A stretch of 64,000 nucleotides of DNA from a virus. Its lineage: Duplodnaviria; Caudoviricetes. The notes beneath the pieces were generated by a model that was given only the letters and a program-made list of their open reading frames with translations, had not been told where the DNA came from and made no database searches. Position numbers and translations under genes: made by a program. This document shows positions 1 through 64,000 of this stretch, one piece after another; position 1 is the stretch's first letter, and each line of letters opens with the position of its first letter. The stretch covers positions 128,001 to 192,000 of IMG/VR virus record IMGVR_UViG_3300014204_000112; one strand, written 5' to 3'.

Positions 1-1955
1 TGCAGAACCTTTGTCTGCTCTTCAGCCGGCAAGGTAGTGAAGATAGGAGACTGAAGCTGCTGGTTGTACTCGTCGATTGCTACGGCGAGAAGTTCTTCCG
101 ACACTTTCAGCGGGGTACCTTTTGCAATCTTGGCGATGACATCCTCGACCTTCGGTAAGGAAGAGAGGCCTTTCACCTTGGTGAAGAGGTTGACCGACAT
201 GTAGAAGTCAGTTGATTCATCAGCGGTGGTCTTCGGCGAGAAACCGTTGTAGTCAGTGATACCGTTTGCTTTCAGCCATTCAGCTGCTTCGGCACCGTAG
301 GTTTCTGCATAGGATTTGCTTTCTTTCGGGAAGAGAGCTTTACGGTAGTAATCGTAAACTTTTTTCTTTCCCTGGAGTTTCAGAAGTTCCCATTCCTGAC
401 GGGCCAGATCGTTTGCCGAGATGGCTTTGATCATTGACCGGTTGATGAGAGGCAGGCTGCCAAGGTCGAGGATGATGTAGTCTTCTTCGATTTCAGCTTT
501 GATGCCTTTGCTCAGGAGCAGGTTGTACAAGTTCTCGGTGTAATTGACCGGGAGTTCGATGATGTTAAGGATACCGTCCTTGATGAGGGTGAATGCCCTG
601 AATTTGAAGGAAGGAACCTCAGTGATGTTGTGCTCGTTGACAGGGAGTTCCACCTTACCGTAGATACGGCAAAGTACCGAAAGGTTTGCACGGTGTTCGT
701 TCCATACGAGGCTGGTGAGAGAGTAACCACGGTTGGGGTCGGTGTCGATGAATTTTGCATCTATCTGTTCCGGTTCGCCGCTTTCGTTTACAGCGATTTC
801 GCGCTTACGACCGATACGGTTGTAATTGAATCGATCGTGGCTAGGATAGAACTTGTTGTCCATCTCGCCGAGATCGTTGATGAGGTCCATGACGCAATAT
901 GCATTGTCGTCGACTGGCTGGATTGGGGCAGTTCCCTCAGGGAAGCGCTTTGCAACGTTTGCAACGCATTCGTTCATTGCGGCTTTGAAGGCATTCAGCT
1001 TCTGCTTACCGAAAGCGTTTGCGAGCATGCGGTAGTGGTACGGGTCCTGCAGAACGTAGAACAGCTTTTCAGCGTCTTCGTTCATGAGTTTGTCCGAAAG
1101 GACGTAGACTGCTGCGTACATCGAAGCGATGTCGAATCCACCGGCATCCGTGCCGAGAGGTTTCGTTGAGAAGTAATAGATCGTGTCAACATCCTCGCTG
1201 ACCAGGATCTTTCCGTCCTCGATTGTGTAAAGGATTACACCTCCCATAGGGGTTACCGAGTAAGCGAAATCGTAGAGGTCATTGTGAACATCAACGGTAA
1301 TTTTCTTTCCTCCGAACTGGCCGGTGGAAATTTTCTTGTCGAACATCGGCTCGTAATCGTCGAAATTACTGCAGCTGATTTTTTCACCGCCGATAAGACC
1401 GGCCATTTCGGTGAGGCGTTTGGAGTCGGCATAGTAACCGTACTCAACAAAGGTTGTGGCAGCGAAATCGCTTTCCATTCCCTTGAGAGTCTTTACTACT
1501 TCCGGCCACGGACAGTCATTGTTGTAACCGTCGGTAAGGAAGATGAGCGAATTAACGCTGTTCGGCCTGTTTTTCTGGATGCGGCTGACTGCTTCTTTAG
1601 CCAACTGCAACGGTTTCAGGAACGCGGTAAGGCCTACCGGTTTCAACCACTGGTCAATAGCTTTGTGAAGGGCATCGAGAGTCTTGAGAGACTTTACTTC
1701 GACTTCCTCAACGAGGATACCGGCCTGGCTGCTTCCAGAGAACCAAATAATTGTAATCGTGTCTCCCGGGTTCATGATGTGGGAGAGCTTGTTCTTAAGC
1801 TGAGTACGAATGAACTGTAACTGGCTATACATTGAGCCGGAGACGTCAACGATCAATACGTGATTGGTCGGTTTGGTCACATTTACAGCAACTCGCCTGT
1901 CGCTAACTTGCTGAGAAATCAGGTGAAACCCCTGATCGATTTTTGTGTACTGCAT
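1..1955 (-). CDS. vWA-domain protein (3' end runs off the window start)
   Basis: ATG at 1955 gives MQYTKIDQGF...HVLIVDVSGSM (MIDAS DxSxS). Frame checked at both ends; absent from the ORF track, consistent with no stop before base 1. Confidence 0.75.
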   Translation of the reverse strand, partial: MQYTKIDQGFHLISQQVSDRRVAVNVTKPTNHVLIVDVSGSMYSQLQFIRTQLKNKLSHIMNPGDTITIIWFSGSSQAGILVEEVEVKSLKTLDALHKAIDQWLKPVGLTAFLKPLQLAKEAVSRIQKNRPNSVNSLIFLTDGYNNDCPWPEVVKTLKGMESDFAATTFVEYGYYADSKRLTEMAGLIGGEKISCSNFDDYEPMFDKKISTGQFGGKKITVDVHNDLYDFAYSVTPMGGVILYTIEDGKILVSEDVDTIYYFSTKPLGTDAGGFDIASMYAAVYVLSDKLMNEDAEKLFYVLQDPYHYRMLANAFGKQKLNAFKAAMNECVANVAKRFPEGTAPIQPVDDNAYCVMDLINDLGEMDNKFYPSHDRFNYNRIGRKREIAVNESGEPEQIDAKFIDTDPNRGYSLTSLVWNEHRANLSVLCRIYGKVELPVNEHNITEVPSFKFRAFTLIKDGILNIIELPVNYTENLYNLLLSKGIKAEIEEDYIILDLGSLPLINRSMIKAISANDLARQEWELLKLQGKKKVYDYYRKALFPKESKSYAETYGAEAAEWLKANGITDYNGFSPKTTADESTDFYMSVNLFTKVKGLSSLPKVEDVIAKIAKGTPLKVSEELLAVAIDEYNQQLQSPIFTTLPAEEQTKVL

Positions 1956-1981
1956 AAGAATTAGATTTTTAGGTTATTATA

Positions 1982-2287
1982 CTACTTAGAATGATTAAGG
2001 TTCACGGAAGGTGAATATATGAGGTTAATAGTTTCCCCGGAAATGCGCACTTCCAGGACGCTCCCGTAACCATCGTCTGGCGGTGGTTGGCAGTCGTCCT
2101 GGAAGTGCTTGATTACTGGTCCATCGTCCTCGATCGAACTTAGTGGCGGAGGTATAAGAGGTTCGGTTCTTTCGAGGACCTTTATAATAGCATACCCTTC
2201 CATCAGTTGAATGATCGGTTCTTCGAACATTCCCATTACTGAACCTTCGGTCTTGGCATGCGTTTTGAAGTATGCTTTTGCGTTCAT
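1982..2287 (-). CDS. hypothetical protein
   Basis: ORF track; TGATG overlap with the upstream ORF. Confidence 0.55.
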   Translation of the reverse strand: MNAKAYFKTHAKTEGSVMGMFEEPIIQLMEGYAIIKVLERTEPLIPPPLSSIEDDGPVIKHFQDDCQPPPDDGYGSVLEVRISGETINLIYSPSVNLNHSK

Positions 2288-2592
2288 CAGTCTGCTATCT
2301 GAAGTCCCTTGTAGTTAGTTTCCCACTCGGCATAAGGAATCCATTTTACCGGTCGTTGGATTTTCCTTTTCTTTTCGAGTCGATCTTTTTCTTCTTCCTC
2401 GTTCAGGACTCCAATGAGGATGTTTCCATTTTCGTCCTTAGCGATGGCTATCATTCCGCAGCCTTCACACAAAACTGCGGTGTAGTGTCCGGGTTCCATG
2501 TCATCGGCTATTTTTTGAATGTCAATGTCCGGCGGTAACTCAGTACCCCACATTTCAATTGCGCATTTTGTACAGAAATCTGCCATTTTCAT
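2287..2592 (-). CDS. small Cys-motif (Zn-binding) hypothetical protein
   Basis: CTKC and CEGCG motifs. Confidence 0.6.
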   Translation of the reverse strand: MKMADFCTKCAIEMWGTELPPDIDIQKIADDMEPGHYTAVLCEGCGMIAIAKDENGNILIGVLNEEEEKDRLEKKRKIQRPVKWIPYAEWETNYKGLQIAD

Positions 2593-2930
2593 AAAGTTAT
2601 TTTAGGGTCGGCCAATTGACCATTGTAATTTGTCTGGCCACTGCCAATCGAAGGCAGTCAATCGAGAAGGTTCATTGATACATATTTCGTAAGATAAAAC
2701 TCCGTCAGTTTGCATCACTTCGCATACGAAACGAACGTGTCCATGAATCCAGAAAATGTTTTTTACTGCGATTTTGACGTAAGTTCCCGGTCTTCGATCT
2801 TCTTGGAATGTTTTTTGGCATAGCACTGAATGTATCAGTAATCGTCGCAATGTGCATGTCCAGGTTTAGCTTTGGTTATGAAAATACAATCAACATATCG
2901 AACCACGTTGTATTTCTTTTTCGATTGCCA

Positions 2931-3161
2931 TTATCGTATGGTGTCGCCGATACTATACTTACCCACCGAATCTATGAATTCGACCTGCATGCCATTGCTA
3001 CTGGAATACAAGTAGTCGATCATTCCTGGCTTGAATTTAATATCTTGGCGACGACCCTTAGAAATAATAATGTACGGTTTCTCCGGGTTCTTTTGCTGTA
3101 ATATTTCTGCGCAACTCGATAGAGCGACGATAAGTAATAAAAGGCTGGCTAATTTTTGTAT
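2931..3161 (-). CDS. probable lipoprotein lacking an in-frame ATG
   Basis: Frame reads IQKLASLLLLIVALSSC-AEILQQ... (lipobox); start is ATA or needs one more A in the AAAAA run. Confidence 0.45.
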   Translation of the reverse strand: MQKLASLLLLIVALSSCAEILQQKNPEKPYIIISKGRRQDIKFKPGMIDYLYSSSNGMQVEFIDSVGKYSIGDTIR

Positions 3162-3658
3162 TGTCTCATTATTTCTCTAGAATATCCGTTTATGACAGGT
3201 TTTCCGGTGTTATAGTACCCAAGAGCTACGTCCCAACGTCCGGATATTTTGTAAAGGTACTGCATTATCTTCATTGAGGTTTCCACGTTGAACTCCAGAT
3301 CGGTCAGGAGTTCCTTTGACGTGACTTTCCTTTTCCAGATGAATGTCGCAGTTGGCGCTTGTATCTGCATCGCTCCGTACGCTAAAGCGCTTGACGTGAG
3401 TTTCGGATCGTACGACCAGTGGAATGGACCACGGTACTCACTTTCGCTCTTCGCTATTCCGTATGCAATTTGAAATGGGACTCCGTATTTTTCTGAGTAC
3501 TTAATGAGATAATCGTATAGTCTGACGCACGGAGGTCCCTGTTCAACTTTGATTTCGGAATGGTCGATGAAATCTCCCTTATCCTTGAAGTGTTCGTAGG
3601 ACCAAACTGCTCCCAAAAACGCGACAAGGATGAGCAGTATTGTCATCCTTATCCGCAT
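3149..3658 (-). CDS. lytic transglycosylase (SLT domain) with N-terminal membrane anchor
   Basis: IAKSES catalytic Glu motif, AYGAMQI, YYNTG. Confidence 0.85.
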   Translation of the reverse strand: MRIRMTILLILVAFLGAVWSYEHFKDKGDFIDHSEIKVEQGPPCVRLYDYLIKYSEKYGVPFQIAYGIAKSESEYRGPFHWSYDPKLTSSALAYGAMQIQAPTATFIWKRKVTSKELLTDLEFNVETSMKIMQYLYKISGRWDVALGYYNTGKPVINGYSREIMRQYKN

Positions 3659-3660
3659 GA

Positions 3661-4047
3661 TTACTTAACAACTTTGGTTATTATTGGTACAGGAGCAGGG
3701 TTAACTACTTGATTGTACTTGGTTTGGGCATACATGTTGAAGATTGCCAAGCCTACCGAATCCTGGTAAACTGTGTAGTCTCCGGTTGCCCGATTGAGGA
3801 GAAGGAGTTCATTCCTTTCGCTGATTGCGATAGAAGTGGTTTGGATCGTTCTGATCTCCTTCATTGGAGAACGATGAGCAGTTTTGTCGATGAAGACGAA
3901 GTAGTAATAGCCGATGAAAAAGCCGGCGACAAGGGCAACTGCAATGAGTAGAATGTTCCCGAGGTGTTTAAAAAAGGTAACGGTTTTTTTCCACCAATCC
4001 TTAACCACAACAACTTCGTGGTCGATCAATTCTTTAGCACTTTCCAT
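3661..4047 (-). CDS. single-TM membrane protein
   Basis: Hydrophobic ILLIAVALVAGFFIGYYYF. Confidence 0.6.
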   Translation of the reverse strand: MESAKELIDHEVVVVKDWWKKTVTFFKHLGNILLIAVALVAGFFIGYYYFVFIDKTAHRSPMKEIRTIQTTSIAISERNELLLLNRATGDYTVYQDSVGLAIFNMYAQTKYNQVVNPAPVPIITKVVK

Positions 4048-4372
4048 TTCTAATCTTTTTAAGCGTTTCCTCTGGAAGCATTTGGATTGCGACTTCGACG
4101 ATTGTCCTGAAGTCTTCAGGTTTCAACACTAAGAGCTTGATTTCGAACTCAGTAGTGTTGAAATTCTGTCCAGGTTTCTTTGTCAAAGCAGACCGATTCT
4201 GGTTCAGGATCTGCGAAGACAATTCGCCCACCATGTGGCGAACTATTATGTTTTCGGTTACCTGCAGGTCATCATGTACTATCATCTTGCATTTGTGGAG
4301 TGATTGACCCAATTTGAATTGACGAAATAACGTCATCATTTCGCTAGCGTAAGAATCATGTTCAAAGTCCAT
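4034..4372 (-). CDS. hypothetical protein
   Basis: ORF track, co-oriented and overlapping its neighbour. Confidence 0.55.
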   Translation of the reverse strand: MDFEHDSYASEMMTLFRQFKLGQSLHKCKMIVHDDLQVTENIIVRHMVGELSSQILNQNRSALTKKPGQNFNTTEFEIKLLVLKPEDFRTIVEVAIQMLPEETLKKIRNGKC

Positions 4373-4464
4373 TAGTTTCGTGGTTTAGAAGGATTATTAT
4401 ACTCAAAAAACGGCAAAACGGTCTAGCTAAGTACGACATGATAATTACTTTATGCTATTTATCG

Positions 4465-6333
4465 TTACTTTGCAAGGAACTCCTGCCTAAAGACCAATCG
4501 CTTGCTCGAACTCTCTTCAAGTTCTATCAAGTACCTGGTTCCCTTTGTTAATGTCGCGTCCCAGATGTAGAAAAATTGGGTGGTGAATATCTGCCAAGGA
4601 AATTCGAAAACTAAATTTCCATCCTGATCGAACATTTTCACGATGACAGTAGGATCGAATTTTTTATCTCGAATGAACGAATTCTTGGTGAGGATGACAT
4701 CCTTTCCGTCGTACTTCACCAATAGATCTTCCTGATCGAGAACGGTCTGAGAGTACAGCTTATCAATCTGTTGCCAATCGTGCGGAGTCTTGTAACCATG
4801 GAATATGTAAACGTCCCTGTCAGTTTTTGGAACTCTAGCTAGAATTGAAATATCTGTGTAATTGTAACTGTAGTTCGATATTCGGTTCAAATCTATCGTG
4901 GAACCTTCCTCTATGTCAACCACAGGAAGGGATTTTTCTAACTTGTACTTCGATAGGATGACGTTCAGCGTGTCCTCGTCGTGAAACTTGAATATGCATC
5001 GACGCTTTGAGTCCTTGTGCTGGTAATAAATGTCCATTTGCTCTTGAAAAAACCATGCTGATCTCGCATCGTACATCATTACATTGCACTTACGCCTTGG
5101 AAAGACAGTGATGTCAACACCGATCTCTTCTCCCAACGAATGCAGAGAACTGATGAGTTCGCCACCATCGTGCGCATAAATGACATCGTGAACGTGAGAA
5201 TTTACCAAAGGATAATGTTCCAGGTCCTTAAAGTACTTAGCTACTCCGTCGATGTTTGCAGTCGCGTAAATATCAGTATCGAGAAAGATGAATTTTTTGT
5301 CAGGGTATGCTTTTATGGAATCGAGATTTATTAGGCCCTTTGACGTTATCGTCATGAAGCTTCTCTTGCGTTCGTCCATCCAATCTCCTTCAGTTCCGAT
5401 GTCGATCCTACGAATTATGAACTGATCGGACAGAGTATGTTCGAACTTTGATGTGTAATTCACGGTGTAGAGCAAGCACTTACGCTTTGAAAATTTGGAA
5501 AGTGATTGAATGAAAGTCTTGACGATAGGTTCGTAAGATTCGGTGAAGTACGTGACCCATAAAAAGTCGTCTTCGTACTCGAATTTCCTGCTAGCAACTA
5601 TTGTGTTGCCTTTTCTCTCGAACTTGGTGAGATCCTTTCGATAGAAATGATGGAGCAATTTTTCCTTGCCTTCAATGTACAATTTTCCGCCTGACCAAGT
5701 TGCATCGAAAAGAATTTTCCAGCTTTCCGAATTCATATTTCCTGCTCCAAATATGATCTTGTACGATATTCCCAATTTTCGAAGGAGTTCTGTGAACTTG
5801 CGTTCGTCGTACTCGGCATACTCTTCCACTTTCATTGTCTCGTAAAACACAGGATCTTTGACGTAAGCTTGAGTCACCCTAGGAATGTTTCGTATGAAAG
5901 TCAATGGACCAGAAAGCCTATTGTAAATGTGTCCGTCCTCGCCAAAAGAAATAGCATCGAAATTATTGAAGTACGGAAGCACCCAGGAAATAACATCGCC
6001 CAATAGCGTATCGATGTCGTACCAACCTATGTACTCGTAACCGACCAGGTACTCAGAAAAAATGTCACCATACGCGGGCTTAACGTCACAGAACTTGTAA
6101 TTGTTCTTAATGACGAGTTCTTTGCCGGTCTTATCGAGCAATCTCTTTTGGATCGCTTCAACCGACATCGGTATGAACTTAACGTTTGGCGAATTGAATT
6201 TCGCGTCAACTTCTTGATCGGTGAATACGTAGAAATCTATGTTCTGGTTGACGCAGGTATCGTAATGATACTGAAAGTAATCTGGTAACTTTCCAAGCCA
6301 TACTTGGATGAGAGCTATCGGTTTTTTGACCAT
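4465..6333 (-). CDS. two-domain glycosyltransferase-like protein (DUF6625-like N-terminus plus GT-A-like domain)
   Basis: WLGKLPDYF, YKFCDVKPAYG, YDID and FLDTDIY DxD motifs, HDEDTLN. Confidence 0.65.
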   Translation of the reverse strand: MVKKPIALIQVWLGKLPDYFQYHYDTCVNQNIDFYVFTDQEVDAKFNSPNVKFIPMSVEAIQKRLLDKTGKELVIKNNYKFCDVKPAYGDIFSEYLVGYEYIGWYDIDTLLGDVISWVLPYFNNFDAISFGEDGHIYNRLSGPLTFIRNIPRVTQAYVKDPVFYETMKVEEYAEYDERKFTELLRKLGISYKIIFGAGNMNSESWKILFDATWSGGKLYIEGKEKLLHHFYRKDLTKFERKGNTIVASRKFEYEDDFLWVTYFTESYEPIVKTFIQSLSKFSKRKCLLYTVNYTSKFEHTLSDQFIIRRIDIGTEGDWMDERKRSFMTITSKGLINLDSIKAYPDKKFIFLDTDIYATANIDGVAKYFKDLEHYPLVNSHVHDVIYAHDGGELISSLHSLGEEIGVDITVFPRRKCNVMMYDARSAWFFQEQMDIYYQHKDSKRRCIFKFHDEDTLNVILSKYKLEKSLPVVDIEEGSTIDLNRISNYSYNYTDISILARVPKTDRDVYIFHGYKTPHDWQQIDKLYSQTVLDQEDLLVKYDGKDVILTKNSFIRDKKFDPTVIVKMFDQDGNLVFEFPWQIFTTQFFYIWDATLTKGTRYLIELEESSSKRLVFRQEFLAK

Positions 6334-6513
6334 CCGGCTAACTTTTTCTTCTTATACTATGGACAGAAACAAAAGTTAGTCGGCTGATCAAATTTACCGG
6401 ATGATTATGCAATGTTGGTTGCCGAAAGAGTTACTGCAACTGGAACAGCTGTGTAAGTAGGAGTGGTGAAAGTGTAAGGTCAGCCACCGAACCTGGGTGA
6501 TAAAAAAAATTTG

Positions 6514-6586
6514 AGAGTCCTGTGGGGCTCGAACCCACGACCACGGTTTTAGAGACCGCTGCTCTAACCACTAAAGCTAAGGACTC
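6514..6586 (-). tRNA. amber-suppressor tRNA (anticodon CUA)
   Basis: Cloverleaf GAGTCCT...AGGACTC; anticodon arm GCGGT ctCTAaa ACCGT; T loop TTCGAG. Confidence 0.88.
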
Positions 6587-6593
6587 GTTAGCC

Positions 6594-6998
6594 TTATTTT
6601 ACTTCAACCTTCTTTAGAAAGGCCAAGCAGGTCCGATATGCGGATTCCAGTCCGGCCCTGTCGTCGAGAAGGATGCTGTAGAAAATCTTTGGACTTGAAG
6701 AATGAAAGAAATGTGGATTTTGATTGATCGCATTAAATGGGATCAGGTTCTCCCTGAGATAATCCTCAATGAAGCTATATCTTTCTTTAGCCGTTCCTGT
6801 CCAAACCACCAGGCTTATTCCTTTCACCTTCGAGAGACGCCGGATCAGATCAATCACTCGGTAATAAGTTTCTCCCTTTTTGTGATAGTCATAGACGGTA
6901 TTGTCGAAGTCAAAAGCTACGACCAAGCCACCATGTTCTTTGTATTCCCTGAGCAATCTCTCGAGAACTACTTCTTGGTGCAAATATGGATCTTTCAT
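6594..6998 (-). CDS. HAD-superfamily hydrolase
   Basis: VVAFDFDNTV motif I and ILLDDRAG; start moved to MKDPYL. Confidence 0.75.
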   Translation of the reverse strand: MKDPYLHQEVVLERLLREYKEHGGLVVAFDFDNTVYDYHKKGETYYRVIDLIRRLSKVKGISLVVWTGTAKERYSFIEDYLRENLIPFNAINQNPHFFHSSSPKIFYSILLDDRAGLESAYRTCLAFLKKVEVK

Positions 6999-7035
6999 TG
7001 TTCTGGTTTTTTTGAGAAAAAAAATGGTCTCCCGC

Positions 7036-7278
7036 TCACAGGAGCGGGAGACCATTGAAGAGTTTTTTATCAGTTAGGCAAGCGATGGAAGTTGTTTCAT
7101 CATTGAGATCCGGTTCTTTGAAAACCGTGTAGTCCAAGTCTTTGTAGTGAATTTTAGTCTTCCATTTGTGTAGTGCTTCCGCGTCTCCGATGTTTAAGTA
7201 GACTAATGTTTGATTCATCCAATCATTGTTCGGATGGTCAAGCATCCATTGAGCGACTGCGTGTCCGGTCTGTACGGC
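7036..7278 (-). pseudogene. phage PTH2-like (peptidyl-tRNA hydrolase fold) gene with missing or disrupted N-terminus
   Basis: AVQTGHAVAQW...TLVYL...FKEPDLNDETTSIA...LPLL; an in-frame TAA lies just upstream of AVQ. Confidence 0.5.
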
Positions 7279-7350
7279 TTACGCAGCATAATAAAAGTAC
7301 CTCAGTCATTTGATAGTATTTATCTATGGCTAAGGTACATTTTATTCCAG

Positions 7351-7423
7351 TAGCGGGAGTGAGATTCGAACTCACGTCATCGGCTTATGAGACCGATCTG
7401 GAACCGCTCCAGTCCATCCCGCG
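7351..7423 (-). tRNA. tRNA-Met (CAU), initiator-like
   Basis: CGCGGGA acceptor with 1:72 mismatch; ctCATaa loop. Confidence 0.85.
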
Positions 7424-7459
7424 ATATGAATTATTTATACTGCGAATCATATAATAGTT

Positions 7460-7930
7460 TTATATGATACGCTTCTCTCTTTTGTAGCGGTCTTTTTGTT
7501 TTTTCGATAACTTTTCTTTAGTTTCGTTCGATAGTTTATGACCTTTAAGACTGTTAGATACTGATAATCGATGGGTGTCTGATAATTTTCTACCTCTCAT
7601 TGAGTTAGAAAACTTTTCTATAGTTTCTTTGGTATGAGTTTTTCCCTTAAAGTGAGGGCCTCCTTCTCCACCAATTCCCTTATTATACGAGTTTTTATCA
7701 GCAACCAATTCCTCAGTTATTAGTTCCCTTTCTTTTAAGTTCATTTCATGCTCATTATCAAAGACGAAAAGGACTTCCTTTGTAAAAGAAGCCCTTCCGT
7801 ATTTTTTAATGGCAGCCTTAATTGCTGATCCTGAGCCTAAATAATCGTCGTTTGGATTTTCAGTCTGATGTTTTCCTAAATAGTACTTACCGTTAACTAT
7901 ATTTAACGTGCGATAAATTGTATAAACCAT
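7460..7930 (-). CDS. GIY-YIG (Seg-like) homing endonuclease with NUMOD3 repeats
   Basis: TIYRTLN..NGKYYLGKH, YLGSG, KGKTHTKET. Confidence 0.85.
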   Translation of the reverse strand: MVYTIYRTLNIVNGKYYLGKHQTENPNDDYLGSGSAIKAAIKKYGRASFTKEVLFVFDNEHEMNLKERELITEELVADKNSYNKGIGGEGGPHFKGKTHTKETIEKFSNSMRGRKLSDTHRLSVSNSLKGHKLSNETKEKLSKKQKDRYKREKRII

Positions 7931-7947
7931 TATCTGTTTACTTTTAT

Positions 7948-8412
7948 TTATCTTTTGCTAATGAGTGACTTACTAGCTGCTACTTCGTGAGATGAAATTA
8001 TGCCTTTGAATGCATCATCCTCTTTTTTGATTGCGTCGAACGCGAAAATTTTATCTATATGCACCGTTCCGTCCTCGTTCGCCCTTCCTGATGCTCGTGG
8101 CCGGAAAACCACTTGATCAAGCATTTCCTGTAGAGAATCTCCAGCTTTCGTCTTCAGTAGAGTTACGTCTCCAAAAACTTTAGCATTTTCGATTCTTACG
8201 TTCTTTACTGAGTGAGAAGCTTTTGACAACGAGATATCAAAGTACTCTGGATAACCAATCTCTCCGAATCCAACGCCAGTTCTATTCACTTTTTCGTTGT
8301 ACTCATTGATCTTCTCTCTCAAGTTCTCATTGTTCAGGTAAGTTCGGTCGTTCAGATTTTTCTCACCCAAGTACATGAGGGTCTTCGTGATAGTCGGTAA
8401 TGTTTCGTCCAT
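7948..8412 (-). CDS. T4 gp21-like prohead protease paralog, possibly inactive
   Basis: NLNDRTY, GEIGYP, KASH; FRPRASG where gp21-type enzymes have SSRG. Confidence 0.5.
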   Translation of the reverse strand: MDETLPTITKTLMYLGEKNLNDRTYLNNENLREKINEYNEKVNRTGVGFGEIGYPEYFDISLSKASHSVKNVRIENAKVFGDVTLLKTKAGDSLQEMLDQVVFRPRASGRANEDGTVHIDKIFAFDAIKKEDDAFKGIISSHEVAASKSLISKR

Positions 8413-9178
8413 GTTTAAATTATATTCATAGCACGAAAAAAGTTTTACGAGTATCGGATTGTATCAACGACTTCATGAATTTGAGAGATAGCGATAACGT
8501 TCTGTTTTTCCAATTCAACAATGATCTTTTCAAGAATTTCCCAAGTATCGTCAATGAAGATGAAAATGTCGTACGAATACTGTTTTTCAGTACCTGCGAA
8601 TATTATTGGAGTTCCTGATCGTGATCTGCGAAATTGGCAAAAAATCACTCTTGATTTCTTTCCTTTTTTGATAGCTGCTATCCTGCGCTTAAGTTCGACC
8701 GCTTTTTTGTGCTCGTCTTTGAAATAATCTTTCTCTTCCATTTTGATTTTTTTTAAGGTTAACTGTATCTTGTGCTAATTAAGTTCAGTTGCTTGTCCCT
8801 AGTCTCTACCTTCCTGTCCTTGTAGTACAGGATGATTAGCGGCTCGATTTTTTGGTTTTTATTCACTATTGTTTTTGCAATTATTGCTAGACCAACGATT
8901 CCTGTGTAGTAATTCGAAGTCAATAGGTCTAATTTCAAATTGCGAATTTCGACTCTATCGTTATCATACCACATTGCTATGGTTTCGTGTCCGCATACTG
9001 CATTGACCATTCCTGTAAAGTAATTGCTTGCAATCAAATCACCGTTATCGGCCCTTACTTCCAATTTCGCTGCGTCCAAGTACAGAACTTGTGAAATCGA
9101 TACGATTGATAAAAAGACGAATGCTAATGCTAACAGTACTCGTTTCATGATTCTTAAATTACGGTTAATGTACCAAAA

Positions 9179-10351
9179 TTAGAACACCAGGGACGTTCTG
9201 AAATTACGGTGAACTGCTTCGGAGTCGGAGATCATTATGATGATGTCCTGATTGACTACTACCGGATCTCTTTCCGACGCTTTTTCTTCGGACGCTTTGT
9301 TAGCGGCAGCCGAACCTCTAGGCCTGCGTATTCTTTTTTTCTTTGCAAGTTCGAGATCAACGCCAAGCAGTTGAGCCTGGTAATGATTGAGGCCTTCTGA
9401 ATCGATTTTCACCTTGATGATGCGGTCGCCGAGGATGTCAATGATCTCTCCGATGTACTCGCTGTTAATGTAGAAGCTGTAACCTTCTTCGAATTCACAG
9501 TGAGGGCGGACTTTCACTGCTGTGAATATCGGCATAGCGGAAGTTTGCACTCCAGTATTTTCGTCGATGAGGAAAATATCGAACTTTTCAGAGATCTTAC
9601 GAACGTTGAACACGTCAGCAAAAGAATCGGGCTTCTGATTGTGAACGTTCACTTCTTGGCAGATCGTTTTCACGATGTCAACAGTGATCATTTCTAGAAG
9701 CGATATGAAACGAATGATGTCGTCAGTGTACTCCTTGCGAACCAGGCAATCGTTCACGATTTCCATGATTGCAGTAGTGCTGAGATCCTTGAAGGTTTTC
9801 AAGTAACGAATACGACCTGGCCTCTGTATGAGGTTCTCGTTGATGTACAACGAGTTGGTGGTCAGTATGAAAACTCTCTTGTGTTCTGAGTTCATTGCCC
9901 CGTCCATGATGGAAAGCAGGGTGTGATTTTCCTCGAAGATCTTTTCGTACTCGTCGATGAAGATGGTGATGTCTTGCGGAATGCTGTTTAGATAGTCCGC
10001 TCCGCCCTCAATGTACTTGCCCACAATGATGACCGGCAGATTGAGCTCGTTGCACATTACTTTGGCCGTGACGGTCTTTCCGGTTCCACGAGTTCCATTC
10101 ATGAGGATGCCGAGGTTTCCTGGAACTTCTGCAAACGTTCGTTTCACTCGCTGGATGAGATTTTCCTCGAGATCGTAAACTTTGTAATCGAAGGCGAATG
10201 AATCTGCGACTCTTGAAAGGTACATGTTACCCAGAGGATCGACTTCAAGCGTGAATACTTCGTTCGGCAGAATCTTGTGACTTACTCCAAAACTTCTAAG
10301 CCAGAATGTCTGATCGTTCTGAGCCCAAATCTTTCTTGATCTTTCTTCCAT
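9179..10351 (-). CDS. AAA+ ATPase
   Basis: Walker A GTRGTGKT, Walker B IFIDE, RPGRI arginine finger. Confidence 0.9.
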   Translation of the reverse strand: MEERSRKIWAQNDQTFWLRSFGVSHKILPNEVFTLEVDPLGNMYLSRVADSFAFDYKVYDLEENLIQRVKRTFAEVPGNLGILMNGTRGTGKTVTAKVMCNELNLPVIIVGKYIEGGADYLNSIPQDITIFIDEYEKIFEENHTLLSIMDGAMNSEHKRVFILTTNSLYINENLIQRPGRIRYLKTFKDLSTTAIMEIVNDCLVRKEYTDDIIRFISLLEMITVDIVKTICQEVNVHNQKPDSFADVFNVRKISEKFDIFLIDENTGVQTSAMPIFTAVKVRPHCEFEEGYSFYINSEYIGEIIDILGDRIIKVKIDSEGLNHYQAQLLGVDLELAKKKRIRRPRGSAAANKASEEKASERDPVVVNQDIIIMISDSEAVHRNFRTSLVF

Positions 10352-10368
10352 TACTGTGATTTTATAGA

Positions 10369-10806
10369 TTAACGATTTGTGTGACCTGGAATGAATACAC
10401 CTCTACCAAGGTCGATGAATTGCAAGGTCTTTCCTGCGAAGGCAAGACCACGTACTTCGTCCGTGAACGATCCAGCGTATTCCGTTGAATGCGTTTTTAT
10501 CCAGCGCTTGTTCATGTGTTCGGCTCGATTGATCTTGATGTCTGGTGTATGATCAAGAACCGTTTCGTAAACAGTGATTGGCGTTCCATTCACAGATACT
10601 GCTTCGCCGACGTATTTCAGGTCGTCAATGTCAATATCGATTCCGGTTTCTTCCATCGTCTCGCGAACGCATGCTGCCTTTTTTGAAGTGTCTTCGGCGT
10701 CCACCTTTCCTCCTGCCAAGCACCAACCGAACGGATTCTTCGCTCTTAGTAAGAAGAGAGTTTCGCCCTTTTCGTTGATGATCCTGTTTACTACTGCGGT
10801 TTTCAT
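10369..10806 (-). CDS. NUDIX hydrolase
   Basis: Nudix box GGKVD...ACVRETMEETG. Confidence 0.9.
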   Translation of the reverse strand: MKTAVVNRIINEKGETLFLLRAKNPFGWCLAGGKVDAEDTSKKAACVRETMEETGIDIDIDDLKYVGEAVSVNGTPITVYETVLDHTPDIKINRAEHMNKRWIKTHSTEYAGSFTDEVRGLAFAGKTLQFIDLGRGVFIPGHTNR

Positions 10807-11057
10807 TTTGGTTCGGTTATTTCAATTTTGTAATCTACTTGAGTAGAAAAGTGTAAAATGGTTTTTTCGATTATTCGCTGACAGATAATAGCATCATTGA
10901 CTGCTGAATCTTCTAAGCCAAGCATCAAAATGATGCTATTATCCATCAGCGAATAGTTTCTAACGTCCTTGTACGAATCGCAAAGGTAATACTCGCCACT
11001 ACTGGTGGACTGTCGTTTGTATATTTTGACTGTCATGATTGTTAGATTATGTGATTA

Positions 11058-11399
11058 CTATACCACAAACGGTTGGTAATCGGTTTCCGTAACTCCACGA
11101 AGTTCTGCCAACATGTTCTGAGCTCCATTGTAGTTCCATGAGTGAATGATTACGATAGGCGGAGGGTTCTTCATTTTAGCAATGTGCTGAGCTACTTCGT
11201 AACCCGTGTTCTCACCGCTCTGTTGGTAAACCTTTCCTCCGAGATCATGGTCCAAGCTGGCCAAGTCGAACTTGATCTTTTTTAAGAGATCGATAGCTTC
11301 CTTGGCAGTTTCAGCTATGTGCAAGTCATGATTTGTTGCCCATCGTTTCTTTATAGCTTCGATGCGATTGTGATCATCGTCCAGGAAAAGTATTTTCAT
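11058..11399 (-). CDS. cyclic-phosphate-processing Receiver-like domain protein
   Basis: LFLDD..R, SLDHDLG, TGYE, IHSWN pattern of this RNA-repair-associated REC family. Confidence 0.75.
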   Translation of the reverse strand: MKILFLDDDHNRIEAIKKRWATNHDLHIAETAKEAIDLLKKIKFDLASLDHDLGGKVYQQSGENTGYEVAQHIAKMKNPPPIVIIHSWNYNGAQNMLAELRGVTETDYQPFVV

Positions 11400-11413
11400 T
11401 GCTTCTTCTTATT

Positions 11414-12093
11414 TTATTGTAACAGGTCTATCTTACCCTTTTGTACGTCCTTCCATCTGCACTGCTTGTTGGTAGAGTGATCCACCACCATTCCATCGAC
11501 TATTCTGTACGTCCTCTTCCTCAATCCCCTACCACTATCTCCGATCTGATCGTTACGGTGATTTCTAATTCTTTCGTCGTGCTTGCTAGTTGCAATCGAC
11601 TTCAGTTTCTCCTCTAACAATTTGTAAGCGAGTTCCTCGTTCTTATTTTGATCTCGAGTTTTTTCGCACCTTATTTGAATGTCAGTTGGAATGTGAGTTA
11701 GTCGAACGCAGCTAGAAACTTTATTGACATTCTGGCCACCCTTCCGCGACTGCGTGTGTATTGCTTATTGATACTATTCATGTCAAGTTTGAATGAAACC
11801 TGGTCATCGGGATTCATTATAGCAACCGTTACGAAACTTGTCTGTATTCTTCCGTTCTTCTCGGTTGGTGGGACTCGTATGAAGCACTGGGAACCGCTTT
11901 CGTTTGAGAAGAACTTGCCTGCGTCATAGCCTTGTATTCATATCGACATGAACCCATCCCTGAGTTCAGTTACTCTTCAATTGTAAGCTTGGTTCTTGCA
12001 CGCTCTGACGTAAATGTTAGTCAGGTCTTCCACTAAAAGTTTTGAGTCATTGCCTCCCTCTGAAGCTCTGATCTCGAGTTTAATCTGTTTCAT
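11414..12093 (-). CDS. short RF1-type peptide chain release factor interrupted by two in-frame TGA codons and a one-base frameshift before GGQ
   Basis: LEIRASEGG, NESG, RVPPTEKNGRIQTS (PxT), GGQNVNKVSSCVRLTHIPT, RTY; TGA at 11977-11979 and 11938-11940; shift near 11743. Confidence 0.8.
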
Positions 12094-12123
12094 TTGTTTG
12101 GCTTTTTTTAATCGCATAAAAAA

Positions 12124-12251
12124 CCGGAGAACATTGGAAAGAGTTGTTTTTGTTGCAAAAAGCGGATTCAAACCGCTGACATATTGTCCCCAAAACAATT
12201 GCCCTATCAGCTGGGCGATTTTCGCGAAGTAACTCTTGACCTTGCTACCGG
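12124..12251 (-). ncRNA. Y-RNA-like RNA 1 enclosing a complete tRNA-Pro(UGG)-like cloverleaf
   Basis: TAGCAA-N5-AGAGTTACTTCG ... CTCT..TTCT closing stem; D, anticodon and T arms in normal order. Confidence 0.75.
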
Positions 12252-12268
12252 ATTTCTTAAATTCAATT

Positions 12269-12469
12269 TCAAACCATGAGTTTGAAAATTCGCAGGTGAT
12301 TCAACAACTGCTCGTTACCCATCCATTCTGCATACCCATCAGCTTTTTGATAAGCTTCGTGAATGTTCAGGGCTTTCACGTAAAAGTGTAGAACTTCACC
12401 GCTCGTAAGGGTGATGTCTACCAGCCAATACTTGAGAGGCTGTTTCGGTTTTTCAGTTTGTGTTTTCAT
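12269..12469 (-). CDS. hypothetical protein
   Basis: ORF track, 66 aa between two Y-like RNAs. Confidence 0.5.
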   Translation of the reverse strand: MKTQTEKPKQPLKYWLVDITLTSGEVLHFYVKALNIHEAYQKADGYAEWMGNEQLLNHLRIFKLMV

Positions 12470-12530
12470 ATTGTCAGAACGATCTGACTCTACGAACTGT
12501 TGATTCTCTTCATGGTTTTTAATAAGTTTT

Positions 12531-12656
12531 TGGGAGAATGGGACAAGGGCTTTACGCCTCTCGGCGTTCGGCCGGACTTGAACCGGCGATCCATTGTGTT
12601 GCGAACAATTGCTTAAACCAACTAAGCTACGAAGTATCCCTACGCGTTGCTACCCA
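12531..12656 (-). ncRNA. Y-RNA-like RNA 2 enclosing a tRNA-like module (GCA loop)
   Basis: TAGCAA-N5-AGGGATACTTCG ... CCCT..TTCT (compensatory change); GGTTCAAGTCC T arm. Confidence 0.75.
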
Positions 12657-12671
12657 AATATTTTTAATGTC

Positions 12672-12682
12672 TTCAAAGAACA
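12672..12682 (-). promoter_or_regulatory. boxA-like antitermination element
   Basis: TGTTCTTTGAA just 5' of Y-like RNA 2. Confidence 0.45.
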
Positions 12683-12743
12683 AAGAAACCGTCGACTACT
12701 TTTCGAGGGAGGTACTTCATCTAATTTCCCTGTGTCCCCCTAG

Positions 12744-13129
12744 TATAAACCTCCGATTGATTCGGTAACGCATTTCTGCGCCTACGCATAGCGACGACCC
12801 GTTAGGGTGCATTTAAGACACCTCGATTTCAGCCAGCCATTTTTTAGCCCAACCTTTAACCTTCTGAATGTCGCTATACGTTTGCATGTCAACCAATTTC
12901 AAGTACCTCATAGCGTTGCACCTAAAATGATTATCATTATCAAGCCAAATATTTATAGCTCCATTGTCTCCAGCAGCGGTTACCGCTAATTCGGTTGTAA
13001 TTTTTTTTACTTGAAAAGCCTTATTAATAAAAATGGCTTTAGTCTCTTTTCTGTTTGTCCCTTCTAAATTATTAAGTGTTACCATAATTATGAACCTCCA
13101 ATTGATTCAGTAATGCATTATTGCACCTA
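12744..13129. repeat. 41-bp imperfect direct repeat (12744-12784 and 13089-13129) flanking an AT-rich 90-aa ORF (12813-13085, - strand)
   Basis: 34/41 identity by manual alignment. Confidence 0.7.
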
Positions 13130-13223
13130 AGCTACTTACCGTCTCACCTTTTCGGTTCAACAGCAATCCCGTTGTTTATCTTACTCCCACCTCGTCAGCG
13201 GTTTCAAAGAATTATTTATTTTT

Positions 13224-13332
13224 GAGGAGTGGCCAGAATTGAACTAGCAATCCGATTCAGCTTTTCCGAAGCCTTACTAACTTACCTAGGCTTTTAGCAG
13301 GTCCTTCGGGACTGTTTCGGCCCTTTTACTCC
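13224..13332 (-). ncRNA. tRNA-like structured RNA downstream of the TROVE gene
   Basis: GGAGT/ACTCC end pairing, T arm GCTAGTTCAATTCTGGC, non-tRNA core. Confidence 0.5.
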
Positions 13333-13337
13333 ATGCG

Positions 13338-13371
13338 AAAAAAACGAGGCCGGCCTGGAACCGGCCTCGGT
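13338..13371 (-). terminator. intrinsic terminator after the TROVE gene
   Basis: CGAGGCCGG/CCGGCCTCG hairpin followed by T7. Confidence 0.8.
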
Positions 13372-13380
13372 TAGTGAGTG

Positions 13381-15009
13381 TTAGATTACGATCTTACGTA
13401 CCTTGTCCAGGTGGTATGTAGGATTGAATTCGACGTTGGCGATGTCGTCGAACATCGAGAAGCCGTAACCGTAGTAGAAACGGACCTTGTCACCGATCAG
13501 CTGAGTTGTGCCGTAGGATGCCAAGTCTACAGAGTAGACGTATGGGTTTCCGACGTTCCTCAGGTAGTTCGTGTACGAAGAGTACGTGTTTCCACGGTTG
13601 CATTCGTTGTCAGAGAGGATGAACACCCTGTCGTACGCCTTTCCGGAACGTGCTGCCAGATCCCAAGCGGTGCTTAGGTTGGTTCCACCAAGGTTAGCAT
13701 TGAACGACCTTGCGATCGAGAATACGTCCTGGTTTGCGTTCCATGGGGTGAAGTGAGCGCTCGATCCGAACTGAATAACGTCAGCATTGGTTGCCTTCGC
13801 GATTGTTGCTCCGATCAAGGATGCCTTGTCAGCACATGACGTTGAGTACTGAGTCTTCCTGTTAGGGTCGACCATCTTCGTGGTCATGGATCCGGACCTG
13901 TCGATGATAACGAGGTTCCTTCCTGGCAATGCTTCCGCAAGGTTTGGAACGGATGCTTCGTAACCGATCAACAGTGCCTGTGCGATCTTCCTTCCGTCCA
14001 TCTTCGAGCCGAATTCTGCGAGCAGAATTTCGCCGGCCATGTCGATCTGGTAAGGCATGATCTTTGCCTGCCTGATAAGGTTTGGGTCCGACAGAACTGC
14101 GCACAGCTTGTCAATCGTTGCACGATCGGAGACCGTGTTCAGAATGCTCCTGATGTTACGCAGAGCTGCAAGAGTACCGAGCTTACCTTCGGTCAACAGA
14201 GCTCCCCAGTTTTCAGCCTTAGCTTCCTTGAGGATTTCTGCACCTTCAGCCTTGGTGATCTTACCTGCCTTTACGGCCTTTGCAACTTCCTGACCTGCGT
14301 CAGAGTTAGCAACTTCCCAGGTGTCGGCGGATACAGCCAAGCCCTTGATAACGGCATCGATTGCAGATACCCTTTCGCCCTTGAATTCAACGAATGCCCT
14401 CGACTGCTTTGGGTCAGGGTGAACGAGGTTGATAACGTCGATCAATGCTGACTTGTACTTCAGGATCGAGTATGCGTCGAGCCTTTCGATTGCATCAGCA
14501 AAACCCTTCTTCATAGAGTTGGTTGCCTTCGTCTTGTTCATAACCGAGAAACAGGCGATGATTTCGGCCATGTCGTCCGGACGGAAAATGGTTCCACCAG
14601 ACTGGTTCTTCTTGTTCCACAGTGAGTAGAACCTCTTCGCCCATTCGAGACCAGCGCAGTAAGGAGCGAGGTAGCTTGCTGCGAGGTGGTTGATCGACCT
14701 CATACCTTCACCAACGCAACGTGAGTACACGATGCACTGTGCGGTTAGGTAAGGATCTTCCTTTGCACAGGCAGTAACGATTCCCTTGAGTTCCCTCATG
14801 GTTTCATTTTCTGACCTGTAGAACTGGTTTTCCAGCTTCAAGGTGTTGAGCATTGTGATCAGTCTCAACCACTTGTCGATCGCATAAGCCGCGTGGCCCG
14901 AACGATTGACAGTGTTAGGCGTAGGAACTGCGTTAGCAGCTACTAACTTCGCCTTAGGTGCCGTCTTGGCAAGCTTAGTACGAAGATTTGCGTTTCTGAA
15001 CTTTGTCAT
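13381..15009 (-). CDS. TROVE/Ro60 (Rsr-like) RNA-binding protein with C-terminal vWA domain
   Basis: N-terminal NRSG..AY and FY motifs, ALRNI, IIDRSGSM MIDAS, GGTN, ILSDNE, VDLASYGT. Confidence 0.9.
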   Translation of the reverse strand: MTKFRNANLRTKLAKTAPKAKLVAANAVPTPNTVNRSGHAAYAIDKWLRLITMLNTLKLENQFYRSENETMRELKGIVTACAKEDPYLTAQCIVYSRCVGEGMRSINHLAASYLAPYCAGLEWAKRFYSLWNKKNQSGGTIFRPDDMAEIIACFSVMNKTKATNSMKKGFADAIERLDAYSILKYKSALIDVINLVHPDPKQSRAFVEFKGERVSAIDAVIKGLAVSADTWEVANSDAGQEVAKAVKAGKITKAEGAEILKEAKAENWGALLTEGKLGTLAALRNIRSILNTVSDRATIDKLCAVLSDPNLIRQAKIMPYQIDMAGEILLAEFGSKMDGRKIAQALLIGYEASVPNLAEALPGRNLVIIDRSGSMTTKMVDPNRKTQYSTSCADKASLIGATIAKATNADVIQFGSSAHFTPWNANQDVFSIARSFNANLGGTNLSTAWDLAARSGKAYDRVFILSDNECNRGNTYSSYTNYLRNVGNPYVYSVDLASYGTTQLIGDKVRFYYGYGFSMFDDIANVEFNPTYHLDKVRKIVI

Positions 15010-15051
15010 TTCAGTATCGGTTTTTTTAGTTGTTTTACTTTACTCTTTTTA

Positions 15052-15612
15052 CTACTCATTGGTCTCTTCGCGCGAAAATATTCCAATATCTTTTTTCCTA
15101 CGGTGCTTTGCACTTTCGGACATTTTTGCTTTAGTTTCAGGCGAATGGGTTCTTCCTGTCCAATCGCACGGTTTTATTTTTCCTTCTTTATGCAAGCGTT
15201 TGAAAATATCGGAATTTCTGTCTTTTACTTCTTTTCTAAATTCCGGATCTTCTTTTAATTTTTTTGATCTAGCAAATCCGCCTGCTACTGCTCCTTTTTT
15301 ACAACCTTTCGGCGAAATAAATCCGCCGCCGCCGCCATTAACCAAATTCATACATAATCGGTCAGTTAGAAGCTCTTCATTTACCAATTGGTGTTCTCTG
15401 TCTTTCAGTTGTTCCAAATTGGGTAAAAATTCTAAGATTTCCTTAGTATGATTTTCCAATCCGTACTTATTGATAGAGTACTTTAGTTTTCTACCGCTTC
15501 CCATGTAACCATCATGTATATTTGAGGTTGCATGCATTCCTATGTAATACTTTTCAGTTACTTTACAAGTAATTTTGTAAATGTAAAAGATTGAATTAGG
15601 TTTTCTTGGCAT
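15052..15612 (-). CDS. GIY-YIG (Seg-like) endonuclease
   Basis: YIYKITC...YYIGMH, YMGSG, NUMOD3-like GRTHSPET. Confidence 0.85.
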   Translation of the reverse strand: MPRKPNSIFYIYKITCKVTEKYYIGMHATSNIHDGYMGSGRKLKYSINKYGLENHTKEILEFLPNLEQLKDREHQLVNEELLTDRLCMNLVNGGGGGFISPKGCKKGAVAGGFARSKKLKEDPEFRKEVKDRNSDIFKRLHKEGKIKPCDWTGRTHSPETKAKMSESAKHRRKKDIGIFSREETNE

Positions 15613-15667
15613 TTGTGTTCCATATTTTGGATTATTTATCCATCATTAGGTACACAAAATACCAGTG

Positions 15668-15742
15668 AGGCAAGGATGGGATTCGAACCCATGACTTTAC
15701 TGTTTTGCAGACAGTCCCCTTTGACCACTCGAGCACCTTGCC
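15668..15742 (-). tRNA. tRNA-Cys (GCA)
   Basis: Cloverleaf, ctGCAaa. Confidence 0.9.
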
Positions 15743-15755
15743 GTGCTTTACTCAG

Positions 15756-15829
15756 TATCCGCGGAGGGACTCGAACCCCCAACCCTTTGATCCGTAGTCA
15801 AAAGCTCTATCCAATTGAGCTACGCGGAC
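15756..15829 (-). tRNA. tRNA-Arg (ACG)
   Basis: Cloverleaf, ctACGga. Confidence 0.9.
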
Positions 15830-15845
15830 ATGTATTCTTTATTAG

Positions 15846-15917
15846 TAGCCAGCAAGCGAATCGAACGCTTATCTCAAGTTCCGGAAACTTGCGTTCTATC
15901 CGTTGAACTAGTCGGCC
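15846..15917 (-). tRNA. tRNA-Arg (CCG)
   Basis: Cloverleaf, ttCCGga. Confidence 0.85.
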
Positions 15918-15935
15918 ATATCATCTTGGGAAATG

Positions 15936-16011
15936 TGGTGGGATCGGAGGGAATCGAACCCTCAACCCCCTGATTAAGAGTCAGGTGCTCTGCCTGTTAA
16001 GCTACGAACCC
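15936..16011 (-). tRNA. tRNA-Lys (CTT)
   Basis: Cloverleaf, ctCTTaa, encoded CCA. Confidence 0.9.
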
Positions 16012-16019
16012 ATATTTAT

Positions 16020-16095
16020 TGGTGACCCAGGAAGGACTCGAACCTTCGACCCACAGCTTAGAAGGCTGTTGCTCTATCCACTGAGCTACAAGGCC
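16020..16095 (-). tRNA. tRNA-Arg (TCT)
   Basis: Cloverleaf, ctTCTaa, encoded CCA. Confidence 0.9.
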
Positions 16096-16106
16096 GGATT
16101 TTTTCG

Positions 16107-16181
16107 TGGTAGCCCAACCGAGAATCGAACTCGGATCTAAAGTTTAGGAAACTTCTATTCTATCCGTTGAACTATCAGGCC
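16107..16181 (-). tRNA. tRNA-Arg (CCT)
   Basis: Cloverleaf, ttCCTaa, encoded CCA. Confidence 0.9.
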
Positions 16182-16241
16182 ATATTTCTCGTTTACCTGG
16201 ATGATCCAGGCGGGATTATCTTGTGATAGTCACTGTAACTA

Positions 16242-16538
16242 TCATTCGATTACCTTCTGCCATTTGGCTAACTTCGTTTCGATCATTGATTTTATCTGAT
16301 CTTTCGACATTCCGATTCGAGTCATGAATGCAAGTATTACCAGTAGGACGTCGACTGCTTCTTCTCCAACATCTTCGATGCTCTTGTTCTTGTACTCGCA
16401 ACCGCATGCTTTTTCGTACGATAGAAGAGCTTCGGCAACTTCGCCGGATTCTTCCATCAGCTTCAGAAGCAACTGCGATGCAGTCTTGCCCTCTTTGGTT
16501 CTTGACACTTCCATTATTTTGTCGATCAATTCTTCCAT
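16242..16538 (-). CDS. MazG-like nucleotide pyrophosphohydrolase
   Basis: KLMEESGEVAEA...EEAVDV. Confidence 0.85.
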   Translation of the reverse strand: MEELIDKIMEVSRTKEGKTASQLLLKLMEESGEVAEALLSYEKACGCEYKNKSIEDVGEEAVDVLLVILAFMTRIGMSKDQIKSMIETKLAKWQKVIE

Positions 16539-16567
16539 GTTAACGATTTTTGATCTATTATACTGAG

Positions 16568-16606
16568 CGGAGGATGAGAGGCTCGAACTCTCGCGGCTTT
16601 TACACC
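16568..16606 (-). pseudogene. 3' half of a tRNA-Ser-like gene
   Basis: Variable arm, T arm (GAGAGTTCGAGCCTCTC) and 3' acceptor strand only. Confidence 0.55.
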
Positions 16607-16618
16607 ATTTACTTTTTG

Positions 16619-16707
16619 CGGCAGAGAGAGGATTCGAACCTCCGGGCCAGTTTTCACCGACCGACAGTTTAGCAAACTGCTACCTTAAACCTCTCGGTCA
16701 CTCTACC
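16619..16707 (-). tRNA. tRNA-Ser (GCT)
   Basis: ttGCTaa, long variable arm. Confidence 0.9.
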
Positions 16708-17356
16708 GTATAATATGTTTATCGATTAAAACTAGTTTATCCCATATTTCTAAATTACCAGTAAATTGACTCCATTTACTGCGGTCAAGTTCTGTAATAT
16801 ATCCTTTAACCTCAATAAACGTATTTGTCTCTAACAAATAAAAATCTGGGCAATATGTTCTGTTTTTACCAGTTGAATCTGTATAATCAAATCGTTTTTT
16901 ATTTCGTATCCATTTAACATTATGACTATCCAAAAATTTGGCAACCGCTAATTCCCATGAACCATCTAACTTAACAACTCCAGCAATAGGACTAACGTAA
17001 TCAATTTTAACTGTTCTGCCGGCTTTTGATTCCCAACCATTTGCATATCGTCGTTTCATTTCTTCACTGCGTTGTTCGCAGAAAATAGACGACATTTGTC
17101 GACCTGCTATTTTGCTAGATAATAATTTTTTAGTTTCAGGCTTATGGTGTCTACCTTTCCAAGTAGATCCATCATTTAATTTTTTAAAATGACTTGTTCG
17201 TATCCCACTATCATATTGTTCTTTGAGTTTAATTGTTATTTTTTCTCCAATTTTAGACTTAACGTCAGAACACAACTGATAATTTGGCATGCAGCAAACC
17301 TTTCCATTTTTCAATGTAAATTTTGCTTCTTCTTTTTGACAATACGAACACAGCAT
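16703..17356 (-). CDS. PD-(D/E)xK endonuclease
   Basis: GSWE, YCPDFYL, FIEVKG. Confidence 0.8.
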   Translation of the reverse strand: MLCSYCQKEEAKFTLKNGKVCCMPNYQLCSDVKSKIGEKITIKLKEQYDSGIRTSHFKKLNDGSTWKGRHHKPETKKLLSSKIAGRQMSSIFCEQRSEEMKRRYANGWESKAGRTVKIDYVSPIAGVVKLDGSWELAVAKFLDSHNVKWIRNKKRFDYTDSTGKNRTYCPDFYLLETNTFIEVKGYITELDRSKWSQFTGNLEIWDKLVLIDKHIIR

Positions 17357-17392
17357 ACGTTTTTATTTATTTATACTGGCCCCATAAGTAAA

Positions 17393-17550
17393 AAAGCAAA
17401 GAATGTTTCAAACAGCGTTTTTCTAATAGCGCTCTAGCCGTTGAGCTATCTGGGCATGGTCTTAAAAATTAGAGCCCAGAGCCGGATTCGAACCGACAAC
17501 CTCTCTCTTGGAATGAGAATCGAAGTAACTGTTCAGATTACTATTGCTTT
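17393..17550 (-). ncRNA. Y-RNA-like RNA 3, YrlA-type permuted order (T arm, looped acceptor stem, D arm)
   Basis: TAGTAA-N5-ACAGTTACTTCG ... CTGT..TTCT; GGTTCGAATCC, then TCTGGGC/GCCCAGA, then TAGCTCAACGGCTAGAGC. Confidence 0.8.
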
Positions 17551-18229
17551 ATTTTTTAATTTCGTATTGTTTTAATTCCGCTTCTCTCCAGATTTCCAAC
17601 TCATTATTTTTCAATACCTCAGTCCATTTGAGAAGATCAGTATCTTTTACATATCCTTTAGTTTCAACATAATAGAAGGATCCGTCATTTCTAAAAACCT
17701 TAAAATCCAAAAGATAGCTGTGAGATTTCCCATCCAAGCCAATATATTGAATTCGATCGTTAGTGTATTCCCAATCAAATATTGTTTTCTGTTCTTTCCA
17801 TCTGTCTAAGATTTTACATGCTCGCAATTCGTATGTACCTTGAATTTTGATGTCCTTGTAAACAAACCATTTTGTTTTTCCACCATATACCATTTTTCCA
17901 GAAGAGTACAGAGATTTTATCGCTTTGGACAAATTTAGTTTACGTTCGTCGCTAAATGAACAATGTGTATTTGTATAGATTTGTTGACAAGTTCGCGAAC
18001 AAAATTGAGATTGCCGTTTGGTCCACGGTCTAGAAAATTCATTTTTGCAATTTTTACAAATGATAATCAAGGATGGATGACCAGATCCCTTTAATTTGGT
18101 TGAAACTTTTTTGTTTATTAATTCTCTTTTTTCTTTTGAACTAAATCCACGTGAGCATTTTATTGAACAAAAACGACCACTTCCAAATGAACCATTGTGC
18201 TCTGTGCCACAATATTCGCAAGATTTCAT
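17549..18229 (-). CDS. PD-(D/E)xK (TnsA-N-like) endonuclease with Zn ribbons
   Basis: CEYC, FCS..C repeats, YLLDFKV, YVETKG. Confidence 0.8.
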   Translation of the reverse strand: MKSCEYCGTEHNGSFGSGRFCSIKCSRGFSSKEKRELINKKVSTKLKGSGHPSLIIICKNCKNEFSRPWTKRQSQFCSRTCQQIYTNTHCSFSDERKLNLSKAIKSLYSSGKMVYGGKTKWFVYKDIKIQGTYELRACKILDRWKEQKTIFDWEYTNDRIQYIGLDGKSHSYLLDFKVFRNDGSFYYVETKGYVKDTDLLKWTEVLKNNELEIWREAELKQYEIKK

Positions 18230-18291
18230 AAGATTTTATTTTTTTTTCTTATTTATCTTCGAACCTTCGACTTTTTGAGCCATCTAAAATG

Positions 18292-18367
18292 TGGGTGTCT
18301 AACCAGATTCGAACTGGTACTAAAAGTGCCACAAACTTTCGTGCTAACCATTAACACTATAAACACC
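18292..18367 (-). tRNA. tRNA-His (GTG)
   Basis: ttGTGgc, G-1 present. Confidence 0.9.
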
Positions 18368-18438
18368 ATGTAAAAAAATGCTTCTCGGATTACCTTACGG
18401 CATGTGTCCCGATAGTTCTGTATGCACGAAGCATTGTG

Positions 18439-18520
18439 TACCCAATGAGGGACTCGAACCCTCACGCCTTTCGACACTGGTTCCTAAAACCAGCGCGTCT
18501 ACCAGTTCCGCCAAATGGGC
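18439..18520 (-). tRNA. tRNA-Leu (TAG)
   Basis: ttTAGga, long variable arm. Confidence 0.9.
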
Positions 18521-18525
18521 ATGTG

Positions 18526-18609
18526 TACTCATAGTCGGACTCGAACCGACACGTCCATACGAACACTGCGCCCTGAACGCAGCGCGTCTACCAGTTCCGC
18601 CATACGAGC
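18526..18609 (-). tRNA. tRNA-Leu (CAG)
   Basis: ttCAGgg, long variable arm. Confidence 0.9.
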
Positions 18610-18614
18610 ATTTG

Positions 18615-18697
18615 TACCCGAGAGGGGACTTGAACCACTACGTCAAATTGACACATGGCCCTCAACCATGCGCGTCTACCAGTTCCGCCACCCGGGC
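18615..18697 (-). tRNA. tRNA-Leu (GAG)
   Basis: ttGAGgg, long variable arm. Confidence 0.9.
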
Positions 18698-18980
18698 AGG
18701 TGATTCGGTTTCGAGGAGAGCCTCCTACTCTCTTCCATCACCGTTATTACGAACGGTTAAAATGTCTCGAAGAGCTTTTCACATGCGCACCGTACTTCCA
18801 CTTTTTACATTTCCATACTTGTTATGCTACAGCTCCATTGAACATTAAAGGATAGCGTCCCATGCAACTCGAAACCCCCATCGTAGGTTTTTACTCTAAA
18901 GCTCGCAGAAGCTAGAGAGCCGTTAATTACTTTGGGATTTTGTTTGGATCTGCGGTCCAAACAACTTTACTTTTATCGTG

Positions 18981-19065
18981 CGGAAAATGAAGGATTCGAA
19001 CCTCCGGACCCTTGCGGATCAACTGTTTTCGAGGCAGCCCCGATCGACCACTCCGGCAATTTTCC
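18981..19065 (-). tRNA. tRNA-Ser (CGA)
   Basis: ctCGAaa, long variable arm. Confidence 0.9.
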
Positions 19066-19072
19066 ATGTACT

Positions 19073-19160
19073 TGGCGGAAGAGGAGGGATTCGAACCCCC
19101 GGACCCTTTCAGATCTCCAGTTTTCAAGGCTGGCGCAATCGACCGCTCTACCACTCTTCC
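19073..19160 (-). tRNA. tRNA-Ser (TGA)
   Basis: ctTGAaa, long variable arm, CCA. Confidence 0.9.
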
Positions 19161-19176
19161 GAATTTTTTGTTTTGG

Positions 19177-19250
19177 TGGCAGTCCCGCCAGGATTCGAAC
19201 CTAGACCAAGAGAACCAAAATCTCTTGTACTGCCGTTACACTACGAGACC
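19177..19250 (-). tRNA. tRNA-Gln (TTG)
   Basis: ttTTGgt, CCA. Confidence 0.9.
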
Positions 19251-19274
19251 GTGTAACTTACTGTTGCTTTCTTT

Positions 19275-19724
19275 TCATGACTTCTTTCTTTTTGTATTTT
19301 TACCTGAAAAATTTGAAGTTTGGCTATGACAATTTGGGCATAGCAATTGTAAATTTTTTAATCGATGATTTTTAGAATTTCCATCTTTGTGATGTAGTTG
19401 GAGGTTAATTTCTCTGCCATTCCAGTTTGTTAGACCACATTCTTCGCATTCATCTTTTTTTATTTCTTCTTCTATTAACCTACGTTTTAGGTTTTTAGTT
19501 TGATAAGATGAATGTAGTCCATCTAAAATTTCAGAAATCGGTATTTTACCTATACCATCGATTTTTGGTTTTTTAGTGCCCTTTCCTCCTTGATTCTTTT
19601 TTAGAGGTACTGCAAAATCATTAGAGAGTTTCCATAATTGGTATCTATTGATCTTTAATAATTTAGCAGCTTCTGTTGAAGTTGGGGTTTGATGAATTGC
19701 GGCGATAAATTCAGATCTTTCCAT
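19275..19724 (-). CDS. HNH endonuclease
   Basis: CEECG, LQLHHKDGN..NHRLKNLQLLCPNCH. Confidence 0.9.
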   Translation of the reverse strand: MERSEFIAAIHQTPTSTEAAKLLKINRYQLWKLSNDFAVPLKKNQGGKGTKKPKIDGIGKIPISEILDGLHSSYQTKNLKRRLIEEEIKKDECEECGLTNWNGREINLQLHHKDGNSKNHRLKNLQLLCPNCHSQTSNFSGKNTKRKKS

Positions 19725-19784
19725 TGCAAGAGTTTGTTTTTATTTATTTGCAACACTCTCACATTTTCAACACATGTTGATTAG

Positions 19785-19855
19785 TTGTTCCGGAAGGAGT
19801 CGAACCTTCGTCTAATGATCCAGAGTCATTGATGTTACCATTGCACCACGGAACA
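19785..19855 (-). tRNA. tRNA-Gln (CTG)
   Basis: ctCTGga. Confidence 0.9.
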
Positions 19856-19861
19856 GTGTAT

Positions 19862-19952
19862 TGGAGCAGATTGCGAGGTCGTTAGCCACGCTCCCTCGGC
19901 TTGGTGCCGCTATGCCACACGGTTGATCAGTTTCCGTATACACCCTTTCTGC
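19862..19952 (-). ncRNA. degenerate tRNA-like RNA with CCA end
   Basis: GCAGA/TCTGC-T-CCA ends; atypical D, anticodon and T arms. Confidence 0.4.
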
Positions 19953-19957
19953 ATGTG

Positions 19958-20028
19958 AGCGGATGACCAGAATTGAACTGGCGTCCGAAGCTTGGCAAGC
20001 TCCTACATTACCACTATGCTACACCCGC
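19958..20028 (-). tRNA. tRNA-Gly (GCC)
   Basis: ttGCCaa. Confidence 0.9.
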
Positions 20029-20645
20029 GATTTGATAAATTTTGTTAGAACGTCATCAAACTCTTTGCCGTCTGACCATGGTATTCTAATTACTGTAATT
20101 CCAATGGATTTTAGATAAGCGTCTCTATTTTTATCTTTCTCTTGTATTTTAGAAAATCGATGCGTTCCACCGTCTATTTCCAAATCGATTTTATCTTTTT
20201 CGAAATAAAAATCAAGAAAATACATTGTCTTTTTGCCGGTAACAGTAATTGGATATTCTTTAACAAAGTCTATGCAATTAGCGTCTTTCAATTTTCTTTC
20301 AGTATATTCTTCTGGATAACTTTGAAGATTTTTTCGAGTTTTCCAAGTTGCGTGAATTCCGTTATCAAACGCTTTTTTTGCAGATTCGCTCATTTTTAAT
20401 TTAGCTTCTTCTGTGTGAGTTTTACCTTTCATCCATGGAGAACGGCCGCTCATTAACTTTGAGGAACGCTGTAAGCTATCGTTAGTGTCCTTTGATAAAC
20501 CTTTATTCCATACAACTCTTCCATTTTTGTAACCTCGGTTTGGATCATGCGATTTACCATCTCCGTGATTTTTCCAAATATGCGTTCCTAACCCGTATCT
20601 AGAATAAGCTTTACCACAATATGGACAATTTTCGGTTTTAAGCAT
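20019..20645 (-). CDS. Vsr/DUF559-like endonuclease with NUMOD3 motif
   Basis: YFLDFY, LEIDGGTH, DKNRD, VIRIPW. Confidence 0.8.
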   Translation of the reverse strand: MLKTENCPYCGKAYSRYGLGTHIWKNHGDGKSHDPNRGYKNGRVVWNKGLSKDTNDSLQRSSKLMSGRSPWMKGKTHTEEAKLKMSESAKKAFDNGIHATWKTRKNLQSYPEEYTERKLKDANCIDFVKEYPITVTGKKTMYFLDFYFEKDKIDLEIDGGTHRFSKIQEKDKNRDAYLKSIGITVIRIPWSDGKEFDDVLTKFIKSRV

Positions 20646-20689
20646 GGCGTTTTATTTTATTTATACAACGCCATGCTCTACCAGTTTAG

Positions 20690-20880
20690 TTAATCGTTTC
20701 GTAATTGGACTTCTGTTTCTCATCTAACATTTATCTTAGCCTCAACCCGACTATCATTGAATTGCTGACCTTCTAAGTCTGTTTGAGTTGCACCAATGTC
20801 GTATAACGTCTTTCGACTTCAACAACCAGCAAAGGTGGCACCAATTTCCTCAGTTTCCCGCGTTAGATACTTTCGCCTAA
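20690..20880 (-). ncRNA. candidate miniature RNase P RNA
   Basis: GAGGAAATTGG (CR-I-like) pairs with GTCCAATT in ACAGAAGTCCAATTAC (CR-V-like); AGATAAATG (CR-IV-like); P2 ATCTAAC/GTTAGAT. Confidence 0.6.
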
Positions 20881-20885
20881 TGTTC

Positions 20886-20961
20886 TGGAGCTAAAGTCGA
20901 GATTCGAACTCGAGACCTTCTCAATACCAATGAGATGCTCTACCTACTGAGCTACTTCAGC
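20886..20961 (-). tRNA. tRNA-Thr (GGT)
   Basis: ttGGTat, CCA. Confidence 0.9.
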
Positions 20962-20967
20962 GTTGTG

Positions 20968-21049
20968 TACCCATAGTCGGAATCGAACCGACACTCCTTT
21001 CGAAACTGCGTTTTAAGTGCAGCGCGTCTACCTGTTCCGCCATCGGGGC
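20968..21049 (-). tRNA. tRNA-Leu (TAA)
   Basis: ctTAAaa, long variable arm. Confidence 0.9.
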
Positions 21050-21056
21050 ATTTGCG

Positions 21057-21143
21057 CGGAGAGAACAGGGCTCGAACCTGCACCGCGACGATGTCGCGGA
21101 ACGGCTTTCCAAGCCGCTGCAGTACCATTATGCTTACCTCTCC
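21057..21143 (-). tRNA. tRNA-Ser (GGA)
   Basis: ttGGAaa, long variable arm. Confidence 0.9.
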
Positions 21144-21150
21144 GAATTTT

Positions 21151-21233
21151 CCGGCTGCATTGCCTGCTATGCTACCTCCACTGATCATTTAAGCTAGCTA
21201 CATGGTACATGGACTTGAACCATGCTACACCGG
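21151..21233 (-). ncRNA. circularly permuted tRNA-like element
   Basis: CCGG closing stem; T arm CATGGTTCAAGTCCATG precedes TACC/GGTA and a D-like arm GCATAGCAGGCAATGC. Confidence 0.5.
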
Positions 21234-21238
21234 CTTCG

Positions 21239-21313
21239 TAGCGATGATCGGAATTGAACCGATGACCTTTGGGTTATGAAACCAACGCTCTTGACCGACT
21301 GAGCTACATCGCC
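21239..21313 (-). tRNA. tRNA-Met (CAT), elongator type
   Basis: ttCATaa, paired 1:72. Confidence 0.85.
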
Positions 21314-21963
21314 ATTAAATCAATTACCGTAAACTCATCATTTGAAATTCTTTTAATTTCTGAGTATTTAAGAATTTTCAAATTTTTAACAGCTTTCCAT
21401 TTTGCTAAATCTCTATCCGATTCTCTTGAATATCCTTTTATCTCAATGTATACATCGTATTCTGGTAAGTAAAAATCCGGAAAATACGTTCTATTTCCAT
21501 TCCACTCATACGAAAAACCAGTTACATTATTTGTCCATTTGATAGATACTAAATCTAACCATTTGGCAAAGAGTAGTTCCCAAGATCCTTTAAATTTAGT
21601 TCCGTTATAGTCGTAAATCTTACATCTACCTGAAACACTAGATGCTGAATATCTTTCAGGATGTCTTAATATTGCAGCCTTTATTTTATTGGACTGCTCT
21701 TTACGAGCATCGGGATTTTTCCATTTAATTAGATTTCGTTCTCGAGTTTTATTTCCTATTCGTTTTCTTCCTTCTAATTCTTTAGCGGATGGAACGTATT
21801 CAATATTTAATTTTTTAGCTTTTGTGTATTGATTATTGCGACCAATTTTACCAAATGATGGATGATCTTCTTTTTTCTTATTTGGATTTTTGATACATAA
21901 TCTTTCGTGCGAAAACCATCCCAATTGTTTGCATAATTTTCCGCAATACTGGCATTCATGCAT
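21304..21963 (-). CDS. PD-(D/E)xK endonuclease
   Basis: GSWE, YFPDFYL, YIEIKG. Confidence 0.8.
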   Translation of the reverse strand: MHECQYCGKLCKQLGWFSHERLCIKNPNKKKEDHPSFGKIGRNNQYTKAKKLNIEYVPSAKELEGRKRIGNKTRERNLIKWKNPDARKEQSNKIKAAILRHPERYSASSVSGRCKIYDYNGTKFKGSWELLFAKWLDLVSIKWTNNVTGFSYEWNGNRTYFPDFYLPEYDVYIEIKGYSRESDRDLAKWKAVKNLKILKYSEIKRISNDEFTVIDLMAM

Positions 21964-22035
21964 AATAAGTAGGTTTTATTTTATTTATATGTGCATGAAT
22001 TCAAGCGCTATGCCAAGATAATAAATTGTTAATAG

Positions 22036-22121
22036 TAGCGGGAGTGGGACTTGAACCCACGTTCTCTTTCGAGTTAGGGCTTATGAGACCCCGCTGGTGG
22101 CCACCTCCAGTCGACCCCGCA
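22036..22121 (-). tRNA. initiator-like tRNA (CAT) with a long variable arm
   Basis: 1:72 mismatch, ctCATaa, extra CTCGAAAGAG hairpin. Confidence 0.75.
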
Positions 22122-22280
22122 ATGTTCCTTGAATAACTTTGGTCAACCACTCGCTACCCACCATTTTGTTAAAGTACGCATTGGTTATACCGCCCTGTTC
22201 AGATTTTACTGCATGAGGACTCCCAAGTTCACGTACTATTAACTCCGTGCCAAAGCCTTGTCCGTTGTAAGTCATTCGTG

Positions 22281-22353
22281 TGGAGAAAGACGGATTCGAA
22301 CCGCCGACGCAAAGATCTTCAGTCTTTCGCTCTACCATCTGAGCTATATCTCC
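22281..22353 (-). tRNA. tRNA-Phe (GAA)
   Basis: ctGAAga. Confidence 0.9.
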
Positions 22354-22504
22354 AGGTTATTAGGAAGCGACCTCGATTTTCTCGATTCGACTCGAGCTGA
22401 TGCATTGCTTGACCACAGCTCCGCACATTCACGGTCAAATGAATGCGGCTTATAGGTCCGAGGCGTAAGCGCCAACTACCTTCTACCGACTTCCTAATTT
22501 CGTT

Positions 22505-22582
22505 TGGTGCTCCCTACAGGATTCGAACCTATGACATCTTGCTTGTAAGGCAAGCGCTCTGAACCGACTGAGCTAAGAGAGC
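22505..22582 (-). tRNA. tRNA-Val (TAC)
   Basis: ctTACaa, CCA. Confidence 0.9.
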
Positions 22583-22591
22583 AAGTTAGTG

Positions 22592-22665
22592 TGATCGTAG
22601 CGGGAGTTGAACCTGCGACCTTTACCATGTCAAGGTAACACTCTAACCAACTGAGCTATACGATC
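22592..22665 (-). tRNA. tRNA-Val (GAC)
   Basis: ttGACat. Confidence 0.9.
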
Positions 22666-23293
22666 ATTTTCGACCAGCGTGCCAACCGTTTTGCAAGTAT
22701 TGTTCTAGCTGATCACTTTTTATTTTTTTAGTACTACAATCGTTAGATACCCATACTGTTCCAAATTGAGAATTGTTTGAACCTTTCTGTTTAATAGAAT
22801 TCATTGATCCGATTTTATCTTTAGTTTCAGCAGTATGATTTTTTCCTACAAAAGTATCGTACTTAATTTTTCCTTTAGTGTGAGACTTTTGCAATCTAAC
22901 TGAACTTCGTTTGCTTTGGTCTTCTCTGTATTCTGGATCTTTCCACTTTTTCAACAACCAATCAGTTGCTCCTTTGTGCAATTTTATTTCATGATCAGAA
23001 TTACATAATCCTCCACCTCCACCTGGTTGTAAATTCATGCACATCTTGTCATTCAGGAGATCTTCGTTTATTAGTTGATATTCTCTATTCTTTAATGCTT
23101 CTCTGTTCTCCAGGAACTCCAGAATCTCTTTGGTGTGATTTTGTTTGCCGTATTTATGAATAGAATACCTCAATCTTCTACCGCTTCCCATATACCCATC
23201 ATTTAAGTTCGAAGTCGAATGCATTCCGATGTAGTATCTACCGGTTACATTACATGTGATCTTGTAAATGTAGTGAATTTGTTTTTTTGGCAT
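22664..23293 (-). CDS. GIY-YIG (Seg-like) endonuclease
   Basis: YIYKITC..TGRYYIGMH, YMGSG. Confidence 0.85.
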   Translation of the reverse strand: MPKKQIHYIYKITCNVTGRYYIGMHSTSNLNDGYMGSGRRLRYSIHKYGKQNHTKEILEFLENREALKNREYQLINEDLLNDKMCMNLQPGGGGGLCNSDHEIKLHKGATDWLLKKWKDPEYREDQSKRSSVRLQKSHTKGKIKYDTFVGKNHTAETKDKIGSMNSIKQKGSNNSQFGTVWVSNDCSTKKIKSDQLEQYLQNGWHAGRK

Positions 23294-23349
23294 TTTTGTA
23301 CTGAGCTTTTTGTTATTTATATGAGCTCAAGTACAAAAATGACCAGAGG

Positions 23350-23424
23350 TACCGCATAGGGGATTCGAACCCCTGAATCTCCAGGATGAAAACCTGACGT
23401 CCTAACCAGCTAGACGAATGCGGC
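23350..23424 (-). tRNA. tRNA-Glu (TTC)
   Basis: ttTTCat. Confidence 0.9.
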
Positions 23425-23429
23425 ATGTT

Positions 23430-23543
23430 TGGAGGTAAGCGCTAGATTCGAACTAGCCACACAGCAGATTGCTCTGCCTCATTATCCGAAGGACTTCGAC
23501 CCTATGCATCAAATCGAAGCTCTTAATTCTGTGATAGCTTACC
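23430..23543 (-). ncRNA. tRNA-like RNA with perfect acceptor stem, T arm and CCA but an expanded core
   Basis: GGTAAGC/GCTTACC-T-CCA; GCTAGTTCGAATCTAGC; internal CTTCGA/TCGAAG helix. Confidence 0.6.
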
Positions 23544-23556
23544 GTGTGTCTTCCAG

Positions 23557-23630
23557 TACTCCGGGGTGGGATTGAACCACCGACCTTGATCTTATAAGAA
23601 TCCTGCTACTAACCGCTGAGCTACCGGAGC
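23557..23630 (-). tRNA. tRNA-Ile (TAT)
   Basis: ctTATaa. Confidence 0.8.
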
Positions 23631-23639
23631 AAATAAGTT

Positions 23640-23710
23640 GGAGAGAAAATCGGTAGAGTTGTTTGTTGTAAAACCAAAATTTACGAAGTAACTCTTTCCT
23701 TTACTACTCC
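23640..23710 (-). ncRNA. Y-RNA-like RNA 4, minimal (no tRNA module)
   Basis: TAGTAA-N5-AGAGTTACTTCG ... CTCT..TTCT, closed by GGAG/CTCC. Confidence 0.7.
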
Positions 23711-23713
23711 TAG

Positions 23714-23788
23714 TGGATACATGTGGGCTTCGAACCCACGACCTCCTGATTGCAAAACAGGCGCTCTTGCCATCTGAGCTAATGACCC
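23714..23788 (-). tRNA. tRNA-Ala (TGC), irregular acceptor stem
   Basis: ttTGCaa. Confidence 0.8.
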
Positions 23789-24417
23789 AAATTTCTACCT
23801 TTTATCCAACCAGTTGGAATCAGTTCGTTTTTTTGTATTTTCTTATTTACTGTTCCATTAGTAATCCACTGAGTTCCGTATTGCGAATTATTAGAACCCA
23901 GTTGACTGGTTGAATTCTTTAATCCTATTACTTTTTTTGTTTTATCAGTATGCTGCTTTCCTAAAAAATTATCAGTTTTTATTTTACCAGTTTCCCATGC
24001 ATGCTTCATATTTGCACTAGAAATATTATGATACTTTTTTCTAAAGGATTCATCGATTTGCATACGATTCGAAAAAGCAGTATTTCCAGCAGTCCCACAT
24101 TTTTTCATGTGATTAACATTACAAAATCCGCCGCTTCCGCCAGGTTTCAAATTCATACACAGTGGATCATCTAGTAACTCAATATTTACGAGTTGAGTTT
24201 CTCTATTGATCAAAGATTCTTTAGTCTCTAGGAACTCCAGAATCTCCTTAGTGTGATTCTCTCTGCCATGCTTAAGAACTGAATATCTTAATTGTTTGCC
24301 GCTTCCGAAATATCCATCTTCTAAATTTGAAGCTGAATGCATTCCGATGTAATATCTACCAGTTACATTGCATGTGATCTTGTAAATGTAAAAGATTGAT
24401 TTAGGTTTTCTTGGCAT
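23779..24417 (-). CDS. GIY-YIG (Seg-like) endonuclease
   Basis: Paralog of 22664-23293 and 15052-15612. Confidence 0.85.
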   Translation of the reverse strand: MPRKPKSIFYIYKITCNVTGRYYIGMHSASNLEDGYFGSGKQLRYSVLKHGRENHTKEILEFLETKESLINRETQLVNIELLDDPLCMNLKPGGSGGFCNVNHMKKCGTAGNTAFSNRMQIDESFRKKYHNISSANMKHAWETGKIKTDNFLGKQHTDKTKKVIGLKNSTSQLGSNNSQYGTQWITNGTVNKKIQKNELIPTGWIKGRNLGH

Positions 24418-24473
24418 CTGCCGTACATTATTTTAGATTATTTATCTAAGACAAGGTACAAAAAATGCCGGGG

Positions 24474-24547
24474 TGGAGATTACGAGATTCGAACTCGTGA
24501 CATCCTGCTTGCAGGGCAGGCGCTCTGGCCATCTGAGCTAAATCCCC
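24474..24547 (-). tRNA. tRNA-Ala (TGC)
   Basis: ctGCAag region read as ccTGCaa; G3:U70. Confidence 0.9.
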
Positions 24548-24550
24548 ATA

Positions 24551-24658
24551 AGTAGAGAAAGTCGGAAGAGATAACAGGCGGTTTCGACACCGCGACTTTT
24601 GTTTAAGAGACAAATACTGGACTCCCAGCTCGAAGTAACTCTTTCCATTACTACTACT
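24551..24658 (-). ncRNA. Y-RNA-like RNA 5 with a Lys(CTT)-like anticodon arm and a T-like arm
   Basis: TAGTAA-N5-AGAGTTACTTCG ... CTCT..TTCT; TTTGT ctCTTaa ACAAA. Confidence 0.72.
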
Positions 24659-24661
24659 TTG

Positions 24662-24737
24662 TAGGGTAGGTGGGCTATGACCCCACGTGCTCTTAATCCC
24701 AAATCAAGCGAGATAAACCAGACTCCTCTACTACCCT
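24662..24737 (-). tRNA. tRNA-Pro (TGG)
   Basis: ttTGGga; variant T loop. Confidence 0.8.
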
Positions 24738-25381
24738 GTGATGTTATTTTTTAAGAATGTTTTTATTTGAGATTCCATAAGTTTGAAATTTCGGTGTTTC
24801 CATTGTATTCTTACAATTTTCCAACCTTCCTTTTTTATTATGTTATCTCGATTTACATCATATTCTTTTCTTTCCTCATGTTGTTTTCCATCTATTTCTA
24901 AAATTACTTTTTTATCAATGAATGCAAAATCAGCAAAAAATCTATTTACTTTATGATCTCTTATGTATTTTATTTGTTCTTTATTAAGAAGATCTATTGT
25001 AAATTGTTCAGCCCAAGACGGTTTCTTATTTAATCGTGAAGGATAACCATTATGTCTACCTTCTTTTGCTAATTGTTTTTGTGTATATGAAGAAGAACAA
25101 TTCCGCGAACAGAATTTATTAGTATTTGTTATTAACACTTCTTTTTCTTTTCCGCATACTAAACACGACATTATTTTTCTATCAATTAAATGAAGACCTT
25201 TTCTATTAGTTGACGTTCCTTTCAAAAATGATGGTTTTCCTAATAACGATTTACTAACCTTTTCGTTAATTTCTTTCCGTTTTTCTTTTGTACTAAATCC
25301 TCTAGAACATTTAGAAGAACAAAATCTGCCACTTCCATATTGACCATCATGTGGATTACCACAATTTTCGCAAAGTTTCAT
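24731..25381 (-). CDS. Vsr/DUF559-like endonuclease with Zn ribbons
   Basis: FFADFA, LEIDGKQH, DVNRD; N-terminus shared with 17549-18229. Confidence 0.8.
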   Translation of the reverse strand: MKLCENCGNPHDGQYGSGRFCSSKCSRGFSTKEKRKEINEKVSKSLLGKPSFLKGTSTNRKGLHLIDRKIMSCLVCGKEKEVLITNTNKFCSRNCSSSYTQKQLAKEGRHNGYPSRLNKKPSWAEQFTIDLLNKEQIKYIRDHKVNRFFADFAFIDKKVILEIDGKQHEERKEYDVNRDNIIKKEGWKIVRIQWKHRNFKLMESQIKTFLKNNITG

Positions 25382-25433
25382 AAGTTCGTTTATTGTTATT
25401 TATATTCGAACCTATCCACTTTTTTGATCCCGG

Positions 25434-25507
25434 TAGGCAGGGGTGGACTTGAACCACCGGCCTCTTCCTTATCAGAGAAGCGCTCTAACCAACTGAGCTA
25501 CATGCCC
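25434..25507 (-). tRNA. tRNA-Ile (GAT)
   Basis: ctGATaa. Confidence 0.9.
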
Positions 25508-25637
25508 GTATATGAAGCAACGATTTTCCATGTCAGTAGGACGTTGCCAACCTATCCAGCTTACGATCTGGCTCGCCGTTTGACCTTGCGGTCAGGGAAA
25601 GCGAGGAACTACGACCCGGTGGCCTGCCGGTACATCG

Positions 25638-25846
25638 AGCCTTTAGACGGATTCGAACCGCCGACTCCTCAACTACACCGTATGGTCTTGATTCGTGTAC
25701 ACTCCTCTTGATTTTCAGGTTCGTCTACCTCGAATCTCCTGGTTATCCATTCAAGTTGTCTTACGTACGACGCATTGAACCTTTCGCCAAAATTTCCAAG
25801 GTCCGGTCCTAATCCGGACGCTCTAAGCCGCTGAGCTAAGGGGATA
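25638..25846 (-). ncRNA. chimeric tRNA-like element with a ~130-nt structured insert
   Basis: 5' D and anticodon arms (atTAGga), 3' T arm; acceptor strands pair poorly. Confidence 0.4.
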
Positions 25847-25848
25847 TT

Positions 25849-26442
25849 TTATTTGTTAAAATTTATTTCGATGAATCTTTTTGTTTGAGTATTAGAAATG
25901 TTCCAACTTTTTGATAATTTCGTAATCCAACCGAATTTCTTTTCTATTGAATCATACTCATTTTTTCTTCTATTAAATTCGTCAGTTTTCATTTTTCCAG
26001 CTTCGCTTATCAATCTTTTAGATTCAGAAGTATGTCGTTTTCCTTTGAACGATGCAGCACCCAATCTTTTTCTTTTTGATAATGGAATTGGCCAACCCTT
26101 GTGTTTTCCTTCAATAACGTTTTTCTTTATTGATTCTCTTCTCTCTGGTCTGCTCCAAGCGTATTCCCAACCACCTTCTCCTCCAAGCTTGAGATTGTAA
26201 GTATCTTCTCTGTTAATAAAGAATTCATTTACTAGTTCTTTTTCTTTTTCTAGAGCTTCATTTTTCGTTGGAAAAACGTAAAGAATTTCTTTTCTGAAAT
26301 TTTGAATCCCATATTTTTTAATTGCCGCTTTTAACAATTTTCCAGAACCAAAATACTCGTCATTCAAATTTTTAGTTGAATGATAACCGATGTAAATTTT
26401 AGAATTTAAGCAATTTGTTATTTTGTAAATAGCGTAATACAT
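25849..26442 (-). CDS. GIY-YIG (Seg-like) endonuclease
   Basis: AIYKITN..NSKIYIGYH, YFGSG. Confidence 0.85.
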   Translation of the reverse strand: MYYAIYKITNCLNSKIYIGYHSTKNLNDEYFGSGKLLKAAIKKYGIQNFRKEILYVFPTKNEALEKEKELVNEFFINREDTYNLKLGGEGGWEYAWSRPERRESIKKNVIEGKHKGWPIPLSKRKRLGAASFKGKRHTSESKRLISEAGKMKTDEFNRRKNEYDSIEKKFGWITKLSKSWNISNTQTKRFIEINFNK

Positions 26443-26487
26443 TAACCGTAGTTTTGATTTTATTTATATGAATCTGCGGTTAATTTG

Positions 26488-26560
26488 AGCTTCCTGTAGG
26501 CTACGACCCCACGACCCTCTGAGTACAAATCAGATGCTCTACCAACTGAGCTAAGGAAGC
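26488..26560 (-). tRNA. tRNA-Thr (TGT)
   Basis: ttTGTac. Confidence 0.88.
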
Positions 26561-26570
26561 ATTTTTTGAG

Positions 26571-26643
26571 AGCCTCATACCCGATTCAAACGGGTGACCT
26601 ACTGAGTACGAATCAGTTGCTCTATCTGCTGAGCTAAAGAGGC
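26571..26643 (-). tRNA. tRNA-Thr (CGT)
   Basis: ttCGTac. Confidence 0.88.
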
Positions 26644-26644
26644 A

Positions 26645-27079
26645 TTATAAATCTTTGGCTGTTACGAATTCCTGTGAACTGATTCGGTTAGGACCTCCAT
26701 CGACGAAGTACGTAAGATTATTTCCAGTTCGTATTGCCCATAGTATCAACCAATTAAGAACAGCTGAATCCATTTTAGAAACTGCTTCTATAGCTTGATA
26801 ATGTTCAATCTTGCCAGTTTTCTTCGTCACTAGAACGTTGGACAAGCTCGGTTTCATCCACATTGGAAAGTCATCATTCGTTAACCATTCGCACTTGTAA
26901 GTTATGCAAGGATCGATCGGTCTATTCTCGTAAATCGTGCAACCTTTTCCGATTTCTACAAAGTGACAAGGTTTTCCTCGATAGAATCTTTCTCCATGAG
27001 CTACTCCGTGTAACCAACCTTCACAACATTTCGTGCAATCTCCACAAGTTCTTTTTGGAACATTAACAGTTTTTTCCAT
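26645..27079 (-). CDS. Cys-cluster (CxxCxxCC, YkgJ-like) protein
   Basis: CGDCTKCC...C...CTIYENRP..PC. Confidence 0.7.
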   Translation of the reverse strand: MEKTVNVPKRTCGDCTKCCEGWLHGVAHGERFYRGKPCHFVEIGKGCTIYENRPIDPCITYKCEWLTNDDFPMWMKPSLSNVLVTKKTGKIEHYQAIEAVSKMDSAVLNWLILWAIRTGNNLTYFVDGGPNRISSQEFVTAKDL

Positions 27080-27126
27080 TCTAGTAGTTTTACTTATTAT
27101 ACAGAAGGACCGTAACAAGTTTTATT

Positions 27127-27202
27127 TGGCACCCGCGGAAGGACTTGAACCCTCAACCCTCGGTTTTGGAGACCGGTACTCTACCAATTGAGCTACACGG
27201 AT
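27127..27202 (-). tRNA. tRNA-Trp (CCA)
   Basis: ctCCAaa, CCA end. Confidence 0.9.
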
Positions 27203-27207
27203 AAGTT

Positions 27208-27316
27208 TGATTTGAGAATGGTAAAAAGAGTTTTTTACTAAGCAAGGTTTGGTGCTTGGTGTTGGATTCGAACCAACGATAACCATCGATGTATCTCTTT
27301 TTTTTGCTACAAATCA
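27208..27316 (-). ncRNA. Y-RNA-like RNA 6 with a T arm and one further hairpin
   Basis: TAGCAA-N5-AGAGATACATCG ... CTCT..TTCT; GTTGGTTCGAATCCAAC. Confidence 0.7.
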
Positions 27317-27317
27317 G

Positions 27318-27394
27318 CGGGCCCAAACGGATTCGAACCGTCCTGAATCTTCTGAGTGACAGTCAGACAGCCACACCTAGCAGCCCCTGAGCCC
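27318..27394 (-). tRNA. tRNA-Asp (GTC)
   Basis: ctGTCac. Confidence 0.88.
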
Positions 27395-27922
27395 ATGTTC
27401 TTTTTCTTCAATATTCTGTAGTTTCCAAACTTCAAACTGAATATTTTGTTCAGATAATGCTTTCCATTTACACTTATCGATTTCAGTTTCAAATCCTTTA
27501 ACTTCAATGTAATAGGTAGATCCATTAATATTGATGACTTTGAAATCCAATAGATAATTATGAACTTCGTTATCTGGACCTATGTATTGTATTCGGTCAT
27601 TTGTGTATTCCCAATCTCTTATTAAGTAGTTGGCCTTCCAATTATCAAGAATTTTACAAACTCGTAATTCAAAGGATCCCTGTACCTTGATTGATTTATA
27701 TTGATACCATTTAGAAGTTCCACCAGCTACATAATTATGACCTAACCTATAAGCTTGTTTATGAACTTCTGACCAATTTACTTTATTATGGTTTGACCAA
27801 CTTCCTCGTAATTTACTAGAACAGCTAACTGAGCAACATTTTTGATTTCTTTTATTCCAGTGAACTGAGAATTTAGTCAAACAATATTTACAAATTAACT
27901 GCACATCTTCGTGTTTTGTCAT
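27377..27922 (-). CDS. PD-(D/E)xK (TnsA-N-like) endonuclease
   Basis: QGSFELR, YLLDFKV, YIEVKG; paralog of 17549-18229. Confidence 0.8.
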   Translation of the reverse strand: MTKHEDVQLICKYCLTKFSVHWNKRNQKCCSVSCSSKLRGSWSNHNKVNWSEVHKQAYRLGHNYVAGGTSKWYQYKSIKVQGSFELRVCKILDNWKANYLIRDWEYTNDRIQYIGPDNEVHNYLLDFKVININGSTYYIEVKGFETEIDKCKWKALSEQNIQFEVWKLQNIEEKEHGLRGC

Positions 27923-27968
27923 GGCACTTTATTTATACGCGCCTCGTCTTTCGCCGTGAAGTTAAATG

Positions 27969-28044
27969 TGGTAGGCTCGAAGGGACTTGAACCCTTGACT
28001 CCCGCCTTAAAAGGGCGGTACTCTACCAACTGAGTTACGAACCC
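27969..28044 (-). tRNA. tRNA-Lys (TTT)
   Basis: ctTTTaa, CCA. Confidence 0.9.
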
Positions 28045-28460
28045 GTAATCGCTTCTCGAATCTTTTGTTTATGTTCATCCGATTTAGCTTTACCCCTATT
28101 TCCTTTACCACCGTTTGACGAACGTTTTCTCAAAAGTTCTTTAGCTTTAACTTTGCCATGTTTATCAATCATTCGTTGATAGATTGATGGCGCTCCATTT
28201 TCGTATTCGTCAATTTTATTATCTGACTTAGTCCCCCAATACATGTGATTAGGATTACTACATTTTGGATTGTTACAGCCGTGGCAAACAACGATGCTAT
28301 TTCCATTGACTGGCATTGTCGTATCGTAGTGGTATGCAACCAGAGCAACTAACTGAGTAGAGTATTTCAATCCACGTTCGTGGCAAGGTTCCTCTAACTT
28401 TAGCATTTGTTTTCTTTGTGCTCTAGTGTTTTCGATTACAAAATTTTCAACTGATTTCAT
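28035..28460 (-). CDS. HNH/His-Cys-type endonuclease
   Basis: VCHGCNNPKCSNPNHMYWGT..DN. Confidence 0.8.
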   Translation of the reverse strand: MKSVENFVIENTRAQRKQMLKLEEPCHERGLKYSTQLVALVAYHYDTTMPVNGNSIVVCHGCNNPKCSNPNHMYWGTKSDNKIDEYENGAPSIYQRMIDKHGKVKAKELLRKRSSNGGKGNRGKAKSDEHKQKIREAITGS

Positions 28461-28541
28461 GTTTTAGTTTATATATCTAGAGCAATCTCTTAAAAGTACA
28501 GCACTCTAGCGATAATTGGTCTTTGTTCAATAAATAACGGC

Positions 28542-28739
28542 ATGGTTAATGAACGTTATTTTATGTGCTCCAAGTGCGGAACAGTCGTCGACTCGTTCGG
28601 CAAAGCAGTGGATGCAAAGAAACTAGAAATAGACATAAAATCTTTAAGAAGTACCACTTGTAAGATTTGTCTTGACTATCAAATCTGGGAAAACAATACT
28701 TACTTTTCGAGGACTGATCGGGACTCGAACCCGAGATAA
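28542..28739 (+). CDS. small Zn-ribbon protein antisense to the tRNA array
   Basis: CSKC...CKIC; ATAAATA late-promoter-like motif just upstream on the + strand. Confidence 0.5.
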   Translation: MVNERYFMCSKCGTVVDSFGKAVDAKKLEIDIKSLRSTTCKICLDYQIWENNTYFSRTDRDSNPR

Positions 28740-28779
28740 CCAACTGGATGGGGCGCGCACCAACCACCACGTTCAGCCC
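28710..28779 (-). pseudogene. degenerate tRNA (anticodon arm poorly paired; TCC or CCA)
   Basis: GGGCTGA/TCAGTCC acceptor and TCGGGTTCGAGTCCCGA T arm intact. Confidence 0.5.
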
Positions 28780-28790
28780 ATAAATACAAA

Positions 28791-28925
28791 CAAGAACACT
28801 GGATAGAGGAATTTGATTGATGTCAATTTTACAGATTGATGACTTAGACCGCTCGTCCAACGACCCGAAAGCCGTACGGGATTCGAACCCGTGATCGAAG
28901 TAACTCTATGACCTTACTATGCTTG
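28791..28925 (-). ncRNA. Y-RNA-like RNA 7, permuted at the variable loop (T arm, looped acceptor, D arm, GTA anticodon arm)
   Basis: TAGTAA-N6-AGAGTTACTTCG ... CTCT..TTCT. Confidence 0.78.
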
Positions 28926-29373
28926 ATTTCTTATTTACAATGTTTTTTGCTCCGAACGTATGTGTTTGTGAATGACAGTTTGGACACAAAATTCTCAGAT
29001 TTTGAAGTCTGTGATTTCGGTTATTTCCGTCAATATGATCGACTTGTAATGATAAAGGTAGACCGTTCCATTCTGCTGGAGTTCCGCATTCTTCACATCG
29101 ATCCTCTTTATAACCTTCCAGTATCAATCGTCTTTTTAATTTCGATGTCGGATATTCTGGGTGTTTTCCTTCAAGAATGTCTAGCAATTTGAATGCTACT
29201 CCTCCGGTTCTTTTCATTTTTCGTAACTTGACTTCAATTTGTATTCCTAACAAATTGCAATATTTGGTTAGGGTTACTCTACTGATTCCAGTTACTTCTG
29301 AAAGTTCCAAAACAGAGCTAACGTTCTTGGCATTTTCATTGATTTTGTCTACGATTTCTTGGTTTAGCCGCAT
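28906..29373 (-). CDS. HNH endonuclease
   Basis: CEECG, LQVDHIDGN..NHRLQNLRILCPNCH; start moved to MRLNQ. Confidence 0.9.
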   Translation of the reverse strand: MRLNQEIVDKINENAKNVSSVLELSEVTGISRVTLTKYCNLLGIQIEVKLRKMKRTGGVAFKLLDILEGKHPEYPTSKLKRRLILEGYKEDRCEECGTPAEWNGLPLSLQVDHIDGNNRNHRLQNLRILCPNCHSQTHTFGAKNIVNKKSSIVRS

Positions 29374-29426
29374 TGCTTTATTTTTATTTATATGCGGTCT
29401 GTTTACCAAAACCTCTGTAAACTACG

Positions 29427-29508
29427 TGGGATGTGATGGAGTCGAACCACCCGAGCTTTCACAACAGATTTACAGTCTGCCCCGCTACCATCTACGGAAT
29501 AACATCCC
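29427..29508 (-). tRNA. tRNA-Tyr (GTA)
   Basis: ctGTAaa, variable arm. Confidence 0.9.
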
Positions 29509-29549
29509 ATTGTCCCTCTATTTTTGATTTCCTGGAGGGTGCGGAAGGT

Positions 29550-29669
29550 GCGGGAAGGTGAGATTCGAACTCACGAGATCAAATTGACAGTTTGATTGTT
29601 TCCGATGCAACTCTTATCATTGCTATCCTTTCAGAAGAAATTCGACAGAGCGTTTTGAATTTCTTCCCC
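29550..29669 (-). ncRNA. tRNA/Y-RNA chimera A (D arm replaced by the Y-like stem; GTC loop)
   Basis: GGGAAG/CTTCCC acceptor, CTCT..TTCT-loop-TAGCAA-N5-AGAGTTGCATCG, ctGTCaa, T arm. Confidence 0.75.
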
Positions 29670-29708
29670 GAGTGTACCTGTTTTTACTGTACAGGAGAAC
29701 AGTGTAGG

Positions 29709-29826
29709 AGGGGGAAGTTGGATTTGAACCAACGATCAAATTTTCAAGGTTTGATTGTGCCGATGAAACTCTTATCATTGCTATCATCGCTGAAGAAAGT
29801 CGACAGAGTCGTTTTTACTTTCCCCC
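29709..29826 (-). ncRNA. tRNA/Y-RNA chimera B
   Basis: GGGGGAA/TTCCCCC acceptor, same internal module, T arm GTTGGTTCAAATCCAAC. Confidence 0.75.
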
Positions 29827-29842
29827 ATGTTTTATTAAGTAT

Positions 29843-29967
29843 TGGCGAGGGAGGCTGGATTTGAACCAACATAATCAAGTTTTCAATTTGACTGTTACCG
29901 ATGCAACTCTATTCATTGCTATCATTGCTGAAGAAAGTCGGATAGAGCATTGTGTATATGCTCCCTC
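29843..29967 (-). ncRNA. tRNA/Y-RNA chimera C with encoded CCA (GAA loop)
   Basis: GAGGGAG/CTCCCTC-G-CCA, same internal module. Confidence 0.78.
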
Positions 29968-29975
29968 ATGTATTT

Positions 29976-30764
29976 TTATAGGTTCCAAGATTTTCCTTTG
30001 TACTCCCGATTCACTCTTCGGTATGAAGAGATGATCCCTTGTGAATGAAGATCGTAACCGTTGAGTATTCTTATATTCATTGGAAATTGGTCCCATTTTG
30101 CGAAATCTTTATCTGTAGGATATCCTTTAATTTCGATGTAAACATTATCCTCTAAAAGATAAAAATCTGGCGTGTAATACCTTTTTTTTCCATCAAAGAA
30201 GTATTCGAATTTTTCAGTAGGTCTTCGCCACTTGATCGAATTTGCATCCAACCATTTAGCATATTCAACTTCCCATATTCCTTGAAATTTTTTTCCAGCA
30301 TATTCATGAGTTCTAGACTTAGAAAAGGATAAATGCCAATTATCATTTTTAACGTTTTCTTTTATTGTATTAGCAATAGTATTTCGATGATCTATTGATA
30401 AATGTTTTCCTTTAAAAAAAGGTATGAATGCACCGGATTTAAGGTTAGTATTAAAAGTATCTGACCCTTTTTTAACTCTAGCATCGGTTTCTTTGGTTAA
30501 TCCGTGATTCCATGAAGGTTTACCACCAAGATTATTATTTTTCCAATTAATTCCATCTTCATGATTTCTCCAAATGTGAGAAATGATTCCTAATTTAGAA
30601 TAAACTTTACCACAGTATGGGCATTTATAAGTTCCATCATTTTGTAAATAATTAATGCTCTTTAATCTAATTTTCTTAGTTCCACAAGATTTTTCATGTT
30701 TAGATATATTACTTAAACTTATCTTAATGCCGCATTTTTTACAGTTAGTAGTGTGTCGGTTCAT
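29976..30764 (-). CDS. PD-(D/E)xK endonuclease with Zn fingers
   Basis: CPYCGK, GIWE, YTPDFYL, YIEIKG. Confidence 0.8.
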   Translation of the reverse strand: MNRHTTNCKKCGIKISLSNISKHEKSCGTKKIRLKSINYLQNDGTYKCPYCGKVYSKLGIISHIWRNHEDGINWKNNNLGGKPSWNHGLTKETDARVKKGSDTFNTNLKSGAFIPFFKGKHLSIDHRNTIANTIKENVKNDNWHLSFSKSRTHEYAGKKFQGIWEVEYAKWLDANSIKWRRPTEKFEYFFDGKKRYYTPDFYLLEDNVYIEIKGYPTDKDFAKWDQFPMNIRILNGYDLHSQGIISSYRRVNREYKGKSWNL

Positions 30765-30815
30765 TGCATTTGACCTTTATTTCTATTTATAATAGTCATA
30801 TGCAATTATTGTTAG

Positions 30816-30886
30816 CGGGTCCTCCTGGGCTCGAACCAGGGATCGAAAATTAACAGTTTCCCGTGATACCTCTTCACCAAAGACCC
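30816..30886 (-). tRNA. tRNA-Asn (GTT)
   Basis: ctGTTaa. Confidence 0.85.
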
Positions 30887-31062
30887 AATGTATTGAACGT
30901 GTCGACCACCCAACAAGGCCGATGTTATGGTGCAATTTGAAGCGCCGCACCTGGATTAGGGATTTCAGAGGTTGTTACTTGTGCTCAGCCTACGGGCCAC
31001 TCACTTTCTTTATGCATGTCTTGCATCGATTTCGCAACTTGAACCATCGTTCAATTTTTTAT

Positions 31063-31138
31063 TGGAGCGAGAGACGGGGATCGAACCCGCTGCATCCAGC
31101 TTGGAAGGCTGGCACTCAACCAAATGAGCTTCTCTCGC
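31063..31138 (-). tRNA. tRNA-Gly (TCC)
   Basis: ctTCCaa, CCA. Confidence 0.9.
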
Positions 31139-31223
31139 AATTATGGTAAGGGGATTCTCACGAAGGCCCTTACCTTGTCCGGAGGATGGTCGCCTCCAGA
31201 CGTTATGCCAATATTTCCCAAGA

Positions 31224-31235
31224 TGTCAAAGAACA
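31224..31235 (-). promoter_or_regulatory. boxA-like antitermination element at the head of the tRNA array
   Basis: TGTTCTTTGACA. Confidence 0.6.
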
Positions 31236-31341
31236 TCGTAACTGTAGCGATGTCCTGCTACTCTGTTACTGTGTGAATGAAGTTGGACTCGACCAACGTG
31301 TATTCTCTAATTCACTCGTATTTCAAAAGAACTGATGCCGT

Positions 31342-31380
31342 AAAACGAAAAAACCCGGACTTTTTGAAGGTCCGGGTTTT
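31342..31380 (-). terminator. attenuator terminator hairpin
   Basis: AAAACCCGGAC-loop-GTCCGGGTTTTTT then CGTTTT. Confidence 0.85.
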
Positions 31381-31410
31381 CCCTAGATTTCGTGATATGT
31401 TATTTCACCT

Positions 31411-31536
31411 TCACTCTAACCTATGTAAACCCAGACCCATTCTTTCGTCGCATGACGGATTCCATGTGCCAATAAATCCCACGAGGGCTATTGGTTGGGA
31501 ACTACGATACGACTTATGTAAGTTCTGGTTTTTCAT
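31411..31536 (-). CDS. 41-aa leader peptide of a putative tRNA-operon attenuator
   Basis: MKNQNLHKSYRSSQPIALVGFIGTWNPSCDERMGLGLHRLE*; contains the antiterminator strand GGTCTGGGTTT (31427-31437). Confidence 0.75.
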   Translation of the reverse strand: MKNQNLHKSYRSSQPIALVGFIGTWNPSCDERMGLGLHRLE

Positions 31537-32045
31537 TGGTTTTTGTGTTTGTTCAGGTTTATTTATCACGATACTTCAAAAAGTTTTCGCTTTAGTTTTG
31601 ATATTTTACCACTTTTTTTCTGGGTTGGTCGATTTTTTTTCTTGGGCCACCAAATTTATTTAAGTCGTATGGCGGTAAGTAATCGTCTCCCGTTGGAGTG
31701 GATGTTGTGTTGTACTCTTCATTTACTTTTCGGTTTTCACCGGAATTAAACTCTCTTGCAACTTTACCAAATTGGCATAGAACATTGGCCTGTTGAAAAT
31801 AAAAAGAGCCGTTTCGTATGCCGTGTGCATGGCCAGGTAAGCGTAATGAATGATGATCAAAATCAGAGCTACTATTGCTCCTGCGATCTTTGCGGCTCCC
31901 TTGAACTCCTTCATCATATTCTTCATTCTCTTCCAGTGGATGCCTTCTTTCTTGTAAACTACACCTAAGTAAGTCATGTTATTTTGATTTGATATTGCAA
32001 ATATACCAACTATTGCTGAAACGAAAAAATCCTGGTGAAACTTTT

Positions 32046-32738
32046 TTACAGAGAAGCTACGTAAACTTCCTTTTTGTCGAGGTAACACCTTGATTTGATG
32101 TTACTTGGAAGGTTTTCGTACTCTGATTTTGGCAGGTAAATGCAATTGTACGAATCGTAGTTAGGTATTGAGAACGCTACCGCCCAGTTATTCCCGTCGG
32201 CGTATTTGTGGCTAACGTACTGGATCTGAGGCTTATTCATTTTATCCGTCATCGGAGCCAATTTCACTTGATCGAGACTGTAGTAACCAACTTCCGGTTC
32301 GCCATCTTCATCCTTTACGAATCCTATGAGAGTATCGCCTTCATGTGTGTAGATCAGGTAATGAGCGCTCTTTTGATTCGCGAACTTGTACGTGTACTCG
32401 TACGTGTTCTTTTTTACCAGCTTCTTGGCGGTTTCGACTTTCTTTTGGAATCGTGGACTCCAGTCATCAGCTTCGAATGTTGGGCTTTTTACCCAGTTGC
32501 ATGAAGGATCCTTGAGAGCAGCATTTTCAACGTAGAATGAACGAAGAACGTAGCCTTTTGTAACCTCTGCTTTAACCGGAAGGTGTTTACGGCTAATGAA
32601 GTTGGCTGTCAGTATTGACACCAGCATCAGGGCTGCTGCGATTCCGAGAAACGTCAATCGGTTTTCCCAGAATTTCTTTCCGAATATGCAGCTACCTGCT
32701 ACTATGGCTATGATAATTGAAATTACTATCGTGTACAT
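32046..32738 (-). CDS. membrane protein (2 N-terminal TM segments)
   Basis: Hydrophobic N-terminal segments. Confidence 0.6.
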   Translation of the reverse strand: MYTIVISIIIAIVAGSCIFGKKFWENRLTFLGIAAALMLVSILTANFISRKHLPVKAEVTKGYVLRSFYVENAALKDPSCNWVKSPTFEADDWSPRFQKKVETAKKLVKKNTYEYTYKFANQKSAHYLIYTHEGDTLIGFVKDEDGEPEVGYYSLDQVKLAPMTDKMNKPQIQYVSHKYADGNNWAVAFSIPNYDSYNCIYLPKSEYENLPSNIKSRCYLDKKEVYVASL

Positions 32739-32774
32739 TGTTGTTATTTTTTAAGAGGTTTGTCCTTTATTGAA

Positions 32775-34187
32775 TTACTCGTCGTCTCCTGTGTCTACCC
32801 ATTCGATTCCAGGGCAGTAGTCCTTTTTGCTGGCTCCGAAGTACTCGCCGAAGATTCCGATGCTACCGAGAACTATTCCACCGAAGGCTTTCATTAGGCC
32901 CCATGCGAAGATACCGAAAGGAGTCAACACGTATGAATACAGGACGTCGTAGAAGATGAATTTTACCGGGATGTAGATTACATAGTACACGAGGTACCAG
33001 AGATCCAGGATGAGGTATTTCACCGGGTAAGCTGTGACGTAAAGGAGGCCATCAACGTACCAAACGGTCTTGCCGATTTTGTACTTCTGAATGACACCCT
33101 GAATCCAGTTGAAAATCACGTAACAGATACCGACGATCACTGCGAGAATTGCTAAAGCTCCAAGTCCGTACAGAATGTAAATCCAGTAATTGACTAATAT
33201 GTAACCGGCACAGTCGATAAGAACGTTAAGGAACCAGCTGATGCCTACTACTGCACATACGGTGAAGACGAGGACGATCAATGAAACCAGAAAACCGATG
33301 AACTGTTTGGTCCGTTTGATGATTGGGCTTCTCTTGTAATCAAAAGTCATTGCTGACGAGATTGCATTTCCAATCTTTTCCATTTGCAGGTTGAAGGGAC
33401 GCCAGAATTCTTCAGACTTACGTTTACGTTCCTGTTGTTTTTGGTAACGAATGCGTGCGAGTTCGGTCTGTTTGCGATCTTCTTCGAGTTCTCTTTCATT
33501 TTTCAGCCTCCGTGCTTCGCGACGAGCATCTTCGTGAGCGAGACGTTTAGCTTCAAGCTCTTCGACTTTGGCTGCGTACTTTTCCGGATCCTTAGTTTTA
33601 CTAATTCCGTACCTTACGCGAATGAAAGTTTCCATGAACGAGTAGCCGGAGTGCTTGAAGTGGGCTTTTGCAATGACCGGCACATCGTTGTAGTAACCAA
33701 GGCCAACCTTTTTTTCCACTTGAGCGACTCGTTCTTCCGGGAAGAACATGAGAGTGAAATCAGCGAACAACTCGATGACTTTGTAAAAAATGTAGGGAAA
33801 TCCCACGAGGAAGGTCAAAAATACTTGCCACAATAGGACGAACGGGGATACGAGCATGCAAAAAACAAGAAGCCAGAAATACGGGCACCCGTTCTGCATG
33901 GTCTGAGGAGTGGGGGTATTGCTACCGAGGATGTACTTCATCAGGCGATAGTGCCATGATTTCATGCTGATCTTCATGAGCTTCGGGCTTTCGCAGAAGT
34001 TCGTGAATTCAACGTGTTCTTCTTTCAAAAAGAACTTGCCTGACTCTTTTGCTGAGCCAGCGTACACTTCGATCGGTTTGATGAAGTATTCATCATTCTT
34101 TTTGAACAAAAAGCCCTTGAGATGATCAGTGTCGGTTTTCAACATGACCAGCTTGTTGAGCAGTGATTGCAACTTGTCGTTTTTCAT
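32775..34187 (-). CDS. multi-pass membrane protein with coiled coil
   Basis: CPYFW, several TM segments, charged central helix. Confidence 0.65.
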   Translation of the reverse strand: MKNDKLQSLLNKLVMLKTDTDHLKGFLFKKNDEYFIKPIEVYAGSAKESGKFFLKEEHVEFTNFCESPKLMKISMKSWHYRLMKYILGSNTPTPQTMQNGCPYFWLLVFCMLVSPFVLLWQVFLTFLVGFPYIFYKVIELFADFTLMFFPEERVAQVEKKVGLGYYNDVPVIAKAHFKHSGYSFMETFIRVRYGISKTKDPEKYAAKVEELEAKRLAHEDARREARRLKNERELEEDRKQTELARIRYQKQQERKRKSEEFWRPFNLQMEKIGNAISSAMTFDYKRSPIIKRTKQFIGFLVSLIVLVFTVCAVVGISWFLNVLIDCAGYILVNYWIYILYGLGALAILAVIVGICYVIFNWIQGVIQKYKIGKTVWYVDGLLYVTAYPVKYLILDLWYLVYYVIYIPVKFIFYDVLYSYVLTPFGIFAWGLMKAFGGIVLGSIGIFGEYFGASKKDYCPGIEWVDTGDDE

Positions 34188-34219
34188 GATTATGAATTTG
34201 GATTGTTATTGTACCACAA

Positions 34220-34441
34220 TTATTCGTGTTCGTACTTCGGGCATTCCCATACAGGAAGCGTCATGTTATTATCCACGCAGAACTAGTAATTAGCCTGAGC
34301 GAGTGGACAATTTTCTGGAGTATTCGGTTTGAAGAACTTGCACTCAAGGTGGCACAGGCAATGTTCCCTGTGCCGACCCTTGAGGTGTTCCTGGACGTTT
34401 ACCACAGTTCCGTGGTGTTCGTACTGGATTACTGTTGCCAT
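34220..34441 (-). CDS. Cys/His-rich small protein with an in-frame TAG at codon 53
   Basis: MATVIQYEHHG...HREHCLCHLEC...NCPLAQANY*FCVDNNMTLPVWECPKYEHE; TAATG-coupled to the NAMPT-like gene. Confidence 0.6.
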
Positions 34442-36024
34442 TATTTCTGGTATTTTTCTTTCTTAAGGTGTTCCTCAATCGTTGCTCTGATTGCGGCTAA
34501 CGTTGTCCTGCGAACGATGACTCCATCGACGAATACTGGCTGCAACATTCCTGTCGCTTCTTCTTCCCAGGTAACTCCGTCGGTGTAGGTCATGTCTTTG
34601 TTCACTCTGACGAGACCGCGAGCTGATTTCTTCATTCCGCTGTCGGTGATGGGATCCTTAAAGATTTCCTTCTGGCGACCATCTACAGTTTCGGCGAATG
34701 TAGCTTTCATCGCCATCATGTAAGTGTCCCTAGTGACGTACTGGTAGGTGTAGGAACCGATTCCGAGGACCAGATTGGAAGCACAGAATCCCTTTTCTTC
34801 GAGCCGTGCAAGAATGTCCCTCTGTCTCTGCATCGTAATGGAATCGCCGTAGATCAGGCCGATGTGAGTGTCAAGCTGTTTGTAACCTTTTTCTGTCGTA
34901 GGACCAGGAAACATGGTGTACAGGTATTCGTAAGCTCCGAGGAATTCAGCATCAGTCATTTCCTCAGCAATCTTATCGTCTGATTTGAAGAAGTACTTCG
35001 GCTGGTCTTCGCTGTAGTCAATCACGATTTCGTTGACCCTGTAGCCAGAAACGATGTGAACTGGTTCTCCTGAGTCGGGACGAATTACGAGACGACCGTT
35101 ACGGGCGAGGATTTCTGTTTTGAGGCCGGGGATCAGGACCTTCAGAACTTTCCAGAAGTTCCAGGTGTCGGAAACCACGGAGATCGGGCCATCCGGATAG
35201 ATCTTCGTGATCAGCCGTTTGAAAGTATTGTAGTCCGAGTCAACACATTCGTCGCGGGTAAGACCCTCTGATGCGACCATGTGGATCATGTGCTCGGTTG
35301 CCGGGATGCTACCGCCAATGAGTTCAGTATTGCTATCAGCCCCGTAGTAATCTTCGAGGAAGTCGATTGCAAGAATGGTGTCGGTGCCGGTGAAACTTAG
35401 AAGGTGTGCTGCTCCGGAAAGAGCTGCATCTTCTGGGCCTGACATTCCACGGAACGAAAAGTCGTGTCCCTGCCATTTCACGAAGTCCATCGGACCGTCA
35501 GTGAGACGCATGTGGCGTTCGAATTCTTTCCTGTAATGGAACGCGGTCGTTGCACTGGTGCAAGGTTTCCACAGAACGCAGCTGAGCAGCGATTCCAGGT
35601 AATTGGTCAACCATGCGAAACGTTTGTCACCGTGCTTGGTGTTGCGAATGGTGAGCATTGGGGTACGCATTGGAACGAGAGTTCCTTCAGGTACGGCCTT
35701 AATCACAAGCGGCAAGTAGCCAAGATCATGGAGAGCTTCAATGTGAGCTACTGGAACCGTTCCAGGTCCGAGTGAGCTATCCATTCTTCTCTGGTACTTA
35801 CGTACGACCTTCGCCTTCGGTTTGAAGAAGAATTCGTCGTTCCAGTTACGGACAAGAAATTCCTGAAGGAAGTACTGGAGGCCGAAGAACACGATCTCAT
35901 CAGCCCATGGAACCCTGGTTCCGCGAGGAGTGAATGTCGAATAAATGACGACCGTGTCTTCCGGTATCATCATTGGGTGTCCGACTTTGTAGAAGTCGGC
36001 CGCGTGCAATGGGAAAATTTTCAT
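34441..36024 (-). CDS. nicotinamide phosphoribosyltransferase-like protein (Namat/NadV family)
   Basis: DFYKVGH, HDFSFRG, PATEH, SVVSDT, IRPDSG, IYGDSIT, KKSARG. Confidence 0.9.
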   Translation of the reverse strand: MKIFPLHAADFYKVGHPMMIPEDTVVIYSTFTPRGTRVPWADEIVFFGLQYFLQEFLVRNWNDEFFFKPKAKVVRKYQRRMDSSLGPGTVPVAHIEALHDLGYLPLVIKAVPEGTLVPMRTPMLTIRNTKHGDKRFAWLTNYLESLLSCVLWKPCTSATTAFHYRKEFERHMRLTDGPMDFVKWQGHDFSFRGMSGPEDAALSGAAHLLSFTGTDTILAIDFLEDYYGADSNTELIGGSIPATEHMIHMVASEGLTRDECVDSDYNTFKRLITKIYPDGPISVVSDTWNFWKVLKVLIPGLKTEILARNGRLVIRPDSGEPVHIVSGYRVNEIVIDYSEDQPKYFFKSDDKIAEEMTDAEFLGAYEYLYTMFPGPTTEKGYKQLDTHIGLIYGDSITMQRQRDILARLEEKGFCASNLVLGIGSYTYQYVTRDTYMMAMKATFAETVDGRQKEIFKDPITDSGMKKSARGLVRVNKDMTYTDGVTWEEEATGMLQPVFVDGVIVRRTTLAAIRATIEEHLKKEKYQK

Positions 36025-36256
36025 GGTGTATGTTGTTAAGAGTTAAACATTCGGTGAAAAGGACTCGAGCAAGCCGACAATCGCTGCAGAGCAGATGAAT
36101 ATGATTCCGAGCTTGAGAATTAAGGAATCGGCATGCTTTCCGAACAGTCGATTCTGACCTTCGGTCAATACCGACTGTACTGCGGCTGCGATCCTGAGAA
36201 ATGCCATACAACAGGCTAATCCAAAAAATATTGCAGATAACATCATAGTGAAAGAT

Positions 36257-37183
36257 TTATATGGTTTTTTTCGTTTTGAGTCCGTAACGTTCGTTGTATT
36301 CGAGCTCGACATTGATCTGGTATATCAATGGATCGTCGATTTTCTTTAACAGGTCGGTGCAGAAAATTCCGGCGAAATACTTTCCGAGTTCTTCGAATCC
36401 GTTAGAAAATATACCAAAGGTGACTGCTAAGTAGATCTTTCCGCAGTTACGTTTTTTGAGTTCCTTGGCGATCTCAATGAATGTTCTTCCTCCGTCGCAA
36501 ATGTCATCGATGATGAGGATGTCATTTCCATGAAGGTCTTCCTTATTCACAGTGGTCTGAATAATTTTGCCGGTAGATAATTCCCGAACCTTATCGCAGA
36601 GGATGATGTCGTCATTGTAGCCAATCTCCTTTGCTATGGTGAATATCTTCTTATAGGCTCCGGCATCTGGTGAAACCAGGTTGATCTTTGGCTCTTCTGC
36701 TGTTCTCATTGATTGCAGAGCATCGAACACCTCCTTGACGAACGAGTAGTTCTTTATTACACAGCAGTTGTCAATGAGGGCAGGGCCGACATCGGAATGC
36801 GGGTCGAACACGAAAACTCGTCCGAACTTCTGTGAATTGATCAAGCCGACGAATGCTTTGACTGAGAGAGGTTCCCCCTCAACGCAGACCCGGTCCTGAC
36901 GAGCGAACGGAATGAATGAAAGGAAGAGCCAGAGCTTCGATTCCTTTTTTAACTCGCGAACTGCGTTCGCAGCAAGAAAAATTCGGATGAGGTCATTCCC
37001 ATTTTGCGGTCTTCCAGTAATCAGGGTAACCGTATCATCATCGAAATCGAAAGTTTCCGGGTCTAACTTTACATGAGGTTCGATACCGGAATAGAAATCG
37101 AGAGAAGCGAAGTCGATATTGTACTGAGAGTACACTGGAGCGAAGTCCTTATCGAGATTTAGGGTTTGAATTTTGCTGATCAT
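36257..37183 (-). CDS. PRPP-synthetase-like protein (Adps-like partner)
   Basis: PFARQDR, DPHS, VSPDAGA, IIDDICDGGRTF; adjacent to the NAMPT-like gene. Confidence 0.85.
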   Translation of the reverse strand: MISKIQTLNLDKDFAPVYSQYNIDFASLDFYSGIEPHVKLDPETFDFDDDTVTLITGRPQNGNDLIRIFLAANAVRELKKESKLWLFLSFIPFARQDRVCVEGEPLSVKAFVGLINSQKFGRVFVFDPHSDVGPALIDNCCVIKNYSFVKEVFDALQSMRTAEEPKINLVSPDAGAYKKIFTIAKEIGYNDDIILCDKVRELSTGKIIQTTVNKEDLHGNDILIIDDICDGGRTFIEIAKELKKRNCGKIYLAVTFGIFSNGFEELGKYFAGIFCTDLLKKIDDPLIYQINVELEYNERYGLKTKKTI

Positions 37184-37246
37184 AAGATTCGTTATAGGCG
37201 ATATTGTACTACATTTCGACCGTTTGTGTTTCGAATAAATAACGCT

Positions 37247-37849
37247 ATGCAATAGTCAAATCATTCTTGCAGTTCGTCAACGAGAACGAAGAACCCAAAC
37301 TCAATATCCAGCCATTTTTGGTTCAATTAGCAGATCTAATTCGAAATTTTGATACGTTCGAAACTGTATCTGTCTAGAGTAATGTAGAAAGTAATTACAT
37401 TCAAATTACTAAGAGCGATGATGTTCATGAATTGGCAGAAGTAAGAGATTCAAGCGGCGATCTTATTCGAATCTATGCTGATTATACGACAAAACTCATG
37501 CCAATTTTTACCAATGAATACGAAATCGGCCTTGCTGAACTTAACGATTTAATTGAACATGGATTTGCCGACATTACTAATTACGTGAAAGGCTTTGCTG
37601 TATCTGTTGAAATGAACTGCTGGTCTAAAGATGCAGAAAGTTGGCGATGGATGACGAAGCGATGAAATGACTGAAGAATCGCTAGAAGATCTCGATGTTA
37701 CGGTTGGAGCATCGATCGAAACTATAGCAGAAGAACTGGCCGAATCAATAAATGATCGATTCAACCAGTTCTACTTGTCCGATGATATACTGCAATCGTC
37801 AATTGATGATTACGAAGGCAGGAATGATGATGAAGAGTCAGAAGATTAG
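37247..37849 (+). pseudogene. disrupted gene with N-terminal IVKSFLQFVNE motif
   Basis: ATG out of frame, in-frame TAG near 37375, second shift near 37650; ATAAATA upstream. Confidence 0.45.
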
Positions 37850-38829
37850 AAGCTGAACGGCTTCATTCCTGGTTTTACTTTCCAGAACAAATGCCTCCAT
37901 CCAACAGGGATGTAATGCGACATGTCAGCTTTGTCGAGAATACGGTGTCCACCGCTCTTGCTTACGTTCAACTGAACTGGCAATTTGATCTTGATCTGCT
38001 TGCCGTCATGGTACTCGTAAATGCGGTATTCCTCGGTAGAAATGTCCATGAACTCAAGGTTCGTAGGTTTCGTAAGAGAAGCAGGAATTTCTGACAAGGT
38101 TTTCGCCAGGTTAGTGTTCCCTTCCGAAACTCCACAGTACTTCCTCATCACTGATTCGAAAGTTTCGTCAGCATTCCATGTGCGAGCATCGTGCCTCATT
38201 TCGAACTTACCGTCCACGTTCCAGATTCCGTCAGTCGTGTTTGCAAACATGACCTGAACTTCGTCATTGTCGAGGACAGAAAAAGTACCATTTCCAGTTC
38301 GGTCGGTTGACCAATAAACTCCGTTGAAATGGAACAGCTGTTTGGTGTACCCGTACTTGCGTTCGAATTCAGCTTCGATGCTGGTGACAAGCTGACGGCC
38401 AATCATTCCGATGCTCATTGCTCCAGTTTCCAGCCAGCCATTGATCTCTTTCTCACGAATGACGATGTCTATCGACTGCTTTGTTCCAGGTTTGGAAATC
38501 CGGTAAATGTCAGCGCCAACGTAACTTGCAGCAACCGAAGGCATGTGGCTCGTGATAACGCTGCAAATCGTCTGGTAAAGAGGAGTTGGAGATTCTGCCA
38601 GGAAGTCGATCTTCTTGATCATCGACTGGAATTCCTTAAACACGTTCTCGTATCCCATGACAGTATTTACCCTTTCGTTCATCATCGTGATCTTCAATGA
38701 TGGTTCTAACGGTTTGGATGTCAATACTTCCTGCATCAACATGATTGACTTAACGTTGATTTTTCTTAGCTCGTCGTCCGTGAATTCAGTAACTCTCTTG
38801 AATTCCGGTGAGGTGTAAAGGTTTTTCAT
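37846..38829 (-). CDS. hypothetical protein
   Basis: 327-aa ORF, no recognised motif. Confidence 0.6.
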   Translation of the reverse strand: MKNLYTSPEFKRVTEFTDDELRKINVKSIMLMQEVLTSKPLEPSLKITMMNERVNTVMGYENVFKEFQSMIKKIDFLAESPTPLYQTICSVITSHMPSVAASYVGADIYRISKPGTKQSIDIVIREKEINGWLETGAMSIGMIGRQLVTSIEAEFERKYGYTKQLFHFNGVYWSTDRTGNGTFSVLDNDEVQVMFANTTDGIWNVDGKFEMRHDARTWNADETFESVMRKYCGVSEGNTNLAKTLSEIPASLTKPTNLEFMDISTEEYRIYEYHDGKQIKIKLPVQLNVSKSGGHRILDKADMSHYIPVGWRHLFWKVKPGMKPFSF

Positions 38830-39109
38830 TTGGTTTCGTATTTGTTATTTTACTCTTTCTTTTACTTCGACCGATACTGTGAATCCGCTCGGTTCCTTTT
38901 TAATGTGTAGGGTCATTTCGGAAAAATCTCGTACCCACATGACGTCTTCCACTATGTCCTGCAAATCGTCACCACATAATCCTGGGTGAACGACTCCTGG
39001 CTGGTATGGGTCATGCTCGAGTTTCTCTACAAATTCGTTAGCTGTCCGGATTAATTCTTCCTTTTCGGCTTTGCTCCTCATTTCTGATCCTTTTTCTGAC
39101 ATTGACATA

Positions 39110-39286
39110 TTATACTTCGTTTTGTATTCCATCGTCCTCCTCATCATCAACTTCTATCTCTTCAGTCTCGTCAATGGTCGGAAGAATGTCTCGGATGCTA
39201 GCAGCACCTTCGTAATTTTCGCTGGCAAGGTTGTCCTTCAACAGGGACTCATAGAGAGCTTTCTTATTGATTTTGACGATTGCCAT
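39110..39286 (-). CDS. small UVR-motif protein
   Basis: ENYEGAASIRD motif; below the ORF-track cutoff. Confidence 0.55.
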   Translation of the reverse strand: MAIVKINKKALYESLLKDNLASENYEGAASIRDILPTIDETEEIEVDDEEDDGIQNEV

Positions 39287-39297
39287 AGTCTTATCTT

Positions 39298-40848
39298 TTA
39301 CTCGACAGGTGGAACGGGTTTTCTTTTTCTTGCGTATATCATTCCAATCAAGTCAGTATTTTCATCGCCGGCAATCCAATCGGGGTTATTCTTTACCCAT
39401 TCGAAACCGGTTCTTTCCAGTTTTGCAAGGATGGGTTTTAGTTCCGGGCCGTTGTTGAAATGGTATTCCAGTATGATCCTAGGAATGGTAGCTAGGAAAT
39501 CGTCCGGTATGTTTTCCATGATCTTGTATTCCTCTCCCTCGCAATCGACCTTCAGTAAGTCAATGTGATCGAGCTTTGCCGTATTGCGAATGAAATCGTA
39601 AAAGTCTATGCACGGAACCGTGTACTCTTGGATTCCCATTCCTGCAGGTTTGCAAAGGGTGCTTGAATCTAGAGAACCTAGCGTACTGTAGAACGTAACT
39701 TCTCCGTAATGATCGGATACTGCAACGTTATACAATGTAACTTTGTCCTTATCGGGATAAATGTCATGGATCTTTCCGTACAATTCATGATCCGGTTCGA
39801 ATGCTACGATCTTGCTGGCTCCCTTGTTCAGAGCACGCAATGAAAAGATTCCGAAGTTGAAACCGACATCGACTACTACGTCTCCTGGTAGAACATCAAC
39901 GTAATCGGAATTCTCGTGAATCACGAGATGCTCAGCAATAACGCCAATCAATCCCAACCTTCTTTCGTAACGACTTTCCCTATCGGCAATCTTTTTTAGG
40001 TAACCTTCACGATCCATCGGAGCAAGGTCAAACTCTCCGTCGAGAATTTTACTGTCGTAAACTTCCTGAGTTTCTCTGTCGACTACTGAGAACGTTCTGT
40101 TCCTCCAAGGTAACGGCTGTTCCGACCAGTATGTTACATCGGGAGGAATGTCAAGCGGATAAATGTACTGAGTTATGCCAGTGTAAGGCTCGACGAACTT
40201 TACTTCGACCTGTTTCGTGGTGCTCGTCACATTCGTGAAATGAACCTTTCGGTTTCCATTCTCAACTGCAACGATTTCGAATTTCTTAACGTTGTCCATG
40301 TCAGCGAGAGCCTTTTCGACGAACTCTTCTAGCTTATTGCTCCACATGAGGTCAGACCATTCAGCAATTCTCTGAGCTGACCAATCCCACCATCTTATTT
40401 TCAATAACTTTTCGACGATGTCCGAGTTGAACCTGGTGTACAGAAATTCAGCCGGAACTCCGCCGACAACCGTGTAAGGTTTGACATTCTTCGTGACGAT
40501 TGACCTGGCAGCAATTACTGCTCCGTCTCCAATTTTTACTCCAGGCATTATCATAGATTGAGTTCCTATCCAAACATCATTTCCGATGATGATGTCACCG
40601 CCTTTATTGTGGCCGAGAACATGATTTAAGTATTCATCAAGCTCAGGAGTAACAGGCCCCCTAAGCATAGTTGAGGTGGTGACCCAATCGGGTCGGTGGT
40701 TTGCATTCAATATGAACGTACAATCCCTAGCGATAGAACAGTACCTACCGACCTTTACTTTTGAATCATTTGTCCATGATATGATGTTGACACCCCTATC
40801 GTAATACGTACCGCGTCCGGTTTCCATTAAGTGTAAGTTCTCTGACAT
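39298..40848 (-). CDS. CatB/Vat-like hexapeptide acetyltransferase fused to an FkbM-family methyltransferase
   Basis: GRYCSIA, IGNDVWIG, GGVPA, IRWWDW; VDVGFNFG, AFEPD, LLKVDCEGEE. Confidence 0.85.
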   Translation of the reverse strand: MSENLHLMETGRGTYYDRGVNIISWTNDSKVKVGRYCSIARDCTFILNANHRPDWVTTSTMLRGPVTPELDEYLNHVLGHNKGGDIIIGNDVWIGTQSMIMPGVKIGDGAVIAARSIVTKNVKPYTVVGGVPAEFLYTRFNSDIVEKLLKIRWWDWSAQRIAEWSDLMWSNKLEEFVEKALADMDNVKKFEIVAVENGNRKVHFTNVTSTTKQVEVKFVEPYTGITQYIYPLDIPPDVTYWSEQPLPWRNRTFSVVDRETQEVYDSKILDGEFDLAPMDREGYLKKIADRESRYERRLGLIGVIAEHLVIHENSDYVDVLPGDVVVDVGFNFGIFSLRALNKGASKIVAFEPDHELYGKIHDIYPDKDKVTLYNVAVSDHYGEVTFYSTLGSLDSSTLCKPAGMGIQEYTVPCIDFYDFIRNTAKLDHIDLLKVDCEGEEYKIMENIPDDFLATIPRIILEYHFNNGPELKPILAKLERTGFEWVKNNPDWIAGDENTDLIGMIYARKRKPVPPVE

Positions 40849-41799
40849 TTACAATAATTTTTTTTTCCAAAAGTCTACAAAATCGTCAACTGTACGATCG
40901 TTTAACTTTTCCATTTCTTTAAGGTGATTAGTGGCAAAAGGCAAGGTTGCTTCTGCCCATGAAATATCATTCCAACCATAGGCTATCCCACATGATTGCA
41001 ATGGATTTAGCATTCGAAACTCAGTAGGAGTCACTAATCGATTGTCCAAATCGGTGCTAGCGTTTCTTGCAAATTCGTATGATCTTCCTGGATTAAGTAG
41101 AACAGTAGTGCATCCGCAAAGCACAGCAGCAATAGAGTAATAGCTCGCGTGATCGTAGCTGAGCATGTACTTATACTGATTTAATTTTTCTCTTAGGTAT
41201 TCGTATCCTCCACGTTCTTTCCAATCAGTCAAATCGTATGATCCTAATTTTTCGAATACCAAATCGCCAGTCGGCGGAATATTTTTATGGCGTATGTGGC
41301 ATATCCCATCTCTTCTTCCAAAATTAGTCAAGAATAGTTCGTCAAATTTGTAATCAAGAACAGTTAACTTTCGATCCTTTACTTCTCTGTACGTTTTGAA
41401 ATTAGAGTAATTGAAGTATTCGTCTGTTTCGTCATACTGTTTTTCTATATCAGCTTCAGTATGGTATAGGATCCATCTAGCTACATGTTTCGTTCCAAAT
41501 GGATTGCCCCTAGTGATTTGCGGGTATATCGAAATGGTGTTTGATATTGGATACTCGAAATTATCCCAAACGAAATACTCCATGAACCCTTCGGATTTCA
41601 CAATTTCTCCTGGTATTCTGACCAAGTTTTCATGAGGTTTTGGCGGATCAGCAACGACGCAAGTCTTATAACCACGTTCAGCTAATTTATAAGCAAGTTC
41701 ATGCATAGCTACTATTGCTCCAGTCATTTTCTGTTGCAATGAAGAATGCACTCCAATTATAAAATTAGGGTTGACGCTTGAAAAATCGATTTTTTCCAA
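40849..41799 (-). CDS. glycosyltransferase-like protein
   Basis: GAIVAMHELA, IYPQI..GNP, SYD...AAVLCGC; glycan-gene context. Confidence 0.5.
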   Translation of the reverse strand: MEKIDFSSVNPNFIIGVHSSLQQKMTGAIVAMHELAYKLAERGYKTCVVADPPKPHENLVRIPGEIVKSEGFMEYFVWDNFEYPISNTISIYPQITRGNPFGTKHVARWILYHTEADIEKQYDETDEYFNYSNFKTYREVKDRKLTVLDYKFDELFLTNFGRRDGICHIRHKNIPPTGDLVFEKLGSYDLTDWKERGGYEYLREKLNQYKYMLSYDHASYYSIAAVLCGCTTVLLNPGRSYEFARNASTDLDNRLVTPTEFRMLNPLQSCGIAYGWNDISWAEATLPFATNHLKEMEKLNDRTVDDFVDFWKKKLL

Positions 41800-41813
41800 A
41801 TTAAGCTATTTTT

Positions 41814-42455
41814 TTAATCTCGGTTCGCTTTCGTGTAGATTTCGAATTTCGAAAGATCAGGATACGGCAATTCCAAATCATCATTGTGTTTCTTGGTGCC
41901 GTCTATGTTATAGAACTGCTGAATCAGCAGTAACCCACGCGTTGCAATTTCTGGCATCATGTAAAAGTTCCATCCGAGCATGTCAAAATAATCATCGTGG
42001 TACGAGCATTCCCTACGACCTGAAAACCTTGCTCTCTTGAACCAATTGTAGGCTTCAAAATTATCAGTTAGGATCGCCCCTCCCTTAGAGAGTTTCAAAT
42101 GCTTGTACGGACCGGTGAACGATACGCACATGTGAGTCTCTGGTTCGTACATGTCTGCCGTGAATCGAAGCGCAGAATCTATGACAATAGTAGGAAATAG
42201 TCGGTAAGCCCCCTTAATGGTTTTTCCTTTCACTTCTCTGAAATTAACTTTCGCTCCAGCATGAATGATCTCACATGGAACAGATGGATAGGTTCTGGCA
42301 GGAATCGTTATTTCCATTCCTTTCACTCCTTCATGCATCAGAGCTAAGAACAGAGCGTTCGACATGTTATCGACTGCAACAGCGTATGGTGCTCCAGTAT
42401 AATCACACAAGGCTTTTTCAAATTCTTCTGTTACTTTATAGACTCCATTTGCCAT
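41814..42455 (-). CDS. DegT/DnrJ-family PLP sugar aminotransferase (short)
   Basis: FEKALC.YTGA.YAVAV, IDSA, SF...K....GGAILTD. Confidence 0.85.
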   Translation of the reverse strand: MANGVYKVTEEFEKALCDYTGAPYAVAVDNMSNALFLALMHEGVKGMEITIPARTYPSVPCEIIHAGAKVNFREVKGKTIKGAYRLFPTIVIDSALRFTADMYEPETHMCVSFTGPYKHLKLSKGGAILTDNFEAYNWFKRARFSGRRECSYHDDYFDMLGWNFYMMPEIATRGLLLIQQFYNIDGTKKHNDDLELPYPDLSKFEIYTKANRD

Positions 42456-43303
42456 GGTATGTAGTTATTTTTTATCATGACAGCATTTTCGCCATCATTG
42501 AACAGTCGATACTCATGTTCCTGAGCCCAGTCTAAAATTTCGTAGTATTGAGGTTGTTTGATATGCATTACTTCGAATATTATGAGAGTAGGTTCAGTCT
42601 TCAGAGCCAAAATCAAATCACCGTCTATTCCCTCGACATCAAGGTGCAACCAATCCAATTTACCGTTGAATTCCTTTTCTATCAAATCATTGATTGCTGT
42701 GCTAGTGCGATGAGTTTGTTTGATCTTATCATCTGTTAGGAATATGTTGATGACCGGCTTGTAGATCGTGTCAGTAAAACCTTCTCCCCCTTCGAACCAT
42801 TCAACTTCTTCTCCATCAGTGGTGATGATGTCATGAATGAATTTGACGAAAGGAAGGTGACCGTAATTTCGAACTACTACTTCGCACTGGGCTTTGCTTC
42901 CATCCACTAGGACTGCATCCGTCATTCCGAGAATTACTGGATAGGTCCAGTGTCCGAATGTTCCGTCATGACAGCCTATAACCAAACCCTTTGGTTTATG
43001 ATTCAAGCTACGCAGGAAATGCCACATCAATTTTTCGATGGAATCTCCGTGCTGTGGTACTGAGTACTTGTGTTCGAATACGGTCTTTCCACTTGGAGTG
43101 GTAAGAACAACATCGTATGGAGTTTCAGCGCCTCCCCATGAAACCCAAGTTCCAGGAGATAGTGGAGAGCTCCAAACTTCTTCGCCAGTTATCGACTTTT
43201 TGAAACGTGCAGTTAATGGAAGATCACTCGGCTGAAATATGGTGAACTTATCTAAAGTCACTACCGTTTTATTTTCGCTGCGACTGTAATCTACTTTTAT
43301 CAT
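42431..43303 (-). CDS. FkbM-like methyltransferase domain protein
   Basis: VIGCHDG, WLHLDVEGID, IFE. Confidence 0.65.
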   Translation of the reverse strand: MIKVDYSRSENKTVVTLDKFTIFQPSDLPLTARFKKSITGEEVWSSPLSPGTWVSWGGAETPYDVVLTTPSGKTVFEHKYSVPQHGDSIEKLMWHFLRSLNHKPKGLVIGCHDGTFGHWTYPVILGMTDAVLVDGSKAQCEVVVRNYGHLPFVKFIHDIITTDGEEVEWFEGGEGFTDTIYKPVINIFLTDDKIKQTHRTSTAINDLIEKEFNGKLDWLHLDVEGIDGDLILALKTEPTLIIFEVMHIKQPQYYEILDWAQEHEYRLFNDGENAVMIKNNYIPWQMESIK

Positions 43304-44007
43304 CCATGTTCGATTATTTTGTTACTGATTGGATCCCATTCGATCGTTCTTGGTTTGTACTCATACTCGTACCTCTCGTTCAATACGGAAGCATTGATGA
43401 AATGGGTGTGACCATCGAAATGATAGCCGTTTCCACTGTGAATGTGACCAAACACATGGATCTTAGGCCTGAATGCAGTTATCCTGCGTATTAGAACTTC
43501 GCAACCTAACTTATCGCTCCATCCTAAGATATTGTCAAGGATTCCATTTGGTGGACCATGCGTTATGAGAATGTCAGTATCGTCTGGAATAGCATCCCAA
43601 ACTTTCTGAATTTCCCAACCTTCTCTCGGGAGGTTGAATGCCCAATGACAAAATTCTGGTTGCCATGGACTACCGTAGATTTTTATCTCTGGGTCCATAC
43701 CAATGGTCGTGTGATCATCTTGCAAGTAATTGATCCACTTGTACGAATTGACTATCTGAGCAGCATCGTTCCTCCTATTTTCGAAAAGGAAGTCATGATT
43801 ACCTGCAATGAAAATCTTACGATCGTAATTGTCGATCTTATCGAACCACTTACAGAAGGCTTCCACTTCATGTGGGTACCCTCTAGAACTCAAATCACCA
43901 GCGTGAATCAGAACGTTTCCGCCCGGAAGGTCGACCATTATCTGATTGTGCTTGTTGTGTGTATCTGAAATGAATGAAATGCGCATAATTATGTTTTTTG
44001 TTTGCAA
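43300..44007 (-). CDS. calcineurin-like metallophosphoesterase
   Basis: SDTH, HAGD, AGNHD, THGPP, FGHIH. Confidence 0.9.
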   Translation of the reverse strand: MQTKNIIMRISFISDTHNKHNQIMVDLPGGNVLIHAGDLSSRGYPHEVEAFCKWFDKIDNYDRKIFIAGNHDFLFENRRNDAAQIVNSYKWINYLQDDHTTIGMDPEIKIYGSPWQPEFCHWAFNLPREGWEIQKVWDAIPDDTDILITHGPPNGILDNILGWSDKLGCEVLIRRITAFRPKIHVFGHIHSGNGYHFDGHTHFINASVLNERYEYEYKPRTIEWDPISNKIIEHG

Positions 44008-44071
44008 TTATTAAAATGCCATCGATACATGGTCGTACCACCAACTTGCCCGCAGTGCGGACACGTTATTC

Positions 44072-44341
44072 TCATGATCCTGGTAAAATTATTGGTTCTG
44101 CTGGTTTTGGTTCTTCGATTTCACGAAGCTTGAATTGCTTGTTCATATGATGACACTTAGAACAAGCATACGCTGGAATCGGTACGAGTTGGTCCTCTGG
44201 CGAACCGGTCAATAACTTAGAGACCTTTCTCAAATAGAGAACTTCGATGAATGTATCGTTTCCACATTCGTCGCATGTTAGGGCAGTCGTGTTATTGAGC
44301 CCAATGCGAATTTGCTGATTTGGAATATTTCCTCCTGGCAT
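44072..44341 (-). CDS. Zn-ribbon protein
   Basis: CDECG...CSKC. Confidence 0.65.
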   Translation of the reverse strand: MPGGNIPNQQIRIGLNNTTALTCDECGNDTFIEVLYLRKVSKLLTGSPEDQLVPIPAYACSKCHHMNKQFKLREIEEPKPAEPIILPGS

Positions 44342-44398
44342 AATTCTATCTTTTTGATTTTTTTACTACACGGTGACGATTAGTTTAGTTACTCACAC

Positions 44399-44423
44399 AA
44401 AAAAAGGGGCAAATTGCCCCTTT
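44399..44423 (-). terminator. intrinsic terminator
   Basis: AAAGGGGC/GCCCCTTT hairpin with T run on the - strand. Confidence 0.7.
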
Positions 44424-44445
44424 GTAATCAAGCATTCGAACTCAA

Positions 44446-44640
44446 TTATTTGCTTACTGGCTTTGCTGAATCATCTGTCGGTACAACAAGTGTTGAATCT
44501 GAGATCTGTAGAGCTGCGATGGAGTCAGCTGTTGCAATTGAGTCGGCAATACGCTTTTCTTCAACTTCCTTCGCTGACGGTCCACACGATACTACAAATA
44601 ACGCTGCTACAATTGCGAGCATTCCAAAAAATTTCTTCAT
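44446..44640 (-). CDS. small lipoprotein (Bacteroidota-style)
   Basis: MKK..hydrophobic..VVSC lipobox, ADSI repeats, TATAAATA upstream. Confidence 0.7.
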   Translation of the reverse strand: MKKFFGMLAIVAALFVVSCGPSAKEVEEKRIADSIATADSIAALQISDSTLVVPTDDSAKPVSK

Positions 44641-44833
44641 TTGTTTATCTTGTTTTTTTCTGTTTTATTTATACACGATATATTCGTGCGGTTTTTAACA
44701 TTTTTTAACATTTAGCGAATTTCACATGTATTACGGTCTGACTATTTTAACTTTATATCCAGCATATTTTAGTTTGACTCGTTTTGCTGAACCGATTGTT
44801 ATTTCAGTTATGCCATTCACTAAATCTTTCAAA

Positions 44834-46696
44834 TTATAATGAAGTTATAGTACATGCATTTCCTGCGCAAGCTAATTCGCCCTTAAGGTCAGTACAATCT
44901 TCCAATTCAATTACTTGCGATAGATCTACCTTCGTTAAATGCGCCATCATTTCTTCGTACGCTTCTATTGTACAATCCTCGAACGGTGGCTGTACGTACG
45001 ATCCACCATCGTATGGAAGGACTGCAAGGCCGTTGTAGAACTTACGGTTTTCCCACATCCATTCTCCAACTTCGTCCCATTCACCATCCCTTACAGACAC
45101 GGTTGCCGAGATGTTGTGAGTGTTCTGTCCAGTCCTGTGACCTGGTTTTATCCAGCTTACGTAGAACTGTTTCACCCTTTCGAGCAATTCAATTGCAGTT
45201 TCGTACCTGAACATGGATCCCTCTGGGGCGCGTTGTGGTACCTTGATGATGGCAGTATCAAGCGGACGGAAAAGATCATTCTCGAGCAATTCTGGGTGAT
45301 GGATCGATAGATGAGTGTAGATAGATTCATTCTTACCTACCCTTATCCTACGGATGTAGTGGTCATTGTGCCATGCATGAATTCCAGAAGAAGTTCCGAG
45401 TACCAAGCTCGAAGTTCCACTTGGTTTGATGGTGGTGCACCTAGCTGCTGAATTGATACCGATAGCCATTGCGACTCGTTCGTTTTCTTTCTTCACCGCG
45501 TCTGCTGCTTCCTTCAGGTTGTACTTCTGTGCTGCTCCCGATCCGATGCCTGTCATTCCTACTCCAATGAGAGCTTCGCGTTCCGTTGTCTTCTGCCAGT
45601 TAGAACGAAGGTAATGGAAGTTGGTGTAACCTGCTTGAAGGGTTCCAATGAAGGATGCTGCTTTTACCCTGCGATTGAGGTCTTCCTGTGACTCTATGTC
45701 AGATGCATTCACCTCACAAAGGTTGCAGAATTGAAAAGGTCTCAGCGAAATTTCGCAGCACGGATTAGTTCCCCAGTCCTTGTCATTGCTGAAATAGATT
45801 CCAGGTTCTCCTGCTCCAGAAGCTTTGATCTTGTTCCAAAGTTCCAAGAAGAATTCCTTCTCGATTTTGTTCCTCAACAGCACAGCAGAGTTGTTAGCTC
45901 TTCCGCGTTGAGGGTTCAGTTCCCACCACATTCCTGACTTACATGAAATCATTTCGTTATCGTCTGCACTGAACAGACTAATAAGAGCAGCCCTACGAAT
46001 TCCGCCTGCGAGAACTGCATCGGCAATGTGACATACAAGATCGTGAACTTCGATAGGTTTCAGCTTCTCGTTATTTTCTTTCTGTGAAAGCAGACCTTCC
46101 ATTTTAAGGAGGCACTCCTTAAGAGGTTGAGGGCCTGGTGCTTTACCTCCGGACGTTACAAGTTTGGCTCCCTTTTGCCGAATGTCCCTGAAATCGAAAT
46201 CGATTGCTGACCCGCCAGTAAAGTAAGATTTGACAAGAACTTTGACTGCGTCCGCCCAACCTTCGATGCTATCGCCAATTAGGAATCTCTTCCTGCGATT
46301 GGGATTTGGCTTCTTTATTTCCGGTAAGTTCTCGACATGATGTTTCTGAACGCTGAATCCAACTCCAGTTCCGCCTAGTAGCAGGAACATAATTTCGCCG
46401 AATGCTCTCCAATCATCGATCGGTAAGTACGCGCAATTGTAAATTCTGTTGGGCGATATTTCGATAGGCTTTCCTCCAAACTGCAACGATCTCATTGACG
46501 GTAGAACCTTTCTTTCGTAAACGAGCTCATAGTTACTTCGGATCTCTTCTTCTAACTCGGGATATTTTTTAATGTGCATGTTCATGTTTCGCGTCACCAG
46601 TTCGTTCCATGTTTCTCGTCTTTGTAGTTCGTTCGAGTACCTTGCGTACTTCATGTAAACGGTGATGTCGCTCAAAATTTGGTTTGATAGTTCCAT
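44834..46696 (-). CDS. nrdJ: class II (adenosylcobalamin-dependent) ribonucleotide reductase
   Basis: PSMRSLQ, YNC, GGIRRAALI, RANNS, TNPCCEISL, KPSGT, C-terminal CAGNAC. Confidence 0.9.
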   Translation of the reverse strand: MELSNQILSDITVYMKYARYSNELQRRETWNELVTRNMNMHIKKYPELEEEIRSNYELVYERKVLPSMRSLQFGGKPIEISPNRIYNCAYLPIDDWRAFGEIMFLLLGGTGVGFSVQKHHVENLPEIKKPNPNRRKRFLIGDSIEGWADAVKVLVKSYFTGGSAIDFDFRDIRQKGAKLVTSGGKAPGPQPLKECLLKMEGLLSQKENNEKLKPIEVHDLVCHIADAVLAGGIRRAALISLFSADDNEMISCKSGMWWELNPQRGRANNSAVLLRNKIEKEFFLELWNKIKASGAGEPGIYFSNDKDWGTNPCCEISLRPFQFCNLCEVNASDIESQEDLNRRVKAASFIGTLQAGYTNFHYLRSNWQKTTEREALIGVGMTGIGSGAAQKYNLKEAADAVKKENERVAMAIGINSAARCTTIKPSGTSSLVLGTSSGIHAWHNDHYIRRIRVGKNESIYTHLSIHHPELLENDLFRPLDTAIIKVPQRAPEGSMFRYETAIELLERVKQFYVSWIKPGHRTGQNTHNISATVSVRDGEWDEVGEWMWENRKFYNGLAVLPYDGGSYVQPPFEDCTIEAYEEMMAHLTKVDLSQVIELEDCTDLKGELACAGNACTITSL

Positions 46697-47015
46697 ACTT
46701 GTTACTGTCGTTTTTTTAAGTTCTTTGTGTCAATTAGTTAAGAAGAAGCCTCTCTAATTTGAATACTTTTGCAATCGGTGCTCTGTTCGACCGGTGATAA
46801 CATGAGCTGGACAGAAGATCACTTTCTGTGATCCTGTCACGTTACGTACTTAAACTCTCTAAACTGGATTTGATCTGGGGATGGCCTCGTATATGAAGCT
46901 GGGGTTATTATTCTGGTTAGATCAATCATGTTAGTAAAAATGGAAAGGTTTCAGTCTTATTTATACTGACGATGCTACCGTTTGGTTTGAAATAAATAAC
47001 AAAAAATCGAAAAAT

Positions 47016-47681
47016 ATGAAGCCGATTACTCAATATTCATTTCATGCTGACCAGTATTTCCAGGAAGAAACTACAAAGAAACAAATTTACCTCCACCACA
47101 CTGCTGGAAACCCTGATCCGTTCGCAACTTTCGACTGGTGGGCAAGCAATTCAGACAGGATCGCCACCTGCATAGTCATTGGTGGAAGGCCTACCTCTTC
47201 TAACAAATGGATCGACGGCCAGATCGTTCAAGGATACTCATCTAAATTCTGGGCATTCCACCTAGGTCTTAAACAAGCAGTGTTCGATTCACAGAACGTT
47301 CCGTATCAAAAACTTGACAAGATCAGCATAGGGGTAGAGACCTGTAATTGGGGACAATTGACATTAGCACCAGATAGATCCTTCAAGAATTACGTCAATC
47401 GTACAGTTCCAGAAAACGAAGTATGCGAGCTCGACAAACCGTTCAAGGGCTTCAAATATTATCATGCATACACGGACGCACAGATCGAGAGCATTTACGA
47501 ACTGCTTATTTTCTGGGGACAGAGGTTCGGAATTCCAGTAGCTTACAATCCTGACATTTGGAACGTTTCAGAAAGAGCATTACGTGGAGAACCTGGAGTC
47601 TACACACACAATTCAGTAAGAACAGATAAGAACGACATGTCTCCTCAGCCTAAGCTAGTCAACATGCTAAAATCACTCTAA
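47016..47681 (+). CDS. N-acetylmuramoyl-L-alanine amidase (Amidase_2)
   Basis: IYLHHTAG, WAFHLG, SIGVE, TH..VR.DK.D. Confidence 0.85.
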   Translation: MKPITQYSFHADQYFQEETTKKQIYLHHTAGNPDPFATFDWWASNSDRIATCIVIGGRPTSSNKWIDGQIVQGYSSKFWAFHLGLKQAVFDSQNVPYQKLDKISIGVETCNWGQLTLAPDRSFKNYVNRTVPENEVCELDKPFKGFKYYHAYTDAQIESIYELLIFWGQRFGIPVAYNPDIWNVSERALRGEPGVYTHNSVRTDKNDMSPQPKLVNMLKSL

Positions 47682-47684
47682 CTT

Positions 47685-48683
47685 ATGTTCAATCCAATCT
47701 CAGATACCTATCGATATTTCGATCAAAAAGTTAAGATGCTGTTCGAAAAGCCAGAACCTTGGGAAACTAATCCTGGACGCGGCGAACCTGATGCTCTACT
47801 TAGAACTGCTAGAGCTTATATCGCTTATAAACAGCCAGTACTAAAGGAAGGAATCTTAAGCTGTTACAAGAAGGAAAGTGACGGACATTATCAAGCTTAT
47901 CGTTGCGCTCCGGATATTGGAGCAGAAGACGTTAGTCGAGATCAAACTACTGGTTCATTAGCCGCCCTATTCATAAATGGAGACAAAACAGAATTCGAAG
48001 AAATCGGTCCAAAGCTAAGATTTCGGCTCAGCAAGCGGTTCTTACAGGGACCCGGAATGTGGTTATGGCTCAGGCAATGGTGGGTAGCTTACGGAATAAT
48101 TGAGTTCTTCTCTATCGTATTCGGAATAATGTGGAATAAGGTTTTGTATCGTTTGCTAGATCGTACTAAAGTTTATTCGGAAGAAGAGTACTTAGCTAAG
48201 GACCCAAATACTGGAGTCTGGTTTAAGGAAAATGGAACATGGAAGTACATAGAGAATGCTTACTGGGCAACCAACGGAAACAAACTGTACTCAGAATACA
48301 AAAAGAAACTCGATGAGAACAAATTTTATAAGTTCTTGGACATGACAGAGTACATGACGTACGGAGCATTCCTAACAGTAATGATGGTCTACTGCATGCC
48401 ACAAAGCATTTTCAGAAGGCTTCTTGTGAAATTGTTAAAATGGAATTTCAAGGGCGAGAACAACTTGCTTCTTAGGGCAATGTTCGATAAGGATGTTACT
48501 AAGGAAGAGATCGATGCATTGAAACCAATGAAGGGATTCAGATGGACCTCCAGGTTCGATAAATCTTCGTACTTCGATTACCTCGAAGGGGACGATGCTA
48601 AGTACAACAACTTAGACAAGGACATTCTTTATGGGATAATGGGATACTCTGCTCCGGAAGCTGTGACTTTGCCTGCGACTTAA
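47685..48683 (+). CDS. hypothetical protein with TM segments
   Basis: 332-aa ORF downstream of the amidase. Confidence 0.6.
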   Translation: MFNPISDTYRYFDQKVKMLFEKPEPWETNPGRGEPDALLRTARAYIAYKQPVLKEGILSCYKKESDGHYQAYRCAPDIGAEDVSRDQTTGSLAALFINGDKTEFEEIGPKLRFRLSKRFLQGPGMWLWLRQWWVAYGIIEFFSIVFGIMWNKVLYRLLDRTKVYSEEEYLAKDPNTGVWFKENGTWKYIENAYWATNGNKLYSEYKKKLDENKFYKFLDMTEYMTYGAFLTVMMVYCMPQSIFRRLLVKLLKWNFKGENNLLLRAMFDKDVTKEEIDALKPMKGFRWTSRFDKSSYFDYLEGDDAKYNNLDKDILYGIMGYSAPEAVTLPAT

Positions 48684-49615
48684 ACTTTTTCGAGATGCTC
48701 GTCCATTGAACTCTTATTGACGATGGCATCGATTGCTGCCGCTAAGGCATGCGCACAACTAATTACTTTTATCTTTGGAGTTTCCACTTGTTCGATGGAA
48801 TCCGTAATGACGAGCTGATCCAAAAATTGGCTCGTCGTTATTTTCTCACGGCCGTTTCCTGACAGAACTCCGTGCGAGATAAGGGCAGTAACCTTTTTAG
48901 CTCCTCCTTCCTTCAGCAGTTCTGCAGCTTTGATCAACGTTCCTCCCGTGTCTACCATGTCGTCGAGAAGAAGAACGTGCTTTCCAGTAACTTCTCCAAT
49001 GAGGTCCATTCTCTCGATCGCATTTGGTCTGGTCCTTAATTTCGACATCATTGCGAATGTGGTATCCGGGAACTTGCGAAGGAATTTCTGGTAGAACCGC
49101 ATGGCTCGCTTCACTCCACCTGCATCAGGCGAACATACACAGTACTCATCGTCCTGCAATTTCTTGCTGAATCGACTGAACGCAACGCTTCCAGGAATCA
49201 TGTTGACCGGTATGTTGAAAAATCCCTGAATCTGTTCGGAGTGAAGATCGATGGAGATCACCTTGGTCGCACCCGCCGCTTCGAATAGTGTAGCCATAAG
49301 CTTTGCACCAATCGCACCCCTAGATCCCTCTTTTCTGTCCTGTCGTGAATACCCAAGGTAAGGCATCACTATGATAATTTCGCTGGCAGAAGCAAGCTTT
49401 GCAGCTTGAATTGTCAGGATCATTGTGAGTATTTTTTCCGGTGAAGTTGTGCTTCCGATTAGGAAGACTTTTTTCTCGCGAACGGTTTCAAGGAACTGAG
49501 GACTAAGTTCTCCATCGGAAAACCTATCCACCTTAAACCGACCAAGCTCGGTACCGAGCTCGTCTGCGATCTTCTGTGCGAGTGAAGATCCATCAACTGA
49601 AAAGATCCTATACAT
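48680..49615 (-). CDS. prs: ribose-phosphate pyrophosphokinase
   Basis: FSDGE, PYLGYSRQDR, DLHSEQIQGFF, SPDAGG, DDMVDTGGT, HGVLSG. Confidence 0.92.
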   Translation of the reverse strand: MYRIFSVDGSSLAQKIADELGTELGRFKVDRFSDGELSPQFLETVREKKVFLIGSTTSPEKILTMILTIQAAKLASASEIIIVMPYLGYSRQDRKEGSRGAIGAKLMATLFEAAGATKVISIDLHSEQIQGFFNIPVNMIPGSVAFSRFSKKLQDDEYCVCSPDAGGVKRAMRFYQKFLRKFPDTTFAMMSKLRTRPNAIERMDLIGEVTGKHVLLLDDMVDTGGTLIKAAELLKEGGAKKVTALISHGVLSGNGREKITTSQFLDQLVITDSIEQVETPKIKVISCAHALAAAIDAIVNKSSMDEHLEKV

Positions 49616-51504
49616 TGTGTATGGTAAATTTTGGCACTAAAACTGTCTTGTTCATCCCGACTGCAACGACCCACATGCTGTAAACTTTGGTGATCTCGAG
49701 GTAAGGCGGTTCATAATCGTCTGGGTACCTCATTGGCCTTCCACCTGGATTGTAGAAGCCTTCTTGCATTCTCTTTTGTCCGATGACGATTCCCGATCCA
49801 AGTCCACGCTGAAACACGAGTTTCCTTAGGGCTGGAGGAAAGTAGATTTCTCCTGGACGACCGACACTTTCTCTTTCTGGAACGATGGTGTACGTATCAC
49901 CGCTATAAAGTTTACGATCCTTGAGATCTTTTTCAGCAATGTAAACTACTTCCTTAAAAGTTTCGAAGAAGTCGATTCTGTCTCCGAACTTAACCGTTGG
50001 TTCTTGTTTCTGTTCCTTCATATATTTTGACTAACTCTGGATTGATATGCACTTCACCTTCTGAACTGTCAACATGCTGTTTGTAAAGAGGGTAGATCTG
50101 ATCGCGAGCGAAGCCTTTAGCTGCGCTACGACAGCTTTCCCATTTTCCGTCAGATGCCGCACTTATGAGAACCTGTTCAAGTTCCCTTGCGAACTGCGCG
50201 TGTAAAAATTCTCCAATGATTGACGTGTTAATCGTAATTAAATGGGCTGAACTCCTGTAAAAATTTCTGTCTTTGCTGAATGCGTCCGCACCTTACCAGC
50301 TCGTCTCCAAGTTTCTTCATAATGTTCCCAGTTCCGGCAACGTCAATGTGAATGACATGACTGTTAGTTCCAGGATAGGTGAAAGTTATCCATGCTTTAT
50401 CGTCTCCGACTACTGTGTTCGGATTTTCGCCGGACGCTCTGTATTTGAAACCGAGTGACTCAGCCATCTTACGAACTTCCGCAATAGTTACCTTATTCTT
50501 CATACTCTGTTTCCCTTTAGAATCATGTAATCACCTCCGCTGAGATTGCCTTCAGTACCGTCATCAACGTGATACGAAATGGTCCATTCGGCTTCCTCGT
50601 ACCTTCTTTTGAGTTCGTCAGCCATCATTTTTTTTCTGATGGACTTCATGTTAGTACGACGTTCTTGATTGATTGGATTGTACTCGAAGTTAGCCGTGCA
50701 AAGGTCTATCCAAACTTCGTTTTTCGTTTTGAACTGCCTTAAAATTTCATCATCGATATGCTTTTCAATGACAGAGACCATTGCCAGTTCTTCTTCTGAC
50801 AATGGTCTCTTATCGATTTTGTTCAATTCACTGTACTTGATTGCCATTCTATTTCATAATTTTCCTTGACCTTGTGCTCTAACCATTTGAATAATAATGA
50901 TTCCAACCGATAGTATTGCTCCGAATCCAGCCATCATGTCTCGTGCTCTTTCCGGCCATTCCGTGAAATCGAAGTTACCGTTCCCAAATGAGAACAGAAC
51001 GTAAAGAAGCAATAGTATTAACAGTATCAGATTTCGGGTTTCTTTTATGAAGTTCATGGTCTTAGTTTTATTGAAAAATCTTGATCATACGTAAATTTTC
51101 CTTCTGGGAATCGAATGGTCGTCAAGCAACCGTGGTAAGTGTCCGACAGGATTGCCGGAGATGAAGTAAGGATATCAAGTTCTTTCAATCCAAGGTTCTT
51201 TTCCTTGTTGAGCTTGCTTATCTGGTAAATTAGCTGGTAAATTTCTTGGACTGAACAGTGCCGTTCAGGAAAAGCTAATAGCCAATGATCAGGAAGCCTG
51301 TTCAATTCTCCGGAAAAAATCTCATCGAACTTATTGATACCCATTCCTCTGATGAAACTGAAAATGGAATGACGAGGTGGGATGTCAATCGAAGCGACCA
51401 CTCGGAGTTTGAATCCGTAGTGGTCGATCGATTCTTGTGACGGGTTAAGGTCCTTAGCCCATTCGTTGAATATGTCTGATATTGAGCGGGCAGTTACCGA
51501 CATC

Positions 51505-52341
51505 TTACAGAGATTTGAAGAGGTCCTCTTTAGTAGGGTATACTTCTGACTCTTTGAATTCTCCGTGACAGGTGGAGTACACCGTGCTGTTCGGGCCGAA
51601 TCTCTGGAAAGCTTCTTTCTGAACTGCTGTGCAAGCTTCGAGGTCGGAGTTCTCGGTGTTTGCCCGGGAAAGGATGCGAGCTGAATGAACTAGGTTGTTT
51701 TTCATGTAGTAAACCAACTGGCCAATCTCGTACCGGTAATCCGGAGCGATGCGTTTCAGGCCGGAAGATTCGACTGAGGTCACGATGACCTGCATGCCCA
51801 TGTTGTAGAGGTCCTTTGCGATTGCTGCGAATTCTTCTTTAGTGCCGATTGCACTGTCCCACAGGGTGGAGAAGATTGCATTGCTCTCGCCGAAGTACGT
51901 CCAACCACCGGCTGCATTCTGTTTCTTGTAAATTTCCAGGCCGTTCGACAGGACTGCAACACGGATGAAACCGTTCTTTGCATTGTAATCCAGTCTTTCT
52001 TCCTCGTTCAGCTGCTGAACTGATTTGGTCGGGGTTCCGGTCGTGCCAGTTGCGACTGCTACGCCTGATGCTCCGGCATTCGCTGGAGGAGTGGTGGTGA
52101 GGTCAGCTTGTTTCACGAACATATACTGACCTTTCGGGCTACGAACTGCGAGGCCTTTTGAAACCAGGGCTTTACAATGAGGACTTGCCCATCCACTGTA
52201 ATCGCTGGAATCGTAGTACGATTTATCCAGGCCATTTTCTTTTTTGAAAGCCTTGCCGATTTCGGTCGGAGACACGTAAACGTTGAGCTGCTTTGCGAGG
52301 TAATCTAATACCCACTGCTGTTTAACTGTCGTTGCGTTCAT
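51505..52341 (-). CDS. hypothetical protein with N-terminal winged-helix-like region
   Basis: SPTEIG...WASPHCKALVSKGL. Confidence 0.5.
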   Translation of the reverse strand: MNATTVKQQWVLDYLAKQLNVYVSPTEIGKAFKKENGLDKSYYDSSDYSGWASPHCKALVSKGLAVRSPKGQYMFVKQADLTTTPPANAGASGVAVATGTTGTPTKSVQQLNEEERLDYNAKNGFIRVAVLSNGLEIYKKQNAAGGWTYFGESNAIFSTLWDSAIGTKEEFAAIAKDLYNMGMQVIVTSVESSGLKRIAPDYRYEIGQLVYYMKNNLVHSARILSRANTENSDLEACTAVQKEAFQRFGPNSTVYSTCHGEFKESEVYPTKEDLFKSL

Positions 52342-52880
52342 ATTGCTTCTTGAAGTTTAGATCCGTTTGGTTTGGTATAAACTACCATTTTTGGTGTCAC
52401 TTGGAACTTTTTTCCGGCAAATAAATCTACGTACTTCTGGCCCATTCCAGGTTTCAAATATCCGATAGTGGAATGTGGATGATAATCAGGGAATGATGTG
52501 GTGTGAGGCATTTTTGTAAGCTCAGCATTCAGTTCATGAAGAACTGAATTGTCCGCGTCCATTTTCAGAACATCGTACTTCTCGTTAGAAAAGATCGATG
52601 CATTTCCCAGATTTATTGGCCCTACTGGTTTTGACTTGCACACCGACATTACTGATTCGTCAGTAACTTCATTGGCGTGCAACCCGAATAACAAAGTAAC
52701 ATGCGGTTCTTTTTCCAAACCGAACGTCGGGTCTTCTGGATCGACGTACACATCGTTTTCGTCTATCTGAGAATGCAGGTCCTGCATTTCAGGAAAGTCG
52801 AAGTAAACCATTGCGCATCCGTACTCGTAAGCTTTTTGTTCGTTAACGAACTGCTCAAAGTTCTTGATTTCAACTGGCAT
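52338..52880 (-). CDS. 2H phosphoesterase (T4 57B/Acb1-like) with N-terminal IKNFEQFVNE motif
   Basis: PHVTL and PHSTI HxT motifs; start moved to MPVEIK. Confidence 0.75.
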   Translation of the reverse strand: MPVEIKNFEQFVNEQKAYEYGCAMVYFDFPEMQDLHSQIDENDVYVDPEDPTFGLEKEPHVTLLFGLHANEVTDESVMSVCKSKPVGPINLGNASIFSNEKYDVLKMDADNSVLHELNAELTKMPHTTSFPDYHPHSTIGYLKPGMGQKYVDLFAGKKFQVTPKMVVYTKPNGSKLQEAI

Positions 52881-54472
52881 TGTTGTTCTTGTTTTTTTCG
52901 AATTCGACGGCTTCGTCCATCGTATCAAAGTATCGAATAGCTTGCTTCGGGTCCTCGCCCGAACAACATTCAACATCACATAAGTAGTCCGCATGCATCT
53001 TGTCAGAAATGATGAGCCCCTCTGCTTTAACTCTCTCACACACTTCGCATGTACAAGTAGTACCATTACGATAGACTCTCTTTCCGATTCGATCTATGAA
53101 CCATTGCTTATGAGCTTTATATTCTTCTTCAAGGGTTTGTAACACAGGCTCTTCCTTTTTTTTTTTTACTTTTTCGGGATAACTGTCCATGAATTCCCGG
53201 GCTTTAGCGAATGCCATGTTATCTGGGAAACAGACGACCTTTCGCTGTCCGCCGTTCTGATGATTGAGCATGTCAATCAAATTCTTAATGTGATCGGTAA
53301 GCTCGTCATTATCCCTGAACACTAAAAGAACAGGTTCCTGGTCCGTGTCGGACACTGTGTTTCCTACTTTAACTTTCATTTTCTTCGACTGGTTTTAATC
53401 TTGGGAAAAGCTTGTAAAATTGTTTCCATGCGGTCTTGCGAACTTTCTTTGACCAGTGTATGCTAGCTCCATTTCCTCCACCACTTCCGTAATTGATGTA
53501 GGACTTGTTGTCCTGTCTCGGATTTTTCGGCATGTAACTCATTAAGCGATACCTCTGGTACTGTTGGTCATGAACACTCTTGATCAATGATCGCATTTTC
53601 TTTACCTGCTGATGAGTTAGCGCTTTTCTTGAAGCGCTAACTCCGTAATTTCCGGTGGGCGCCGTTCATGTACCCTGAAATCGAAATACCCTGACTTACG
53701 CTTTTTCATCGTTTGAATTCTTCTTCTGTTGGTGTAGGTAGGTTCATTGCGGAATAGAGGTCAATGTACCACATGCCGATCTTATACTCAGCATAGTTCA
53801 CGGTTTTGAACTGATCGTAAAGTTTCTTTCCGTCGCGTCTGTAGTAATTGTACTGCAAGTTCTTCCGTACGAACTGACCCTTATTCTCTGGTTCCGTGAA
53901 TTCGATGTACGGTCCGTGATTCCCAACCATCAGGCGAACGAACTTAGGTTCTGCCGCTCGCATGAAAGAATCGTCCTGAACTATTACCGTTGAATCGTCA
54001 TCCGCTAAGCTAATTGAACCGAACTCAATGAAATCATTCTTGATGCGATCGACATAGACTTGGCGAATGAATCGATTGATTTCCCTGATCTCCTCTTTCG
54101 TTTTCAGGTTCTTCAAGTCCCTAACGAATGCTTGGTAAAAACCGGAGTGAACGTACTTCCAAAAAATATCGTACCATTCGAACTTAAGATCTTCAGCAAG
54201 TTTCATTACTTCGATATTTGAGATTCGAGCCTCATGTGAATTTTTACCAGCCTAGAAATGAATTCTTGCTTGGTGAGAACCGTCTTACTAGAATCGGACC
54301 TTCCGATCTCATGAGTAAGACTTGCATCTCCTGCCGTGAAGAGGGCGTGTTGAAATGACTGGTTCTGTGATAGAGAGTCGAAGGCTCGATCAAGTAGTTT
54401 TTGGTAATCTTCCGAATGACGATCGTACGATATTCCTTTCCAGTAAAGGGTCTGAACTGCCGATCAGTCATG

Positions 54473-55744
54473 TTACCGAGCCAATGAATTACTGACTGTA
54501 TCATTCGTGTATTGTGGTTTCAATGTCTGTTTCAATTTGATGAGATCTTCCTTGTACATGTCAAGCGGAAGCCTCTTCTTTATTTTGTTCAGTTCCACTT
54601 TCTTTTCTTCGACTTCCTTTAGCAACTGTTCATATATTTCTTTCGTCAACGAATGGATTGGCATTCCAAGCAAGTAATTGTAAGAACCGTCAACTTCATC
54701 GAAGTTTGCTGTCTCTAAGTAAAGGACAATTGCCTGTTTAGGCGCGTTATTGATCTTCAACTTGCCAATAATGATTTCCTTAACGAACCTTGCTCTGTTA
54801 GAAAGAAAGCTGAGCTCTCTCTCGTACTTATCGATCAAGTATGCCTTGCGCTTGTCATAGAACTTGAGGCGGAAGTTCACGAAGTATTCCACGACTTCTG
54901 GCAAAGTACTGAACTCGATTAACTTTCCGTTCTCGTCCAAGCACGTCAAGTTCTCAGTTTCGGTCTCAATCATCTTGAGAGTTTGATCAAGCTTTCCTTT
55001 AGCTACGAGTTTAGCCAAGTTCGCTCTGTTGAACTTCAGGATGTAATTGATTCCGCTGGAAGAGTTGTCCTCATAGTTGTAGATGATGCCTCTCTCAAGC
55101 AACGAGTTGAGATGTGCTTCGTACTTTTGAAACGTTATGGACGGCGGAAGTTCAGAAACTTCGACTGTAGTGGTGTTCACTACGCGATACCTACCGCGCA
55201 TGATGTACTGGTTCGTGTCGTCGACTTGCTCGACTGGCCCATTGTAAGCGCTCCACCATGGAAGCAATTTTCCAACTTTCTTTCCTTCGAGAACTCTCTG
55301 GCATGCGTCAATGAGATCGATAGGATTACGGTTTAATATGTTAGTAGCAAAGCCGACAGCGATTCCAGAGCTTCCATTCAACAGGACAGTTGGAATGATT
55401 GGTAGGAAGTACTTCGGTTCGATCTCACACCCCTCTTCTATTCTACTCTCTAAGAGGTCGAAATCCTTGTACAGCAATCTGAAATTTTTGGTCGTCTTTG
55501 TAGAAATGTAGCGAGCCGCTCCGGCTTCAGGAGAACGAAGGGATCCGAATTGGCCGATCTCTTCTAGTAACGGAAGAGAATTATTGAAAGATTGCGCCAT
55601 CCCAATGATTGCTCCGTTCAAACTAGAATTGTGAGTAACTAAATTATCTCTAGTTACTATAAAATTATGAAATTCGTCAACTGTGATATCATAGAATTTC
55701 TTAGGTTCAGTTAGCGTACGTATATTAATTGACTTTACTTTCAT
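54473..55744 (-). CDS. C-intein (39 aa) plus C-terminal part of the type II topoisomerase GyrA/gp52-like subunit
   Basis: FYDITV..FHNF...THN|S; AARYI catalytic Tyr, EPKYFLPIIP, GIAVGF. Confidence 0.92.
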   Translation of the reverse strand: MKVKSINIRTLTEPKKFYDITVDEFHNFIVTRDNLVTHNSSLNGAIIGMAQSFNNSLPLLEEIGQFGSLRSPEAGAARYISTKTTKNFRLLYKDFDLLESRIEEGCEIEPKYFLPIIPTVLLNGSSGIAVGFATNILNRNPIDLIDACQRVLEGKKVGKLLPWWSAYNGPVEQVDDTNQYIMRGRYRVVNTTTVEVSELPPSITFQKYEAHLNSLLERGIIYNYEDNSSSGINYILKFNRANLAKLVAKGKLDQTLKMIETETENLTCLDENGKLIEFSTLPEVVEYFVNFRLKFYDKRKAYLIDKYERELSFLSNRARFVKEIIIGKLKINNAPKQAIVLYLETANFDEVDGSYNYLLGMPIHSLTKEIYEQLLKEVEEKKVELNKIKKRLPLDMYKEDLIKLKQTLKPQYTNDTVSNSLAR

Positions 55745-55747
55745 TTT

Positions 55748-56689
55748 TTATTTTATCTTTTTATGAATTTCGGCTCGTAAAGATTCAAATTGTTCGACTA
55801 AATCGAGATCAGTCCAGACTATTTTCACTGAATAGCCATAAGATTCGATCAATTTCATTTTTCTAGTAAATTGTTCAAAATTATCCTTTGCTGTTTGCTT
55901 AGAAATTGGATGAACCCAATTTTGATCAGGAGATTTTGCATGCCATGATACGTGATTATATTCTATTACTAATTTGAGTTTAGGAATAACCAAATCATAA
56001 AAATACGCCCGCTTATTTTGTGAATCACGTATACAAAATTCTCGCATACCATCTAACCCACAGAAAAATTTTATATTAGCTGAATTTAGTATCTCAAGTA
56101 AAGGTTTGAAAAAATTTAAACTTTCCTTTGACGTTCGTGGTAAATGCTGTATTCTATTATCATAGCCAAGTCGATCAATTAATTTATCATGAGCTTTCCA
56201 CCAAGAACGCTTTAGTAAGTCAGGATCAAGTATTAAAGATTTGGCTAAAGTATTTTTCTTTCGTTCTTTGATTTCTGGTAATTTGGAAATATTATCTACG
56301 TTGTATCTTCTAATCATCGTATTTTTTATCTTAGATACGGTAGACGGCACAGCGAACTGATTAGCTACGCCAAATTGATTAACTAACTGACGCTCTATTT
56401 TCTTTTTAGTTTTTGAATTTTTGCAAAAATTATGATACGTTCCTTCGCTTCTTAAAAATGATTGCTTTTTTAATTCAGTAGCGCAATCTTTAGAACAGGT
56501 TTGATTTTGATAGCTATTGAATTCTATTCCACAAATCGGGCATTCTTTAAATCGCCTACATACTTTACATAGTGTACTAAGCATATCGTATTTCTGCAAT
56601 ATCGTAGTTTCTGATAAATTTCCTATCCTATATTCGCAATTACACCGTATACAAACGAATCTAGTCGTTCTGATTTTTTTAATATCCAT
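55748..56689 (-). CDS. free-standing Vsr-like endonuclease between the split-intein halves
   Basis: Zn ribbons, YFYDL, VIEYN...WH, IVW; AT-rich. Confidence 0.75.
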   Translation of the reverse strand: MDIKKIRTTRFVCIRCNCEYRIGNLSETTILQKYDMLSTLCKVCRRFKECPICGIEFNSYQNQTCSKDCATELKKQSFLRSEGTYHNFCKNSKTKKKIERQLVNQFGVANQFAVPSTVSKIKNTMIRRYNVDNISKLPEIKERKKNTLAKSLILDPDLLKRSWWKAHDKLIDRLGYDNRIQHLPRTSKESLNFFKPLLEILNSANIKFFCGLDGMREFCIRDSQNKRAYFYDLVIPKLKLVIEYNHVSWHAKSPDQNWVHPISKQTAKDNFEQFTRKMKLIESYGYSVKIVWTDLDLVEQFESLRAEIHKKIK

Positions 56690-56734
56690 GATAAGTGTAT
56701 CACTATTTAATTTTTATTTATATGCACACTATCA

Positions 56735-57271
56735 TCACGGTGTTAAAATGTCATCATCTTCTACTAGGTCTTCTGCATTTACCCATCCTCGAGCTGTTAA
56801 AAATGGGTGATTTTTTGTACATTTTAATACTTTACCAGATTCTAATTCAATTTCAATTTCTTCTGTTGTTATATTTCCTATTCTTGGAGAATGACCAATA
56901 GCCTCAATAAAAGTATTTGAAACTTCATCAAACGCTATTACTTGTAATGATTCATTTGGAAATTTTTTAAACCACTCGCCTACTGTTATATAAGTTCCAT
57001 CAGCTAATAAAATTTCTGTATTTGGATCCAAACAGTCACCGTGATGATAGTGAGCGTCAGCAGCTATCTTGCCGCCAAGCTGGAAGATCTTCAATGGCTT
57101 TTCGTTGCCAGTCTTCCAAACCTTGTCAGCAATGAATATGATCTTGCGTTGGGTTGGCTTGAACCCGTCTATGACGGACGGGATCGCTCGATTCTCAAGG
57201 GTGTACATCCCGTAAAGGGAATAGTCCTCATCGAGGTATTGCGTTACAGTTTTCTGTTTGGGTTGCATCAT
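56735..57271 (-). CDS. N-terminal 79 aa of the GyrA/gp52-like subunit plus N-intein (99 aa)
   Basis: RAIPSVIDGFKPTQRK, YHHGD|CLDPNTEI, CTKNHPFLT..GW..A.DL. Confidence 0.92.
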   Translation of the reverse strand: MMQPKQKTVTQYLDEDYSLYGMYTLENRAIPSVIDGFKPTQRKIIFIADKVWKTGNEKPLKIFQLGGKIAADAHYHHGDCLDPNTEILLADGTYITVGEWFKKFPNESLQVIAFDEVSNTFIEAIGHSPRIGNITTEEIEIELESGKVLKCTKNHPFLTARGWVNAEDLVEDDDILTP

Positions 57272-57562
57272 CTTAGTTTGGTGAAATTTGTGTCATCCAT
57301 ATCATGGTGCCTTCTGGCAAGTCACTGTTCGTGTCATTGACTCCATCCGTTATTGGGTAGATATGGATCTGCTCATCTTTTTTGAAGACTATGACTTTCT
57401 TAGCATCATCGTCGAGCTTAATGTCTCCTTTTATATCAACGACAATCCCTTCGGTTTCTTTTAACAAGCATGAAAGAGCTGCTGCGAATACTAAACATGA
57501 GTTCAGCCAATCCTTTGGAGAGTCCTCATGGTTCGGATCCTGTGGTTTGGTATAGTTCGCCA

Positions 57563-57856
57563 TTAGATGGAAGTTTTTGCTTTTACCCCGCCGCCGAACA
57601 GGATTCCGGAACCTAGAACGAATCCAAAATCGTACCAGCCGCCGTTGTTATTCTTTGCGTACATGTCGATGTTGTCGCTTAACAAGCTCCCGATAAAACT
57701 GATCGGAGCGATCATTCCGTGCCACAAGCCTCCCCAGAAACCGTACGGCGTGTCGGTCACGCATGCTTCCACATGGGTAACGTCAGCACAACCAGTTAAG
57801 AATAAGAAGGCGACTATCACGAAGAGCGCCAAGTACTTCACATTTACGTTTTTCAT
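57563..57856 (-). CDS. lipoprotein/membrane protein
   Basis: LTGC lipobox, GFWGGLWHG, YDFGF. Confidence 0.7.
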   Translation of the reverse strand: MKNVNVKYLALFVIVAFLFLTGCADVTHVEACVTDTPYGFWGGLWHGMIAPISFIGSLLSDNIDMYAKNNNGGWYDFGFVLGSGILFGGGVKAKTSI

Positions 57857-57923
57857 TTGCATGTATGTTAGGTAGCTATAATACCACGAAATTGAGTATA
57901 ATATCCATAGAAATTCACACACC

Positions 57924-58448
57924 ATGAACTTTTTCAAAGTAGGATCGGCAGTTTTAATAGTAGCTTTAGCATTGGTTCTCAACGCTCAGCACTTCGTGAG
58001 CTACGAACCGATTGCAAAGTTCAGTTCGCCTTCGATTTCTAAGGTTTACACAGACAAGAAAGCTAATAACTTGGACGAGGCTATTAAAATGGCTTTGAAG
58101 ATCACCACTAATCAGTTGACCTTCAAGCTGAAAAGCTCAGGAAATAGCGACGTGAATTACTTGGTGAAGTCCGGCCAAGCTCACTGTGTTGGATATGCCA
58201 ACTTTTACAATGCAATGCTGAAATCTATCTTGATCAACAGCAACATAAAGGATTGCAAGATTTACAGGGTAAGAGCCACGGTGATATTTGCAGGAATAGA
58301 TTTGACTTCAATATCAGACGATCCTAGCTTCAAGGACCATGACATTAGCATGGTAATCGATTACAAGAATAACGTCAAGTACTTGATAGATCCTAGCTTA
58401 TCCGAAGTGATGGGAAGTATTATTCAGCAGTCTTCTGTACTGGAGTAA
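57924..58448 (+). CDS. secreted transglutaminase-like protein
   Basis: Signal peptide, AHCVGYA, HD, IDPS triad pattern. Confidence 0.55.
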   Translation: MNFFKVGSAVLIVALALVLNAQHFVSYEPIAKFSSPSISKVYTDKKANNLDEAIKMALKITTNQLTFKLKSSGNSDVNYLVKSGQAHCVGYANFYNAMLKSILINSNIKDCKIYRVRATVIFAGIDLTSISDDPSFKDHDISMVIDYKNNVKYLIDPSLSEVMGSIIQQSSVLE

Positions 58449-58480
58449 CTGGATTCTGAGCCGGAGCGTTCAGAACGAAG

Positions 58481-59668
58481 TCAATAGGATAACCTTTGTA
58501 TCCCCAACAATTCCCTCAACGAGATTGTCTTTCTTATCAAGCTGTACAGGGTTGCTTCTCCAGCAGTCCATAACTTGAAGGCTTGAGCTATTCCCTTGAA
58601 CACATCAGCTTTCGTTTGATCTCCTTCGACCACGTTCATGTCGTAGTTGTCATGAACCGTTATCGCATTTCCAGTTTTCTTTATTCCGCCAGGAGAAATT
58701 GCTCCAAGAGTGTACATGAATTGGCCTGCTAAGTTTGGAGCGGTAATCGGCTGACCAGTCGGTGCTTGCTTCAGTTTAGCAGTTTCGTTCTGTATTCCTT
58801 GCGTTGTGATAGCAGTTGGAAGACCGGCTGCTCCAATCGATTTCCACATAGGATAGTCGAATCCCTTCTGCCCATACTTAGTAGCAACATCATAGAGATA
58901 TTTCTGTTCCTCTGGTGTGAGCTCGTCACTGTGCATGGGCGTTTTTCTTCCGCCTAAGTAGTATATCATTGCCCGAATATGTAGTGGCAGAGTCTTCATG
59001 GATCCCTTTATGAACTTGGAGAACCATGAACCGTGTTCGGTTGCTGCGCTTACTTCAGGCTCTGTGATCTTTACTGAATTCGTTTGGTTTGCTTTTGCTA
59101 GGTCAGGTCGAATCTCTTTCATTATTGATTCGATTCTCTGTTTTTCCATTGCCATCTTATTCGCATAAGGTTCGACTTGGTCCATTGATGCAACCTGAGG
59201 TTTTGGAGTCAAGTCTAGAGGTTTGGCTACTGGTTGATTGCCAGTTGCTTTTGGAGCAGTAGATTGATTGGTCAATTTTGGATCGTTCAATGGATCGTAC
59301 CATGGACTTTTCGGATTTGAGAGGTCCTTATCAGTCGGTGGTTTTACAGTCTTACTAGCAGCTTGCCTCTTGGCAGAAGACATAGGCTGAACTCCGAGTT
59401 TTGGAGCAGTAAGAGGTCCGACGAATCCAGTCTGTTGAATTCCATTGTCAGCTTGAAATTTTCTGATCGCAGCTTTGGTGTTCTCGCCGTAAAGACCATC
59501 AACTCCATCCTTATTGGGACCGGATGTTCCGAGTAAGCTGGCGTATTCACCGCCCTTTGCTTTTAGAGCAGCTTGAACCGCCCTTACTGTTTCGTCTGCC
59601 GCCTCGGAAACGAGACCTTCGTTGATACGGTTATGCTGGTCGAATGATAGGGTGTACTTTAGCTTCAT
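58481..59668 (-). CDS. peptidoglycan-binding-domain protein
   Basis: VQAAL...DGLYGENTKAAIRKFQ...TGFVGPLT. Confidence 0.75.
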   Translation of the reverse strand: MKLKYTLSFDQHNRINEGLVSEAADETVRAVQAALKAKGGEYASLLGTSGPNKDGVDGLYGENTKAAIRKFQADNGIQQTGFVGPLTAPKLGVQPMSSAKRQAASKTVKPPTDKDLSNPKSPWYDPLNDPKLTNQSTAPKATGNQPVAKPLDLTPKPQVASMDQVEPYANKMAMEKQRIESIMKEIRPDLAKANQTNSVKITEPEVSAATEHGSWFSKFIKGSMKTLPLHIRAMIYYLGGRKTPMHSDELTPEEQKYLYDVATKYGQKGFDYPMWKSIGAAGLPTAITTQGIQNETAKLKQAPTGQPITAPNLAGQFMYTLGAISPGGIKKTGNAITVHDNYDMNVVEGDQTKADVFKGIAQAFKLWTAGEATLYSLIRKTISLRELLGIQRLSY

Positions 59669-60856
59669 GCTACGATGCGAACTTTTGTTTATTTATTCGC
59701 TCGCTTCTCCTTTAATATGGCCTTTGCTAATCGATGAGCAATGACGGCAGTCACTTCGAATTCTCTAGCTTTCTTTTCTTCCTTCACCCTGTCATTGTAG
59801 GCTTTCCCCATGTGGTGTCCAATCTCATGAGCGAAGAACTCCAAACGCTGTTCCATCGTTACCTTGGAATTGGCCCAGTATCGGATGACTACTTTCTTTC
59901 CGTTGTTAGTGTATCCCCAAACGTTCGATTTACGACATCTGCTTATGTACTCTTCGAACATTATCCTTTCCATTTTGGATCTCAACGATCCGGATTTGAT
60001 CATTGTCATTTCTGACTTTGGCATGAGGCCAGTCAAAGGCCCTGCCCTTTTAATACGAAAGGCGCTCTACGAGTGCCTCAAGATCATCATATTTCACCAG
60101 TACCGGTGTCATCGCGTCCAATATATGTTACCATCTACGAGTATCTGCGTCACATCCAGGTCCTTCTTAATCCTTGCAGCATACGCTTCCGGTTTCTTTA
60201 CCTTCTTGTACGCTCTCTTCTTACCGCTCTTGTAAATTGCGGTGACTGTTGATCCGCCTGGAATCAAGCTGAGTTCGTTGGTCCTGAATTTATCCGCTAC
60301 TACTAAAGTCTTTGCCATGATTAGAAATTAGTATCGCAACGTGAGATCGAGTCAGACGGAGTGTAATCCACGCTAGGTGTATAATCAACGGCTGGACTCG
60401 AATAGTAGGATGGGGTAGGATCTGGCGTGATGTCAACATGTGAAGGGCTTTCCATAGCTTCATGCATCATTGCACCGACAACAGCACCGCTCATGTCCGG
60501 TCCTATTGGAACTCCCGTTGCTAGGCCAATTGCCATTGATGTATTGAAATCAGACGACCTTTGGTCTTCTTCCCTTCTACGTCTTTCCGTGTCTGCTGTG
60601 TCTGCTTTCATACGATTGTATTCGGATGCAGAATAAGGTTGAATAGGTTGAGGTTTGTACTCTGAACGATCTCTCCCAACGCGAATGTCCTGATGAACTC
60701 TTGGTTGAGGAGCCGGTTCTATATCAGGTCTCGGAGTGTTCGTTTCGGGTTTTACTCGAACTTTCGAGCGATTGTTATGTCTTACGATTAACCAGCCACC
60801 GCAGACTACGACGAAAAGACCGATAAGAATGATTGCGATTGGGTCCATAGTTGTTC

Positions 60857-61432
60857 TTAATTTTTAGGGTAATACAAATCAATGACTGAAGTATTCAGTA
60901 TTTTTATCGCTTCTCTCAGTTCCTTTCTGGAAAATCCAGTGAGGTGAGGACATTTAATGAAGTGTTCCCGTTGATTGTAAAGCATATCAGAGTCATCGTC
61001 CAGAATAATGTAGTTCTGGATCTGGCTCTTATCGAGGTATTCTTGCTGCCTCTCCTTTGACCAGTTAATTCTCTGGAAATCGTGGTCGTCTAACCATTTG
61101 TCAATCTCACAACCCCTCGGAACTGTGTATCCGGATTCCTTGCCAGAAATATGCATGCTTGGAGTTCGGTCAATAACCTCGCCAGTTATTCCTACTTGAG
61201 AAAAAAGAAGTTTCAATTGATCAACGTCTCTACCGTGTCTCCAAGTGGAACTCACTACGATTTTCGCTCCAGTCAGATCAGTAAGACGATTCAATCTCTT
61301 TACTGCATCAGGATCGAATTCATAGAATGGATACTGTGCGGCAATGTCGTCCATTTTAACTTCGGTCGATCGCCGCACGTACCAATCATTAGAGTTCAAG
61401 ACTCCGTCTATGTCGAGGAATACTATTTTCAT
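60857..61432 (-). CDS. HAD domain of the 'Swiss Army Knife' RNA-repair type
   Basis: FLDIDGVLNS, IVVSSTWR, RGCEI, ILDDDSDM. Confidence 0.8.
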   Translation of the reverse strand: MKIVFLDIDGVLNSNDWYVRRSTEVKMDDIAAQYPFYEFDPDAVKRLNRLTDLTGAKIVVSSTWRHGRDVDQLKLLFSQVGITGEVIDRTPSMHISGKESGYTVPRGCEIDKWLDDHDFQRINWSKERQQEYLDKSQIQNYIILDDDSDMLYNQREHFIKCPHLTGFSRKELREAIKILNTSVIDLYYPKN

Positions 61433-61877
61433 TTTATGTTGAGCGGCTTTGCCGGAACGCAACGAACTTTGATCTCTTTCTGCTTGTCCTTAGGATCAGA
61501 ATTACATGTGCTCCATTGGTTGCAACTTTCGTCGTGAACCTTTACCTTTTCGTGAGGCATCGAATGCGGACAGACTCCGCACAGGTTTCCCAACTTACCG
61601 GCTTTATTACAGATGTACAGTTTCATCGTTCTCGTTATTTACAATTGTTTCAGGTAAACGAACTGGGCCTTTGTCAGATACGATTTGAGCAGTTGGCATA
61701 GGAATCCCTTTCTTATCGAAAGCTTCCTTAACGTTCTGGAAAATGCCTTTCATTACTTTATTCCATTCCTCATTATTCTTCTTGTCGCCAGGAATGTACG
61801 GCATTATGTCCATCCCGATCGTTTTAGCTGCAACGTGTTTTGCTCTTGGCAATAACGGCTTATCCAGTTCTTCCATG

Positions 61878-62423
61878 TTACCTACTTCTTTGTTTCGAGC
61901 GCAAAGGAACTTTGTTCGCAATGTGCCAAAAGGCAACGTTTGCAATTCTCTGTTCTTCGGTCAAGCGAGCGCTCATCTTCTTGTAGAAATCGCTCTGAAG
62001 CCAGTCAGGGTATTCCATGTTGCCACGAGTCTTGTTGCATTTCCTGCAAGCACAGAGCAAATTATTGACAACGCTGTCGCCCATCATTTCCCACCGTACG
62101 ACATGGTCGACGGTCAATGGAACGTCATTAGCTCCACAGTACCTGCAAGCATATCCATCCCTACGGTAAACTGCCCATGAAACTCCTTGTTCGATGTTGC
62201 GTTGGGACTTACGAAGAACGACCTTGTGAAGACTGGTTATCTGTAAGGTGTCCAACTGATTAAAGATCTCTTGCAAGTCTTCAACTGAAGGAAACAGAGT
62301 TTCGGTATGACAGTCCATCCGTTCTTCTGGGAATACTAGAATTTCCTTGTAGTTTGCATTGCCTACTATGATACCAGCAATCGTGTACTCGTTGCCGTAC
62401 TTTTCTAATTTTTCCTGGTTCAT
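61878..62423 (-). CDS. HNH endonuclease
   Basis: RDGYACRYCG, LTVDHV, NLLCACRKCN. Confidence 0.85.
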   Translation of the reverse strand: MNQEKLEKYGNEYTIAGIIVGNANYKEILVFPEERMDCHTETLFPSVEDLQEIFNQLDTLQITSLHKVVLRKSQRNIEQGVSWAVYRRDGYACRYCGANDVPLTVDHVVRWEMMGDSVVNNLLCACRKCNKTRGNMEYPDWLQSDFYKKMSARLTEEQRIANVAFWHIANKVPLRSKQRSR

Positions 62424-62782
62424 GCTGTTATTATTTCTGGTACGTATTCCATGAATGCTTCAACGTAATTGATGTCCTCTCCTCTGCTTGCTCTAACCAT
62501 TCCTTTTTCCCATGGAGTCATTGATTCGAACGGTTCGTGAATATCCCAGTACAATTTCTCAAGTTTTTGAGCTATTTCGTATGGGATTCCCTTTGTTACC
62601 AAGTTCTGGGCAACTTCGCCAAAGAAATTGTTGGTATTGCAACAGTTACACAGAAAATGTTGACGAAATTCTCCATCGAACATGAATCCTAAGTTACTAG
62701 GTTCGTTTCTGTGTTCTGTTATTTTTCCGCAAGCATTGCAATGTATTAAGTATGTCTTACTCATTTTCGTAATTTTTACCTA

Positions 62783-64000
62783 TTATACCGATTTCGCAAG
62801 GAGTTTTTCCTTTCTTGCGCTTGGATCCGGACCAAACCAATCGATCAAGCTCTTTGCTGAATGCTCGTCATTGACCAGTTTTACCAGAACGGGCTTGTGA
62901 ATGATGTCCTTGTACTCTTCGTTCTCGAGAGCTGCAAGGCCCTTCTTGTACTCGATGTCCCAAGCCTTTGCTTTGTTCTTGCGTTCCCATGCAACGAATT
63001 CCTCGTCCGAATAGAAGAGAATGGTTTCCTTGCCCTTCTTTGCAACGACTAACGGAGTCATGACCTTGAAGACTCGACCTTGATTGATGAGGTCCGGCCA
63101 GTACTTGTTGAAGAAGTTTATGACCGAAGCAGAGATGTGGTCTCCGTCGGGATCTGCATCCGTGTACAGATAAATTTTTCCGTACCTTAGGGCGCTTGGG
63201 TACTCACCGAATTTTATTCCTAATGAAGCCATCAACTGGACGGCCTCATCATTCTTGATCACCTCGGTATTGGTCATTTCACTTACGTTGATGAACTTAC
63301 CACGTAATGGGAATGCTCCGAACTGTTGAGGATCCCTGAACTTACGAACGGCAGATACGGCTGAGTTTCCCTCGAATATTCCGAGCACGCAACGTTGACG
63401 ATCGCGACCCTTTGCATCAATGAGCTTCAGCACTTTAGCCGTTCCCAATGATTTGTTCAGCTTACGAAGTTCAGTACGTTCTTCCGCTGCTTTCTTCTGT
63501 TCGATCCAATCCAATAGTGACTGAACTACTGCAGATTCGAAAAGAGCTTTATTGAATTTGTCAGAAACTTTGTGAGTAGTTCCGAAGTCCTTAGGTTCCG
63601 TGATGAGACGAGTTTTTGTCTGGGAATCGAATGCCGGGTTTACGATCGTGCAATTCATGAACAGGAACATGTGCGCTCTGATTTCAGCAGGCTTCGCTTC
63701 GACCTTGTGTTTCTTCTTGATCATTGCTCGAATCGCTTCGACCGCTTGGTACAGAATGAAGTTCTCGTGAGTTCCGCCCTCTTTTGTTTCGATAGAATTG
63801 ACGAACGTAACGGATTGAAAACCATCCTTTGATACGCCAATTGCGATTTCCCAGTCCTTCGACTTTTCCCATACGCTGTCCTTAACGTAGGTGTCAACGT
63901 ATTCCTTGAAGGTCTTGAACTTGAATTTCTCCTTGTTGAACTCCAGCTTGAGTCCTGGATTGGAAGCGGCAATGTCAATCACGCGTTTGCGCATCATCTT
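62783..64000 (-). CDS. type II topoisomerase GyrB/gp39-60-like subunit (5' part beyond the window)
   Basis: GGTH, FDSQTK, EGNSA, PLRGKFIN, TDADPDGDHI, YKKGL. Confidence 0.92.
   Translation of the reverse strand, partial: KMMRKRVIDIAASNPGLKLEFNKEKFKFKTFKEYVDTYVKDSVWEKSKDWEIAIGVSKDGFQSVTFVNSIETKEGGTHENFILYQAVEAIRAMIKKKHKVEAKPAEIRAHMFLFMNCTIVNPAFDSQTKTRLITEPKDFGTTHKVSDKFNKALFESAVVQSLLDWIEQKKAAEERTELRKLNKSLGTAKVLKLIDAKGRDRQRCVLGIFEGNSAVSAVRKFRDPQQFGAFPLRGKFINVSEMTNTEVIKNDEAVQLMASLGIKFGEYPSALRYGKIYLYTDADPDGDHISASVINFFNKYWPDLINQGRVFKVMTPLVVAKKGKETILFYSDEEFVAWERKNKAKAWDIEYKKGLAALENEEYKDIIHKPVLVKLVNDEHSAKSLIDWFGPDPSARKEKLLAKSV

Follow-up and report, generated by a model that had tools for sequence, protein, structure and literature searches.

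That leader-peptide attenuation matches amino-acid synthesis to demand has been established for fifty years; trpL, hisL, leuL and pheL are its classical cases, and the multivalent leaders of thrL and ilvGMEDA respond to two or three amino acids. T-box riboswitches detect uncharged tRNA and control aminoacyl-tRNA synthetase and amino-acid genes, and the boxA of rrn operons stands for NusB/NusE processive antitermination. Stalling on ermC-type leaders, or on the PA5471.1 leader upstream of armZ in Pseudomonas, also changes downstream expression, and we know of no leader of this last kind that controls tRNA genes. To our knowledge, leader-peptide attenuation is itself undescribed for tRNA genes, in a virus, or with a sensor for all twenty amino acids; a literature search returned no description of leader-peptide control of tRNA genes.

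The window (the whole stretch of 64,000 nucleotides analysed here) belongs to a phage genome of 214 kb, with Bacteroidota-type hosts, that carries an array of 38 tRNA genes. We consider it probable, at roughly 0.68, that a short ORF at the head of this array is part of a ribosome-mediated transcription attenuator of the trp/his type, which polls all 20 amino acids and gates entry into the array. Judging from the sequence comparisons below, tRNA output would probably be raised when ribosomes decode slowly. The main parts of the locus are the following.

31560–31567, minus strand: phage promoter motif GATAAATA, 23 nt upstream of the leader ATG
31411–31536, minus strand: leader ORF of 41 sense codons plus TGA, with the ATG at 31536 and the TGA ending at 31411
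15667–31138, minus strand: array of 38 tRNA genes (ARAGORN) for all 20 amino acids, with interspersed endonuclease-like ORFs

As in trpL- and hisL-type leaders, a short, probably translated ORF precedes an antiterminator and an intrinsic terminator that share a strand, and folding models predict that a ribosome at the stop would bring about termination and a stalled ribosome read-through. Unlike those leaders, with their run of a single amino acid, the phage leader has all 20, mostly once or twice; a run of regulatory codons for the amino acid of a controlled pathway is absent and the match is a generalised one, in that the array tRNAs supply all 20. It also differs in that it would control tRNA genes and not biosynthetic enzymes, in being viral, in preceding rrn-type boxA elements, and in its longer peptide (41–44 residues) of conserved sequence. 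The locus resembles a T-box in having a terminator/antiterminator switch that would report the state of tRNA or aminoacylation; unlike T-boxes, which have no ORF requirement, it lacks a specifier loop and T-box sequence and would sense through the ribosome. With ermC-type leaders and PA5471.1 (the MexXY/armZ system is touched on in PMC13041342) it shares, according to our models, a stalling on a short leader ORF that alters downstream expression. It differs from them in that those leaders answer drug-bound ribosomes or arrest peptides, without selection for completeness.

The first-pass annotation had drawn attention to this unannotated ORF for its codon diversity, and its coordinates and counts were confirmed: codons 1 to 32 include 31 distinct codons, with AAC as the sole repeat, and 20 of 20 amino acids are reached by codon 31. 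The peptide has no run of one amino acid, and eight amino acids occur once. With uniform codon use, the probability of at least 31 distinct codons in 32 is 7.5e-4; the rate in any frame of this genome is 2.1e-4 per stop-free 32-codon window, corresponding to 9 loci. The six frames of the 214-kb genome contain 976 first-ATG ORFs and 2,511 runs that start with ATG and span 32 codons or more; of all these, the leader alone packs at least 31 distinct codons, or the full set of 20 amino acids, into 32 codons. Across the long proteins of the phage itself, a full set is found in 0.022% of 32-residue and 0.28% of 41-residue windows. Neither the genome nor the 200-odd loci fetched yielded another all-20 mini-ORF adjoining tRNAs. 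Because about 0.5 codon-diverse ORFs of the leader's kind are expected per genome by chance, one such ORF somewhere in the genome is unsurprising, which speaks for a chance ORF beside the ordinary terminator of an upstream operon. We nevertheless hold that explanation to be extremely improbable, given that the ORF and its coding selection are conserved in relatives with as little as 42% identity in the flanking protein; by this comparison, the leader exceeds chance in lying at the array head and, above all, in being conserved.

The ORF has no Shine-Dalgarno sequence before it. Such sequences are rare across the phage (12 of 194 genes, against a background of 17%), and the start context resembles that of its other Shine-Dalgarno-less genes. 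The promoter-like motif previously proposed upstream of the ORF was confirmed in position and is kept as TGATA(A/T)ATAA in all relatives; in the form [T/G]ATAAATA it has 37 copies on the leader's strand of the genome, typically 12–30 nt before the start codons (ATG) of real ORFs. An upstream TGGTAAAAT promoter family was rejected, as it showed no recurrence in the genome.

The leader is found in 11 distinct homologues (W, the window's own, L016, L003, L020, L004, L007, L009, L211, L008, L210 and L172), which are mutually related, so that they count statistically as perhaps six or seven independent lineages. The 470-residue protein that flanks the leader in them is 42–91% identical to that of the window, and relatives occur in lakes. 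The tRNA-Gly(tcc) that opens the array is visible 0.1–0.4 kb downstream of the leader in nine of the 11, and the contigs of L007 and L211 stop before any tRNA; the homologues head tRNA-Gly/Asn/Tyr arrays, and the leader unit stays at the array head even where the neighbouring genes of the relatives differ. GenBank phages, searched at the DNA and protein level with the region and with the neighbouring 230-residue gene, gave tRNA matches only or none, and their NAMPT matches are at most 49% identical. In IMG/VR, nothing useful came of queries with the 230-residue protein, with NAMPT or with the exact terminator sequence, two degenerate DNA patterns recovered the same family members again plus chance matches, and a scan of genome contigs gave chance matches only.

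The leader frame is kept in the 11 homologues through at least five independent indels, all of them multiples of three, with dN/dS of 0.12–0.4 and 283/261/423 substitutions, a third-position excess. On this pattern of substitution, the leader ORF is probably translated. The peptide sequence is well conserved, core included, so that the peptide may also have a function of its own.

All 20 amino acids occur in nine of the 11 peptides, the 20th always by codon 31–34, and the two incomplete ones lack Trp (L003) or Val (L007). When one representative per lineage is taken, seven of seven are complete, whereas shuffling of the columns leaves 2.56 complete on average (p = 1e-4), and the branch-wise joint probability of completeness is 2.6e-4. 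Lost amino acids reappear elsewhere: in L211 Phe is gone at position 21 and back at 31, in L172 Cys is gone at 29 and back at 20, and in the L004/L009 clade Val19 has become Glu, a Val has been inserted and Glu31 has become Asp. As read from these alignments, amino-acid completeness is under selection and is maintained by compensating substitutions. With the peptide held fixed, the diversity of synonymous codons is only weakly elevated in the present genome (P = 0.04 over the complete ORF and 0.008 over codons 1–32) and is not consistently raised in the relatives (P from 0.03 to 0.99). Because this diversity is not conserved, we describe the leader as pan-amino-acid and not pan-codon; the earlier idea of a leader that samples nearly every tRNA species once is not supported in that form, and the conserved feature is amino-acid completeness. 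The first-pass annotation had also suggested looking in related phages for conserved codon diversity and for covarying antiterminator/terminator pairs, of which the 11 homologues have the second and not the first, and it had named homologous loci without the ORF and its codon diversity as evidence to the contrary; the ORF is kept in all 11, with a codon diversity that is inconsistent. That the leader's codons match the phage tRNAs is non-discriminating, because the phage set reads 57 of the 61 codons by simple wobble.

A second locus, L166, has a 28-codon ORF and a terminator 20 nt before a His-Leu-Leu-Leu-Ser-Ser-Cys tRNA block, and His, Leu, Ser and Cys make up 14 of the 27 residues of its leader against a background of 17% (P = 4e-5); no antiterminator was found in its MFE fold. 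Going by composition, L166 is an independent analogue whose peptide mirrors the tRNA block that follows. Its leader is rich in the few amino acids of its block, whereas the present leader covers all 20 before a complete array and is the limiting case of an amino-acid-matched leader before tRNAs. These data bear on the possibility of a general sensor of translation activity, which would report ribosomes trailing the polymerase (as in host shut-off or under ribosome-targeting defences) and for which the presence of all 20 amino acids would be a by-product. The same architecture would respond to any slowed elongation or initiation, and nascent RNA free of ribosomes is predicted to fold into the antiterminator, as such a sensor would have it. 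However, it would explain neither a completeness upheld by compensating substitutions nor why the L166 leader is rich in precisely those amino acids that its tRNA block serves; these two observations therefore point to amino-acid-specific sampling, and we judge a general sensor to be quite unlikely.

The predicted switch is made up of the following segments.

31510–31541, minus strand: segment 1, start-codon region, a candidate anti-antiterminator pairing with segment 2
31448–31507, minus strand: mid-ORF hairpin, codons ~10–30, from the RNAalifold consensus of nine sequences
31427–31438, minus strand: segment 2, 5' strand of the antiterminator, codons 34–37, pairing with 31379–31368
31368–31380, minus strand: segment 3, 5' arm of the terminator, common to antiterminator and terminator
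31341–31360, minus strand: segment 4, 3' arm of the terminator and T-run

The terminator has a G+C-rich stem of 11–14 bp (31380–31370 with 31360–31350) followed by a T-run, and 97.5% of its cells are paired in the 11 sequences. It is the only strong intrinsic terminator on the minus strand between 31353 and 13344, with none within the array for about 18 kb; the one at 13344 ends a 542-residue gene (13381–15009). The complementarity noticed at first between codons 34–37 and the terminator 5' arm past the stop is borne out: GGTCTGGGTTT (31437–31427) pairs at 11 of 11 positions, one of them G-U, with AAACCCGGACC (31379–31369). Over the 11 sequences, 85.6% of the antiterminator cells are paired, compared with 59–60% when slid by one column, and three pairs (nine cells) have changed on both sides. 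The covariation score of the antiterminator, 0.279, is reached by 4 of 500 shuffles and compares with 0.213 in shuffled alignments; that of the terminator, 0.188, lies below it. Two inner helices of the antiterminator, P2 and P3, form when each sequence is folded by itself, but their columns do not align and we make no claim of covariation for them.

Folding in both conformations, as had been proposed, predicts the antiterminator in nascent transcripts and the terminator at equilibrium. In transcripts cut before the 3' arm, the probability of the antiterminator is at least 0.95 in eight of the 11, and it is the predicted nascent-RNA fold in nine; in L016 and L004, a G-to-A change weakens it (probability 0.24–0.34). 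The local antiterminator hairpin is at least as stable as the terminator, and equilibrium favours the terminator state by 6–15 kcal/mol, which requires a kinetic switch like that of trp. When folding was masked with a ribosome footprint, assumed to be 29 nt, the antiterminator survived A-site stalls up to codon 31 in W, 32–33 in L009, 33 in L008 and 34 in L172, and was lost with the ribosome past those codons or at the stop; the 20th amino acid is reached at codon 31 in W and at codon 33 in L009, L008 and L172. In this model, the geometry of the switch fits attenuation, with a ribosome at the stop masking the antiterminator and earlier stalls freeing segment 2.

In full-length MFE folds, segment 2 pairs with nucleotides 1–21 of the ORF in eight of the 11 homologues, as a duplex of -6 to -20 kcal/mol with P < 0.05 against shuffles in 8/11, and other segments of the ORF do about equally well, which leaves the predicted pairing of segments 1 and 2 as a weak candidate. 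The mid-ORF hairpin, which shows few compensatory changes because its sequence is highly conserved, may be a pause or timing hairpin for RNA polymerase. This hairpin, and the 241-nt region folding better than shuffles (z = -4.1), would suit a structured non-coding or dual-function small RNA that ends at the terminator and in which the ORF is incidental. Such an RNA would not account for a frame kept through five or more independent multiple-of-three indels, nor for the excess of synonymous changes, and an Rfam search of positions 29000–34000 at E ≤ 1 gave the tRNAs and a sub-threshold, terminator-like match to the tail, without any family or T-box; we deem it very unlikely.

The attenuator reading is extended by the elements lying between the terminator and the first tRNA.

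31322–31336, minus strand: first boxA-like element, directly 3' of the terminator, of GTTCTTT(G/A)A type and kept in most relatives
31273–31317, minus strand: tRNA-like minihelix, predicted to fold into an acceptor-like stem and a T-arm-like hairpin
31202–31234, minus strand: second boxA element, core TTCTTTGACAT plus TTGGGAAA
31145–31200, minus strand: two pre-tRNA leader hairpins, with compensatory changes between relatives

The boxA-like element had been recognised before, ahead of the first tRNA, and can now be matched by sequence to the boxA of Bacteroidota rrn operons. It resembles their TTCTTTGAAA(G/A), which occurs as a leader-type copy 118–216 nt before 16S in nine of 19 rrn loci from Bacteroidota; one further copy, the tenth, lies at -482. 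The core of the second element, TTCTTTGACAT(N)TTGGGAAA, is nearly identical to a motif 358–659 nt after 16S in 14 of the 19; it is unique in the phage genome and present in the five relatives that were read downstream, L003, L004, L210 and L172 among them. A sigma-70 promoter at 31234–31202 (TTGACA, 16 nt, CATAAC) was considered and rejected, as its -10 part is not conserved, its spacer is 2 nt shorter in L172, and the whole motif matches the boxA of the Bacteroidota rrn spacer. By sequence match, then, the conserved motif between the terminator and tRNA-Gly is a Bacteroidota rrn-operon boxA and not a promoter; a literature search for the boxA sequence gave no relevant match. The minihelix, present in W, L003 and L008 and replaced in L004 by a larger tRNA-like element, may be a processing signal, and the pre-tRNA hairpins recur in W, L003, L004, L210 and L172 at matching positions and with sequences that differ. 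As in rrn operons, the near-identical motif and the leader-type copy precede a long untranslated operon of stable RNA. Unlike rrn operons, where boxA directly follows the promoters, the phage boxA lies behind the attenuator, and modification would be confined to polymerases that have passed the gate. The rrn boxA copy assigns the phage to Bacteroidota hosts and suggests that it borrows the rRNA antitermination system of its host for the tRNA array.

No promoter motif of the phage class was found between the terminator and tRNA-Gly/Asn. The interior of the array contains about 11 copies (TATAAATA/GATAAATA), before homing-endonuclease-like and other ORFs; the attenuator would therefore govern only the transcription that enters from the array head, and the single gate for the whole array that had been envisaged becomes a partial one. 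These internal promoters would also fit an autonomous gene for a micro-protein, in which promoter, 41-codon ORF and terminator are self-contained and the array is transcribed independently. So would the purifying selection on a conserved peptide core, and a promoter spacing and A-rich 5' UTR like those of the phage's ordinary genes. However, such a gene would leave unexplained why lost amino-acid types are re-supplied elsewhere, why codons 34–37 covary with the terminator 5' arm and why the unit persists at the array head despite differing neighbour genes; moreover, the only conserved motif between the terminator and tRNA-Gly is boxA and not a promoter, and the peptide has no Pfam-scale relatives outside its own family. 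We regard the micro-protein as unlikely. The leader-peptide attenuator of the original proposal is thus supported in its core, with a probably translated leader that samples every amino acid, a mutually exclusive antiterminator and terminator, a boxA-like element and then the array; pan-codon sampling and a single gate are not supported, and the anticodon-nuclease trigger would be one candidate among several.

Our model starts from the coding selection, compensated completeness, antiterminator covariation and rrn boxA match that emerge from the comparison of sequences. Transcription would start at GATAAATA or enter from upstream, and the A-rich, Shine-Dalgarno-less leader would be translated immediately. 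An unhindered ribosome at the stop would cover codons 34–41 and keep segment 2 off the terminator 5' arm; with segment 2 masked, the terminator would form and the transcript would end at about 31345. A ribosome stalled anywhere in roughly the first 31 codons, which include every amino acid at least once, would leave segment 2 free when segment 3 emerges, the antiterminator would form, and RNA polymerase would read on. The polymerase would then cross the two rrn-type boxA elements, probably acquiring a Nus-factor antitermination complex, and so modified it would transcribe the long untranslated tRNA array. As a net result, slow decoding of any amino acid would give more of the phage's complete tRNA set. 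We infer how the ribosome is coupled and timed, which state is the default in the absence of translation, what acts as the physiological trigger and what share of the tRNA output depends on the gate.

Amino-acid starvation, or any slowdown of elongation, would give the same signal as an anticodon-nuclease defence. It is possible, if doubtful, that this universal sensor of decoding serves as a counter-defence switch: when tRNAs are cut or depleted by anticodon nucleases, PARIS-type systems or other defences aimed at tRNA, or when the host pool decays late in infection, ribosomes would stall and boxA-modified polymerases would make the complete tRNA set together with the Ro60/Y-RNA-like repair module in the array. 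If this reading were true then, taken with amino-acid-matched leaders before tRNA blocks such as that of L166, it would amount to a class of feedback control over tRNA supply that is widespread and has yet to be described.

The compensating substitutions are an unusual signature, in which selection bears on what a peptide is composed of and not on how it folds. If the attenuator model holds, the locus would be a compact natural part, about 200 nt long, by which slow translation of whatever class of codons is converted into transcriptional output, and large phages would gauge the decoding capacity of the infected cell and replenish its tRNAs by feedback. This bears on the question of why phages carry tRNA arrays, whether to compensate for codon usage or to replace tRNAs lost to shut-off or defence.

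The leader lies in bases 128001-192000 of a single phage contig (213,922 bp, 42% G+C), and all coordinates in the first-pass annotation proved correct on rechecking. Its first 32 codons contain 31 different ones, the full set of 20 amino acids is reached by codon 31, and codons 34-37 (31437-31427) can pair with 31379-31369 at 11 of 11 positions, with one G-U. ARAGORN identified 41 tRNA genes in the window, 38 of them within 31138-15667 and covering all 20 amino acids. The elements at the head of the array are:

31567-31560, minus strand: promoter motif GATAAATA
31536 (ATG) to 31413-31411 (TGA), minus strand: leader ORF of 41 codons
5' arm including 31379-31369, minus strand: terminator, a strong hairpin plus T-run
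31317-31273, minus strand: tRNA-like minihelix, made of an acceptor-like stem and a T-arm-like hairpin, after the attenuator and before the second boxA
31200-31145: two covarying hairpins that precede tRNA-Gly

The next strong intrinsic terminator on the minus strand is at 13344, 18 kb beyond the proposed attenuator. It follows a 542-residue ORF (13381-15009, minus strand) at the distal end of the array, which would be co-transcribed with the tRNAs upon read-through. A tRNA with anticodon CTA (6513-6586, minus strand), called tRNA-Pyl by ARAGORN and a potential amber suppressor, sits outside this attenuator-to-terminator unit. Just upstream of the leader (34441-37252, minus strand) there are two NAD-salvage genes, for a nicotinamide phosphoribosyltransferase (527 residues) and a ribose-phosphate pyrophosphokinase-like protein (331 residues), in the same order in relatives L002, L007 and L210.

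Assuming uniform codon use, the probability of at least 31 distinct codons in 32 is 7.5e-4. In the genome, 28 of 130,450 stop-free 32-codon windows (9 loci, any frame) reach this value, and among 976 first-ATG ORFs and 2,511 ATG-started runs only the leader has at least 31 distinct codons or 20 amino acids in 32 codons. About one such ORF per genome roughly fits chance, which leaves position and conservation as the basis of the case. Several thousand stop-free 32-codon windows contain only 8-14 distinct codons, a sign that one or more very repetitive, low-complexity coding regions exist elsewhere in the genome.

We found no close phage in GenBank, and homologues were reached on contigs of metagenomic relatives through the 470-residue protein encoded two genes upstream, plus pattern and profile searches. 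These yielded eleven distinct versions of the small ORF (the window's own copy, W, and loci L016, L003, L020, L004, L007, L009, L211, L008, L210 and L172), with the flanking protein 42-91% identical to the window's copy. Nine of these have an array-opening tRNA-Gly(tcc) 0.1-0.4 kb downstream of the ORF, with Asn and Tyr next in every homologue whose contig extends that far; the L007 and L211 contigs stop short of any tRNA. This arrangement is kept in L172 and L210 despite different neighbouring protein genes.

Sequence comparisons indicate that the leader is translated: length differences among homologues are multiples of three without exception, Nei-Gojobori dN/dS relative to W ranges from 0.12 to 0.4, and differences by codon position amount to 283/261/423. 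No Shine-Dalgarno sequence precedes the ORF, and these are generally rare before the phage's genes (12/194, 6%, versus 17% at random positions), whose upstream regions are A-rich. The leader has both components of the phage's standard gene start, an A-rich spacer and, 12-30 nt ahead of the ATG, a [T/G]ATAAATA motif. The TATAAATA/GATAAATA motif, identical to the T4 late promoter consensus, occurs in 37 copies on the minus strand of the whole genome, usually 12-30 nt before an ATG, and probably represents the major promoter class of this phage. In the L004 lineage, three GGAAAAAGTTGTA(N)AAT-like copies lie upstream of the leader promoter (L004:12640-12780); the window has one similar copy (31620-31601), with no recurrence elsewhere in its genome.

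The full set of 20 amino acids occurs in nine of the eleven homologous peptides, in each case complete by codon 31-34; Trp is missing from L003 and Val from L007. Of the 41-residue windows in proteins of the phage itself, only 0.28% are complete. A set of 5,583 small ORFs from all fetched DNA gave about 0.7% complete ones outside the leader family, the majority of them longer. Furthermore, single-occurrence amino acids lost from their usual site are regained elsewhere, for example:

L211: Phe 21 to Ile; Phe gained at 31
L172: Cys 29 to Arg; Gly 20 to Cys
L172: Thr 24 to Ala; Thr gained at 8 and 30
L004 clade: Ala 17 to Ser; Ser 9 to Ala
L004/L009 clade: Val 19 to Glu; Val inserted; Glu 31 to Asp
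L008/L210/L172: Gln lost at 4 and 14; Pro 27 to Gln

Within-column shuffling of residues among seven lineage representatives left a mean of 2.56 complete peptides versus 7 observed (p=1e-4), and branch-wise simulation, redrawing only the changed positions, gave a joint probability of 2.6e-4. These patterns indicate that amino-acid completeness is under selection. Codon diversity beyond that dictated by the peptide is weak in W (P=0.04 over the entire ORF and 0.008 over the first 32 codons) and shows no consistency across relatives. Thus, the proposal of a pan-codon leader holds for the sampling of amino acids but not for synonymous diversity, and the selected feature, as judged from the alignment, is pan-amino-acid.

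The proposed complementarity between codons 34-37 and the terminator 5' arm is largely kept across the family, with 85.6% of cells paired in the 11-sequence alignment versus 59-60% after a one-column shift. Both sides are altered in three pairs (9 cells), such as C-G to U-A in four sequences, and the covariation score of 0.279, reached in 4/500 shuffles, compares with 0.188 for the terminator. For transcripts ending short of the 3' arm, folding predicts the antiterminator with a probability of at least 0.95 in 8/11; it is weaker in L016 and L004, both with a G-to-A mismatch. Its local hairpin is predicted to be at least as stable as the terminator (-29.3 versus -17.9 kcal/mol in W). For the full-length RNA, the predicted balance is 6-15 kcal/mol in favour of the terminator state, because codons 34-37 are then free to pair with the start-codon region; this last pairing beats shuffles (P<0.05) in 8/11, is not clearly above other ORF segments, and is unproven.

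We modelled the ribosome as a masked footprint, assumed to be of 29 nt, at every A-site codon. The boundary was sharp, the antiterminator being abolished past a limit codon and also when the ribosome sits on the stop codon:

W: antiterminator survives stalls to codon 31; 20th amino acid at codon 31
L009: stalls to codon 32-33; 20th amino acid at codon 33
L008: stalls to codon 33; 20th amino acid at codon 33
L172: stalls to codon 34; 20th amino acid at codon 33

In this model the stretch over which stalls are sensed would thus match the stretch that holds all 20 amino acids.

The suggestion of a boxA-like element before the first tRNA is borne out by 19 oriented rrn loci from Bacteroidota genomes. 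In 14 of these, TTCTTTGACA(A/T), often followed by (N)TTGGGAAA, occurs at the site of the spacer boxA, 358-659 nt downstream of the 16S gene, and is nearly identical to the strongly conserved phage motif at 31234-31202. We rejected the latter as a -35 box or promoter, its -10 part and spacing showing no conservation. In nine loci TTCTTTGAAA(A/G) lies 118-216 nt before the 16S gene (a tenth copy is at -482), and the phage sequence directly past the terminator (31336-31322) resembles this leader form. The match points to hosts of Bacteroidota type, consistent with the A-rich gene starts devoid of Shine-Dalgarno sequences, and argues that polymerases past the attenuator would be meant to continue. 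At the place of the minihelix, L004 carries a tRNA-like element that is larger and includes a T arm (L004:13040-13165); ARAGORN called a tRNA in neither.

No phage promoter motif was found between the terminator and tRNA-Gly/Asn. The array contains around 11 promoter motifs (for example at 30791, 29392, 27937, 26468, 25404, 23321, 21989, 20665 and 17375, minus strand), ahead of scattered HNH and other endonuclease-like ORFs. The attenuator, proposed as a gate for the whole array, would therefore tune only transcription entering from the head.

Together, our results favour a trp/his-type attenuation mechanism, with a probability of about two in three, the leader ORF, terminator, covarying antiterminator and modelled geometry agreeing with the structural hallmarks of that family. 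Unlike trp/his-type attenuators, which carry a run of regulatory codons, this leader samples all 20 amino acids, its targets are tRNA genes and it is coupled to rrn-type boxA elements; we found no description of leader-peptide control of tRNA genes in the literature. In the distant relative L166 (13270-13456), a tRNA block with the order His-Leu-Leu-Leu-Ser-Ser-Cys is preceded, at a distance of 20 nt, by a TGATATATAA-type motif, an ORF of 28 codons and a terminator. Of the 27 residues in the encoded peptide, 14 are His, Leu, Ser or Cys, versus a 17% background (P=4e-5), and no antiterminator is evident there. From its composition, this cassette appears to be a block-specific version of the same design. 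Cleavage of tRNAs by defence systems, a decaying pool of host tRNAs, starvation for amino acids and general ribosome slowing would all work as candidate triggers of the W element, which takes the design to its limit, with a single complete array behind a single complete leader.
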